Below the pieces are notes generated by a model. The model was not told the DNA's origin. It made no database searches and saw only the letters and a list, made by a program, of their open reading frames with translations. From positions 167,400,001 to 167,464,000 of the forward strand of contig OZ038378.1 in the NCBI GenBank assembly GCA_964036045.1: a DNA stretch of 64,000 nt, given 5' to 3'. The DNA comes from Eutreptiella sp. 'Long Island Sound 2002'. Lineage: Eukaryota; Protista; Euglenida. The position numbers and the translations under genes were made by a program. How positions within the stretch are numbered: position 1 is the stretch's first letter; every line of letters starts with the position of its first letter. Shown one piece after another: positions 1-64,000 of this stretch.

Positions 1-1302
1 CTGATCTGACCGCTAATCATCTGCAATCTTTCTATTCAATCCCTCTATCACGTTCTATCTTTGTTAGCGCTGCTACAAGGCTCGTTCACGGAGACACGAG
101 ACGAGCAATGTGTATGCGGCATGCGAGACGAACATACCTGTAGTTTATACCTGATTCATTGAAGTCTTTTCGTTCATTTTCAAATTCTTGAATTTTTGAA
201 GCTTCTATTAGTGTGGGTGGAATCTGTATGTTTATTTATTAATGTGTGTCTCGTCATTTTCAAGACTACGTGAGACATATGTTTATAATTCCATTATTTC
301 TCCATTTTCCGGCGCTTCGCTAGGAGCCGCTCCTGCGCGCCGCCATTTTATGCGTATGAATTTCTGGATTTAAAAAATCCAGAGATGACTATAATTTCTA
401 TAAAAATGTGCTTCTGATGCACAATTGGATTCTGCTCAGGTGTGTCGTTTCAGAAAAATTCTACGCCGTCATTTGACGGATTTTGGTGTCGTCGCTTCGT
501 TTTTGCGTGGATTCGTCCATAATTCTCCCATTCCTGCCTCTGCAGATACCCACGCGCAGCCTCGCTGAGTAGGCCGTGTTCGGGCCGAAACGCAGGTGCC
601 TGGAGAGACTGAGCAGAACCAAGACCCCACCAAGGGGCAATTTTAATTTTCTTTCGACTCCCTTCGCCCTAAGACAGGTCACAGGTCGCCAGCAGGTTTA
701 CGAGAACCCATGCGAGTGTGTATAATGTGTCTTGCGTTTGGGTTGTGTCGACGCTGCGTCTTGGAGGGAGGGATGCATATGCACATGTTTGGCATGCTCC
801 CATTCTAACCCAACCAAGCCACAGGAGCCCCGGCAGCGCCATGAGCGCTGAGTCTTCTGGAGGATATGTTACATACAAAGCAGCAAAAGAGCGCCAGCCA
901 TGGTGAGCGCCCATTTTTCAGTGTGAGGGAAACTGTAGGTATTTTGAAGTAGATGTGGAAACCAAGGAAAGGCCAAGAAAAATTCCCTTTTTCCTAAAAT
1001 GCGACAGTGGTGGCCACCACAGCACAAGGGGGGAGTAAGAAAAAGTGCTTTTCCATTGCTTTGAGGCATACTCTAGTTGTATTAGAGATGCACTGAGCAT
1101 CCATGCATTTTAATCTTAGTATTGGTCCAACCAAAACTGGTGAAAACACATTTTGACCTATGGAACCAAACACCCAATCAGGATATGGAGTGGACCCCTT
1201 AATCCCCTTTCAATGTGAAGTAAAACATCTTTTCCTGAGTTGACTGAGCACTGACATACCTAAAGTAGAGCCTATGAATTTATCTATGTTTTTCCATGAA
1301 TT

Positions 1303-1390
1303 CTTAGCTATCCTAGTGGTTTGCACACTAGGGGGCTGGGCACCTCTTTTTGAGAGGTCCTGGGTTCAATTCCTGGTCAGCCTAGCTAAG
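1303..1390 (+). other. tRNA-like / SINE-head-like sequence (degenerate)
   Basis: B-box/T-loop match GGTTCAATTCC at 1363-1373 in the tRNA-like context GAGAGGTCCTGGGTTCAATTCCTGG. An A-box-like TAGTGGTT lies at 1314-1321. CTTAGCTA (1303-1310) can pair with TAGCTAAG (1383-1390). I could not build a clean cloverleaf. Confidence 0.25.
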
Positions 1391-1854
1391 TAGGAAGATC
1401 CCATGTGACATGGCAGTGACCTCATCGCCACATACCATGCCACCTCAGCACATATGGGACCCAAAACAAAGAGTGCACATCTCCTAAGATGGCACTATGG
1501 AGAGAGAGTGATCCTGAGGCAGTTTTCTAACTCTTTTCCCAAAACATTTCAGCTATCTTTGTGAATATGCATTCATTTGTGACCTGAGTTGCAGTTTCTG
1601 TGAATATCCAATCATCTTTCACTGTTTACACTGCAGCCCTTCATGCTTTGATCCTGAATCCTCTTCTCTTTGCATACTATTGGCTTGGGCTATCCTGGAG
1701 TGACTTGGAGTGACTGTATTTCATCAAAACCAAAGCTTTTCATCTCCAAAAACAAGCAGCAGGAATCCCTACACCAACAGCAAGCAGCAGGAGAGGCAAA
1801 ACACAGTGCTGAAAACACTATAAACTTTTCTATGGGCTTTGGGTGATTAGTTTT

Positions 1855-2995
1855 TCTTCTTAATGGGCTCTACATCTGTCTTGATAAGCTCCGGATGGTT
1901 AGCATTGTTTCATGATGGGCTCCGGATGGTTAACTTTTTTTCCTGATGGTTTGTGGATGGTTATTATTGTTTCATGATGGGTTGTGGATGGTTAATGTTG
2001 TTTCATGATGCCCGGTGGATGGTTGCTGTTGTTTCCTAATTTGCTTTCAATGGTTACTGTTCTTTCCTCATGGCTCCTGAATGGTTGCTGTGGTTTCGTG
2101 ATTGGCTGTGGACGGTCACTATTGTTTCCTCTTGGGATGTCGATAGTTATTGTTTGTTCCCCGGCGGGCTCCGGATGGTTAATGCTGTATTATGATGGGC
2201 TCTAGTGGGTTGTTGTTGTTTTGTGATGGGCCGTGGATGTTCTGTCGTAATCGGCACCGGATGGGTATTGTTGTTTTCTCATGGGCTCTGGCTGGTTATG
2301 GTTGTTTCTCGATGGGTTGTGGCTGGTTCTTGTTGTATCCTAATGGGTACTGAATGGTTAGTGTTGTTTCTTAATGGGCCCTGGATGGTTGCTGTTGTTT
2401 CCAAGCGGGCTCTGGGCGGTTGCTGTTGATTCGTGATGGGCTCTGGATGGTTGTTGTTTTTTCGTGATGAGCCTTGGTTGGTTAATATTGTTTCCTAATG
2501 GGCTGTGGATAGTTACTATTGTTACCTGATGGGCTCTGAATGGTTGATGTTGTTTTCCAATGGGCTCTGCATGGCTACGGTTGTTCGCTGATTGGCTGTG
2601 GATGGCTTGTGTTGCTTTCTCATGGGCTCTAGATGGTTGCTGTTGCTTCTTGATGGGATGTGGCTGGTTCTCGCTGTATCCTAATGTGTACTGGATGGTT
2701 AGTGTTGTTTGTTAATGGGCTCTGGATGGGTGCTATTGTTTCCTAGCGGGCTGTGGACGGCTGCTGTTGTTTCGCGATGGGCTGTGGATGGTTGCTGTTG
2801 TTTCGTGTCTAGCTCTAAATGGGTAATGTTGCTTTCTACTCGGCTCCGCATGTTTACTATTGTTACCCGATGTGCTTTGAATGGTTGATGTTGCTTGCCC
2901 ATGGGCTCTGGATGATTACGGTTGTTCGCTGATGGGCTCTGGATGGTTTTTGCTGTTTGTGATGGGCTCTGGATGGTTGCTGTTGTTTCCTAATG
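1855..2995 (+). repeat. Degenerate ~31-bp tandem minisatellite (consensus ~TGATGGGCTCTGGATGGTTGCTGTTGTTTCC)
   Basis: GGATGGTT recurs at 1893, 1924, 1955 and 1986 (31-bp period) and continues with drift to about 2990. The hydrophobic ORFs here are by-products of the repeat. Confidence 0.85.
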
Positions 2996-5900
2996 TCACC
3001 GCTCTGCATAACAGCATGTCATGGAAAAGCATCCGAAGGCACCTCATTGGTGCCGAGGATCTGAATGATGTTGATTATCTGTACGTAGATGTGGCCAGTG
3101 CCTAGGCTGCCACACCTCGACGGTATACGAAACATAAAGGTCGGAAGATCCCATAACGCAAACGAGGCACACACAAGGATAGGGAGGTAAAGGTGCTGTT
3201 TGACGGAGGTTTAGATGTTTTGGTTGAGTTGGATGACAATAGTGGCGATTTTGCATGAGACTGCAGCTCAGTTGAATCTACAGTAGTAGTAGCAATGTGA
3301 GTTGCTCCTCAGATGATAGTGACTGTGATTGAAACAACATGCTTGGACGTTACCTGTCTGTGAAGCCTTTTTTTTTTCAGTCACTGGTTCTATCCTCAAT
3401 TAGTGCCCTAAAGGTTTTGATGAAATCCTGCAGGTTTTTGGAGTTGGAAAACATGACGACAGCGGCAAGTAGAGCATGAACAGGATATGGATCGAATCAA
3501 TGAATAGTTTTGAAATCCAATGTATCACAGAAGGGCTGCAGAAAGACAAAGTATAATTAAGTACAAAGATTCAATCACAAATGGACAAAACAAACGATTT
3601 TTATATGGAAAACGGACATAAGTCTGGCCTCAAAAACAGTCCCAAGCACCTCATGTGTACCTATTGACATGCAATGGAGTAGGTTAGGAATTTGGGGCAT
3701 GTAGGTTGGGCCAAACACAGGATATGGCTTGGCCAGCATGGCCAAGCAACTGAATTCAGAATCATTTAAAAAGTAGGATCACCATAAGTAGGAAAAACAA
3801 TTGAGTATAGGGGTCCTGAGGTGGGAGACCACTAGGCTTAACCAACAAGGCCCAAGGCATGGAATGCCTATTTTATTTCGGTATAACCTCCATGAAGGAA
3901 GATACCTCCGCTCACTTGAGTGGTAGGGGTGAACTTCATGGGAGACTAGGGTTATAACCCTAGTTGCTTTGAAAAATGTACTAAAAGCCTCAAAAAGAGT
4001 GATTAAAATGATTAAGTGTTAGTCTTCAAAACTTACCAAGGTTTAGGGGGGGCTTGGCCTGAATCAAGTACCCCAAGAAAGACATGGCAGTGACTTTTTC
4101 TTACTACTCCTCATTCGTCAGTCACTGAGGACGGGGGGAGGGGGGCCGCTATGTGCAGCCATGAAAGGCAGGGGCGCCATAGCCATTTTTGATTTTGTCC
4201 CAAGCTCGGAAGTTTCAAATTCATAACCGAAAGTGTCCGAAAAAGAACACATGCACATGACGGAAAGTCACCATTCCGGGCTGGTTTTATGACACCAATG
4301 ATACATGTGTCTTGAAATTGGAGTTTGTAAGAAAGTGTGTTTCTATGAAAAACAAACTAAGTAAAAAGAAAACTAAGCATTGTCTTGAGGCTGAGAAAGA
4401 CCGAATGTTATTAGCATACATGTGCAGAGTGCAACATACCTGGATAAACCACGAGGAACACGTAACAGCGGGCCTGCTGGGAGGGACGGAGGGATCCCAA
4501 CATAGATGGGTTGAAACAATTGCCTCATCACGTGGATCATTGGAGCTAAAGTTCGGCGCATCAAACCAAACAACGCTGTGCACCAAGAGCAATGCCAACA
4601 AAACGACCATGTCTATGTGGGTAAAATACGACCTCACTGTACCAAAGCTGAACAACGTTTGGAGTTCGATGTGTATGCTCAAATGGTGTAGTCAACCGTG
4701 GAAAATAGTTGGAGCGCGCATGGCAGTCAAATACGTGCCTGCTTATATAACTTCTCTGCAACACCATGCTAATGTTTTGGATCTTTTTTCTTGCACCATA
4801 TTTTGAACTGTCCTCCCCGTCGCTCTCTGCCCATTTCGCATGACCTCCAAGCTTTGCTGCCCATTGTACTTTTGCTTTGTTCCTTTCTACGGCGACCACA
4901 ACCTTTTGTAAAATCATTATTTTGCCCAATAAGATTATCCCCCAACGGATTTTTTTATTCTGAGGCCTATACCCCCTAAAACTAGATACCACTTTTTTGA
5001 GGGGGGGGGTCAAAAGTTTTCACTCAGAAGGCTCCAAGCAGTGGGGAAGTGGATCGCTATCACACAACCACCTCACACCTAGCACACTAATTTGGAATCA
5101 AGTATCCCAACTTTATCCCCAGTTTTGCCCTACCCTTATCCCGAGCTTTGCCGTACCCGAGAGAAAGCCCCGAAGCAAACTAGAAAAAACACCAAAGATT
5201 TCCCCTTTGAGCACACAGCATAAGAACAAAGATATAAATTGCACGCGTTTAACACATATGATATGTAGTTTTGCTCCCACAAATGCATGGGTCAATACAC
5301 TCAGCAAAAAAAAATCCAATGCATTCAACACAACATGCGGCGGTGTGCTTCCGGGGGCACAATATGCAATTGTGATGTTCATCAAGTATAGTTATGCCAC
5401 AATTTGCATTTTCACCATATTTCGTTCCACTGCTTCCGACTTGATTGATGCATTATTTGGCATTCCACAATGGGTCGAGAGCAAAAACACACAACATCCA
5501 ATATCATGCCTTGGGGTATGCTACGCGAATGACCCCAAAAAAAGGGGGTATACGACGCCTGCGCCTGCGCTTGATCTAACAACCTCTCTTCGAGGTGATT
5601 TCGCCAATGGCATCTTCCAATTAAGAAGCTTTTATGCGGTTGGGGCTATCGGTCATGCTCAAATGATTGGTCATCATAAATGAGATGCCCATCATTCTTC
5701 ATGCCCCCCCCCCCCCCAAATCTAACGTTGTTGGCACCGAACGCATGCTCACTTCGACATTGCAACAAAAAATCTAGACAGCAAGGAAAACAAAATATGA
5801 AAAAAGTCATGCAAATCATGTGGAGAGGCAAGGGTTGCATGGAAAAACTACACCCGTGAATACTGGGTTCAGGATTTTGCAGCTGCTTACCATTTCTTGC

Positions 5901-7333
5901 ACTGGGTGACATCCAAGAAAAATGAGGAGCACCGGACTTTTTTTGAAAAAGATAGCATCCCATGGGCAAGGTTGAGGTCCACTGAACACTCTCCAAAGGA
6001 CGTTTGGTAGCCTCATTTTCCCTCGGGAGCCCAATGGGAGGCATAGTTATTGCCATACAATTGAGAATTCAAAAGGCAGCCGTTCCAGTTTTGGGCAATC
6101 CATTTTGCACATGCTGCACTTTTCTTTGACTTCATGGAGTTGGCACACAGGGTCAACACTAATATGCATAGAGAGAAACCTGCAGTGAAACCCAAACACA
6201 GTTGGGGGTCACTGTTGGCAGCAATGGGACGAAATCCAAATCTCATCTGGATTTTTGCCAGGCCCACCACCACTGACGGGCAACTTGCCAGCGCATCCAA
6301 CATGCTGAACAGACACAAAGCCAATGCGTGAAAACACAATAATGCATCAGTGGAGAAATCACATACAATGATGCCCTGGTAGAAACATCAGTCATGCAAA
6401 CACAGACCTGGGCTGCTACAGCACTTGTAGCAATTTACAGGATCACACCCCAAACTAGTTTAGGGCTCATTTCCTTCACGAACTCAAAGAAGTCAAAGGC
6501 TTAGTGGTTATACAGGCCGCCGCCGGTCTGGCGAACACAAACCTGCATTCTGTGCCAGGAATACTGGATGTTGAGACAACTGCACGAAAGTGAACATCCA
6601 TTACAGAGAGGGGTAATAAACTTCCTAGATGACAGAGCGTATTCTGTGGTGCGCTAATGTACTGCTCCGTTGACGTTTTGTGCATTAGGGTTACAAGGAT
6701 ATGTGTGAATGCATGCGTGGATATCCATGTGTGACACAGTAAAGCTGCCTGTGAGAAGGGGCGTCATGCAGATCATGGAATACTTGTACATGAGGGGCGT
6801 AGAGGACAACGTCTAAGCTCTTACTGACAGTGCCAACAGATGGACATTGAACCTGACTGACTGAATATCCAGTGGCTCTTTGTGTGTGTTTTTGCTGGGT
6901 CGCTGTGTCACACATGGCTCATGCACACACATGGAACAAACAAGAGGTTTTCGCGGGCCACGCACGGTGCAGGCAGGCCGCGGAGAAAAAAAACGAAAGT
7001 AGATATCGTACCAGAGCCCCCCTCCCCCCCCCTGAATAAACCAAGCACATTGCATGCTTGTCCCATGCCGTGGTTCATTATGTTCCAGACAAGTCGCAAC
7101 CATCGATCCAACTGGGCGGTCAACGGGCGGCAGGTCTGCAGGTGGTTACCAGCTGCGCCGCACGGCCGCAAATCATTTGGAAAAAAAAACCGTACAAACC
7201 GTCCTTTTTTGTGATGTGAAAAATGGGGCATTGTGCGAAGGTGCAGTCTGCTCACTCGCCACCACTTGGTCATCACGGAGAGAAAGCGATGACCAACTCG
7301 TGATGCTGAGCTTGGATGTATCGTGCAGGGCGC

Positions 7334-9445
7334 CTACAGCATTCCCTTGGCTTTCTCGATCTTATCCTTCACTTCCTGCCGCTGCATGGGTTTGGGAACG
7401 GTCGTCTTTTCCGCCTTGTCCAAAAGCGGGTTTGCACAGCTTCCGATGTACTCGACGGACATGGTGTACCCTGTGGGAAGGTTCTTGTCGTCCTCTGCAC
7501 TGAAATGCACGCAGTAAGGCAGGTTGTCACGGTAGTATTGCTGGTGCAGGGTCAACACGTAGTGGCCAGGCGTGACGGGGACGGTTTTAATCGTCTCGAA
7601 GCGAGACTTGGACTTCACCGAAGTCAGCTCCAGGCGATTGGTGTCGACGAACTTCTGGTCGCCGTTTCCGGGATACCCGTCTTGGTTGTCGGACGTGCAA
7701 GGCTGCAGGGCCCGCTCCTGCTGGCGGTAAAACTCGATCTCCATTTCCCGCGGCATCGCGGACATGTAGTCCTCTTTGGGCTGGGAAACGTACATTCTCA
7801 ACGTGTACGTCGGCCCCTTCGGCTCATCGTCGTCGGACAGATACAGATCGTCCTCCCTCGCCAGGTCCTGCTTCACGGCCGCAAAACTGTACGCCACGTC
7901 GTTCTCGGCCTTGCGGTCCGACTCCGCGGCGTTTGTCGCCTCTTCCTCGGCCACGGCATTCTGGGCTTCAGGTTGCAATCCGTTCTGGGCCGACGCTGGG
8001 TCCACCACGGTGATGAGGTATTGGTGGGCGTGGAAACAAAGCAGATCCTCCGATCCGGGGGACTTCAACAGGTCGTTGAACATGTCCGGGGCTCCGGCGA
8101 ATTTGTCGACCAGCAGCAAAGTGTTAAACTGCCGGACGAAATCATCGATCTTCATCCAAGTCACGAAGTCGTCGGGTCCCTTGTAGCCTAGGGCCTCCTT
8201 CGTTTCCTTAGTCCACATTTTCGATCCGTCGGCCCACTCCCCGACCCAATCGATCTGCCCATAGGCGTTGCGCATCTTCACCAGCTGTGTCCCCTGGTTC
8301 GGTCCGGGTCCGACGAACTCGTACGTCAGCAACACGGTGCACGCGGTCGCGTTCCACTCGTAGTACATTTCCTCCCGCCGAAGAGACCCGTCAAGGTCAT
8401 CCCCGAAGTGAGGCAGATTGCGGTAACCGTCCCCGGGACCCTCGTCATCTTCTTCCCGATCCAGGAAGACGGTGGAAATCATCAACCCGTTTCTGGTGTA
8501 CTCCATCAGAAGCCACCAAACCAGGCAAGTCGTTTGGATGGACACCTGTTCCACGTCCCAATTGATCAGCTTGCAACGGCCACCTGTCAAGTGCCTGACA
8601 GCGTCCCAGGTATCGCCCGTGTGCAACAAGCAGTAAGAGCCCAGGAACTTGGCGTACGCTTTCTCGAGCAGAAGACTCCAGATTTCGCTGTCTTCAATGG
8701 TCTTCCCGATAACTGGTATATGGTCCACCGCACAGGGAATTTGGTCGTCAACGGTCACACACCTCCAGCCCTGTATGCTGGGATCCTTCGTGTCGATGTG
8801 GTAAAACTGGAAAGTGTACAGGCCAACATCACGGCCTTCGGTCGAGACGAAGAGGCGCTGGAAGGCTTCCTTTTTCATTGCAACCATACTCACTGCCGTC
8901 CAAAAGTAGCCATCTTCAAAAATACCCTCTCTAAACTTTGGCAAGTAGGGAACACCCCATGGCTCAGGTCGTGTGCCCTGGGGAACATTTGCCAACAGCT
9001 TGTTTCCACTTACGAAGAGGGAGAAATGAGGTGCAAGGTGGTGGGGCCGACGGTAAACGTAGACAAGGTTCAGAATGTCCCTGAGAGCGTCCATACGTTG
9101 CATTCTTTGTTCTTGTCGTGCCTGGACTTCGGCTTCTTTCTTCTTCATCTCCCTCTCACTCACAATCTTTGTGGATATCTGCTGGGGAACTACAGTCTCT
9201 GGGAGTTCGAGGGGTGTCTGCTCGGCGTCAACAAATACCTTCTGCGCTTCGCGGCACAACTGTACAACTTGGCCAGTGAATTCTTCACTGGCAAGCATGT
9301 ACTCTGGAAGCTCACCATCAACCGCAAAACGGCTGAACGTCAACTCACGGACGTTTATGCCGAAAGAATTGGTTTCATCATAGTCGATGACAACCACAGG
9401 AGACGCAGATGGGGAGTCCACATCGTCGATTATGAGGGCGGTCAT
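7334..9445 (-). CDS. Calpain-like protein (CysPc domain plus domain III), predicted catalytically inactive; intronless, 703 aa
   Basis: Calpain motifs WRCVTVDDQIPC, IWSLLLEKAYAKFLGSY, AVRHLTGG and LVKMRNAYGQIDWVGEWADGSKMW. The catalytic-Cys region reads EGIFEDGYF (canonical QGxLGDCW) and the His region reads TACTV (canonical HAYSV). A T-rich tract ending in GCAG lies upstream of the ATG. Confidence 0.92.
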   Translation of the reverse strand: MTALIIDDVDSPSASPVVVIDYDETNSFGINVRELTFSRFAVDGELPEYMLASEEFTGQVVQLCREAQKVFVDAEQTPLELPETVVPQQISTKIVSEREMKKKEAEVQARQEQRMQRMDALRDILNLVYVYRRPHHLAPHFSLFVSGNKLLANVPQGTRPEPWGVPYLPKFREGIFEDGYFWTAVSMVAMKKEAFQRLFVSTEGRDVGLYTFQFYHIDTKDPSIQGWRCVTVDDQIPCAVDHIPVIGKTIEDSEIWSLLLEKAYAKFLGSYCLLHTGDTWDAVRHLTGGRCKLINWDVEQVSIQTTCLVWWLLMEYTRNGLMISTVFLDREEDDEGPGDGYRNLPHFGDDLDGSLRREEMYYEWNATACTVLLTYEFVGPGPNQGTQLVKMRNAYGQIDWVGEWADGSKMWTKETKEALGYKGPDDFVTWMKIDDFVRQFNTLLLVDKFAGAPDMFNDLLKSPGSEDLLCFHAHQYLITVVDPASAQNGLQPEAQNAVAEEEATNAAESDRKAENDVAYSFAAVKQDLAREDDLYLSDDDEPKGPTYTLRMYVSQPKEDYMSAMPREMEIEFYRQQERALQPCTSDNQDGYPGNGDQKFVDTNRLELTSVKSKSRFETIKTVPVTPGHYVLTLHQQYYRDNLPYCVHFSAEDDKNLPTGYTMSVEYIGSCANPLLDKAEKTTVPKPMQRQEVKDKIEKAKGML

Positions 9446-11843
9446 TTTGAGAACTGCGCACCACCTTACAGCATCTGCAAAAAATAGACTTCAAGCAACA
9501 CCTTGACTTAACACGCACATAACAGCAAGTATGTTCGGCTGGGACAAATGAAAGTTTTTGGTGTGCTTGGTTTCACCGGGGTCACTCAAAACATTCAATG
9601 GTTTTCGGATGATTGGCGAGACGAAAGCTTGTCAACTGACCTCGTGTTCTTGGAAGATTGCTAAACCTTACTTGCAGACAAGCAAAAGAAAGCAATCATG
9701 CGTGCGCCACAGTGGTGCTCTTTGCGCGATCTCACCACGCCAGTTGTTATTTGTCCCCATTTGAGGCTTTCTGCAGTGACAATTCTTCAGCTACCATGGC
9801 CTGTGTTTTATCCTGGTTTGGCCATCGCCAAGCTTGAAGACCACTCACCAGGAGACACAACGCGGTTTGACAGTGCATCACTCGGTTTAATTTCAGAACT
9901 TTACTACGCTCAAGACCACCGTACATGTAGCCACATGACACAAGACTGCGGAATCGGGACTTGAAATGTCAACTTGCAGACTGGGGCAGGCTGGCCCAAA
10001 TTTGTGGTAAAGTCGGCATCGGGTGTGGCAGGACGCATAAAGTCAGCTCAAAGATTCCAGGTTCCGGCGAGTGTGAAACAACTCGAAAGCAAATCGAACG
10101 CTCCCTGTGAAGTAAATATTGGCGTCCATGGTGCACCTGAATTATAGTGCAGGTTAGAAAGGCAGAATGAAAGGCATGTGTTGAGATTGAATCCGAAAGC
10201 AATACAGATGCAAACCGAAAGGTACCAAGTGTGAGGTCTATACCAAGTGTGAGGAACCACTTGAGGCTCAAGTTGAGCAGGAGTGAGATTTTCAGAATCG
10301 TTTGTCACGCGCGCGCTGCACTGAAACCAAGGCCTGGAAGTTTTGAGAAAAATCTTTGAGCCGCTCTTAGCATGCAACCTGTGACGGTAGTCTTTTGGTT
10401 CTGATCAAGTTTTTGTACCGGACTCCATTGGGTAAAAAAGAAGACGCTTTCTTACATCATTCTTCCCGTGTGACGGCAACAACATGGCGAGGGGTATATC
10501 GAGCCATGCGCAGCAAACAAACGATAGGAAATCTGATAACGCAAAATACACCACTACACCGTACAAAACTGCCAACACCACTATCCCCTTGCCCCCCGGT
10601 GACTTGTACCATCTACTTGGTAGACACGGGAAAGTGGTCTTTTCGAAAATGGGTCTCAGATTTTTCTGCTCTCGAGCGTATTGTGACCTATTTTCGTAAT
10701 CGGTGAAGCATGCCGGTTCTCAATGAGGCAGCTTGTTTCATTTTTCAACCGAAAACAGCCTTTTTGGGTAATGACATCATCCTTAACATTACCATCCAAA
10801 TAAGCACATAGCTCGTCAAAACATTGATCCCGAAGAAATTTTGAGGTTCCCCATTGATGGCACAATTCGAAGGCAATTTTGTTGACGTTGACACCATTTT
10901 CTTTGTCACAACCATCAGTGTTGGGTTGCGGCACTCTTAGTGTGATGTCTGTTGACATTTATTTGTCCTTTGTCTTTGATATGACGCAGCAATGCAGCAA
11001 GCATTCGGCGTCTGAGAATGGCAAGCGCTGCAACCATTGAGCATCCATGGGCCCTCGACAAGCTACATTCCACGTCATCCTCAGTTGCTTAGTATCCGTT
11101 GCACCCTTGCACGTGTGTGTGCATGTGTGTCGTGTATTCATGTGTGATGTTCTCGTCCCGCACGCATTTTGGGGCCCATTTGACAAAGCATTTGACACGA
11201 TCCCATCATCAAAGTACGGTCTGGATTGCCATAGTAGGGCTTGGGTTGAGGTTAATGCCCCTACTCCTTTATTTCTTTGTGTGCCGCAAAATTTTCCTTG
11301 ATGGTCTGATAAAGTGTTCTTTTTGAGAGTGGGTCTCATGATTTTTTCCCCAGGAATGGCCCTAATGAAAGTGGTTCTTACAATATTTTTTCCCGGGAAT
11401 ACCCCCGGTATAGAGTGCCAGTTGCCGTGCAGTCACGGTGGTGTGCAGTCACGGGGGGTAGAGTACACACGAACACATCGATGAGTGGTTTACTCACCAC
11501 ACGTGATTTGTTGCACAAGGAGGGTGCATGAGTGTGGTGATGTCTTCCGAAAAATTCATCCGGCGAGGAACGATGGCATAAGGTAAAAGCCCTTAGTGTG
11601 TCGGAGAAATTAGTCTTCGGACTAAGGGCCAGCCTTCATGCTTTGTGTGCTCCCGTTACACAAGCCCACCTACGACGCGGGACCTAGCAAGAAAGTCCGC
11701 ATGGTTTGTTTGATTTTCTATGACAATCGGCGCTCCATTTGATTCATTCCTCGTCGGGGCGCTCTTTCCCTAACATCATCACGTGCGGATGTTGTCTAGT
11801 GCAAAGTTTTCTCGGCGATAATTTTCTCCATTTCTAGGTCTTG

Positions 11844-13332
11844 ATGATGCGACGAGCACGCCATGCCGTTTCCAAAGTGGTCCGCCAAGGTCCCTCATAT
11901 CACCGAAGAGTACTCGCATGGGAGTCATTAAGATGCCATTCCACTACGTCCGCCCAAGAGCTAGAGGCGTTTCGCGACAGGGTTCGTGCTGTAGTCACCG
12001 ACCCAAAGCTCAATTTCAAGCAACGACGGTACAACCTTGCCTACTTGGCCGAGAGTGTGTTGCCGTATCCGAATCTGGACCCCAAGACCATGGACCTTCT
12101 TGGGCGCAATGTCATTCATGACCTGTTTGAAGGCCCCGCCCCGTATCGACCACGGTACACGTTGCCGGATTACGCAATTAGTTTGAAAAATGGAAGCGCA
12201 TACCTAGAATTGCCTCCTGCAACCACCCTCGATGAAGCTCTTAGCTCTTTGATGATTTTGTGGCACAACACGCCCACCATAACGGGCTTCCCCGTGTGGA
12301 TTGGGGATATCGACGCCCTTTTGGAACCCTACGTTGCCGACATTCCGGATGACATCCTTCGGCAAAGATTGAAGGTGTTTTGGCGCATGGTGGATCGAAT
12401 GTTCCCCGACGGATTTTGTCATGCGAATATCGGCCCAAAGGACTCCCGTGTCGGCAGAATCATCCTTAGCATTGAAAGAGAGTTGCGGCAGACGGCCCCG
12501 AACTTGACATTGAAAGTAGACCCTCAAGTGACCACCCCCGATTTCATTTTGGACGCCATCAACACGTGTGTTGAGGTGTCGAAGCCGCACTTCGTCAACC
12601 ATCGAATGATGGTGGAAGACCTCGGACCGAATTACGGGGTTGCCAGTTGCTACAACAGTTTGAAAGTCGGTGGCGGTAGTCATACCCTTACCCGCCTCAA
12701 CCTCCGCGCGGCTGCCGACGGGTATGCTGGATCCCCGAGCCAATTTTTGAGCCAAGCGTTACCTGAGTATGTGGAACGCACGTGCGAGGTCATCGCGGCG
12801 CGTGTGCGCTATTTGGTTGAGGAGCAGCAATTTTATGAGCACGACTTCATGGTGAAGGAGGGTTTGCTCACCCTCGATAGATTCTCGGCCATGTTCGGTG
12901 TCGTCGGAGTGGCAGAGTTCGTGGAGCACCTTGGGGTAGGAAAGTATGGACTGGACAAGGAGGCGAACGAGTTTGCACTCGCGACCATCAAGGCAATTCA
13001 CAAGCAACTTGAGGGCATTCATGTGCCATATTGTCAAGGCTTCGGGAACCGGGCGATGTTGCATGCCCAAGCAGGGATAAACATCGATGACGGGATTACT
13101 CCTGGTGCAAGAGTGGCGTTTCAAAACGAACCACAAGGGTTATTGGACCATATTTTGGCCGTTGCCCCTGGACATAAGTGGTTTCCATCGGGGGTGTCTG
13201 ACATTTTCCATTTCGAGGAAACCGTCAAAAACGCTCCGGAGGCGGTGGCACGGGTGTTGCATGGAGGCATGGCGGCAGGCCTTCGGGATTTCACGTTTGA
13301 TGTGCGAGGTGGGGAGTTTGTGCGAGTCACAG
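11844..13332 (+). CDS. yjjI: Exon 1 of a YjjI-YjjW fusion: presequence plus YjjI/DUF3029-family glycyl radical enzyme body
   Basis: Family-like N-terminus VVTDPKLNFKQRRYNLAYLAESVLPYP, GPAPYRPRYTLPDY, conserved Cys loop YGVASCYNSL (Cys269, 12648-12650), RFSAMFGVVGVAE, and GLRDFTFDVRGGEFVRVTG. The donor ACAG|GTAAGC at 13333 falls inside the radical Gly codon. A pyrimidine tract plus AG (ATTTTCTCCATTTCTAG) ends at 11837, just before the ATG at 11844. Confidence 0.92.
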
Positions 13333-14260
13333 GTAAGCCACATACATCCCGAGTCCTCCCGCCTCCTTCTCCCGTGCTTGCCAACTAGCACCTTATGCCG
13401 TCCTACATTCGAGAGAAATTTCATCTGCGTCACGTTGGAGATGCGGCATTCATGTGATGAAGCGCTAGTCCGTGCACATGGATGATATCTCTCGGGCCAA
13501 CGTGTCATCTCTGCCCACGCTTGGAGTATTTTTGCCAAACAGCACGTGCTACACCTGCCGCACCCATAGCCCCCGCATCATTTGAGTTGTGAAAAGGTTG
13601 GGTTGAAGTTCTGGGAGTTAGCGGCTTCAGATTGGAAAGGCCGATGTGCTGCGTAAAGGCGGAGCATGAAGACGCAACGACCGCGCCCAGGAGTTGCATG
13701 AAGAGCTCAGTAAAAGGCCCACGAGCGAAACATAGACCACAGGCTGTAAACGAGCCCAAGGAATCAGCCCATGTGCAGCGAATATCCAAACATGTTTTGG
13801 GCAATGGAGGGGTTAGAACGACGTGGACCCCCTCGAATGTTGGCACCCATTTAGTGAGTAAAGACAACCCCTCTCCTCTCCTCCCATGTGTGTATCGTGA
13901 TCCCACCCCGTAAGCGGACCGTTTTGGGCCGGGACGTGCAATGGTTTGCACAGTAGCCATTGCAAAGACCTGGCAATCAAGCCTGAAAATGAGTGTTATG
14001 CAAACCTCTCACTCAGTGCACGCGATGTACAGAATGTTCAGAAATCATTTGGGTGTGCTGTAGAAACCCAAATAGAACTATACACATGCACAGACACGAG
14101 GTGGCTGGATTTTTGCCTTTTAGTGTTTGTACGTTGGTGATAAGGAACCGAGGTATTGACGTCTGATGTCGAAGGGCTCTCATGAATCTGCCAGGTGCAG
14201 TAAGAGAAATCCTCTCCGTTGCGAGAAAGATTGATTGCGATGCCCGCCCACGTATTGCAG

Positions 14261-14706
14261 GGTACCTGATCCGGCGGGCGGATGCAGAGCAATTTGAAGA
14301 CCGAGGCTCCCGTATCCACAGCGATGTCTTCGGGGCCTACGTGACCCAACTTCGTGGCCTGTTCAACCGTCCAGCGCGTGCGTTGCCCGATGATCCATTC
14401 CAGGGGCTCGTGAGCCACGTCATTCCGTTTAGTGTGGTGGATGGCCCTGGCAGTCGCATGGCCATCTTCCTCCAAGAGTGCAACCTGCGCTGCATCCACT
14501 GTCATAACCCTTCGACCCTTGGGTCATGCGACGGCTGTGGGGTCTGTGCAGAGACGTGTCCCGAGGGGAATCTGCAGGTGAAGAGCAGTGCAGTCCGGGG
14601 CCCATACGTTGAGTGGGACGAGTCGAAATGCCTGCAATGCGGCCTGTGTCTGGCGAGTTGCCGCCGCCTCGGCGATCCGCACGCCCGATGGAGGACAGCC
14701 ACGGAG
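14261..14706 (+). CDS. yjjW: Exon 2 of the fusion: YjjI C-terminal segment running in frame into the YjjW radical-SAM activase N-terminus
   Basis: Acceptor ATTGCAG|GG restores V-T-G-Y. The frame reads [17 protein letters not shown]...[52 protein letters not shown]. It has the CxxxCxxC motif (14479-14502) and ferredoxin-type [12 protein letters not shown] and [11 protein letters not shown]. Donor GAG|GTCCGT at 14707. Confidence 0.92.
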
Positions 14707-14973
14707 GTCCGTCCCCAACCCCCTGCCCGTCCCCCTCACCATTGCTATCCCCACTCAGTGCAAGCCGATCTCCGTCACGCCAACTGCATCCGAGTCCCTT
14801 CATCGTGCGTGACGATCTAACACAATTGGTGTGCGGTAGGTGTACTTCCGTATTCACTTACGGGTCTATTTCCGGTTCTACTTCCGGGTCGACATGCGGG
14901 TTTTGTTTTCCTGTTATTCAGCAACTCAGCGGAACTTGGGCATGCAATGCATGTGACCAACACCTGTTGTCAG

Positions 14974-15303
14974 GTGGTGGATGACATCGCGAAGGGCGCC
15001 GGCATGCTCGATGGAGTGACCATCACTGGGGGAGAGCCCACATTGCAGCCCACATTTGTCGCCGCGGTCTCCTCGATGCTGAAAGCGGACCCCCGGACGC
15101 GAGACCTGCACCGGCTGCTTGACAGCAACGGCGTGGTCCCGCCCGATGTTTGGGACCAGCTTCTGCCGCACGTGGACGGCGTCGCCATCAGCATCAAGGC
15201 AGGCAGTGCCGAAGCGTACGAGCGCGTAACGGGCCGCAAGGATTGTCTTCCGGCGGTCCGGCAAACGCTGCAGTCGCTGCACGAAAGAGGCAAGCTACTG
15301 GAG
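14974..15303 (+). CDS. yjjW: Exon 3 of the fusion: radical-SAM activase core
   Basis: Acceptor TTGTCAG|. Reads VVDDIAKGAGMLDGVTITGGEPTLQ (GGE motif), LLDSNG, LLPHVDGVAISIKA and RGKLLE. Donor GAG|GTCTGT at 15304. Phase 0 at both ends. Confidence 0.9.
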
Positions 15304-18135
15304 GTCTGTGTGCCTGGGTCTTCGTGTTCTTCGTTCCTGAAACAGCCACAAAACGGAGGCTTTCGCAATAAGTTTGGACTGGTCGAGTCTGGTTTCCGCC
15401 ACCCCTCCCCTGACCCCTGGACACGCCATACCGCCCCCCCATCCCCCGCAATCATGACTGGCTCACCGTCGCCACGGCTCTTTTGCCGCCGGCAGAGAAG
15501 CATTGTTTGAGGCCAAATGTGGCCTGGATGGTTGTGGTGGAGGAGATGGGGCGTGTTCCAAAAAGGCCGGTCGGTGACCTCATGCTGCAACTGGTGCTCA
15601 GTGCCTTGTCTTTGGTGTGGCCTGCGTTTGACGTGTTTGTCGGGAATTGTGAGGAGGGAAAGCGCAGGCTTGTGGGTCAGGGTCGAATGTTGGTCCCATA
15701 CCGTGGACGCGTCCACCCCCATCCGGCACCACCAGGCCTCACGTGCAGTCGTTCCCATGACCTGCGGGATCCCTGGCTCAGTCAACCCAAGGCCCCCCTC
15801 CCTCCCTCCCTCGTCTTTCCTTCCACTCCTCTTTGAAGTTGTGTGCCTTTGAGTGTGCCTTTGAGTGGTTGCATTCCAGTGGCTCTTGGTAGGGGGCTGT
15901 GGTAACCAGGGCAAGTCTGCCAAAGGTGCCACCTGCACCTTCGCTTAGCTCACCTGAATTAGGTTTTCCCCCCTCCCTCGCGTTCCCAACCCGCTCCACA
16001 CCAGCACAAAGAAACCCCACCAATCAGCCTGCTCAAAGGTTTTTCAGTGCTGCAGGGGGGGGGGGATTGGGGGGGTCTTTGAGAATTGACACCCCCCCCC
16101 CCTGAGGATATGCCATGAGTGGGTTGGGATTTTTATGTCCAGGGTCCTCAAGGACGGCGGTTTAGTGCATCTTTTTATAGGCCTATCTTGGTCAATTCTG
16201 CAGCCACATTGATTTCTCCATTTTGGGGACATTTTGGGGACAAGGCAGTGGTTATGGACCCATATGATTTCCTCCCACTTTGGGGACGCTCTCACCCACC
16301 AAATTGCAACCCCCCAGAACAGTATGACATGGTAACCTGCCAGCCCTCTGCCTCTCCCCTCCAACTGAAGTCCTGCATGGGTTGTGGGTAATGTGTGTGC
16401 GCCGAGAAGGCCAGGGTTGGGTGGGTGGGTGCCTTGGTTGACCCGGGGGGGCGGATTGGTGGGTGGGTAAGTTCTGAGTGGCTGGGTCCAGTCCCCCCCC
16501 CCCCGCCCACCCGTAGCTAAACAAAGCCTTGAGCCTGCTGCAGTAGATCTGCTTGCCCTTGGCAGGAGTAATGGGGCTGTGATATTGTTTACTTTTCGTT
16601 ACCGTTGGCACACTGCACAGACGAAGCAACAAAAAAACCAGTTGCAAAATGCCTGGACACACTGCACACCGCTGCCGGGTAACACTTGATCTAGAACCCC
16701 CTGGCCCTATGTTACATTTCCCAAATTATTGGTGGTGAGCACGCTTCTGTCTTGGGAAACACTTTGTGTGAAGCATGCTGGTGCCCGCATGGGAGGGACG
16801 CCAAGGGCAGAAGCAGCGCTTGTGAGCAGAGGGACAACTTTCCCACTATCACCGAGGAACAGTACTTTTCCACTGTGGTTTCGAACAAGCAATGTAAATA
16901 ATTTCAACAAAAACCTAATCAGTACGTACACCCAGAAGTACTAACTGGCAAATTTACTCAGCCTTCATAGCAACCCCCCAAAAAACAATACGCGCCACTG
17001 TGGGATTAGGTGGTGGCCTCCCCTACCATCAGGCAGTCACGGAGGAAGGTTCTACTGCAGGGGTTTAGGGATTGAGGCATCGTGAGCCCTCTGTGCAGCA
17101 GGTGGACGTGGTTGTAGCATACACGAGAGCTGCCTGCCCCTCCGCCTCCACATGGAGACCCAAAACTTTGTTTGCTGATGTCGGATTTGAAATGGAGGAG
17201 GTGCCTTGCCTTCAAAGGGACACCGCCCCCCCAAAAAGCCTGATATATGAATAATCCAGTCCACCCTGGAAAGGAGCTGTGAACCCGTTGGCCTGCTTCA
17301 GCAGATCCGGTCTGCCTTCAACAGAAGTCACAATGCAACCTGAGCAAAAGGGGAAATGTATTCTTGGTGAACAGCTGTTAAAACACTATTTGGATTCCAC
17401 TTGTACGTCCTTATGCCCAGCACTGTAGACTACTTGCACATGTGTTCTTATGGTCGCATGTTTCTCTATCCCCCCAAACCAACCCCCCCGAGTAAACCGT
17501 GATTCCGACACCGGATCCGCGTGGCCAAAGAGGGTCAGCAGCAATGCAAGCGCAGGAACAGGCCCTAAGCCATGGAAAACACTCTTCCTAATCTGTATTC
17601 CATGGCCCCTAGATAGAGCAGAGCAAGACATTGGCGTGGAAGGCAGGAACCTGCTGTCCCAAGGTAGTAGAGGCCCGTTCCATTGGAGGGAGGGACGCAC
17701 CAATAAGCTCACCAAAAGGCCTGACCAGCGGGATACACCAGAGTACTGACACTGTGACTAATATTGATGAACAATCGGCAGTGAAGGTCGTGTGGCAGGG
17801 GCGACTGGAGCAAACACGTGGACAAACCGGACCCATTTGCAGCCCCAGCCCCCCCCCCCCCCTGAGGCGATTAGGTGTCGGAAACGTCCATAAACTGCAA
17901 CTGCGAGTCAAGCAATGTGTGGTGGAGTAGTGGTGTCAAGCCCGAGTTTGGCTCTCAATTTGAAAGCGAACAAGAAGATAAACCAGGGTGCAGGGGAAGA
18001 GGGGAGGAGTGCAGGGAGCACCCCGTCGCTGCCTTTGTTGGGTTGTAAATTGGGGCCCCCTTCCCAGAAGCGTGAGGCTTGCCGACGCGGCTATGGCAAG
18101 CCCTACCCCTCAGAACGCCCCCATTCGCCTTCCAG

Positions 18136-18381
18136 GCCCGCGTGGTGCTGATCGAGGGTGTGAACGACACACAGGAGGAGTTGCAGCTGATGGCCCAATT
18201 GTTGCAGGAGGCGGCCCCGGGGGTGAGTGTTCGGGTCGTTCCTTTCAGCCCCCATGGTGTACGCCCTGAGTACGGGCATTTACGGGCACCTCCGCCCGAC
18301 ACCGTGTTGCATGCCCAGCAGATGTTGGCTTCGCAAGCCCAAGGCCCGCCGCAGGGCTGGCACGCCTGCAGACTGCCGTAG
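18136..18381 (+). CDS. yjjW: Exon 4 (terminal) of the fusion: activase C-terminus
   Basis: Acceptor CCTTCCAG|. Reads ARVVLIEGVNDTQEELQLMAQLL...VRVVPFSPHGV, matching the activase pattern RxxxIPGxND ... PFHxxG. TAG stop at 18379-18381. The four exons total 2511 nt = 836 aa plus stop. Confidence 0.85.
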   Translation, partial: ARVVLIEGVNDTQEELQLMAQLLQEAAPGVSVRVVPFSPHGVRPEYGHLRAPPPDTVLHAQQMLASQAQGPPQGWHACRLP

Positions 18382-19599
18382 GGCGTGCAACAGTGGGCAA
18401 CACCAGTGAAGGAAAACATGGAGTGGTTCTGCATTTGGCCGGCTCAAGACTGCCGTGTGGTCTAGACAAAACTTCCACCTTCACGCGCCAGGGTAGAGTG
18501 CTAGACAACCTTCCGCAGCCCCCTTCACAACCCCCTTTGCTACGATGCTCCATGCCCGACCCTTCTTTCTGCCCCAGCCCTGCCACATACACCGCTAACC
18601 ACAAGGATGGGGGATGCAGGGCAAAGGGGTTGTCCAGCGGCCGCTGACCTCGGCCGGCATGTCAAGCCTCTCCTGCTGCCGTCTCCCTGGTCAACATCAG
18701 TATGGCCTTTAATGGGCTCGTGGCTTCCACAATAGTGAGGCAACACCGCTGCACTCCAGAGGACTGGGAGTCGGACATGTGACCACAATTTCCTGGGCTC
18801 TATTCCGAACACCCGGCTTGCCAGTCCAGGGACCGGGACAAGGCTAACCTTTTGAGCCGCTTAATCTAGAAGCAGAGGCCCACAAAAAGAGACGCCACAT
18901 CCATCACGCCAGAATTTGCTCAAATGGGTCTCCCCTCATCCATTGCAGGCGTGCACACGCGCACACAAGCAGGAGGATGAGGAGATGACGTGATCAATGA
19001 TTGATGCCGTGCGACAACCCCATGGTGCCCGACGGACCAGGCCGGCGGAATGCATGGTGGCGCCTCTCTCTCCATAGTCCTTTGCGTTGACCAATTGGCC
19101 TGGAGCTGGGGTAGTTCGACAGCTTCTGGTCTCCGGCAAACCCCCCTGGGCGCCGATAAGGCGTCCGTGGCTGGAACCTGATCCCAGGCCCTGCAAGGGA
19201 GCAGGGAGTACCTGCTCAGGGCCTCTGGCCTACAGCGCATGAGGGCTGACCATATCTCCTCACGGCCATGTGCACCGTGCATAGGGTCGATATCCTAAAA
19301 CCCTGTGCACCTCGCACGCCAGCTCTGTGCAAGATGGCGTGGGCTATGCCCCCCCCCCCCCACCTGGGAGAACGTCACTTGGCCCAAAAAGCATAGGTAC
19401 TACTAGAAATTTTTTTTCTTTAGGTTATTCTAGAATTCGGGGAGGGAGACCGTCACTTGGAGACCGTCCCCCCCCCCCCCCGGGGAGACTGTCACGCGCT
19501 AGGGGGGGGAGATTGCACGGGGGGGGGAGGCAAGCCAGGTGTCATAGGGGGCGCACTTAGCGCAGTGCGCGCACAGTGCAAATATTTGGGTGTCTAGCC

Positions 19600-19893
19600 C
19601 ATAGTATTGCTTAACAACTCAGCACCTCCGGGGGGGGTGGGGAAGGGGTGGGGGGGCTCTGACACCCACCCCCCCTTGGTCCCCTGCACCCAACCCCCCC
19701 CACCCCCCCCCTAAAGTGATTGGGCAACTTTTTCTTCGGGTCTTGGGCCAATCCAAAAATTGCTGTGGCGCCTTCGGCGCAAGTCAGCTTAGGCCAAAAA
19801 CTTTCTTCGCTGCCTTTGGTGCCTCTAACAACTCAGGGTCTCTTGGTCCCCCCCACACGTTGGACCCCCCCCCCCCTTTTAAGCAAAACTCTG
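19600..19893. mobile_element. Non-autonomous hAT-like MITE (294 bp)
   Basis: 15-bp TIRs CATAGTATTGCTTAA and CAGAGTTTTGCTTAA (13/15 identical). Exact 8-bp flanking duplication GTCTAGCC at 19592-19599 and 19894-19901. An 8-bp TSD is characteristic of the hAT superfamily. Confidence 0.8.
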
Positions 19894-22800
19894 GTCTAGC
19901 CATACTGGAGACCCATACTTCGTGATACTAGGGGCATCATTGTTGTTTTGATGCTTCTTCCACATTGGGGATATGGCATTTTTGAATTTTGACCCAGTTT
20001 CACCCATTTCCACCCTTTTTCACACTCTTTTGCTCATTTCCACCACGCCCACGCTTTTCTAGGTTGATTTCTCTTCATCATGGGGACTCTGGGAAGGGGT
20101 TAGGGTTCAATGGCACACGCTCGTTTCTATGCCCTACGTTGTATCTGTGCAAAGTGGAAAAGAACCATTCTGTCTCTGGAGGACAAGCATGCATCGGACG
20201 GCCAGAGATTCCATTGGGAAGTGGAAGCATTGAAGCAAGTCCCATTATTGGATACAAGGACACTGTTAAGGCTCATGTGAGTACCATGTGCGTTAGGGAG
20301 GGGGCATTCATGGATTAGATAACATGCAAATTTGCCGCATCTCAACCTCCATTGCTAACAATGGTGCCAAAATGGTCCCATTGTGCATGATAGCTTATGT
20401 GAAGGGAAGGTAGCTGGCAACTGTCTTGAGCTAGGGTAGTTTGGATAACCTAATTTTAAGGGCGTTTGGAAGGGGTGTGCCTGGGGGCTCTTCGGGGGGC
20501 ACCTGGTCTAATAGTAGCGCACACCGTGTACGCAGTGCACGTGCAGTGCAAGGGAGCCCCCATAGACCATACTAGGCCCATGCCCTGTGCTTTGTCCCAT
20601 TGTTGCCCCGCCAAATAACGGAGGTGCACACATGGTCATAGCGGAATCATACACATGTGCGGCCTCAGTCTGGGCAGCTTGCTGGCCCACGCCAATGGCT
20701 GCCGTATGATGCATAGGGGCTGTCCAATGCTTGTGCCCTCTCTGAGGATGAGGCACCAAGGCTTAAGGGGCGCCGAAGGAGTCACACCACCACCTTCCCC
20801 CTACTCACACCCCCACACCAGCTGGGGAGGTGTGCACCCCTGGACGGCAGGGACACGCACACGCACACACACCACACACACACACACACACACAAGCACT
20901 TGCTCTGAGGGGACCCGGTGTGGGCCACAACAACCGAGAGGAAACGGCTGTTCCGCGTGAAGCAAAAAGGGGCCCTCTTCAATATTGTGTGGGGGGAGTC
21001 CCTTTGACAGCTCAGAGAGGTAGGGGGGGGGCTAAGGGTAGGTTGTTCTACCGAGTGCACCTGCAGCAAAACCCCTCCCACAACAGCAGCTGGGGGCCTC
21101 CGTGCGCTTTTCTCCTTCTGTGGACCGTCTTCTGCGCCGCACTGCACGATGGTGACCCACAGGGCCAGAGGGTAAGGTCACCCCCCCCTCATTCTGACCT
21201 CCTGCGAAGCGGTTTGGGCTGTGCCCTCCTCCATGTGATCCCCCTCCTCTTCCATTTTTGGGGCAATGTTGTCTCAGGGCTGTTGCACTTTGTTGTTTGC
21301 TCCCGTGGATCGCAGCATCTGCCTGCCAGAGCTCCGCTGAACCATTGGTCACGGCGGTCGAGGGACGCGGGTTCTTTTTCTGATGTTTCGATAAACAAAG
21401 GCGCACCTGTAAAGACTGCCCTGATTCCTTTCCGACGGCTGTTGGACACACTTTACCCGCCACCAGTCAACTCCCCCCTCAAAATAGGCGGATTCACCCA
21501 CTGCCTACTGCTGCCTCTCCTGGTACCAATTTTTGGCAGTCAGTCTCCACACGGAGGAGATCACTACGTTTCGTGCCTCCGCCTGAACAGGGAGTCCATT
21601 GGCACCCCAAGTGATGTCCTTGGCCGAGCTGTGGGTGCAGAGCCCACTCGTCGTGCCTCCGACGGCTGACACCAACCGTGCACACCACCAGTGCTTGCCA
21701 GGGGCGTGCAGGACGCGTCTCATGATTGTGCGCAGCATTGCACGCCAGACACGCGGAATTACGAGGGTGGTCACCAAGGCCCCCTTCTAGAAAATGACCC
21801 AGTCGTCCTGTCGTCCACTCTTCCTTTGCCAACCTCATCAGGGACCTGTCTGTCTTTTGGCCCGCATGTGGCCCGACGCCCCCGCCCCCTCCCCCGGCAT
21901 CCAGCAGTGGACAACCGCGTCCATCCCGGATCTGGTTGTGTGCCTTGACTGCCCTCTTCATGGTGGGACCAGTCATGCCACGAACATCCGGCAGGGCTAC
22001 CGGCTCTGAATTAGCAACCAGCCCGGTAGTGTTACTCAGTCATACGTGCCGACTTCACGCCGGGTGGGAATAAGGTGCGGTCGATCTGATCGTGTCGGAC
22101 ATGGCGGCAGGCACTGGGGGGCCCTGTCAGTCAAGTCCAGGGTAGCAACCAGAGGGCAGTGCTGCCGCCAGCCTGGTCGTTGGCGCAGGTGGGTTGGCAT
22201 CGCTTGTGCCCGGCCCTGTTGGGGTGCAAGGGACAGCGCCTGGGCCTCCACTGGCCAGGCCTCCCGCTGCGGGCTGTGTCTATCGGATGTGTTCTGTCCC
22301 TCTTTTACCCAGAGTACAAAATCGTGTGGTTTTGGAGGTACAGCCCAACTGATTAACCCCCGAAAATGCACTCCGCTCAACCCCCTATTCCCTTTCCAGC
22401 GCAGCTCTGAGACCTTTGTGGGCGTTCCTTGACCAACTAGCCCCTCGTTTGAGGGGGAGGGTTGCGACTGGTGCACCCTGCCTTATTTTCTGCCACTCTG
22501 AAACCCAAAAGACCATTCCCATCCCCCCCCCTCCCCCTTGCCCAAGGACTGCTGTGCGCAAGGACCACCGCCTGGTTCCACGGCACTTTTCCTGACACCA
22601 CTTTTTAATTTTCACAGAACGGTTGCACTTCAGAACCAGCTGAAAATTGGGTCGTTCCATGCCCATTTACGTGTGCGCTGCAGCCCAGTTTGCTGACCTT
22701 TGGTGTTCATTTGTCCATGTGTTTTACTGTGAGAAAGGCAAGGGCACACATTCCCCGGTGCAACACGCCGGAAAATTTGTTCTGCGGGGCTGCTGATGGC

Positions 22801-25800
22801 CGTGCGCCAGAATCAACCCACGGTTCTATGGCAATTTTTGGCTTGAAAACACTGTCCAAGAACCACCCGCTGGTCACACGGCAAACACTGCTGGTTCCTG
22901 GGCACGGGGGGTACCCTTCGTCACCACCAGCCCCCTGCCCCCCCCCCCCCCCACATCCTATACCCCCTCTTAAGGGACTGGGTGGTGCTCCTGAACCTTC
23001 GCCCTGGCAGGTGGTGATAGTGGTAGGCGCTAAGACAGGCATTTCCGAGGGAGGGAGCTGCGATCGCAACACTACCCCTTGCTGTGCCCCTCCATCCCAT
23101 CGCCCCCATACTCCCTCTTCCTCGATCCTTCCCTCCTCAGGCCCTGCCGTTTCCCCTCCCTTAGGGTGCAGGGAACGTTCCGGTCTGCGCAGGGCAACTA
23201 TTTTGCCCTGCAGACCGCCCACCATGTGTTCTCCTGTCACGGTTGTGCGGTACCAGCGCTCCAATGGGGTGGCTGTTGTATTTTGCGTTTGACGTCTGGT
23301 AGGCGTAGTCGGCCCCCTCACCACCCGAGCACTGGAGGACGCCGCAACGCCTCCACCAAAGTCACCGTTTTCGGTCTCTTTGGGGACTACTTTTGGGGGT
23401 TTTCGGGTGCTACTTTTGGAGGGCATCTCTGGGGCTACTTGCGCGGACAATTGGCAAAAAGGTGCGCGGAGGGTCTACACAGGCAAACTCCAACTCAATG
23501 CCAGGGGACAGCTCCAAATGATTGTCTGCTGTCCCATGCTCTGCCAACCCTCGTACACCCACATGTACAAGTACACATGCATATATTGCCAGCTCTCCCA
23601 ACCAGAAGACACATGCTGTCTGTGTATGCAAAGTGGCGGGGGAAATGCTGTGACTCCTGTGTCAGTTATGTATCAGGGATGGTCGTTGAGGGTTGCATTG
23701 TCTGCAGGTTCAAAGCATTCCACCCTTTGATTGGTTGCCCACTGACAATTTGTTCGGCGCAATGTCAGGAAGCTGTGACTCAGACAAATCCACGCCTCAA
23801 CGGATGCTGGTTGGTTCTCGCGTGGTGATGCAATGCAGCAGCCCTCTTGAGGCACGGCTCCTTGTTGGGTTGTTGTGAATATCTGATCAGCCCTGTACAA
23901 GTCCTTAGGTTTGGGGTTTGGGAATGAAGCAATTAACTCATTCTGCAGTTGTAAATAGACCCGACCTTTCCAAAGCGGCCCTCACGTCACATCGTAGTGT
24001 ACAGTCCGGAGGGTTCAGGCCAAGGCATTTGACTCGCTGCTTTATTCTGAGTGTCGCCCTGTGAGTCATGTGCCCGGAGGCTGGCGGTGCACAGCCAACT
24101 TCAGGGTGATGTTGCTATTCGGTGATGTTGCTATTCTTCGGGGGCAGGTGACGACGCTGCGGCAAAGATGATCAAATCAACAACAGAGCAACAAGCAGGT
24201 TGATCCCAAACAATCACCTCAAAGAGGTTGTTAGATCAAGCGCAGACATGAGCAGTGCACATGGACCCCCTTTGGGGGTATTCATGTAGCATACCCCAAG
24301 GGGCTAAATCTTAAATGTTTTCATGTAGAACATCATTTCATGAGACCCCAAAATTGTTTTGAAATTTGGCCCCGCCAACTCCCCAAACCGAGTACCATTT
24401 TTCGGGTCTGGGGGTGGGGTTGGGGGGTCGTGCAAAATCCCGCAGTGGTGTTCGGGATGGTTCCCGCCCGTGGCCGGCTGGGAGCTGGGCACTGCTGTGA
24501 TCAGTTGAGTCGACCTGCCGGGGTCCTCCTGATAGGACTGAGCAGACCCTGGTGGCGAGTGCCAGATTTCGCTTGAGCAAACCGGCAGGGGTGATTGCTG
24601 TGACCGCCACCGGGGGCCTGCAGCACGGGTGCCACACCACGGTTGGGGGGCTGAGCGAAGGTTAATGCCGTATGGATCCTTAACGTCTTGACCACCACAA
24701 CCCGCCGCCATGGAGAAACAGAAATGGTGGGGTCAAGACAACGGCTTGGCGGACCCTCAGGAGAAGATCGACACTGCATCATGCGGTGAAGAATAAGCGG
24801 GTGACTATCCAGGGCCCCGTAAAAAAGCCACAGATGGACTAAATGTCACACAGGGGGTCAAAGAAGCCCCCCCCCCCATAATTTTTGCTCAAATCACTTT
24901 GTAATTTCTGGATTTAGAGACAAAATTTCTCCTTGACCCTCTTTGTACCCCCCCCCCCCCCTGTAAAAGCTACACCCTTTTCGGTAAAAATGTAGTGCAG
25001 CCACATAAGACATGGGTTTGGTGACAAATTTTGTCAGTTACATAGGGTCGTGGACACATTTGTTACTCTGCTTTTGGGGATATTTGTGCATTATATTCCC
25101 CTTTCTTGCACCAGCTCACCATGCAATCTTCTCTTTTTGAAACTGGGTGTCTATGGCCTTGTCCAAGCTACAGTAGGCGTAGGGACCGAATTCGTTTGGG
25201 ACTTTTGCGTAGCTTTTACAAGGGGGTGGGGGTATAAGCGGTGGGGTGCTTCGGGCACTTGAGTAGTTTTTAGGCAGTTTGTTCAGTGGCACACAGATTT
25301 TTTTTGGAAGTTTGAGTATTCAGGCCTTTCTGTGGGCCCTGTGATGGGTTTGGGTCATCGTTTGGTGATAATACACGTACTTGAGCACCCATGGGGACCC
25401 ACATAGTGGCTGATGGATCCATGTGGTGCCCCCCAAACCCCTGAACTCACCTCAAAGATAGGTTGTTAGATCAACCCCCCCCCTTTTTTGGGTTTGATGG
25501 CGTAGCATACCCAAGTTGTGGTATCGGATGTCTTGTAACCCCTTGTAAAATCATCATTTTTGGACAGAAAATGATCTCTGGATGAGTTTTTGGATTTTGA
25601 CCCCCCTACCCCCCCGGACCTGGGTACCCATTCTTGGGGGGTGGGGAGGGGTCGAAATTTCTATGCGTATTGCGGCCGCTGTTTGTGAATTTGGACCTCG
25701 GTCTTGAACAACTTTTTTCTTGTATATGGACCCCCTACTCCATGGCGGGGGTCCCGGCTCCAAACTCCGGGTATCCCCGGTCGGCCCCCAATATGGACCC

Positions 25801-26204
25801 TTGCCGTTAAGGACTTCTCGCGCTAGAAAGGCTAGAAAGGCTGTTTAGTGGCACTTGAAAAAATTTCAAAATTCGACTTTTTCCGAAACCCTTCTGTCGG
25901 CCCTAGGATGGGTTTGGGTGATTGTTTGGTGACAATATGGGTACTTGAGCACCCACAAGGTGCCACAAAGTGGCCGTTGGGCCCATGTACCACGAGCCAT
26001 GGGCCCCCCAAAAGCCTCAAAATTGTTGTTGGTAAGCGGTTTAGTGGCACGTGATGTGCGCACAAACCGCACTAGTAGTTTTCCACCCTGTGTTGCTCAA
26101 AAATGGGTATTTTTCGATTTTTTTTATTTTTGGGCCATTCACAATGATCAAATATCCTATATAAAGCATTTTTTAGACCCTCTTCATTTGGTTTTCAGGA
26201 CTAA

Positions 26205-26546
26205 CCGCGACCGCGGCCCCACAGCCCCTTCCCCTGGGACGATTTCGTTCGCCCCCTCCCGGGAGATGCGGTCCGCAACCAGCCACGCCTTCGGCCAAGG
26301 GCCCCGCCGGGCTGGCGGTGGCCTCGGGAGTTTGTCCAAGACCTGGTCCGGTGGGCTCGAGCGCCGGCCTGGGGGCCGGGGCCGGCGGAAGTGTCGTGGG
26401 CCGAGTTGGCCCTGGATTACGAGGCCTTTGTGGGGAGGGTGCTCCTTGCCTCCCGTGATCACCGCCTGCGGGGGGTGCGCCTCCCGCTGGGGGAAAGGGC
26501 CCAGGTCCTGCGCAAGGCCGTCGCGGTGCACTGCCAAAGGCAATAG
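26205..26546 (+). mobile_element. GC-rich stop-free fragment resembling the C-terminal region of a non-LTR retrotransposon ORF
   Basis: ATG-less open frame reading ...WRWPREFVQDLVRWARAPAWGPGPAEVSWAELALDYEAFVGR... The VSWxELxxDY/F pattern is one I associate with LINE ORF C-termini. It is a GC-rich island in AT-rich repeat DNA with no convincing splice sites. Confidence 0.4.
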
Positions 26547-28556
26547 AATTTCCAAACTGATTTCCTTTTGGATATCTTGGCCACTCGCAGTCATCAAATA
26601 TCTTATGTAAAGCATGTTTTAGACCCTTTTTATGTGTCCCCCCCCCCTATTTCGGTGTTTTTGGATGCGGGCAAGGGCCTAGGGCACAATCTGCTTGTGC
26701 AATTTTCCACCCTCTGCGGCACAAAAATGGAATTTCCGAAACCGATTTTCTTGATATTCTGACCATTTACAATGATCAAACCAGCTGTCCCCACAGGCGT
26801 CCACTTGTGGACATGCATGACCTGCATGAAGTTTGTGGTTATGGTTTTAGTGGTTGTACATACGCTAGGCTCACGCCTAACTGCGTCTGCTTTGTTCATA
26901 GCTCATATGCGAACTTTGGACTCATGTGGCGCCGGAACACAAAAAAAAATTACAATGATCAAATATCTTATGTAAAGCATGTTTTAGACCCTGTTCATAT
27001 GTTTTTCATGCGCCTGAACCCGACTCGGCCCACCTCCCCGCCCCTGGGGTCGGGGGCTCCGGAACGACTTTGTGACTGATTGACTGACTGTGCTCCCTCT
27101 TCCAGGTGCCTTGCTGATAGGCAATAGAATTGCTGTTTCAGGGTTTTCAGTGGCAATTTCCAAAAAGCAAAATAGCTGTTCTAACAAGGAAGGTCCTTGT
27201 CGAAAATCTTTTGTGACAAAATGTTTTTTCCAATTAAAACCTGTTTTCAACAAAAAGTTTTTTCAACAAAAAAAACCCCCACAAACCTTTTTTCAGCAAA
27301 AAAAATTTTCAACACAACTTTTTTTCCAACAAAAAGTTTCTAGGAAAATTGCTTTCCTAACAAAATTTTCTAACAAAAATCCTTTTTGCAATCCAAAATT
27401 TTTTCAACAAAAATATTTTCCAACAAAGAATTTCTTTTAAAAACAAATTTCTTTGCAACGATTTTTTTTTTCAAATTTCAAATTTCACCGAAAATTCTTT
27501 TGCATCTAACGGTATACCCAAATGCTGCCAAAATGGCACTTGGCTGGCCAACTGGCCGGAACTGATTTTTTCAACTCATGTGTGCGGCGCAACGTGCAAA
27601 AATGTTTCCGTTTTCGCCGGGAGCGAGTTTGGGTGGATTCGACTCGCTTAAAAATCCGACGTTTCCCCACCAGAGTCCACCCCTGAGGAGACCCCCACTG
27701 CATGCATTTCTTCCATGGGCTCCAAACCCGCTGTTGCTTGGACAAGGTGTCCTTCAGAGGAACCCCCCCCACCAACCCAGGTATAGACACATTTGCTGCC
27801 ACCAAGGCAATCCACTTGTCACAACCCATTGCATTTTGACATTCTATTGCCTCACCCTGCTTGCGTCCAAGAACACGTTCCTAACATATTTGGAGTGGTC
27901 TTGTGCATGGCCAAACCGGGTTCTGGTGCTGTTGCAGAGGGAAGGGGATGAATCGGAGGGGGCTGAGTACAGCACGGACGTTAGTGACACCCGCTTGCGC
28001 CCGCATTTTTTGGACGGCTTAAGTGCCGGCATGAGCCAGACGTGAACAAAGCATTGCAGGGGGGTTAATCAAAAGTAATCCTGAAGGAGCCTAAAGGCCC
28101 TGAGACTGACCTGAAACCCAATCAAAGGGAGCGCCTCACAGTGTGTTGCTGGGCAGCATGGACATTGGTGGCCGCGCCTCACGGCGCCTTGCGGGACAAC
28201 CCGGACAATGTTTGTTGCGCCTTCACCACGTCGAGACATGTTGTACTGTTGTGGATGCAGCGGCCATCGCTGATTTGTGGCCCAGCAACAGTGGGTGTCA
28301 GTTCTGTCACTGTCAACCATGGTCTTTGGTGAATAGTGTTTGCCCTTGTGGGTGTGGTGGTCCTTGCGAGTCTGCGCCAGTGCCCTTGCGAGTCTGCGCC
28401 GGTGCCCCCTGGAGCAAAGCAAGCCGATGCGTCACTGCTCTGAAACCTGGGTCGAACCCCTGGAACCAGTCCCATGGCACTCTGGTACAGCCCCTCCCTG
28501 AGGCTGTACCGGAGGTGGGGGGTCGATGACGAGAACGTATCGAAGACACACACACT

Positions 28557-28557
<1 letters not shown>

Positions 28558-28599
<42 letters not shown>
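28558..28599 (+). repeat. (AG)21 microsatellite ending 8 nt upstream of the ART start codon
   Basis: Direct reading of the sequence. Confidence 0.95.
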
Positions 28600-28601
<2 letters not shown>

Positions 28602-28606
28602 CCGCA

Positions 28607-29791
28607 ATGATGTCGGAAGCCCTCGCTCTTGTGGCTCACCTGCGCGCTGCCCGTGTGCCTGTCCGCTCCGCGTATCCGCAGTGGGCTTTTGCCATGTCCG
28701 AAGACGCCGGCCCCGGCGCTGACAAGGTCGCGGCACCAGGCCGCCTCATTTTCGAGCCCCTCCAGCAGCTCCGCCAAGCGTGGGACGCGCAGAAGGCGGA
28801 CCACCACGTCGGCTGGTGCGAGATGGTGTCGTCGCTGAGCACGTTCGCGCGCGACGTGGTGACGTGGATCGCGCTCCAGCCCAACCCGGGGGCCTACATG
28901 AAGCCGGCCCTGGTCGCGAAGACCCTCAGGGACTGCGAGCAGCTCCTGGACACCCTCGCCGTCGTGCAGCACCGCCTGTTCGGCCGCCACGCGGACAACC
29001 CCGCGGCGCCCGCGCGGAGCGCGGACGGCGTTCTGCACGCGGACGACGGTATTTTCCCGCTCTTTGACGGGGCCGTGCCCACGGCCCTGCGGGACGCGCT
29101 CGATCTGGCGGCCGAAGGCGCCAAGCACCCGGAGGGCAGCGGTGGCCAGCCGGCCCCCCTGTCGGTAGACGACGTCCTGGCGGCGGTGCGGGACCGGCCC
29201 TGCCCCGCCATCACCGGCTACACCCTCGAGACCCCGCTGTACCTCATGTGCAATCGGGCCATGCGCGAGTGGAAGCACCGCCCGGTGGCGTTCGAGGAGA
29301 CGTGGCGGCCGTTCGCGCACTGCCTCGACCGCGAGCTGCGGGGGCTGCCAGGGTACGAGGGCGACGCGTACCGCGCGGTGGGCTTCCGTGTGCCGCGGGA
29401 CCTGTACGCGGAAGGGGCCGTGGTGACGTGGAACCAGCCCTCCAGCGCCAGTGAGGACGCCCGAGTGGCGCGGGAGAATCTCAGCGCAGGCGACGCCGGA
29501 GGCCGTGACTGCCCTCAGGGGACGCTGCTGGTTCTCCGGTCGGAGGGCGGCGGGCGGGCAGTGGGCAAGCACTCGGCATACCCCGAGGAGAAGGAGGTGC
29601 TGTTCCCCGCCGGGACGCAGTTCCAGGTGCTGCGGCGGGGGACGGAGGGGCTCAAGCAGCGGCTGGGGGCCGCCATGCAGTGCTCGCTCGCGGACGTCGA
29701 TGTGTACGAGTTGCGGGAGGTTGAGCTGCTGGACGGTTGGAGGGGACTGAAACGGTACGTGGACCCGGTGCGCAACGCAGAGCTACTGCAG
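28607..29791 (+). CDS. Exon 1 of an ADP-ribosyltransferase-ankyrin protein: helical N-domain plus R-S-E (ARTC-type) mono-ART domain
   Basis: YTLETPLYLMCNRAMR, AYRAV (catalytic Arg), WNQPSSAS (S-x-S) and SAYPEEKEVLFPAGTQFQV (E-x-E). Strong GC3 coding bias ends at the putative donor CTGCAG|GTGGTG (29792). The in-frame ATG at 28607 follows the (AG)n tract. Confidence 0.85.
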
Positions 29792-31060
29792 GTGGTGTCC
29801 CCTCGGCGCCCTTCCCATCGGCAATCGTGCGATCGCACCTCCAACCATCCCTCCAACGAGATTCCGGCCGGTCGAGAGATGAGAGCATACGGCACACCTG
29901 TGCGTCCAGGTTCAAACCCAAGTTCAGAGAAACTGCCCCGTCGGACTCTGTTGAGCACCTAAGGTCGAGGGTGCGAACCCGAGTATTGACCTCGTTGGTT
30001 GGGACCACGCCTCGTCGCTGCACTGGCGTGTCGGTGAGTGGTCGGCCGGGACTTTGGCAGGAGTCAATTTTGTGTGGAAAATTTCGTTTTTCAGATTGGG
30101 GCCAAAATTTTACCCACGAATTTTTTTGAGCGCAATTTGGAACAGGCAAAGGCAAAAAGGTGTGCTTCATATATAGAAGAGCCCTGGCACAAGTGATGTG
30201 CTGTATAAAACAAAGAGGCAGCCTCATCACACCCCTTCCCGGAGGCATTACCCCCCTCAATATGGAGAGCCAACCCCAGGCCTACGCCTATGGCTTGCAG
30301 AGAAAGAGCCATTCCATACGGATGTTAGAGGTGCTTCACCATCTACTCCTAAGGACATCGCCTCCACAAGGGCAAGAGCAAGGCTCCGCCAGCGGGGCGG
30401 TAGAACTGGGTCCAAGCGCAGGTGTTCCGATGCTGAAGTTGTTCTCTTTTGTCGAAGTCCACGGGCCCAAGGGAGGTGCGTTGTCCAAACACCACAAGGT
30501 GCTGTGTGCAATCTGTGTTCTCCGCAAGGTCAGAGAAGGAAGCCACCCTGCACACCCACATTAGGCACCGGGTGGACGGTTTGGAGGGGGGGTGTTGCAA
30601 GCACTGGGGAACACACGTTCTTGGGATTTGCCTTGGCATCCATGCATGTGGTCCATGGTGGGTGCGACCACCCCGAACTTGGCTTGCAATCCGGGCAATA
30701 CAGGCTGTGCTGGGCAGCAAGCGTAGCCTAGTGCGGGCCTCTACGTGTGTCGTTTAGCGCGATTCTGAGGGCTTGGCAAACACAAACAGTTGGGGGCTGC
30801 CTGTCGAGTGGCCTGGCAACTGGATTTCTAGCCACACGACGCGAGGCGAACCCTATCTTGGCCTTCGCCTGATCTTCGATGAATCGGGCCAGAATGGTGC
30901 CAACACGGCCCAAGGGCGGGCAAAGACGAGGCCTGGGTGGACGCAGGCTCACGTTGGTGCTGTTGGTTCATGGGGCCAGGGGTGCAAGCAAAGCCACGCA
31001 GTGTTGCATGTGCCGCGTTGCACGCGCTGCTGGCGCCCCAGCGCAGGTTTCGGGCTGCAG

Positions 31061-31393
31061 GTCGTGGAGAACGCGCCCACACGGAAGGGCTTCCGGCGTG
31101 GAGCCTCGGACGACGTGACCGCGACGCCGCTGACTACTCTGCTGCGGGCGACGAGAGATGATGGGTCGACGACGACGGTGCTGCACCTGGCGGCCTCCGT
31201 GGAGGACAACCTGCCGGCGGTGCAGCTCGTTTGTGCTCGCCTCGCCCCGAACGAGGGGCAGCGAAGGGACGGTGCGGGTCGGACTGCCCTGGACGTGACC
31301 AAGAGCGGGCCCACGGCGGTGTACCTGGCCAAGCGGTTTCCCGTGCTGCAATCCCCTGACGATGCGTACCGCATGATTCCATGGATTTGCGAG
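31061..31393 (+). CDS. Exon 2 of the ART-ankyrin gene (ankyrin-like segment)
   Basis: GC-rich coding-like segment between acceptor GGCTGCAG| and donor GAG|GTGCGT, both phase 0. Contains TTVLHLAAS and RDGAGRTALDV ankyrin signatures. Confidence 0.65.
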
Positions 31394-32160
31394 GTGCGTG
31401 GGCCGATCCCCCGCGGGAAAGGGGCATGCGGCGCAAACAGGCCAACGGGGTGGCATGTGGGGGGCAGCAACAGGGCCATACGGACCTGTGCCGTAGTCCT
31501 GCGTCCGCAGTGATTGCGTTGTGAGGATCAGAGGATGAAAACACCGTCGCCGACGTCAACCGGCGCGCTCCTGCACGACAATGTGGAGCGCTGGAGGGAA
31601 CACACAAACCCGTCTCAAATGTTCGATGCACAGCTGCTCTACTTCAAGCGAATTTGATGGCCGCAAAGGCGCAGCATGCTGTGGCTGAACACTAGGAACC
31701 ACGGTAGCAATCGGTTGCCTCATTGCTTGCGCTGTTCGGTTTCCCACCCCAGAAGCCCCGCTACAGTCCACAGCACGTGTGGTAGCCTCGGCTTGGGTTC
31801 CGGGCGCCCTCCGATTGTTGTTGACCCCCCACAGCGGCGCCATGCATGCCTGACCCCGTGCGAGGCGCGAGGTGCACCCAGGCAATGAACGCGAACAGGG
31901 TCGCGCTGTAGTGAGCAAACTCTGTGTAACATGTGCCTCAGGGTACCGAGCTCCTCACCACCCGAAACATCAACTGAGGCGTGATCCTGTGTCACTCAGT
32001 AGCATCGTTGTTCTCACCCATGAATTCCCGATGGGTGCTTCCATCCGGTTCTCCAGCAATCTGTGGCCACGGGGCCTCCATTGCAAACTGCAGTGGCGAG
32101 ACCTACACACACTGCCCCTTTCCCACAGGGAGGACACACAGTAAGAGCCAGTGGTCGGGT

Positions 32161-32606
<446 letters not shown>

Positions 32607-33120
32607 GTCACTCAGCCATCGCCGCAGTATCCAGGCAGAATTGGGCTGTCCAGCAGACCCGGGCGGACTTCTCCATAGCAAGGAGGTATATCGGGGCAGG
32701 CCCGGGCGCCCGGGTCGTAAGGGGGAAGCCTGGTGGCACTCTGTCCGCGCGGACATACACGGCACTCTTTCCCACGGATACCCGAATGCAACGCCAATCC
32801 GGTAACGTCCACCTGCACTAAGCTCAAGTGAAACCGCCTGCAGCGGCCAGAGAGCCAAACAAGCACCCAAATCCCTGTTTTCCATCCCCAACTCCATCTC
32901 CAGTCAATTCTATGATGCAAAAAACTTTTCTGCCACCCAAATCAATGGTGTCACCCGGATCAGCTATGATTTCCAGTCAGTTCTGCAGACGTGCATGCCC
33001 CCTGCATTAATGGCCACCATTTGCTGCACGGTGGGGCATAAGCCATGAAGGCCTGTAAGGCCCGTTCCATCGCATGAGGCCCACTGTTATGTGGATCCGA
33101 ACGTTGCCTCATTCTCACAG

Positions 33121-34371
33121 GCCGGTCAAGTTGACCTACTCCGGGTCTACGCATTGGGGCAAGATGAGGGTATCTGTTGCCTTGCGCTGCGGACCGCCAG
33201 CAAGTACGGACGCAAGGAATGCATCGAGTTCTTGGTGCAGGAGTGCAACGCCGACGTCAACCGTGCCTCAGAAGATGGCACTACTGCGTTGATAGAAGCA
33301 ACACAAAACGGACAACAGGCGTGCCTTGAGTTTCTGGTGCGTGAGTGCGACGCCGACGTCAATCACGCCGCCAACGACGGGTACACTGCATTGATCTTTG
33401 CAGCGCTCAATGGGCACCGAGGGTGCATGGAGTTCTTGGTGCGGCACTGCGAGGTCGATGTCAACCACGCAGATAATGATGGCTACACTGCGTTGATGAC
33501 AGCGACGTACAGCGGACATCGGGAGTGCGTGGAGTTCTTGACCCGCGAGTGCAACGCCGATGTCGGCCTCGCCTCCAACGACGGCCACACCGCGTTGATC
33601 TTGGCCGCGCGGAGTGGACACCGGGGCTGCCTCGAGTTTCTTGTGCGGGAGTGCCAGGCGGATGTTAACAGCGTCCTCAACGATGGCTACACGGCGTTGA
33701 TGCTGGCGACCCACGGCGGACACCGGGGCTGCGTGGAGTTCTTGGGGCGCGAGTGCGGCGCCGACGTCAACCGCGTCGCACACGATGGCTACACGGCGTT
33801 GATTTTGGCGGCGACCGGGCACCAGGACTGCCTGAAGTTCTTGGTGCAGGAGTGCAAGGCGGATGTCAACCACACCATCAACGACGGCTACACGGCGCTG
33901 ATGATGGCCACGCACAGCGGGCACCAGGGCTGCGTGGAGTTGTTGGTGCGTGAGTGTGGCGCGGACGTCAACCGCGCCAACAACGCCGGCCACACAGCGT
34001 TGATTCTGGCCGCACAAAACGGACATCGGGGCTGCATTGAGTTGTTCGTGCATGAGGGCCAGGCCGATGTCAACCATGCGGCCCATGATGGGTGCACTGC
34101 GCTGATGAGAGCTGCGCTGAACGGACACCAGGGGTGCCTCGAGTTTTTGGTGCGGGAGTGCAAGGCCGACGTCAACCATGCTGACAACGATGGGTATACC
34201 GCGCTGATGGAAGCGGCACAAAATGGACACCAGGGGTGCATTGAGTTTTTGACTTGGGAGTGCAAGGCCGATGTCAACCACGCTGCGTTTGATGGGTATA
34301 CGGCGTTGATGATCGCGGAAGAAAATGGGCACCATGAATGTGTTGCACTGCTGCAATCTGCCATGGCGCAG
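33121..34371 (+). CDS. Exon 3 of the ART-ankyrin gene: ~12 tandem ankyrin repeats (34-aa period)
   Basis: Consensus GYTALxxAAxxGHxGCxEFLVRECxADVNxxxND is repeated about 12 times. Acceptor TTCTCACAG| at 33120 gives the in-frame join WICE|AGQVDLLR. Putative donor GCAG|GTATCG at 34372; otherwise the ORF runs to a stop at 34488. Confidence 0.9.
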
Positions 34372-34877
34372 GTATCGGCAGGGTTTTGGCTTGTGCGTGA
34401 AATGTTGCGGTTGTCAGAAGTCACCCCTGCCCCCCTCCCCCCCCCGCATTGGATGTGTGCACCCTCAACACAATCAACCAAACACTAAGGTGGATCATAC
34501 CGGATGGAGGCCCGGCCGTGGGAATGGTCTAAAGTTGGACCTGGGCCCAACCAGAGGGGTTGGCAAGTGCCCCAGCGGAAGGTGGCTTGAAGGCCTACAT
34601 TACCACGGCCTTGGGCAAGGAGGTGGCAAGGAAGTGTGCAGCTTTCCAGAAACAGAAGCCAAGAGAGGTGCACCAATATCATGAGCACATTGCGGGCGTG
34701 TGGGATAGCAACCAACCACACCCGGTGCTTAGGGAGCGAGAGCAAGTGTCGGTGGTAGTGGTAGGGACGGAGGAGGGGTGAGCAAAAAATGGTGTGCCCG
34801 GTGGTTGGGAACGGGAGGAGCACACGTGGAAAAGGAAGCCACAAGTGCAACAACAACACCGGGTGTGACAATAGCAC

Positions 34878-35519
34878 ATGCAGAAGCGAAAAGGCAAGCA
34901 TAGTGGACCCGGAAGCGGGGTCACAAACACAGGGCCCCAAGTATGCATGTGGCCATTAAGGGCCAAAGAGGGAGCGGTACGGTGCGGCAATGGATATTGG
35001 ATGCACCTCACGTGTGGAGGAGTAACCGTGTCCAAAGCCAAGCAAGTGTTCCGCAACAACAGGGTGTTCCAATGCAGCTACAGAAAAGCCAGAACAGCCA
35101 AATGGTTGCATGTGGCAAGAGCGAGGCAGCAACACAGGAGGCAAAAAGAATTCCAAGACGTGAGGGAGGAGCCTGGAGCCTAGGGGGGGCGGCAGCGCAA
35201 AGAGTAGGAAGAAGTGGTGGGGGCAAGGGGGTCCCTGATTAAGGTGGGAGAGAGGACAAAGTTGATGGGTGTGCAAAAGAAAAAAGAGTTGGAGAGGAAG
35301 AGGGGGGAGGTGGCGAGCGTTGTGCAAGAACAAGGGAAGGTGAGAGTAAGACTGGATTGCGGCAAGCACGTACTAGTGTCTGCGGAAAGAGTGGCAAGGG
35401 GACAAGGTGTGGAGCACGTGAATGAGGCCGCAGATCCAACGGCAACACAACAAGTGCACCAAGAGGATGAAAGGGGAGGAAGGGAAGCAGTGAACAAGGG
35501 GAGAAAAAGAGCAAAATGA
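34878..35519 (+). mobile_element. Frameshifted retroelement-like relic with a degenerate PHD finger and a KOW/SH3-like segment
   Basis: VCMWPLRAKEGAVRCGNGYWMHLTCGG...VFQCSY (34941-35078) follows PHD spacing but lacks several Cys. IKVGERTKLMGVQKKKELERKRGEV...GKVRVRLDCGKHVLV resembles a KOW-like barrel. The frames are interrupted and purine-rich. Confidence 0.35.
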
Positions 35520-36946
35520 TGGAGGCACAGAGGAAGGGGGAGAAGAGGCGAAAGCAAGGGGGAGAACTGGAAATGGGGAATGGGGTGAGGCTCGTAGGGA
35601 CAGGAATTTGGAAGAGCAAAGGGGAGTGGTAGAGGAGATCCACTAGGACAAAGTGCGGATACTCTTGGTGGGAGGTATGGCCCCCTCACAACAACTTTGA
35701 CTGTACTCTTACAATCATAGTGTGTCGTCCTCTTCAGCGCAATGTTTTATTGTTTTGAGCACACACACCGCACACACACTATAGCCTAGGACTCAGCGAT
35801 TGTATGGCCGATTGCCGAGTGCCGGTTTTTACCAACATGAACTGAGCAGGATAGTAGTCGAGCATGAAGACAATGAGTATATTACAGTTGTCACTTTCCC
35901 ATGGCGCCCGCAACTGAATTTCCAAGACTTGTTTGTGGCATCAGGTCCGTATAACTATGCGCCCACACCCTATTCATAGACATATGCAGCGTGTACATAG
36001 CATCTCAAAGACTTTCAAAAATGTTGCAATGGAATCATGATTGAGTCCAGGTGGCACCCATGCCATGCGAGGGAATGGACACAACACACACACTATGGAC
36101 ACAAGTGGGGGCTGGGGGGGCACATGATGCGCTTGCCAACAAGAAGGACTGAGCGTTGGAATGGAAAGGCAGAAGGTTGTTATGTGCCCCCATCGGGGAA
36201 ACGACCCCGCAAGTGGACATCCTAGCCACGGGGGGGCGGCCGGGCCCGGTCCTTGTATGCGACCCCCCCCCCCCCCCCGCCCCTCCCCCAGCTCTGTCGT
36301 CCCAAATTTCAGCCACCACAAAGCGAGGGTGCAGGCCGTGGGCTGGTTCCCCTTGGGGACCAGGAAACAGGGGAGCAGACCTTTTGCTGCCCCTACCCCC
36401 CCCCCCAACAGAAATGGGGCCGGACCGAAAGTAGGCCCAGCACCCCCCCCCCCCCCCTCTAGTCGGCCCATTTTTAAGCCACCACAAAGTGAGGGTGCTG
36501 GCCGTGGGCTGTTTTCCCCTTTCCGGGGACCAGGAAAATGGCCCAAAGAATGCATGGTCAGAACAGTGTCGACCTGTGCGATCATGAAGGAGGGTCCGTA
36601 ATGAAAAGCACCACCCGATGACTGTATAACCAGAGCGGCAGAAACCCTTGCGGTTATACAATAGGGTGCACACAAGTCACCCCCTATTTTCCCCTGCAGA
36701 AGCAACCAAAACCAACAACACCAACATGAGGTGCGCAGCGTAAACGAAACGTAAACAAGCAATCGGACACCGCAGCAACAGATGGCAGATACAGATGGAC
36801 CCATGGACTGCATCACTGCCCATGCCCAGGAAGAGACCAAGGACATTCCCCAGCATGTAGCAGTACAGAGGATGATGCTATACCACCAAGTCCATGAAGC
36901 GTCCGGGTTGTGTCTTCTGCCCAAGTACATATCCAGCAATTATCTG

Positions 36947-37054
36947 GTACAGGCCCAGCGTCAGGGGGCATCAGTGCAGGCCCAGCACCAAAGGGCATTA
37001 GTACAGGCCCAACATCAAAGGGCATGGGTGCAGACCCAACACAAGAGGGACAAC
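36947..37054 (+). repeat. Four 27-bp tandem repeats (GTRCAGGCCCARCRYCARRGGGCATYA-like)
   Basis: Reads VQAQRQGAS-VQAQHQRAL-VQAQHQRAW-VQTQHKRDN in one frame. Confidence 0.75.
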
Positions 37055-39804
37055 GGAGAGCAGACAGATCAAGAACAGAGCACGGTGCGAACGTAAACGG
37101 GCAAAAGCACACGTGGGACGCAACGGGGAGAAAAATGGGGGTGGGGGTGCACAAAAGGAGGAAAACAGTGCAATAGGAGCCAGAGAACCTAGCGGTTGAA
37201 ACCCAAAGGGGTTTGCTGCTCAGGGGAGGACGTCCAAGTTAGGACACGAGTCAAACGCAGGAACACGGAGCGTCACGCGCAGAACACAAACAAGAGGTCA
37301 CAAAGTCAGAGCCAATGAACCTGGTGGTTAGATCTCCCCAGTGTCTGGGGGGTGCGCCACACAGGGGAGGACGTCCATACCCAGTGATCTATGAGGCTAC
37401 TCGAGGGGACCGCTTAATCTGACTTGGATACCGGGAGGATCACCATGGCCGTAGTCTGACCACGGGGGTGTGTGTGAAGACGCCCCATGGTACCCTCTGA
37501 CAGGCTCTGAGTTGGGGCGCCTCGAGTAAGGGTGAGTGGGGCATGGCTCACCAGACGGTCTCCCGGGGGCTATGTTCTTTTCACTCCCACGACACCCTCA
37601 GGGTATGTGTAAGGTAGAGCACAGAGGATTAGTCGACGGTCCGTCCCTTAGACCAGCCGTCGATGCCGCGAGCGGCCGATTACCGCGAGCAGGTCCTCCT
37701 CCTCCTCCTCCCAGTTTTGAAAGATAGCGGTGTGGGGGCCATGGCGCCAACAGCGCCAAATTTTTTGTCCCATGCTTAATTGAAGGGGTAACTATGCCTT
37801 TGGTCCTTAAGACCCTTAAGACTTTATTCTTGGCAAAGACGAGAAATCGCTATTATCGCATACATACCTCTATACCCCCATGCCCCCAGACACACACACC
37901 CCTTTGAGGTATGCATGTGGTAGTAGTGGGTCGCGCGCAGCCCCCCCCCCCCCTTGGGACCCCCCCCCGGCCGAGCAGCCAATACCCCCCCCCCCACCCT
38001 CCCGCCGACCCCCCCCTCGCCCCAACTCCCCCCCCCCCCCGCAAGTTTTGACAGATAGCTGGGGGGTGGGTCGCATCACGACCGATTGTAGTTGCCCCCC
38101 CGTGATCCACCCAAAAAGAAGGGTCCCCCACCGTTGGTATGGGGTGTCCACTTGGATGCACGAGGCCAATGGCGATCCTCTCTGCAGAGAGCAGTGACAG
38201 TCCGGGGGCACAACCTACCAAGGGGAAGGAAGGGTGTGTAGGGAGGCAAGGATGAGCTAGGCAGGGAGGGAGAGGCCACAAGGACGATGGGCACCGCCAC
38301 CTATGGAGGGAACGGGTTCAAGGGAAGGGCAGCGGTAAGTGGCGGAAGGCCAACAGGCGCCGCCAGCTGCAGACAGCAACACAACCAGGTGTCATGCCAC
38401 CCCCCCCCCCCCCTTGGTGGTCGACGCTCACCCTCCCCATGCAAGCAATCGCAGACACCCTTTCTCCTACCACCAGGAAATGTCATTTCCCCAAGGAAAT
38501 CCTGTAGGCAACGCCGCCCTGGCCCTCGGAGCGGCCTCACGGGTGTGTGTCCAGGGACCACACACAATCCAAAACCGGAAGGCAAAAAACAAGCAACAAT
38601 TATGGGCAACGCCCTGCCTCGGGCCCCTCAGCAGCGCAAACTGCCATGACAGGGCCTCAAAGTACGCGTCCATACCACCACCAAGCATTGCTCATGGGTG
38701 GTGGCAGCATTTTCAGGCATTTTGCGTTTTGAGGAGAAACTGGGGTGGCTTGGCACTAAGCAACTGAAAATCACATCGCCAGCGATGGTGTTAGATCACC
38801 CTGGCCGTAAGAAAGCACCTGGGGCATTTGGGGGTATATTAGTTTGGGTGTGCCACCTATTTTTTTGGGCGGGGGGGTGAGACCTCTTTTTCTTGATCAG
38901 CACCTTCCAAATAGGGGATCCCCAAGTTCTTGGGCCGAACACTCGGTTGTCGGCCAATTTCCCAAATATGGCTGGGAGGGGGGAACCGGAGTGGGGGGGC
39001 GTTCCTTGGGGTCTCAAAACTGACCCTACCTCTTTTTGACCCGGAAAATATGAATTTTTCGTTTTGGAATTTTTCGATTTGAGCCGAAAATTTTTTTGTT
39101 GGGCGTGGTGAGGTGGCTCCTGGGGAAAGTGTTTCTGCAGTTTATGCACTTTTCAGCTATTTTTTTAAAATGGCGTTTTCGGCGGCTTTCGTGACCCTTT
39201 TTGGCGGCGTTCATGACCTTGTGGCAACCCCCTTGTGGGGTAAGATTGGGGATGTTGGGACAGTTTCCCACTGGCAAAGGGATATGGTTTGAAGCTTGTC
39301 GCCCTCTCAGGGGAGGGCAAGGCCCATTTGAAAGCCGCAAAACCCTCGTTGACACTGCAAATAGGGTGAAAACTGCTTCTGTGCACAAACTGCTGTTGCC
39401 AACCTCTCTAACTCAAAACTGGAAACTTCCGAGACCGATGGTTTTGGATATTGTGACCACTCACAATGAACAAACACCCTATGTAAAGCATGTGTACGCA
39501 GCGGTGGGACTGGGTGTTTCGCCCCCCATGTGCCCCGCAGCTCGATTTCAGTATCCATTTTAGCTCTGCCGACGAATTGTGCACTGGTGCACAAAGCATT
39601 GTGCCATTAGATATCATGATGCTTTTAAGCCATTCTCCTACTTGACTGTAAATGATTTCGTCCGTCTCACCGACCATCGAGCCGTCTTTGACAAAGGCTG
39701 AAGCTCTTCGCCCAAAACACAGTTTTGCGTTGACCCTGCGGTGCTGCTCGTCATCCTGAGTTCGTTGCCCTTTTCGCGGCACGTCACTCACGCCCTCTCA
39801 ACAG

Positions 39805-39870
39805 ATTGCGGCTGACGATCAAACCACAGATGCCGATGTGCAAAACTGGAGCGTCCAGCAGCTGAAGCAG
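39805..39870 (+). CDS. Candidate 66-nt exon (IAADDQTTDADVQNWSVQQLKQ), possibly exon 4 of the ART-ankyrin gene
   Basis: Acceptor CCCTCTCAACAG| and donor AAGCAG|GTATTT. It is phase 0-0, stop-free and compatible with the phase-0 donor at 34372. Confidence 0.4.
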
Positions 39871-42800
39871 GTATTTGTCCATCGTGTTCCGTGTGTAGGG
39901 GGTTGCGTAACCCCCATTCCCCATTCAACCCCAGCAGTCATAAACGTACATGGGTTGCAGATGGACGCTGCCCAGGGACGGGGTTAAGGGTAGAGAAGCC
40001 GGTCATCGGGAAAGGGAGGACGAGGGGGAGGAGCAGTCCGCCCACCTGCCGCAGATTGGTTTGTGCCGGGTGAAGGGAGCAAAGAGGGGCCTTGCTGAGA
40101 CCAATGCGGATGCGAGCTTCTCGTCAGGGCGGTCTGCCGTAACTCAACCAGAGCCACTGAAGGTTGGAGGGTATTTCGGGTCATGGGTCCTGTGGCTGAG
40201 GCCCACGCACTTGCGACCATCGGTGTCGAATCCCCGGTTCCGGTTCGGGTGTGTCGAGGCGCTAGCTTTGGTCGCGCCGTCTCCTGCGCCTTCAACTCCA
40301 GTTCGGACCGTGGGTAGCGATTACCAGGGTTTCGGTCCACGCAGCATGCGGTAGCGCATCGGGTGGCGAAGGGCTGGAGATTTCGTGCATCCAAATAAGC
40401 GCAGCGAGGGGGTGTGCTGCGTTGTATCGTGCCTTCCTGCGTTTTGCATCATTTGGGGTGACAATGGGGCCCTTCAAAGCGCATACGCATTGCTACTGTC
40501 TTGATGGCAACCTGCAAATATGATGCCTGAAGGGGCAGGGGTTGTTTTCGTTTTTTGCATAATACAAAAATTGGACAGCAGGTGGCTAACCGCCAACCGC
40601 TGGCGTTTGGTTGCAAACTGCCAACGATTGACAACTGCTTACGTTACCCGCTGGCCTCCGACCGTCAACCAGCCGACGATTGTTGGAAGCTGAAAATGGC
40701 AGTTTTTGTGTGCCCGCTGCTGCTGTTTTTTGCGTTGAAATGTTTCTTTCGGGCCTTTTGGGCCTTGAATGGAGTAGTACCATTTGGGGACTGCAAGGTA
40801 ATGGACCACGATGTGGGGGTTTTTTGGCATGATGTAAAGTCCTCGCAGTGGGAGACTGTTGAGGGCCCGTGACAAACCAAAAGGATGCATTGTTACACAC
40901 AACGGGGACGGCAGTGATCGCTGTTGGAATTAGGGGCCAGATTGAGCATGTGGGGGGGAGGGTTTCTGACAGAAGAGCTTCGGGGGGGAGCGGCCACTTC
41001 CAGGAGGTCCGGGTGCAAAAAGTGACGCGCAAAAAAGTGTTCGCCAGGGCCTCCGGCTTGTCAGGAAGGCCTGTCAATGGCTGTGTTACAAGTACCCCAG
41101 CTCAAGGTGTTGCTGCTTGCTGATTCAGGGTATCTGCAGATTGTCCGTGTGGGCGTAGCGGCATGCAGTCTGCATCAGTGCATCAATCAGTCCTAGTGCC
41201 ATCAGAATAGTGCAATAGTGCAGAGTAGAATGGTTGAATTTTGACGACCCCTCCCCTTTTTCTGATTGAAGGGCGAAGTCCTCATGAACCGTGGCACCAG
41301 TTTCATCTTTACCACAGGCATTGGACTCCACAGGCGTTTCGTATCGAGGCCTCTTTGAGAAGGAAGACCTTGTAAGGCTGGTGTCGCAGGTTTTCAAAGG
41401 GAAAGCTTGAACACCAGTAAACTGACGTCAAGTCGTGGTAAACCTGTCACACATGTGGCGCTGGAATGGCTGGCCCATGGAAGGAATGCCCCCGCACGCA
41501 GTGGCACCGTGGTGTGGTGGACGATGCCATGGATAGTGGACAAAGGTCGCTGGTTCGAACCCCAGAAACCAATGGAGAAGACTGGGACCACCCTGGGTTC
41601 AGTGGAGCACTGCCACAGCAACTGATTTCACAACCAAGTCAGGCTCTACTGGAATGACCTTATTCAGAGTAGACTTGATTGGCAAGATGCAGGGCACTGC
41701 AAAAGCAACCGACATCTCGTCTATGCGAGATCTAGGATAATGCTGTGGTGTGTGACAAGATGTGCCATTGTTCTTCTTGACTTAGTGCACCAGCCTTGGT
41801 TGCCTGGGAAGCACCAAAGTTCAGAGTATCCTGCAGCACCCATCCTTAAGCCGTACCTCAACCCCAGGCAACCTCAACGTCTAGACCCACTGTAGGCGCA
41901 GACAACCACATGGCTACCACCATCTGTTGAACCTGCACCTGGCCGCAAGATATCCGGGAGGGTTTATCTTCATAATACTCATAGTAAGGATCTGTTGCGA
42001 TGAACTCACTCTGTACCCAACATATACAAGTACAAGGGGTGCGCACCAGCCCCACAGGGTGTGGAATATTTAAAGGGGGGGTAAATTCTACTTCTTTCGG
42101 CAAAGCACCCCAAAGAGAGAAGAGTCGCGTTGTGGGGATGTCGTACACTATAGGCCGACAAATTCCGCCGATTGCGGTATAAACAAACCACTAGGAGGGC
42201 CTAGTTGGTGCTGCATGAGTTTAAACGCACTCCCATTGTCACCCAATGATCACCCAACAACGGCCCAAAGGTCCCCTGGGGCTCGCCCAGGAATTGCGAT
42301 TTTTCAGCCTACCCATACCAGCCTGAACACGACAAAGTCCTCACCAGTGGGGCCCCATAGGGGGGCTGATCTTGAAAAGTTGGAGATAGCACCTGGGACC
42401 CCTGTCATCGGTTAGGGGGTCCATATAGAAGCAAAAAGTGGAATGGGACCTGGGTGTCGAACAGTGGTGGCTTAGGCCAACCAAGTTTTGACCTCCACCC
42501 CGGTTGGTGACCACCACCTGCAGGGCACCGTCCTTGCCGATAATCCAGCCTCATCCTCTATGATGGTTAAGCAGATGTCACCATGGCGGTGATTTCATTG
42601 CAAGAATACCAGGGGATCCGAAAGTTTTTTGACCAAGATCCCCCCCCCCCAAAAAAAATGAATGAATGGCCCCCAGGAGGGGGGGGGGGGGTACATGGTG
42701 GCCGTGCCTGCGCTTGATCTACCAACCTCTCTTCCAGGTGATTTCGCACCAGGTTGGTTTCATATAACATCTCAAAATTGCTGTGGTAGCTCTCGCAAGC

Positions 42801-45485
42801 AGCAAAATACATATTGTCTGAAAAAAAAACTGTAGAAATTTAGGACGAAACTGAAATGCGAAGTTTCCCATAGTGAAATAGACCCCTCCCCAGTGCAGTG
42901 GTGACAACTCTTGGCATCCCAATTCCATGCATCCAAGCAGAGGAAAAAAAGTGCACCAAAGGAGTTTACAGGGGGCACTTGTCCTTGGATCCAGAGGTCA
43001 GAAATCAAAGAGGGGGAAAGGGGAGTGGCATAATTGGTGTATCAAAAGCGGCCCAGAAGCCGTCTCCTTGCCTATATTTGCATGGGTACTCACAACAATT
43101 TTTTGGTTGTGTGTGTGGGGGGCGGGGGACTGGCAGGGGATGTATCCAGCATGCACCCTCCAGATTCATAGAGAGGGTGTGGGCTCAGTCTGTCCGTGCA
43201 ATAGAGTTTTCAGTTCCTCACCTTGGACGGTAGCGCCCTGCATCTTGCCAATCAATTCTACTCCGAATAAGGCCATTCCAGTCGGGCCTGGCCTTCACAA
43301 TTTCCTTTGGAAGCTAGCGAAGGCTTCTCCTCCTCCTCCTCACCCTCCAGGCTCTTGACATAAAGCTGTCATTGACAGCTTTGGACCACCCTTCCCTCGT
43401 CACAGACCCACCCTGTGCACATTATGTGTTCACCAGAAACACGAAGTGCACCAGCAATGTTGTTGCACTGCATGTGTACTGCACGGGCACTGCATGGGCA
43501 CTGCACTAGGAAGTACCCCGCTGCTCCCTTGGGCAGTCACCCAAGAACACGCAACGCGTGACGGTGTCCCCTATCTGGGGAGCACTGTCACCAGATGACC
43601 CTCTCCCCTCTGGGGGGGCTGGGGCTTTTTCTGAGGACCCAAACCCGAGCTTTCCACTCTTACTCCACTTCAAGAAACACCGAACCCTTCGGATCTCGTG
43701 CCAGAATGCATCCGCTGAAATTTAGTGAGAGTTTTGTCCAGGGCTCCTGTTCTGCCAGAGAAGCACGCTGGTCTGGGACTGCCACTGCTGTTGCCGTTTC
43801 CGTTTCCCCGAGCAGTTGGGGGGGGGGGTGGCTTTTCTGTAACCGACAGCACAACTGATTGCGATGGGGTCAAGAGCGGCAGTTGGAATAAACGATGCTG
43901 GTTGGTGCATGAGGACCGCAACCAGGGCGAATGCGGCGCTGGTTGGCGTGTCATCGACGATGGTTGGCGCACAACAACTGCCTAGTGCAGATATTATTTA
44001 GCTGCGAATGTCCTTTTTTTTTTTTTGGTGGGCTCTACTGTCGTTTGTTGGGGAGACATTACTGAGGGAGAGGAATTATTTGTCGGGGGAGATCACATTT
44101 TTTTTGGGGGGGGGGGGCGATGTCATTTGGCCCGCGGTGGTCTCACTGTGATTCAGGATCACTTGAGATGTGCACTTCAAGTCGCCAGAGGCGGTGTTCT
44201 TGTGGCATTGTGCAATTCAAGTGTGGTGGCATGGCCCCAGAACCGCTGGGCCCCAAAACCCTGCCATAACCCACGTAATGTCACATTTTGCTGAAATATG
44301 GCACTTACCTTAGCAGCAATTGTACACAGCAACGCTTTTCACTATAATGCAGTCAAGATGGAGGTGAGCCACCAGCCCCCCTTTGGTTACCTGGGCTGCA
44401 GCTCCAACCCACATACTACACGACCTGATTTGACCCACATTCCAACACCTGAAGGTGATTTCATGATCTGGCAAATTGGTCTCAACACTTTAAAGTAACG
44501 TTGGCCATGTGCTTAGCACGTGTCGTTGTCATTCTGCCCGGCGCCTGTGCGCAAGGCGCACGTGGGGCAAACATCGCCTGAAATGGTGGTGTCAGTGTTT
44601 TGCTTTCTACATGCCTGTATTTTGTACTGCATGTCCTGCAGCCAATACTGCGCAATCACCTTGACCAGCACCGATTCGCACATACATTACATAGCACATA
44701 CATGCATAGTCTCAAGTACCAACTCGTGGGAGTTACACGGGGGTCCGGCCGTGACATGTGTCGATCCCTGGGCCACAGCACCCACAGGTGGCACGCTTCG
44801 CATTCCGATCCGCAGCAACCATAATTGGCGGCACGCCTCGCACCCAGTGGTGGCTGTACTGATTCCCCAGAGACATTACATCTAATGTTCATTCATGAGC
44901 AGACCGGGGCAGGGCGGTTTGTTGAAGGAGGTGCATTGTTTTGCGTCATTGCAGAAACGATGTTGCATTACTGCAAAGTGAAGGCTGCGCTTGCCTGGTT
45001 CTGTACGTTGAAATCAAACGAGGACAGCCTGACTCTCAGACCAGGCATGCTTAGTGCTTGGCCTGCCGGACAGGGGGTGGGTGGATTGCAGGTCAGTCTC
45101 TTCAAGGGCCGCAGCGTGGGCTTATTATTGATGCCTGTCTTCTGGAAAGCGTGTACTGCAGGACTTGGCCCGCCATTGACAGCAGTGCTTTGTCATGTTT
45201 GCGCTTTGCCTTGCCATTCTGCAAGGAGGGGAAAAGAGGAAGGTGGAGATTGTTTGGCTGTCAAATCAATGGTGCCATGGCGGCATTTCAATTATCTTGG
45301 AACCCAGTGAGAAGGTAGCTCCCATTCCACCTCCTCTTCGGGCACAGACGGGGGACACAAGCAGGCTTTCTGCGGTCAAAATGTCAAAAAAGCGATTGGG
45401 GGGATCCAAACAGCATCCACCCACAGAAAGGGGCAGTCTCCAAACAACCCTCCATCCAAAGGGAAGTCGGGTTTTTAAATGGGCT

Positions 45486-48400
45486 GGGGGGGGGTCAATA
45501 GAGCCCCCAAAATCTGGGGGGGGGGTTGGGAAAAGGGCTCCATGGATAGGCACCATTCTTGCATGGAGAAGAGGCACCGCTTCGTCTCTTGTTCATGTCT
45601 CCCCACTATGGGGAACCCCGAGAAGGCAAGGGTGATGTAGCCACTTCTGATTTTGTCCCCTTTTTTGGTGACCCCCAAGAACACAGGGGTTACGAAGCAA
45701 TTCCGCCCACTTTTGGGCCCCCGAGAAGGCGGGGGTGATGTAGCCATTTTTTGATTTTGTCCCCTTTTTTTGGGGAAACCTGAGAACGCAGGGCCCGCGT
45801 AGCAATTGCGCCCACTTGTGGGCTCCCAAGAAGGCGGGGGTGATGTAGCCAGTTTTTGATTTTGTCCCCTTTTTTGGGGACCCCGAGAGCCAAGGGGTGA
45901 AGTAGCACTTCTGCCCAATCTTGGGCCCCCGAGAAGGCAAGGATGGTTTGGCCACGTATGATTCTATACTCTTGTTTGGGGTTGCATAGCACGTCTGTCC
46001 ACTTGTGGGCCCCCGAGAAGGTGGGGGTGATGTAGCCAGTTGTGTTTTGTCCCCCTTTTTTTTGGGACCCCCGGGAACGCAATGGGTTACGTAGCAATTC
46101 CGTCCACAAAAGGCGGGGGTGATGTAGTGAGTTGTGTTTGTCCCCTTTTTTTGGGACCCCCGAGAATGCAAGGGGTGAAATAGCAATTCCGTCCATTTGT
46201 GGGCCCCCGAGAAGGCAAGTGAGATGTAGCCAATTTTGATTTGGTCCACTTGTTTGGGGACCCCCAAGAGCGTAGGGTGACGTAGCAATTGCGCCCTCTT
46301 GTGGGCCCCCGAGAAGGCACAGGTGATGTAGCTCATTTTGATTTTGTCCACTTGTTTGGGGACCCCCGAGAATGCAAGGGTGATGTTGCAATTCCGCCCT
46401 ATTTTGGGCGCCCGAGGGACCCCCGAGAACACAGCGGTTATGTAGCAATTCCGCCCATCTTTGGGCTCCCGAGAAGGCGGGGGTGATGTAGCCAATTTTG
46501 ATTTTGTCCCATTGTTTGGGGACCCCCAAGGACTCATGGGTTATGTAGCAATTCCGCCCACTTATGGGCGCCCGGGAAGGCGGGGGTGATGTAGCCAGTT
46601 TTGATTTTGTCCCCTTGTTTGGGGACCCCCAAGAACACAGGTTACTTAGCAATGCCGCCCACTTGTGGGCCCCCGAGAAGGTAGGGGTGATGTAGCCAGT
46701 TGTGTTTTGTCCCCTTTTTTGGGACCCCAGAAAATGCAAGGGGTGACGTAGCCATTCCGTCCACTTGTGGGCTCCCGAGAAGGCAAGTGAGATGTAGCCA
46801 ATTTTGATTTTGTCCCCTCTTTTGGGGAGCCCCGAGAGTGGAGGGGTGGCGTAGCAATTCCGCCCTCTGTTAGGCCGCCGTGAAGGCAGAGGTGATGTAG
46901 CTAATTTTTTATTTTGTTCACCTGTTTGGGGACCTCCGAGAACATGCAAGGGTTACTTCGCAATTCCGTCCACTTGTGGGCCCCCGAGAAGGCAGGGGTG
47001 ATGCAGCCAGTTTTGATTTATTCCCTTTTTTGGGGACCCCCGAGAACACATGGGTTACTTAGCAATTCCGCCCACTTGTGGGCTCCCGAGAAGGCGGGGG
47101 TGATGTAGCCAGTTTTGATTTTGTCCCCTTGTTTGGGGACCCCCGAGAATGCAAGGGGTTACGTAGTAGTTCGCTCTCTTCTGGGCCCTCGTGAAGGCAA
47201 CGGTGATGTAGCCAGTTTTGATTTTGTCCCCTTGCTTCGGGACCCCCAAGAACGCCGGGTTGACGTAGCACGTCCGCCCAATCTTGGGCCCCCGAGTAGG
47301 TAGGGGTGATGTAGCCAGGTTTGATTTGTCCTTTTGTTTGGGGACCCCCGAGAACATAGGGGTCACATAGCAATTCTGCCCAATCTTGGGCCCCCGAGAA
47401 GGCAAGGGTGATGTAACAAGTTCTGATTTTGTCCCCTTGTTTGGGGACCCGTGAGCACACGCAGGTTATGTAGCAATTCCGCCCACTTTTGGGCCCTCGA
47501 GAAGGCAAGGATGATGTAGCCAGTTTTGATTTTGTCTCCTTGTTTCGGGAACCCCATGAACGCCAAGCTGACGTAGCACGTCCGCCCAATATTGGCCCCC
47601 CGAGAAAGCAAGGGTGATTTAGCCAATGTTGATTTTCTCCCCTCTTTTGGGGACCCCCGAGCACACAGGGGTTACATTGCATTTTCGCCCTCTTGTGGGC
47701 CCCCGAGAAGGCAAGGGTGATGTAACCTGTTTTGATTTTGTCCGCTTGTTTGGGGACCCTCGAGCACAAAGGGGTTACATTCCACTTCTGCCCACTTGTG
47801 GCCCCCCGAGAAGGCTGGGTGATGTAGCCATTTTTGATTTTGTCCACTTGGTTGGGGACCCCCGAGAACATGCGGGGGTTACTTAGCAATTCCGTCCACT
47901 TTCGGGCCCCCGAGAAGGTAGCGGTGTTATAGCACCTCTTGTGCCCTCTTGTGGGCCCCCGAGAAGGTGCGCGTGATCAAGCTAGTTTTGATTTTGTCCC
48001 CTCTTCTGGGGCCCCTAAGAACACAAGGGTTAAGTAGCAATTCTGCCCTCTTGTGGGCCCCCGAGAAGGGCATGTGGGGCTTGCAAGTGGAGGGGGGGGG
48101 TCAATAGAGCCCCCCAAATCTGGGGGGGGGGTTGGAAAAGGGCTCAGTTGACAGGCACCGTTCTTGCATAGAGAAGAGGCACCACTTGGTCTCTTGTTCA
48201 CGTCTCCCCGCTATGGGGAACCCCAAGAAGGTTGGGGTGATATAGCCACTTTTGATTTTGGCCCTCTTCCGGGGCCCTTCTGATTTAGTCCCCTTTTGTT
48301 TGGGGACCGCCGAGAATGCACGGGTGAGGTAGCCCCTTCTGATTTTGCTCCTCGCGCTTGGTGTTGGGGACCCCCGAGAATGTGGGGGTGACGTAGCATT

Positions 48401-48905
48401 TCCGCCCTCTTTTGGGCCCCCGAGAAGGCATGGGTGAAGTACCACTTCTGATGTTGTCCCCCATTGTTTGGGGACCCCCGAGAATGCAGGGGTGACGTAG
48501 GAATCCCGCCCTGTTTTGGCCCCCGAGAAGGCAGGCGTGAGGTAGGCACTTCTGATTTTGTCCCCCTTTGTTTGGGGATCCCAGAGAATGCGGGGGTGAC
48601 CACGGAGGTGAGTGGTTTGGGCCTTGGAAGCCGTGGATACGTCCTGAAGGGGTGCCTTGGGTTGCCCGTGGGCCCATGCCCGTGGAAAAGCGTGGTGCAC
48701 CGTTTGCCATATGATAGTACCAAATCGCGCCGTGAGCTATGTGTAGGAACTCCAATAATGGACGCAAAGGCAAACTAATTTCCCCCTTTTTTTTGCTGCG
48801 CGGTGCTTTGATTTTGTCCCCTTTTCTAGGGACCCCTAAGAACACAGGGGTTGCGTAGCAATTCCGCCCACTTTTGCGCCCCCGAGAGGGTAGGGGTTAT
48901 GTAGC
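45486..48905. repeat. ~103-bp satellite array with dimeric substructure and a duplicated ~170-bp leader
   Basis: GGTGATGTA recurs with TGATGTA starting at 47101, 47204, 47307 and 47409 (102-103-bp period). Each unit has two GGGNCCCCCGAGAA-containing halves. The leader G-run-TCAATAGAGCCCCCAAA...TATGGGGAACCCC occurs at 45486 and again at 48092. Confidence 0.9.
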
Positions 48906-49284
48906 CACAGAGAGCCGCATTCTGAAAAAGGGCATGGTTCAGCCTAGTTGGGGCGCCACTGGCAAGGTGCCTGTAAAACACAAATACTACCCATATACCA
49001 GGGCTGTAAGCTCACCGACTTTGTGGGTGAGTTCGGTGAGTTCTCATTTTGCCCGTTTTTCAGTCGGTGAGTGGTGGTGACCTGGTTGTTAACAAGCCCA
49101 TAGTGGGAAGAGTGTCCCCAAGTCTGGTGACGACCCGAGTGCAACTCCTGTCGATTTGTGACGTGTGCCGCCGTTTTTCATTTATGCACACCGCTTTCCC
49201 CCATTTTTCGCTGTGTTTGACTTGTGAGAACTACGTTTTGCAGGTTGTGGCAAGTTGGAGAGGAATGAGAATGTTGTGAAACAC

Positions 49285-49380
49285 CATTTTCCCTCATTTT
49301 TCACCATTTTTCACCATTTTCCACCATTTTTCACCGTTTTTCACTGTTTTTCACTGTTTTCCCCGTTTCCCCCATTTTTC
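49285..49380 (+). repeat. Degenerate 10-bp tandem repeat (TCACCATTTT)n
   Basis: Direct reading: CACCATTTTT, CACCATTTTT, CCACCATTTT, TCACCGTTTT, TCACTGTTTT and further copies. Confidence 0.75.
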
Positions 49381-50361
49381 ACGGCCCCTGCGGTGAGTTG
49401 GTGAGTGCGGTTGCGGTGAGCTTACACGCCTGATATATGCTAAAATATCAATGGAGACCTTGAAAAGTATCCTATTTGCACCTTCCAAATTCAAAGCAGT
49501 GGGATAGACTCCAAGAAATCTCAGTTTTTTGGGCATGAAAAAATTTTCGCACATTTTTTTTGTACCCCCCCCTCCCCCCCTCCTGGGGTACCCCCCGAAA
49601 AAAAAAGCCACGGTGGTACCAGGAATTTTTTTCCTGCCGCCCCCCTGACGTGCATCTGGCGCAGATTGCAGCCTCGGTTGCAAGTTCATTGCAGACTTTG
49701 GTAGGTTGATTTTCTCGAGATTTTAGGGACGGATTTTGCTGTAAACTTCAGGGTGGTTGGTTTGGAATCCAAATAAACGATCCTAGCATTTTAAGCAAAA
49801 CTTATCACAGAAATTTGGAGTAAATTGGCCTGCAAATGAGAGGCACACTAGTGACCACACATATGGATGCCACCCACTTCGCCACACACACACACACCGT
49901 CGTATGAGGAGTTGCCAGCACACGTGCCCTAGGAACACGGCGAATGATCGTTCCCTGAATGACACACACATCACATCAACATTGAGCAATTGCCAGTCAG
50001 GTGTGAAAGATCGTCTGCACTACTGCGTGAAGGAATGACACATGTTATGCCAGCATCATGCATGGACTTCTGGTTTGCTCAGTTATTGAGTGCACCTATG
50101 CTGTACATAAATGGACCTTCAGCATCCGGGGGTTCTCCTGCGTACACTCAATGGCACCTTGAGCATCAGGAACAAAAAAAAAATTGGCCTACAAACGAGA
50201 GGCACCGCAAGCCATCAATCGCACATCCTCAGGTGCAATGGACTTAGCTGCACCAAACAACAGCCATGCCACCTGCATGTCACACAGGTGGGAAGCAATG
50301 TGACCAAGAGGGGGTTTGTTGCTTCAACCAACAGCTTCTACCCTGGATTTGTCTTGTTTTG

Positions 50362-50387
50362 ACTTTCTCAGTGTCTATTTTTTTTTC
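50362..50387 (+). other. Genomic spliced-leader relic upstream of NIF3
   Basis: ACTTTCTCAGTGTCTATTTTTTTTTC versus the Euglena SL as I recall it, ACTTTCTGAGTGTCTATTTTTTTTCG. There is one substitution in the first 16 nt, then a T9 run. It ends 18 nt before the ATG. Confidence 0.8.
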
Positions 50388-50404
50388 TTTCGTGTTTTGC
50401 CTTC

Positions 50405-51463
50405 ATGAGTGTCAAGGCATTCCTCGCTGCAATGGGGCGAATTGCTCCGTTGCATTTGGCTGAGAAATGGGACAACGTCGGACTTTTGGTGGAGCCTACG
50501 ACGCCACGGCCCCTGAAACGGATATTTCTGACGAATGATCTCACGGAGCCGGTGATGCAAGAGGCCATCGATTGGAAAGCTGACTGTGTCATCGCATACC
50601 ATCCCCCAATCTTTGTCCCCTTGAAAAGGCTGACGCAAAAGGACACCAAACAACGCATCGTCATCCAGGCCATTGAGCATGGGATCGCCATTTACTCCCC
50701 CCACACCGCAGCAGACACTGCGTCTATGGGTGTAAACGAGTGGCTCATCGAGGGTTTGGGCGTTGGGACAACGGAGTTCAAGCCCATCGTTGTCAAGTGT
50801 GCAATGCCCAACCACAAACTGGTGGTGACCGGCTTACCAGCCGATGCCCCGGTTTTGGAAAAGATGCTTAGTGATGCCGGGGCTACGATCGATAGCTGCT
50901 ACACCCAACAGCCGTGGGGTGTGCCAAAGGATAGTGCCACATCCAAAGTGCGCTTTGAAGCAGTGGTCACAGACCAACAAAAGACCGAGATTCTCGGGGC
51001 GATCGGCCCGTTGCGGGCCACTGTCGATCTCTATCCGCTCGCAGCGGAGCCCTTGGCCGTGGGATGTGGCCGTGTGGCCGCGTTTCAGACTCCCATACGA
51101 TTGTCGGAGGTCGTGCAGCGGATCAAAGCTCATTTGGGGCTTGCCTTCGTCCGTGTGGCGCACGCAGAGGGGCGCCCAGGGCAGACAGTGGAGGAAGACC
51201 CTCAAATTCGATCTGTGGGGGTGTGCGCAGGCTCCGGGGCTGATTGGTTAAAGACGTGTGATGCAGACCTTGTGTGGACGGGGGAGCTGAGCCATCACGA
51301 CGTGTTGGCCTGCGTGGCCAGTGGCAAGTGCGTGGTCTTGTGCGACCACAGCAATACTGAGAGGGGTTGGCTGAGGGATCTGGCACAGCGGCTAAAGACG
51401 GAGTTGGCTGACATTGAGACAAAGTGCTCGTCGGTGGATGCGGACCCTCTGAAGGTGGTGTAA
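50405..51463 (+). CDS. NIF3: NIF3/YbgI-family (NIF3L1-like) dinuclear metal-binding protein; intronless, 352 aa
   Basis: APLHLAEKWDNVGLLVEP, LTNDLTEPVMQEA, IAYHPPIF, YSPHTAAD, VGVCAGSG, TGELSHHD and DHSNTERG are family motifs with the His/Asp/Glu metal ligands intact. Confidence 0.95.
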   Translation: MSVKAFLAAMGRIAPLHLAEKWDNVGLLVEPTTPRPLKRIFLTNDLTEPVMQEAIDWKADCVIAYHPPIFVPLKRLTQKDTKQRIVIQAIEHGIAIYSPHTAADTASMGVNEWLIEGLGVGTTEFKPIVVKCAMPNHKLVVTGLPADAPVLEKMLSDAGATIDSCYTQQPWGVPKDSATSKVRFEAVVTDQQKTEILGAIGPLRATVDLYPLAAEPLAVGCGRVAAFQTPIRLSEVVQRIKAHLGLAFVRVAHAEGRPGQTVEEDPQIRSVGVCAGSGADWLKTCDADLVWTGELSHHDVLACVASGKCVVLCDHSNTERGWLRDLAQRLKTELADIETKCSSVDADPLKVV

Positions 51464-54400
51464 TTGAACAATGGTTTTGGCATATCGGACTTCCACGTGA
51501 TATGCCTGGGGCACATCATTTCTAGAGTGCAAAGATGTGCATAATCCGGGCTCCCCCCCAACGTTTTCTTCTTCATCCCTCATTCCCCCTGCTGCCGGCA
51601 CGGGGAAACTCGGAAATTCAGAGGGGCACATTGAGGGCAAATGGGTTCCTTGACCGATGGATCCGCCGCTGCATCGATTTCAACAACTTGACAATGGCAC
51701 TTGATTGTCGGCATTGCGGTTGCCCTCGTGCCCAGAGGCATATATTGGCGTTGCTGACGCAGACCTTCGTAAGGTCACGTCGCACATAGCACTTCATACA
51801 AACTGCAAACCTCCGTTCCCATCCAATCTCTTGCACCCAAACCCTTGAGTTGAAACGACATAGACATGAGGGCAGCTTTGCTCAATGACAATTCCCACAC
51901 ATGTGCTGTGCTGTCATTTTTCTAGCCACCAACGGATAGCTCGGCCCCGGCAGTTTGTAGACCTCACCCCACTCTGATTTTTCGTTCACCCCTTGTGGTG
52001 CTTACGAGGGAAGATAAAGAGCTGGCCAAAGGCTGGAGATTGCTTTCGTGTCACACACGTGCAGCATTTTCGTTGTTTGCGCTCTGGGGAGCCCAATGCG
52101 GGAGGCCCATGTCAGCCATTTGAGTTATCCCCACTATGGGCTGCCCCTCACTTTTGCAATGGGTCAAGGGCGTAACTGTCGGAGTACGCCTGCACCTGCG
52201 CCTGCCCTCCTCCCCCAGGCGGCAATTTGGGGAGGGGAAAGAACGCACCCCCCCCCCCCCCCGCCCAACATCTACACATATTTTAAAAGGGTTCAATGAT
52301 CCATGCAAAGTGGCGATCATTGTGAGGCATATCTCTCTGGGACATTCAGTTTATGCCAACACGGAGCAAATTCACATTTTCCCCGGTTTTTCTCAACTTT
52401 TAGTCCAATGCACCAAAATGTCGTTACCTTGGGGGGGGGGTATGTGTATGCTTTTCGAAATCTGTGAGAAAAGGCCATTTCAGAAATGTATGGGTTGGGG
52501 GGGGGTAGGTGGTCACAGTTTTGCGCATAGAGCTGTACAAGGGAGGACACACAGGGCACAGGCAATGGTCCAGGGATCACTCATTATTCCGAATCCGACT
52601 CATTGTCATCGTTGCCCCTTTCTGCAGGGGCCGGGGCTCCATTGGGGCACACATCCCCGTGCTTGTGACTGGGAACATATTTCTTCAGTTTTTCCCAATC
52701 CTGCAGCCTGCGTGGCTTCACTGGTACCCACCCTGTGTTCAGGGGCATGGCCCACAGGCCGTCAGTTGTGAGGTCCACATTTCGCTGGTGCTCCTCGTGG
52801 TCACATGCAGGTTGCTGCGAACCACCTGTACGAGGCTTTTTTGCGGGGCTAGGGGTCTTCATGCGACTAACCTGCACCCAGGTAGCACCCCCAGAGCGTG
52901 CTCTTTTGCGAGTCAAAGGTTGTTGCGGTGCATCCGGGTATGCAACAGCACGTGCCGTGAATTTGTATGCGGACATGGTGGCTGTCTGTTGACAAAAACA
53001 GCCAGCAAGCAACACAGGCACTGTCCAAAAAAGACAAAAATCTCAAACATACTGTCAGTACAACATGCAGACCCGGGTGTTCCAAATAGCCCTTTTCAAG
53101 GGCTTTCCGAATATACCCCACATACCCCCCCCTTTGGGACACTCAGCGGGCACAAACGAGGCAACAATCACGGCGATCCCTGAAAACGATCCGTGTTGGC
53201 ATATTCCTGAACGTCCCAGAGAGATATATGTTGTGACCCAGAGGAGGTAATGACAAGAGAATGACGCAAGCCTCCAACAGGTACATGACACAAGCGAGCA
53301 TATTATGACAGAAAGCCGAAAGGCGTGGCACCGAGAGCATGCATATGCAATGAGTAGATTACACAGCTAGTGAACAGAGTAGGTCCACCTGGTGACACCG
53401 GAACTCGTGTGTATGCGGCATGTGGGATTGTAAGCCCTACTTCTTGATCCGGGCTGTTTTCTAAGAGCTCACTGTAAACTTGATGGACAGTTTGAGTTGT
53501 GGAAAAAAGAGATATCCGTATGAGATTTTCGTCTGGACATCTCAAAAGGTTGCAATGCAACCCCTCAAATGATCGCAGTGCCAACTACAAGGAAACCCAT
53601 GCAGTGGAGTTCACGTTCTATGGCCACAGTAATGATGCAACCGCCTTTCCCCAGTGTTGCTGGACTTTCTTGTCTCAACGCCTGCAAAAACAAAAGTTGC
53701 GCTGTGTGCGCTCTGCATACAAAGGCCCCACATATCCACTCAACTCCGTGCAATGAGGCAACAGCTTGTTGCCAAGAATGGCGTTTTTCCATTTGCATGA
53801 TCATGGCAGTGCGCATTTAAATGCTTCTTGTTTGAGTCGCCATATGAGTCTCTGGAGGGGGATGTGAGGAGGTTGGAGGCATTGTGTTTTCAGTGCCTGT
53901 TGTGTTATACAGCTGCACGTCCTCTGACGCACTAGTGACAGCAAGCGGGCTTGGTAGAGCCAATTTCTCGAATTTTGCATAACATTGAGTGCTGAAACTT
54001 TGTAAATTCTTCATTGAACACCAAATCTATCAGTCTATATAACTGGTATGCGAAGCGATGCTGTTTTATTATTGGCCTAAAAGAAGGAGGATTTTCAAAT
54101 TCTACTGCCTTTGCATTCATACCCAGGTGCCATTAGCAAATTGAAGGCCGCAAGTTTGGGAATGTCATTGCCAAATCATCATTGAGTGATACTCATAGGG
54201 TCTCTTGGTCCCGTGCTGGTAGGTTTGGCTGTTGTAGGCGGACAAATTCCTCTGGTGCCATTGGTGCCATGAGGTCCGTGAGCAGGCTTCTGCGGTCGGG
54301 GACATGGTTGGGTGCAATGGAGGTGGGCTGAAAGCAGGGATTGTTATTGCTGGCTGTTGTTGTGGGCGGTGTTTGTGCGGTTGGAGGGTAGACTCTTGTT

Positions 54401-57024
54401 TGTATCAGGAGCTGTGGTTCATTGCTGGTGGTTGTTGGGATGTAAGGCTGCATGTCCACTTTGGTGGCGGTTGGTATGTTTGGAAGTGGGTGCTCGGGCA
54501 CCTGGGCTGCTGCCGGTGCTGTATCTGCAACCAGCGTGATGGTGTGATGGTGGTGTTTGCAGCTGGCGGTCTCTCTTTGGCTGTGGACTGTGTGTCATGG
54601 TATTGTACAGCCTCTTGTACCGCGTCCTTGAAATGTCAAGGGAACAGGCTCTAAGGCTACTCTCCAGTTTTATGTGTAATCTGAAAACCCGGTTGCTGCT
54701 ACGAATTTTCAAGGACTGGTGCGGATTTTCGCTCACACACCTCAGGCTATTAGCTAAAACAACGCCCGTCTCCATCACCACCGACTGCCAACAAGGCGAC
54801 ACCACCTGCTGTGGACCAGCCACTTCTTTGTACTTAGGGAACCCATGGGGGACCAGACATGGTCTGAATCCCGTATGCAGACCCGGCACTGCCAAATCCT
54901 GTATTTACCCTCAAACTAGCCTCCGAGCAATGGCACTTTCGGATCCGCCTATTTGATGAAAAAAAAGGCTGTTAGCTAAAACAAGTGAAACAACAAATGA
55001 TGCTACCGGTTACCGTGTTGCCTTTTCAGTAACCGATTTGAAATTTCAAAACAGCTGAGATATTTTAGCACATGGGCGCATGGGCTTGTAACAGGTCGAT
55101 ATCTGCTGATGTGGTTGTGCGCGCCTGTCGTGGGTTGCAGCCTTGTTGTGCAAGCGTATGGGCCTTTGTTGACGATGTGCAGGCCTGCCTCCTTTGGAAT
55201 CCCCAGTCCCCCTAGGACCAAACGACGACCCAACACAATAAAAAGGATTCCGCCCCAAATAACAATTTAACAAGCCGTTTGATTTTTGCAATACACACAA
55301 TGGTATACCAATCCTTGCGGGTGCAGCCCTGCCGTTTATTGCCTAGACTTGAGCAGAGATCTGTCTCATTGCTGTTGGTTTTTTGTTTTGGTGACAGTAT
55401 CGTGCTGACATTTACAGTAGGCCAGAACAGGAAACATTGAGCTCCCAAGGGGAATGCATGGCTGCACAAAAGGGACAAGCAGGGTCAGGGTGCACACCAG
55501 ATTTGCCACTAGTGTCCGCTTTATTTTGGCGCGGGGAGGTTCCATCCCAAAAAATCTTATGTGTGTGTGGGGCGTTTGGCATGAGATGGGAAGCTGTTGA
55601 AGCCTTGAAATGTCCATACAGCAGGGAGCATGTGGCATGGGATGCGAATGACTGAGTGCACAATGCCCTACCACTGTTGCCATCTTTGTTTTCTGTTGGC
55701 TGAGATGGCTGCCCCAAGCCCCAACCAACATGCCTTTGCCATGGAAGCCCACTGCAGGCTTGTCTCCTTATGCTCCATATAGTACCCCCCCCCCCCTTGA
55801 AGGAGGCAGAGGAAAGGACAAAAGGGAAAGAATCATTGTGGTTGTTAGAAGCCCCTGTCAGGAAAATGATCCTGCAGATGCACACACCAGCACGCACAAG
55901 TTGGTGCTGGAGTCTGCAAACCCAGCATGGACTTGGAGTGTGCATCTGGATGCACCTGGTCAACGGCACGGGCAACAGCCCGTCTCCGGGACGGCCGACC
56001 CTGGAGTAGTCAAACAGGACAAGTCATCCAGGAGCTCTGTTGACACAACCAAAACACGTTTGGACCCACAGAGGGTCAGAATGAGCAATGGTGAGAGGCC
56101 AATAGGCGGTGCCAACGGCAAACAAACCAGCACCATGGCCTCCCCCCCCCCCCCCCCCAAGCAAGCAACGCTTGTGCCTAAGCAACACTAGGCGTTGGTT
56201 CTGTCAATTTTTGCATTGTGGATTTTGGCAATGCGGTATGTAAATGGCCCAATTGTGTGCCATGTGTGCTGTCCCGTACTTTGGATTTGAGGTGCTTTTC
56301 ATACTTTGTATACAACAAGTCCATTTAGTAATGGTGGCATTTGGAGCATGTTTTCCCCTTGGTTTTCAGAATAGTACACCATGTGTTGGATGAAGTCCAG
56401 TTGGCCGTTGTACTACCTACAGTCCACTGGTGAGGGGAGCCACGGTATTGTCATTAAATATGTGGATGAACATGGAGTGCGCCCTACCGCGAAAACACCC
56501 AGAAATCTGCCCCGTGGAGATCTGCCGATGGTTGAAAAAGAAACATTGCATCCTGCCTGAGCCAAAACGCCTGGGCAATTTGAGGATTGTATCCGCGTGT
56601 ACCATGCATAATGCAGCACGTAAGCAACACCCTTTTCTAAGCAACACTAGGCATTGGTTCTGTCAATTTCTATCCATTTACTGTTGCTTGGATGAAGGGG
56701 GGGGGGAAGGCCGGAATGCCAGTGATGCATAGTTTGCAAAAACAAGGTACATGACAATTTGCGAGTGCGACCTAATATTGCTTCATGCGATGTAGTGGCC
56801 CAACCATTTGCAGGGCACAGCTAAGGGGGCGCTTTGAGTGTAGTGCGCAAGCAGTGCAACTATTAGGCCTGTAGGTCACACCAAGTACCCGTACTTTAGA
56901 TGATGTGGGGGAGGGAATATGACGTTTGCACTTTCCCTTTGCAATTTTACAAAGCATGTTGTGCTTTCATCCCTTCCTTAACCAACCCCTTTTTTCTTTG
57001 TCTCACAAATGTTAAGATGTTCTT

Positions 57025-57208
57025 CAACACTATAAGATGTCCCAAGTGTTTGGTTTGGTGGTGAAGGCCATCAAAAAGTTGATTGTTCAAGGCACAATGT
57101 GAACAATAATGATGATCAACACTATAAGATGTCCCAAGTGTTTGGTTTGGTGGTGAAGGCCATCAAAAAGTTGATTGTTCAAGGCACAATGTGAACAATA
57201 ATGATGAT
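57025..57208. repeat. Perfect 92-bp tandem duplication
   Basis: CAACACTATAAGATGTCCC...AATAATGATGAT at 57025-57116 is repeated at 57117-57208. Confidence 0.9.
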
Positions 57209-58666
57209 CTTGTGGATGTCAACAACATGTATTTCGTGATGCTGCTTTCTCTTGACAATCTTCATGTATATCCGGCAGTCCAATGTCACCACAATCTTCC
57301 CGAGAAAAGCATAGGATAATTGATCACCCACCATGCTGTACGTTGGTTGGCCCCAATCCTTTCCTTCTTGCGGGTTTCTTATGCTCAATCCTACTGTTTT
57401 TTAGCAGAAGCTCTCTCCAAAAGGATGCCATGTTGTGTTTTTGCATGCTGCTTTAGGCCAAGGGATGGTCAATAACAGGAGGCCAAAAAAATGATGGCCT
57501 CATTTTGGGGGCTAGATTTGGAGGCACTTTGGAAGGAGGGGTATTTTGGAGCTTTTGTTGGGAACTAAAAGTAGCACGCCTTCTGCGCGCAGTGCAATAA
57601 TTCCCCCTATTGCTACTTAATGCCTGCTAGTGCTGTAGGACCGCTTTTAGGCACTCTAGAGAGATAGTAATCAGTCCGTCTGAGATGCTGCGGCATGCAA
57701 TGCATGCCACTAGGCGGTGGGTAAGGTGGGAACTAATCTAGAATCTGTCTCCAAGATCCATCTCCATTTGGGGTTTGCTTGACTGTGGTGACATGAGTTG
57801 CATGGTGGGTTGCCCACAGTGGGCAGGGCCACTATTGTCAACCATTCCACGGGGGCTGCTCTTGCTCCTGGTCAGGATCCCCCCCCCCCCTCTACAAACC
57901 CCAAAATGGTTGTATGGAACAATGGGTTTTGTGGGCGCCGGAGGTTTTGTTTTAGGCATATGGCAGGGGTAAATTTTTTTGTTTGACCCTATGTGTCTAT
58001 ACTCAAAATACTCAGAATTTTGTGGAGAATTCAAAAATGGATGAAAAACACAAAAAACGATTTTGACCCCGGGTCGGACAAATTTTTTTTGAAAATTTTT
58101 GTATCCCTGTTGTGTATATTCAAAATGATCAGCGTGTCATGGGGATCATTTTGAGGTATGTATGTTGGGGTACCCACCGCCTCCCCCCCCCCCCCGCCCC
58201 CCTGGGGAGCCCAGGGGCTGACCGCCTGCCGAGACCCAAGGTTTGGGTCAACCAAGGGAGGGGGGGACTCCCCCCTACAACCCCCTAAACGCTTGCACAC
58301 CCCTCGGGATCACACATTGGCTGGCAGCAGCCCCCGTGCAACCATTCTCATGGAGCGATTGCATCTTTTGAAAAAAATTCCAGTGGCACTGGACCCCCCC
58401 CCCCCCCGCGCAATCTGGAAAGGGTTTATGGGGGGACGGGGGATCTCACAAGGGGGGTGGGGGGGTTGCCATGAGATTGGACACCCCTGGCCAAAGTAAA
58501 ACGGCAGATTGATGAGCTGCGACCTACTAAGTCTGACACTGGAGCTGGCTCCTCTTGTTGCAGGTGCAACAGCATTGGATACTACCGAATGGCGCATGGC
58601 CTTGGGCTGTTTCCCGCAAAAACACGTTGTTTTAGCCTGTGAGCCCTGGCGGCTGCTGCTGCTGCA

Positions 58667-59236
58667 ATGCACCTGCCACTCCTGATGTTGCTGCTGGCGG
58701 CGGCCCTGGGGACCCCGACGGAATGGGGTGTCGTTGTCGACTGCGGCTCCTCCGGGTCGCGTGTGCACATCTACTTCTGGGATTCCGCCCCCCACGTCTC
58801 TGAGCTACAGCCCGACAGCGAAGCGGACAAGGCCAAGCTCAGAACCACGCCTGGCATCAGCGCATTCGTGGACGACCCCGAGGCGGTAGGCCCCTACTTC
58901 GCAAATCTGCTGCAGGAAGCGGCGCGCTGGGTTCCGGCCGACCAACACGCGCGCACCCCCGTGCGCGCGTACGCCACCGCGGGCATGCGGCTGCACACAG
59001 CGGCGGAGCAGGAGGGGGTGTGGGACACAATACGGGCCACGATCCGCAACTCGGCGTTCAAGTCCCCCTACAGCACCGCGCGCACCATCACCGGCAACTA
59101 CGAGGGCCTGTGCCACTGGATTGCGATGCAGCAAATTCTGACGAAAAGCCCCGCTGCGGGCGGCCCTGCCTTCGGCACCATGGACTTGGGAGGCGCCTCG
59201 ACGCAGATAGTGTTTCCGGCGGAGGTCATACTGCAG
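58667..59236 (+). CDS. Exon 1 of a GDA1/CD39-family apyrase (NTPDase) with signal peptide
   Basis: MHLPLLMLLLAAALG signal peptide. ACR1 VVVDCGSSGSR, ACR2 YATAGMR, ACR3 TITGNYEG and ACR4 MDLGGASTQI are present. Donor CTGCAG|GTCCGC at 59237. Confidence 0.92.
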
Positions 59237-60088
59237 GTCCGCAAGGGCCCATTCCCCCGGCCACGCCCACCTCTGTGATAGATGTAGGCGGTGCTGTCGG
59301 GCGCGTGGCGGGTACTTTCGGGTGGGCCTGTTTTGGTCATGTATGCGCATGCGATGCACCTCCGTGTGCTCTGTGTGCCCCCGGGCGCCTATGTGAGTCT
59401 GCATGAGCCCTTGTCTTTCGCTCAAGCCCTTGCCCATTCGCTCATGTCCTGTGCCACGCCGCGCGGCCGTGCGCCTCTTCGTGTGCATCTGTGCGCTGCT
59501 GATTGTGGGGCCGTCGGGGAGCGCCCGTGGGACGCGCACCGTACGCATACCCATGCAGAGGCTCACAGCGGCGGTGCACGGGCGGTGCCCCGTTGTGCCT
59601 CGACGCGCGCGGATGTCTCTGGGTGCGCCTCCTTGCGCCTCTTCTTCGGGCGCACGTGTGCCTCTGTGCCTCTGCGCGCTTTAGCGTGGCCCCGTGTTCG
59701 TGATGTGTGGTGTGCACTCGGGCACTTCGGGGGCTGGTGGGTGCTGGTCCGGTGGGTCGAAACGACCGCGACGAGGGGCACGACGATGACGCTCTGACGC
59801 AGCGATGCCATTGGCTGCGCGGGTGGTCAGGATGCATTGGAAGGGGTACCCACCCCGCTCCCCCTCCAGGGCGCCCTGCCTATGCCCAGCCACTGTCTCT
59901 CTGACGGCAAGTGCCAGCTTCAATGGCATTCGTAACCGACAGTAACCGCCCCCAACCGCTTTGGCAACCTCCTCCAACCGCCTGTCTAACCGCCTCTGGG
60001 GCCACCTCTGAGGTCCCTTCCCTTCTAACGCCTCCCTGGGGGTGGTCGACCAAAGGGCCGGGGAAAACGACCGCCTGCTCTTGTGTAG

Positions 60089-60427
60089 GACGGCTACGAG
60101 GTGCTGCTGAACGGGACGGTGCTGCGGTTGTACGCGCACTCGTACATGCGGTACGGGAAGGACCAGGCTCACGCCCGCGTCCGCCAGCTGTTGGCCGGCC
60201 GCGGGCCCCGGGACGGGGATCTGGCCGAGCCCTGCCTCAACGCCGGCCTCAACGCGACGCACACCGTCGCGTGCGCACCGGCCCAGAGGTGCGAGCGCCG
60301 GTTCGTGGGCACGGGCAACTGGAGTGCGTGCCGCGCGCTGACCGCGGAGCTCATGCAGCAGGACTACGAGTGCCTGTTCCCGGAGGAGGCGTGTGCGGTC
60401 CGGGGCACTTACCAACCGCTGCACAAG
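60089..60427 (+). CDS. Exon 2 of the apyrase
   Basis: Acceptor TTGTGTAG|. Reads DGYEVLLNGTVLRLYAHSYMRYGKDQA, PCLNAG, FVGTGNWSACRAL and GTYQP. Donor AAG|GTGTGC at 60428. Phase 0-0. Confidence 0.85.
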
Positions 60428-60959
60428 GTGTGCACGTGCCGCTGCTGCGTCGTCACGCTCGGCCGCCCTCGATGTTCCTGAGGCTCGCCTTCTGTTTGTC
60501 GTCACGTTGATTGGAGTTCTTCAGCTCCGCTGCTGTCGCGGAGCCACCGATTGTTATTACAAAAGCCAGAGGCAACATTTCAACGCCGGGGAGCTGAGCC
60601 CCTGCACTTGACCAAGGCTTGGAATCCTGCTTGACTTCTAGAAGAACCAGACGCCTTCACGCCCGGGGGTTGCAACGGTCACAAAGCCGCGCGGCAGTGG
60701 AACACTACGGAAGTTTGCGCTTCTGGGCCTTTGGCATTTGTCTTCTGAGGTGACGCTTTTGGGACTGTACCCGTTGCTTTGTATGGCTCGTCATGCGGTG
60801 CAAACCCGGGGCCTTCGATTTCAAGTGCACGCACCATCGACCAGGACGTCCAGAGAAAGGCCCCACCTCCGGTTTGCGCCTCAGCCCGAGCATTCCCTGT
60901 CCTATTCCCTGACTGGCCTTTGGCGGTGCGGTCTCCGTGTCAGTGCAATTTGTCTTTAG

Positions 60960-61199
60960 GGACTGCCCTTCTGGGCCACCTCCGCCTACTTTTTCACGGT
61001 GTACGGCCTTGGGCTGTGCGGCTGGGACGACGCGTGGCAGGGGACGTGGCGGGACATCGAGGCAGCCGGGCGCCGGTTCTGCGCGACACCGTGGGCCAAC
61101 CTGAGCGACCGCGACGAGTTCGCAGCAGGCTACTGCTTTGCGTCTGCGTACGTCCCGGCGCTGCTCCAGGCGCTCGACATCCCCCCGGACTCGACACAG
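60960..61199 (+). CDS. Exon 3 of the apyrase (the terminal ACR5 exon was not securely located)
   Basis: Acceptor TGTCTTTAG|. Reads GLPFWATSAYFFTV (FxAxSxF/Y motif), FCATPW and YCFASAY. Donor ACAG|GTCTCG at 61200. Confidence 0.82.
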
Positions 61200-64000
61200 G
61201 TCTCGTGCGTGCGCGGAGGGGGTCTGGTGAGAGGCATCCCCCCCCCCCCGGCGAACGAACGCCTTGTCCAATGAACACTTCTGTTCGGACCGTATTTTCT
61301 TGGGACCTGAATTAATGAGGTGCCCAGTGAGACTCGTTCGTTAATTGGGTACCGAACGGCGTGTCCAACGGACCCTCCTGTTCGGACCGTATTTTTCGAG
61401 GATTTTATTGTTCGCTGGACACGCGGGGGGGTGGGGGGGGAAGAGATGTGCGTGGGATCCCTGCCTGCCTGCCTGCGCGCGTGCTCCCCCGCACCCTGCA
61501 GGGTAGGGGTGCATCCGGAGAGGGTGGGGAGCCGGACCAGACGTAGACATGTTCTACCTCATACCACGGGCTGGGACAACCCTCGAAAATGGTACGTCAA
61601 ACTTCAGGTCCTCACCACAACAACGTCTGAAAATGTGGCACCAAAGGAAAAGCATCAGAGAGTCTCCCCTGACCATATTGGCAAACCATAAACAAGTTTT
61701 TTGAAGGTTGTATCAGGGTGGTATCATGGTCATACCAAGGCATACCAGGTTGTACCACGGTCGTACCAAGTGTTGCCAAGTCGCACCAGGTCGTAAATTG
61801 TATTTCAGAGCGGAACAAATCACGTTTTTTGTCCAAGTCTGAAGTTCCGTCCTGCCCCCTCCCCCGCTCCCCGTCCACCAGTGCGTCTTGCCATCCGAGA
61901 GCAACGGCAGAAAGGCAGGGCACCGGACAGCACCGGGCCTGAATTAGAATTTGGGGCATGGGTGCAGCCCGCCATTTCCCCAAATTTTTTTAGAGTGTGA
62001 AAAACTTGCTGAAAGTACTGAAGGACACATTGCTTTGGGCCATTTTGGCACACAGACTTTTGGGTCCCAGATCTTCCCTCCAACAACCCCTGCATGCACA
62101 GGCCTGTACAGCACCGCAGGCAGGCTAGGGTAGGGCATTGCTCCTCAGAATACCATTAGAGACAACTCCCCCGGGCTCTATTCTTGGTGTGTTTGCTATG
62201 GAGGCGGTGCGGTTGCAAGGCATCTGCTCCGGCCGAAGGGGCGGGGCCAATGTGGGGGAGATGAGTCCCCAATTTATTTGCAGGGAAGGCAAAGGCATCT
62301 TCTGCATTGGCCTGCCCACTCGGTGTTGTGCATTACATACTGCATATGTGTTTCATGGGGCATTTTTGGTGAGTTGCCACCCTTTTGTTTGCATGTCTTC
62401 TTGACCCCCCCCTGTTTTTGTGCTATCCCGCGTGAGTCAGCCCAGTTGACGTTTTTTGAATGTAGCACTCTATGGGCTCTAGAGGTCAAATTAATAGTGG
62501 CTCCTCACGATGCTGTCGAAGGTAGACTGTAGGAGAACCATTGTCAAACTTTTGTGACAGTTGCAGGGGCCCACAACGCCCGATAATTGGGTCAAAGTTG
62601 CTGAAAACCACTTGCTAGCTCATGCCAAGTGGTGTATGATGAGGTTTGGAATAACACGTTTCTGCCGCATTTTGGACTCTGTTTTGGTCCCAAAATGGCC
62701 CATTTCCAAGGATTTTGGCACTTTCGGAGGGCCAAAGTGGGTCACCATGGGCTCAAATGCCCCCCCACCCCCAAAAAAACTGGTTCAAGGATCTTGGTCG
62801 TTTGGGAACAATTTTGGGAAAGGTCATTTTTGAGCCCTCAGAGAGCCAGTGGACCCTCTTTGGCCACATTTGGTTTGTGCTGCCCTTGTAGGCCCGACCA
62901 TGCCCTGGTACAGGGGTCTAGGCGTCTAGTTGGGCAATTCTCAGGGATGGAAACCACAAAAAGTGGAAGGTTGTGGGTGGATTAGGTGCCCTCGGAATCG
63001 GATGTTGATTCACGTAGCCCAAGGGACAACCCATTCTTGGTTTGGGGCTCTTTGCATCCAAGCGGATTTGAGGCCATTTTGGGGTCATTTTTCAGGTGTT
63101 TGTGGGACGTGTCACGGAGGCCACTGAAGAGCTCTTTGACACAAGGAAACCAAGCCAAACACACAACACGCAATCTATTTTGCAATCTATTTTGCGTTTT
63201 ACGAAAAAAAAATTTGCTGTATTTGACGAAAATTAGGCCGATTTTGGATGGCACCCTCCCAACTTGGCACGCACGCCCCGTGCTGCCACTGGTGAGTTGA
63301 GGGTGCAAATTTTAGGCTTGGGAAGGCCATGCAGCAATACCAACGATGGATCGAGCAGAATAGAGCCCAAAGCGTTGACATAGAGATATTGGCAAAACGG
63401 AAACATGAAGTGCTTGTTGCTTGTTGTTGCTTGTTGCTCCTTGTTGCTTGTCGCTAGCTAGATTTAGGGGCGAGGGGTGTAGAAGAAAATCCGCCAATTT
63501 ATACGCTCCTCCACGATGTAGGCGGGTAGGCTCCCGTCGCTGGTATGTGAGGAAGAATTACAGCACATTCTAGTTGGAATTGCTCGCTGGAGTCTTGGTT
63601 ATGTCCAGCCAACGCAGGCCGTTGAGCAACCAAAAGATCATCCGGATCCGTGATGTGGTGGGGACCCAGACATTTCTGGACAAAGGACCGTTGGAGAACC
63701 CAAAACTCAGAAGATGGTTCGCGCTCCCTGCTCCCTGCTCCCTGCAGTACCTCCAACCCATCTCAGGTCCGGTCAGAATTTAGGTTATTGGTTACCGGGT
63801 TAACGTTAAGCCTTATCTTTACTGTTCTCTTGCACTTGTCTATTTGGCACACAAATCCGTCGCTCCCCTTCCAATCCATCTTCGGTACTCTCCCACTTGG
63901 AGGTCCATTAGTTTCGGGAAATCTTTGTTCTAATCTTCCCATCTCCACTTCGTCAGAGTCGTGTAAGGGTCCGCCTTGAGAAATAAGTCTAAATGTATGT

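Follow-up and report, generated by a model that had tools for sequence, protein, structure and literature searches.

Glycyl radical enzymes (GREs) are normally activated by a separate, catalytically acting activase. An earlier note on a 64,000-nucleotide stretch of DNA from the euglenid Eutreptiella sp. 'Long Island Sound 2002' (contig OZ038378.1; hereafter the window) proposed that a GRE of the YjjI family and its YjjW-type radical-SAM activase are encoded there as one polypeptide. The locus thus raises the question of whether a pair of bacterial enzymes has become a single protein of a eukaryotic nucleus, and, if so, by what route it was formed and how it may work.

Structure and expression of the fused gene

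The fused yjjI-yjjW gene lies on the + strand as four GT-AG exons that join in frame to 836 codons and a stop (Table 1); the borders and the frame were recomputed and agree with those originally proposed. The pyrimidine-rich tract in front of the start codon is possibly a spliced-leader acceptor followed by a short 5' UTR. Intron 3 harbors repeated elements (~15680-16079 and 16680-16879), where depth is high and loose ends are numerous in every run.

Table 1. Features of the fused gene and its surroundings (positions in the window)
Feature	Position	Strand	Description
Pyrimidine-rich tract	11821..11843	+	AG end at 11836-11837, 6 bases 5' of the ATG, read from the sequence
Exon 1	11844..13332	+	Candidate presequence, and YjjI through the first base of the Gly497 codon
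N-terminal extension	11844..11975	+	44 residues before the YjjI profile, which starts at residue 45
Cys269 loop	12636-12662	+	In exon 1
Intron 1	13333..14260	+	928 bases, GTAAG..CAG, phase 1; splits the codon of the radical-bearing Gly497
Exon 2	14261..14706	+	Last ~45 YjjI residues, then activase N-terminus, CNLRCIHC and both ferredoxin-type clusters
Intron 2	14707..14973	+	267 bases, GT..AG; joint in RNA contigs of runs X1 and X2
Exon 3	14974..15303	+	Radical-SAM core; TGGEP at 15025-15039
Intron 3	15304..18135	+	2832 bases, GT..AG; joint in one RNA contig of run X2
Exon 4	18136..18381	+	Activase C-terminus and stop codon; IEGVND at 18151-18168

Two of the three splice joints that the earlier note had predicted are borne out by RNA: the joint 14706/14974 occurs in contigs of two runs and 15303/18136 in RNA of one run, in both cases with 0 mismatches, whereas 13332/14261 was not captured among the RNA contigs that match the window exactly. 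Support for the intron 1 junction is indirect: RNA depth in this intron is zero, although one DNA run covers it, and its removal restores the invariant RVTGYL motif. RNA contigs cover exon 1 without mismatch at 12480-13276 and exon 2 at 14266-14704, one of them stopping at 14266, 5 bases into exon 2, while those of exon 4 extend beyond 18460.

Exon-intron borders are matched without mismatches by an independent DNA run whose label names another organism. In the window, the gene is accompanied by a calpain gene, an ankyrin/ART gene and NIF3, as well as by a Euglena-type spliced-leader relic. The fused gene is a real, spliced eukaryotic nuclear gene of the euglenid, and the claim of a genuine eukaryotic locus, as opposed to a contaminant or a misassembly, is upheld by the spliced RNA, the introns in the DNA run and the eukaryotic flanking genes.

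Two enzymes in one chain

Exon 1 matches PF11230 (YjjI) with an E value of 3e-165, and on its own it scores 561.1 bits against TIGR04040 (profile positions 1-456 of 497), well over the curated cut-off of 498.3 bits. Exons 2, 3 and 4 match TIGR04041 (YjjW) at profile positions 2-94, 98-201 and 203-267; these positions are contiguous, and the profile is therefore continuous across the predicted splice sites. Scored apart, the three pieces reach 119.9 + 67.4 + 27.9 = 215 bits, against a curated cut-off of 250.2, with TIGR04041 being the best family for each of them; the Pfam domains in this half are Radical_SAM, Fer4_12 and a Fer4 dicluster.

Every motif named in the earlier note is present in the 836-aa chain. 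The YjjI half carries the Cys269 loop (SCYNSL) and the glycine motif RVTG497YL. The activase half carries VVDGPGSR (555-562), CNLRCIHC (570-577), two ferredoxin-type CxxCxxCxxxC clusters (586-597 and 620-630), TGGEP (663-667) and IEGVND (761-766). Among 41 aligned sequences, S268, C269, Y270, N271 and L273 are invariant, and conservation is 90% or higher at T496 and in the G-Y-L-V-R columns. The chain is confirmed as a complete GRE of the YjjI family, followed by what is, judging from its motifs, a complete radical-SAM activase of the YjjW type.

The AlphaFold model of exon 1 (pLDDT 88.3, pTM 0.87) predicts for the YjjI half the ten-stranded α/β barrel common to PFL and NrdD. Its best PDB matches by Foldseek are class III ribonucleotide reductases (E 1e-14, TM 0.65-0.72), followed by PflD, YbiW, HypD, glycerol dehydratase and benzylsuccinate synthase, all with probability 1.00. 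Although class III ribonucleotide reductase is the closest solved fold, sequence identity to it is only 12-15%, the Pfam NRDD match is weak, and a HMMER sequence search of the PDB gave no match to the YjjI half; the window protein does not belong to that family.

The 44-residue extension in front of the YjjI profile has 9 R+K to 3 D+E and lacks a hydrophobic stretch, and the AlphaFold model shows residues 1-32 as disordered. Judging from its composition, its predicted disorder and the occurrence of a Euglena gracilis ortholog in the mitochondrial fraction (see below), it is a candidate mitochondrial presequence.

The same fusion in other eukaryotes

In a second eukaryotic lineage, two metagenomic contigs (L004 and L005) also have the fused gene, interrupted there by five short introns whose positions differ from those in the window, in agreement with the proposal that introns were gained after the fusion. 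The junction architecture is identical and gap-free in L004, L005 and the protein P0271. Between L004 and L005, pN is 0.11 and 0.22 against a pS of ~0.7, and the fusion is under strong purifying selection in this lineage.

A further case is found in the supplement of a published study of the E. gracilis mitochondrial proteome, where EG_transcript_2559 of E. gracilis, annotated "Unknown", is a single 808-aa ORF with both halves (Hammond et al. 2020, PMC7403612). It was detected by 6 unique peptides, whose positions are not listed, in three mitochondrial samples only, with an MT/CP value of 'Infinite', and a Eutreptiella gymnastica ortholog is listed in the same supplement (PMC7403612). EG_transcript_2559 shares with the window the fused architecture in one transcript ORF and the gap-free junction, with ~71% identity over 107 residues around the junction by hand count; it differs in being 5'-partial and in coming from another species, or in being a diverged paralog. 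Sequence comparison makes it very probably the ortholog of the window gene.

The fusion is thus no peculiarity of this genome, since both the second lineage and E. gracilis carry it. The claim that it is undescribed stands in part. The fused protein is not mentioned in the main text of PMC7403612, and the main texts across the literature searched contain no discussion of a YjjI-YjjW fusion; with a fused ORF of E. gracilis and an ortholog of E. gymnastica in the supplement, however, the fusion was already in public data sets. The novelty is limited accordingly, as a fused ortholog stands unremarked in published Euglena tables (PMC7403612).

A probable path from bacterial operon to a single frame

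In all 10 bacterial loci checked (Anoxybacter, the sequencing-run assembly contig L003, E. coli, L008 and six further), yjjI and yjjW are separate overlapping genes, with yjjW in the +1 frame and an overlap of 11-29 bases; a one-base shift at this overlap would fuse them. The adjacent, separate arrangement in the same order that the earlier note had given for enterobacteria holds throughout the set, including E. coli b4380/b4379. In one bacterial group, nap genes lie directly upstream of yjjI.

In the window, the end of YjjI and the beginning of the activase share a single unbroken frame inside exon 2 without a linker. The C-terminus of bacterial YjjI aligns exactly up to the start of the activase in the fused chain, and the junction of the window corresponds to a bacterial YjjI tail continued directly by residue 2-3 of bacterial YjjW. 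In the L008 pair used for comparison, the YjjI tail ends ...GLFGRRPRHAP and the separate YjjW starts MPPEDEVRGLL.... The fusion is genuine in the DNA itself and, as had been argued, independent of the splice prediction.

Both halves have their nearest relatives in bacteria, with identities of ~53% to the best bacterial YjjI and ~43% to the best YjjW. In the tree of the YjjI half, the eukaryotic sequences group together as one clade (97/90), to which the L008 protein is sister (100/97), and in that of the activase half, in which the chain falls among YjjW proteins, they again form one clade (99/96) with the L008 YjjW in the next group. Either eukaryotic lineage placed singly still joins L008. 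Both eukaryotic lineages and the bacterial sister have long branches in the YjjI tree (1.4 changes per site for the window), and the eukaryotic/L008 grouping there could be partly an artefact of these branches; the activase tree, without long branches, gives the same grouping. The trees, which place both halves beside the same bacterial operon, fit a single transfer and a single fusion. Together, the bacterial relatives, the overlapping loci and the junction agree with the earlier proposal that a bacterial operon was transferred laterally and collapsed into one ORF.

Comparison with known systems

The bacterial yjjI-yjjW operon (TIGR04040, TIGR04041) resembles the window gene in both families, the gene order, the Cys loop and the RVTGY glycine motif, and bacterial YjjW has the CX3CX2C motif and two ferredoxin-type clusters of the fused activase. 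It differs in consisting of two overlapping genes in different frames, whereas the window has one ORF, three introns and a putative N-terminal presequence. Eukaryotic PFL and its activating enzyme, known from green algae, anaerobic fungi and protists, are of bacterial origin and organellar, and their hosts meet anoxia. While this system likewise pairs a GRE with a radical-SAM activase of bacterial origin, its components are separate polypeptides, its GRE belongs to another family (~750 aa vs ~500 aa here) with a known reaction, and its activase lacks auxiliary clusters. A natural eukaryotic fusion with a glycyl radical domain is found in fungi, where a DyP peroxidase is fused to a PFL-like domain; in that case, the partner is a peroxidase and the activase is a separate gene (PMC5041501). 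E. coli YjjI itself is described as 'uncharacterized' in a preprint of August 2026, in which its Gly465 was labelled in vivo, the labelling being indirect (10.64898/2026.08.13.742689).

Alternative explanations

One chain might serve for delivery only and be cut, at or after import, into a separate GRE and activase that work in the bacterial manner. Some Euglena plastid proteins are indeed made as polyprotein precursors, and an intact ~90 kDa chain is shown neither here nor in the published E. gracilis table. This explanation is nonetheless unlikely, given that the YjjI tail passes straight into activase residue 2 or 3 without a linker, that the junction is equally long in three eukaryotic sequences, with neither a spacer insert nor a recognisable cleavage signal, and that a cut at the junction would fall within the sequence of one of the two enzymes.

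It is far less probable that exon 1 represents a truncated YjjI mRNA and exons 2-4 a trans-spliced activase mRNA with its acceptor at 14260. Trans-splicing occurs in euglenids, and both the unseen joint 13332/14261 and the RNA contig ending at 14266 count in favor of such a pair of transcripts; however, exon 2 offers no in-frame ATG before VVDGPGSR, the first Met being residue 563, downstream of it, and exon 1 alone would stop 18 codons into the intron, without the part that follows the radical glycine. Moreover, in E. gracilis one transcript ORF of the ortholog spans the exon 1-exon 2 point, and in the second eukaryotic lineage this position lacks an intron, the frame being continuous. Hardest to credit is a functionless locus, be it a decaying relic of the transferred operon, a bacterial contaminant or a misassembly. 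The long YjjI branch of the window and a family function that is not established could be cited for a relic, but the reading is contradicted by the intact 836-codon frame with all catalytic motifs, three spliceosomal introns (two confirmed by RNA), the independent DNA run across the exon-intron borders, the eukaryotic flanks, the strong purifying selection in the sister lineage and the detection of the protein in E. gracilis (PMC7403612).

Proposed origin and mechanism

The best explanation, to which a probability of about 80% is assigned, is a functional euglenid nuclear gene that descends from a laterally acquired bacterial yjjI-yjjW operon and encodes a fused enzyme, probably mitochondrial and activated at low oxygen. 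A small frame-shifting change at the yjjI/yjjW overlap would, we infer, have removed the YjjI stop and joined a whole GRE to a whole activase with no linker; the fused gene would later have gained spliceosomal introns and an N-terminal presequence, and its product would be imported into the mitochondrion. We further infer that activation takes place within the fused chain and is linked to anoxia. At low oxygen, the radical-SAM half, with its SAM-binding 4Fe-4S cluster and two auxiliary clusters, would cleave S-adenosylmethionine, and the activase half would abstract a hydrogen from Gly497 of its own chain or of the partner chain in a dimer; the glycyl radical would then generate a thiyl radical at Cys269, which would attack the substrate. 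Glycyl radicals are destroyed by oxygen, and the largely aerobic nature of the mitochondrion is counted against this explanation. The more ambitious statement, that a single-polypeptide, self-activating GRE operates in an oxygen-respiring mitochondrion, with a single origin in a bacterial operon and a later spread among distant eukaryotes, is as easily wrong as right.

Implications

The locus provides an example of how a bacterial operon of overlapping genes can turn into a single eukaryotic gene. In this natural covalent fusion, the ratio of the two enzymes is fixed at 1:1 and the activase is tethered ~60 residues from its target glycine, which bears on how the glycine loop is presented to the activase. 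If the self-activating reading is true, activation within one molecule or dimer at 1:1 would be a new mode for this enzyme class, and the fusion would be a ready-made tool for expressing a GRE without a separate activase.

To our knowledge, YjjI is among the last E. coli GREs without a known reaction. The Euglena mitochondrion carries out anaerobic wax-ester fermentation, and a YjjI that is under selection in eukaryotes and apparently mitochondrial offers a second, independent setting in which to hunt for the substrate. In E. coli, yjjI is co-expressed with nitrate-respiration genes (PMC3228777); this and the nap genes upstream of yjjI are functional pointers to be taken as leads only. Should the self-activating reading hold, euglenids would serve as a system in which to identify the YjjI reaction.

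Structure of the fusion gene

When joined, the four exons of the gene comprise 2511 bases, or 836 codons and a stop, with GT..AG at all intron borders. Exon 1 matches the YjjI profile TIGR04040 with 561 bits (cut-off, 498) over profile positions 1-456 of 497, and PF11230 with an E-value of 3e-165. The activase half was scored exon by exon against TIGR04041, and exons 2, 3, and 4 match positions 2-94, 98-201, and 203-267; as these are contiguous, the profile crosses both later splice sites almost without loss. Alignment with bacterial YjjI reveals that the last ~45 YjjI residues, missing from exon 1, come from exon 2, and that the bacterial C-terminus coincides exactly with the start of the activase N-terminus. 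Exon 2 carries both the YjjI tail and the activase head, and the fusion therefore lies within one exon, independent of any splice model. The single chain of a YjjI glycyl radical enzyme (GRE) and its YjjW activase, as described in the earlier note, is thus borne out by the frame, the intron borders, and the matches to both profiles, above the cut-off for DUF3029/YjjI and piecewise for YjjW; all motifs listed there were found at the residues given.

Coordinates of the fusion gene and of its surroundings in the window
Feature	Position	Strand	Remark
Exon 1	11844-13332	+	fusion gene
Exon 2	14261-14706	+	fusion gene
Exon 3	14974-15303	+	fusion gene
Exon 4	18136-18381	+	fusion gene
Intron 2	14707-14973	+	GT..AG
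Intron 3	15304-18135	+	GT..AG
Repeat	15680-16079		within intron 3
Repeat	16680-16879		within intron 3
Calpain-type protease ORF	7334-9445	-	eukaryotic context
ORF with arginine ADP-ribosyltransferase domain	28526-29962	+	eukaryotic context
Long ankyrin-repeat ORF	33091-34488	+	eukaryotic context
Presumed Euglena-type spliced-leader relic	50364-50387		just upstream of NIF3
Intronless NIF3 ORF	50405-51463		eukaryotic context

Splicing and expression

Contigs identical to the window exons occur in three estuary metatranscriptome runs. RNA and DNA contigs were compared with the window over 12480-18460, a range that begins downstream of the 5' end of the gene. Intron 2 is skipped in the RNA contigs of two runs and intron 3 in those of one, while RNA depth over intron 1 is zero. 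A DNA run labelled as another organism covers parts of all three introns, together with exon-intron borders, with no mismatch. Of the splice joints predicted earlier, those of introns 2 and 3 are hence confirmed by RNA contigs lacking these introns, whereas the 13332/14261 joint was not captured in the RNA contigs over this range, one of which stops at 13276 and another starts at 14266. Nevertheless, this predicted joint has strong indirect support, because joining 13332 to 14261 restores the invariant RVTGYL motif, exon 2 offers no usable start codon ahead of the first activase motif, and the frame running on past exon 1 meets a stop after 18 codons. The fusion is an expressed eukaryotic gene, and its readings as a contaminant, as a pseudogene, or as a source of two transcripts were rejected. 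The sequence just upstream of the NIF3 ORF, which we take to be a spliced-leader relic, differs by 3 mismatches from the Euglena gracilis leader, with 0 chance matches expected. In every RNA and DNA run, the two repeats within intron 3 stand out from the remainder of the intron by their high summed depth and numerous loose ends.

Fused proteins in other organisms

The junction-spanning exon 2 was searched against 1.84 billion representative proteins. Among the best 150 matches, there is no full-length fused protein, and the junction is crossed only by three fragments, P0223, P0245, and P0203. The top match, P0121, is spurious: it is a 3274-aa translated tandem repeat in which exon 2 residues 5-35 are matched fifty times, and it ranked first because weak matches were summed, not because it is a relative. 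Two of the three fragments sit on contigs L004 (4.2 kb) and L005 (3.7 kb), which represent a second eukaryotic lineage, with protein P0271 as its third member. On each contig the YjjI-activase fusion is complete or almost so (L004, 2-2195; L005, 329-3134) and is interrupted by five short GT-AG introns, placed alike in L004 and L005; an opposite-strand gene for a family-A DNA polymerase follows. The junction of this lineage aligns gap-free with that of the window, and no intron position is common to the two. Between L004 and L005, non-synonymous differences per site amount to 0.11 in the enzyme and 0.22 in the activase, and synonymous ones to ~0.7, which is saturated; hence purifying selection acts on both halves. 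Given that the activase of this lineage has lost a 48-residue insert with both ferredoxin-type clusters while purifying selection is kept, these auxiliary clusters seem to be dispensable in the fused chain. As to the source of these contigs, protein homology searches with the polymerase found no named close relative, the best match being 41% to a contig. Spirotrich ciliates reassign TAA and TAG to glutamine, and an origin from them is unlikely, since the ORFs are open under the standard code.

The third fragment lies on a low-GC bacterial contig (L006:5150-5937), with RNase J, FtsK, and Bmp as neighbours. In this 5'-truncated remnant, the end of YjjI and the start of the activase have a reading frame in common, after which a frame shift occurs; the remnant may hint that fused forms formerly occurred in bacteria also. 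A scan of the genome contig collection gave one bacterial locus only, a metagenome scan with junction peptides gave no matches, and a scan with the YjjI of the second eukaryotic lineage returned bacterial operons only, at ~50% identity.

A very probable ortholog from E. gracilis, EG_transcript_2559, is present in the supplements of a mitochondrial proteome study (PMC7403612). Its single ORF of 808 residues, partial at the 5' end, runs from one half straight into the other, and the transcript extends the architecture, as does the L004/L005/P0271 lineage, beyond the window. The same supplements report 6 unique peptides, an MT/CP value of 'Infinite', and an intensity of 1.1-1.8e7 in three samples numbered 31-33 and zero in six others, and list a partial ortholog from Eutreptiella gymnastica; the main text does not mention the transcript. 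Judging by the Mt/W ratio and the labels of the t-test columns (w, c, m), samples 31-33 appear to be the mitochondrial ones. EG_transcript_2559 proves at the transcript level that a close relative has the fusion, and the proteome data are evidence at the protein level that the product is mitochondrial. Around the junction, it shares ~71% identity with the window protein over 107 residues (a hand count for that stretch only), so the window either belongs to a different euglenid or contains a paralog. The earlier note knew of no description of the fusion, and this holds in part: in the literature searched, no main text describes YjjI from a eukaryote or an enzyme naturally fused to its activase, and as late as August 2026 a preprint (10.64898/2026.08.13.742689) calls YjjI 'an uncharacterized putative GRE', but novelty is lowered because orthologs already stand, unremarked, in published tables. 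In other words, the fused architecture is already in public databases, unrecognised before.

Origin of the fusion

Separate but overlapping yjjI and yjjW genes were seen in every bacterial locus examined: Anoxybacter, the bacterial contig L003 from a sequencing-run assembly, E. coli K-12, bacterial contig L008, and six metagenomic loci. The yjjW gene is read in the +1 frame and starts before yjjI has ended; in loci with called genes, the two overlap by 11 to 29 bases. In L008, for example, the YjjI tail ends in GLFGRRPRHAP and YjjW starts with MPPEDEVRGLLSRVVPFSQVDGPG. A one-base frame shift at such an overlap would join YjjI, linker-free, to YjjW from its second or third residue. The window junction, a complete YjjI followed without linker by the activase from residue 2 or 3, matches the product expected of this presumed event.

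Separate trees of the two halves were built by IQ-TREE (LG+C20, PMSF), with the E. gracilis sequence left out of both. The three eukaryotic YjjI halves form one clade (97/90), with the L008 protein as sister (100/97); this tree has long branches and was flagged for long-branch attraction, a flag that the activase tree does not carry. The three activase halves likewise form one clade (99/96), with L008 YjjW in the next group, weakly supported (68/86), and each eukaryotic lineage, when placed singly, still joins L008. The earlier proposal that a laterally transferred operon collapsed into one gene is supported and extended. Because both trees agree and the junction is common and gap-free, the simplest reading, and the one favoured, is that one operon was transferred once and fused once, after which the gene would have spread by vertical descent or by transfer between eukaryotes, each lineage acquiring its introns later.

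Predicted function and significance

The AlphaFold model of exon 1 is confident, with a pLDDT of 88.3, and disorder of its first 32 residues fits a presequence. Among solved folds, class III ribonucleotide reductases (TM 0.65-0.72) come nearest, followed by other GREs; no solved structure matches the YjjI half by sequence. The chain is probably a mitochondrial GRE with a built-in activase, probably used under cell anoxia, and self-activation of the predicted enzyme is plausible.

In bacteria, two weak leads point to a link between YjjI and nitrate respiration. In one metagenomic locus (L016:4254-9412), genes for a periplasmic nitrate reductase (NapA with a TAT signal, two Fer4 proteins, and NapB) cluster immediately upstream of yjjI-yjjW, and the nap operon takes the same place in the related L009 and L010, which echoes the reported co-expression of yjjI with nitrate-respiration genes in E. 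coli and Salmonella (PMC3228777). In addition, an EamA-family transporter gene occurs directly upstream of yjjI in L003 (1939-2820) and two genes away in Anoxybacter (L002:946-1881), where a CheW gene intervenes; this may point to a small molecule as the substrate. The novelty of the finding is raised by the breadth of the fusion now shown, its clear fusion mechanism, and the orphan status of the YjjI family.

Follow-up and report, generated by a model that had tools for sequence, protein, structure and literature searches.

An intron-free NIF3 gene behind a genomic spliced-leader relic in Eutreptiella: a probable retrogene from a trans-spliced mRNA

In a 64,000-nucleotide stretch of Eutreptiella DNA (hereafter the window), we found a worn copy of the spliced leader (SL) encoded in genomic DNA just before a single, intron-free NIF3 open reading frame (ORF), as the original prediction from this sequence had claimed. 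From 50362 to ∼51957, the locus is very probably a processed NIF3 gene that arose from an SL-trans-spliced mRNA, is trans-spliced again at an AG within the old leader and has a sibling copy on another contig, C7. The idea of a functional retrogene made from a trans-spliced mRNA is supported by a homology boundary that falls on the first base of the SL, by the intact ORF and by one contig in which the gene has been re-spliced.

The relic starts at window position 50362 on the plus strand, 43 bases upstream of the NIF3 start codon. Its first 26 bases (50362-50387, plus strand) were the only match to the SL in the window at up to three mismatches, and none of 100 shuffled sequences gave a match. 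To the species' own SL we assign the canonical 26-mer ACTTTCTGAGTGTCTATTTTTTTTCG, which occurs as 2,588 exact copies in the assembly (G000; 2.28 Gb in 2,317 contigs). In 984 of these, a GTAT donor and conserved downstream sequence follow, marking them as SL RNA genes, and the identical 26-mer is given as the SL of E. gracilis (PMC6242988) and has been used as an SL primer (PMC5654406). The claim that the relic is this 26-mer with one mismatch was right about the G-to-C change at position 8 but understated the wear at the 3' end: the relic spans 31 nt, and, by comparison with the published E. gracilis SL, its T-run counts 9 rather than 8 and some four extra bases precede the terminal CG. From the end of the 26-mer to the ATG there are 17 nt rather than the 18 nt first given. 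A pyrimidine tract in front of the acceptor AG is formed by the 3' end of the insertion-site DNA (50322-50361) together with the first eight bases of the relic. High-copy repeats flank the locus at 49976-50163 and 52326-52400, where contig word depth is 2,500-8,900 compared with ∼35 for unique DNA. The features of the locus are listed in Table 1.

Table 1. Features of the NIF3 locus in window coordinates.
Feature	Position	Strand	Evidence or remarks
Insertion-site DNA, T/C-rich at its 3' end	50322..50361	+	Single-copy in the genome; unrelated to the DNA flanking the C7 copy
SL relic, worn, 31 nt	50362..50392	+	ACTTTCTCAG, TGTCTA, T-run of 9, CTTTCG; also in an ENA contig record
AG inside the relic, present trans-splice acceptor (one contig)	50370..50371	+	Exon then from 50372
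Remaining 5' UTR of the parent mRNA, TGTTTTGCCTTC	50393..50404	+	Common to the C7 copy
NIF3/YbgI-family CDS, intact, intron-free, 1059 nt, 352 aa plus stop	50405..51463	+	Pfam, TIGR00486, PDB 2gx8
3' UTR-derived part of the retrocopy	51464..51957	+	85% identity to the C7 copy over the 3' UTR

Protein and Pfam HMM searches of the 2.28-Gb assembly detected one other NIF3 locus, on contig C7 (L032). This copy is also intron-free and headed by an SL, here with the canonical G (ACGTTCTGAGTGTCTAGTTTTTTT, then GTGTTTTGCC), and it is broken by three deletions (26, 1 and 8 nt), three insertions (3, 80 and 1 nt) and a pair of in-frame stops. BLAST alignment of the two copies showed 86-88% identity from 50362, the first base of the SL, to ∼51957, which lies ∼495 bases past the stop codon; the window copy has ∼27 extra bases at 51899-51925. 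On both sides, the flanks of the two copies are mutually unrelated. As homology begins at SL base 1 between unrelated flanks, the two loci would be separate reverse-transcribed copies of one trans-spliced mRNA. The SL is joined to TGTTTTGCC in both copies, and because the window DNA just before TGTTTTGCC is CG, not AG, a trans-spliced mRNA of the window gene itself cannot have been the source of the C7 copy. The simplest reading of the alignments is therefore that the NIF3 copies of the window and of C7 are sibling retrocopies that go back to two independent insertions. An SL/UTR junction identical in both copies could also stem from a single insertion, with the two loci being DNA-level duplicates, for example by segmental duplication. 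We regard this as improbable, as the homology begins precisely with SL base 1 and gives out in the 3' UTR region, limits that are rare for DNA duplication, and as flank similarity is absent although BLAST easily detects 86% identity.

The 80-nt insertion of the C7 pseudogene (L032:2239-2327; G000:C7, about 94332771-94332859) runs from GT to AG and would preserve the frame if removed. A retained parental intron was nevertheless ruled out for it, as it belongs to a family of ∼82-86 nt repeats that counts at least 40 members of 88-95% identity (89 candidates at first look). A GACAG direct repeat flanks the insert, which suggests a miniature mobile element.

The product of the window gene matched the whole Pfam NIF3 profile PF01784 (1-256 of 256; E 7.6e-64; 216.2 bits against a cut-off of 23.4), scored 160.9 bits with TIGR00486 (Nif3-like dinuclear metal centre protein), above the curated cut-off of 130.55, and aligned to the NIF3-related protein PDB 2gx8 with E 5e-26. 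One ORF spans the full Pfam profile, leaving the CDS without introns, and the intact frame that had been predicted was borne out by 352 uninterrupted residues. In its full-length match and in its inserted middle domain, present as in 2gx8, the protein is like the NIF3/YbgI/NIF3L1 dinuclear-metal proteins. It may be unlike them in one ligand. The five ligands of the dinuclear metal centre we take to be His, His, Asp, His and Glu, from the E. coli YbgI structure. With this list, the alignment to 2gx8 showed four ligand positions kept, namely His66, the Asp of HTAAD and the His and Glu of DHSNTE, whereas Tyr65 stands in place of the HH pair's first His (AYHPP, residues 64-68). The expectation that all metal ligands are present went too far.

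Between the window copy and the C7 pseudogene, dN/dS is 0.29 at a dS of 0.21, which indicates purifying selection on at least one lineage, presumably that of the intact window copy. An intron-containing parent, whose existence the original prediction had raised, did not turn up: in the whole 2.28-Gb assembly, protein and Pfam HMM searches found NIF3 in two places only, the window and the C7 pseudogene, which is itself intron-free. The parent NIF3 has presumably been lost or is unassembled, and the window copy is apparently, to judge from the sequence, the sole working NIF3 of the genome. As the assembly holds no intron-bearing NIF3, the window copy would now serve as the NIF3 gene. An intron-bearing parent is not required by the definition of an SL-relic retrogene used for dinoflagellates. 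One might instead see in the window copy a dead or dying processed pseudogene, with the true NIF3 missing from an assembly that, at 2,317 contigs, may be incomplete; the Tyr in the HH metal motif would fit such decay. This we think unlikely in view of the unbroken 352-aa ORF, which scores above a curated equivalog cut-off, of a dN/dS that speaks against a dying pseudogene, of the existence of a transcript contig (run X1, probably cDNA) and of the lack of any other working NIF3 match in the genome. An exact-protein look-up matched one ENA record and gave no independent sign of expression. Run X8, labelled as a different organism, contains low-depth NIF3 segments identical to window 50475-51173, none of them across the relic junction.

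Elsewhere in the window, there is a calpain-type protease ORF (7334-9445, minus strand), a YjjI-like glycyl-radical enzyme followed by Fer4/radical-SAM pieces (11841-15510, plus strand) and an ART domain with a long ankyrin array (28526-34488, plus strand). The YjjI-like and ART/ankyrin genes are each split into separate ORFs on the same strand, consistent with introns. The kilobase introns that had been ascribed to other genes of the window are plausible from these ORFs; the YjjI-like ORF, for instance, stops at 13388, and its Fer4/radical-SAM part follows from 14182 in the same orientation.

The junction between upstream DNA, relic and gene is present in genomic sequence. None of the three refutations named beforehand held: the species' SL is not unrelated to the relic, the segment is no SL RNA gene, and genomic contigs span it. 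Among the Logan contigs on which our run evidence is based, DNA contigs of runs X5 (record 4) and X7 (record 11) bridged it from 50094 to 50438 with no differences, contig depth was even (about 33-35) across the gene and its unique flanks, and an ENA contig record has the identical SL/UTR/NIF3 junction. The two runs and the ENA contig may come from the same sample as the assembly, so that they exclude a stitching error with less than full independence. Shared source material of this kind is the most that can be said for the relic being an assembly or cDNA-contamination artefact, in which a transcript was stitched into the genome, and direct support for it is lacking. Such an artefact is very improbable, given contigs of two runs that cross the upstream junction at single-copy depth without a difference, a relic that differs from the live SL as expected for old DNA, and thousands of other relics spread over all chromosomes. 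Another possibility, a variant SL RNA gene lying in front of NIF3 by chance, is refuted by the sequence. C-variant SL RNA genes do occur in the assembly (four, each with a GTA donor; examples are at L007, L020 and L026), but true SL RNA genes read CG followed by GTATATACTCGCTCC. In the window, 12 nt of UTR lead from the relic to the NIF3 ATG, neither a GT donor nor the conserved SL intron is present, and the same SL-UTR-CDS fusion recurs in the C7 copy.

Transcripts of this gene had been predicted to carry a new SL spliced to part of the relic, and we observed this in one contig of run X1, probably cDNA, at a depth of 2.7. This 346-nt contig matched 50379-50704 with no differences, extending into the CDS, and the match is preceded by 20 letters, TCTATTTCTTTTCG then TGTCTA, which represent the 3' end of an SL joined directly after the internal AG of the relic. 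The contig has a T-run of T8 where the genome has T9. Its exact SL/relic junction is absent from genomic DNA, and its SL belongs to a variant with an unusual C in the T-run, TTTCTTTT, a class with 9 SL RNA genes. Run X1 dates from 2013 and its contigs total 3.9 Mb; that it is RNA is a guess, for which we note that 3.9 Mb is too small to hit the locus by chance if the run were DNA of a 2.3-Gb genome, so that the run is probably cDNA. Fossil tandems consisting of an SL 3' end plus TGTCTA-T8 are found at 69 other loci, a few of them three deep, which shows that the same internal AG has been used elsewhere in the genome.

The proposal that the CAG left by the G-to-C change may act as the new acceptor agrees with the use of this AG (in one contig), but the AG is already part of the canonical SL (GAG), so the change was not needed for an acceptor. 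About 50 exact C-variant SL copies are present in the genome, including four SL RNA genes, and the C may thus have come from a rare C-variant SL RNA gene and not from a later mutation. Such an origin and selection for a better acceptor (CAG rather than GAG) are in our view equally possible.

SL copies outside SL RNA genes are not confined to NIF3 and number on the order of 1,500. Sampling 30 canonical copies along C1 gave 8 SL RNA genes; in the other 22, the SL leads into mRNA-like sequences of diverse kinds, of which some have long ORFs and some form multi-copy families. A second set of 30 copies, all of the C variant, comprised 3 SL RNA genes and otherwise relics, with stacked or truncated ones at L011, L016 and L025. 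Several multi-copy families are headed by a complete SL: SL+ATTGACCCTCAG (L055, L056, L062, L064, L069; also L003, L004, L010, L063, L070), SL+GTGTCTTTTTGTCCATGC (L051, L052, L065, L066; also L023, L028) and SL+ATTGCCCCTTCAGATGG (L057, L059), the last with an ORF of >495 aa that has no Pfam match. Either heavy retroposition of transcripts or SL-capped retroelements could account for these families. When five ORFs behind other relics were scanned with Pfam, no reverse transcriptase came up, the only matches being a C-type lectin and one weak FH1 hit.

C-rich or poly-C tracts lie 0-30 nt before many of the other relics (L005, L029, L051, L052, L060, L065, L066) and may point to preferred insertion sites or be peculiar to certain families. 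In at least 8 different DNA contigs, this arrangement showed up as apparent joints between a poly-C of the window (52247-52266, joint ∼52266) and the SL at 50362; in front of the NIF3 relic, such a tract is absent. SL RNA genes proper form tandem arrays with a 1,303-bp period on C2 (G000:C2:188591368-188625068) as well as large subterminal arrays with irregular spacing of ∼1.6-60 kb in the first 1.7 Mb of C2 and the first 0.5 Mb of C1; an SL copy with A at position 8 lies in the array region of C1. Minor variants among the SL RNA genes are those with C at position 8 (four genes) and with TTTCTTTT in the T-run (nine genes).

For the NIF3 locus, we propose the following sequence of events. A mature NIF3 mRNA, SL-trans-spliced and intron-free, would have been reverse-transcribed, and the cDNA would have been inserted into chromosome 1 with the 26-nt leader carried along. 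The same mRNA species would have been inserted independently on C7, where the copy has since decayed. The window copy would be transcribed from upstream DNA, and a new SL would be added at the AG within the old one, giving an mRNA that consists of a fresh SL plus the 3' two-thirds of the relic, as in the one contig described above. At neither NIF3 copy did we find a poly(A) remnant (no A-run of ≥5 at the 3' end) or a target-site duplication (no flanking direct repeat of ≥7 bases), and a genome search with both single-copy flanks for an empty insertion site returned only the locus itself. With these three traces missing, we infer the integration route, and likewise the reverse transcription and the enzyme responsible, the loss of the parent and the transcription start site. 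Both copies are old (dS 0.21), and short tails and duplications may have decayed.

Taken beyond this locus, the data tip us slightly towards the view that this euglenid recycles mRNAs on a large scale, with the relic acting as a portable acceptor and the NIF3 retrocopy having replaced its parent, and that it represents a second independent origin outside dinoflagellates. This view builds on ∼1,500 or more relics, the 69 stacked loci and the SL-headed multi-copy families. If it is true, a relic, with its pyrimidine run and AG, would make a retrocopy expressible wherever it is inserted in transcribed DNA, which would offer retrocopies in trans-splicing organisms a route by which to escape their 'dead on arrival' fate. 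For euglenids, mRNA recycling on a large scale is as yet undescribed in the literature searched. The same process would help explain the growth of a 2.3-Gb genome and the occurrence of intron-free Euglena genes beside neighbours with large introns. SL relics also date and mark retrogenes without reliance on intron loss, a use made of them so far in dinoflagellates and for a few Paulinella genes. For annotation they are a warning, as genome-encoded SL copies can confound both cDNA work with SL primers and the search for 5' ends by means of the SL. We found no report of SL relics or SL-marked retrogenes in euglenids in the full-text literature searched, which includes few of the subscription journals, and the papers on the draft and the chromosome-level E. 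gracilis genomes are silent on SL relics.

Compared with known systems, the NIF3 locus shares with the classical LINE-mediated processed genes of animals and plants the lack of introns, the new location and boundaries that correspond to mRNA ends. In contrast to these, a poly(A) remnant and a target-site duplication went undetected, and the 5' end is marked by an SL. In Paulinella micropora, an SL within 100 bp upstream of genes has been taken as a sign of reverse-transcribed mRNA, with 11 candidates of which 6 were verified (PMC9311404); here, there are ∼1,500 non-gene SL copies, and the NIF3 locus has evidence from both a paralogue boundary and a transcript. The recycling of mRNAs in dinoflagellates, with DinoSL relics at retrogenes (Slamovits and Keeling 2008; Song et al. 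2017; reviewed in PMC6050394), is matched in the genomic SL before the CDS, in renewed trans-splicing at an AG of the relic, in stacked truncated SLs and in the genome-wide extent. It differs in that Euglenozoa are not alveolates and the SL found here is unrelated, and the NIF3 case adds sibling retrocopies and the apparent loss of the parent. Overall, the NIF3 locus is a new lineage for a known mechanism and one of well over a thousand instances in this genome.
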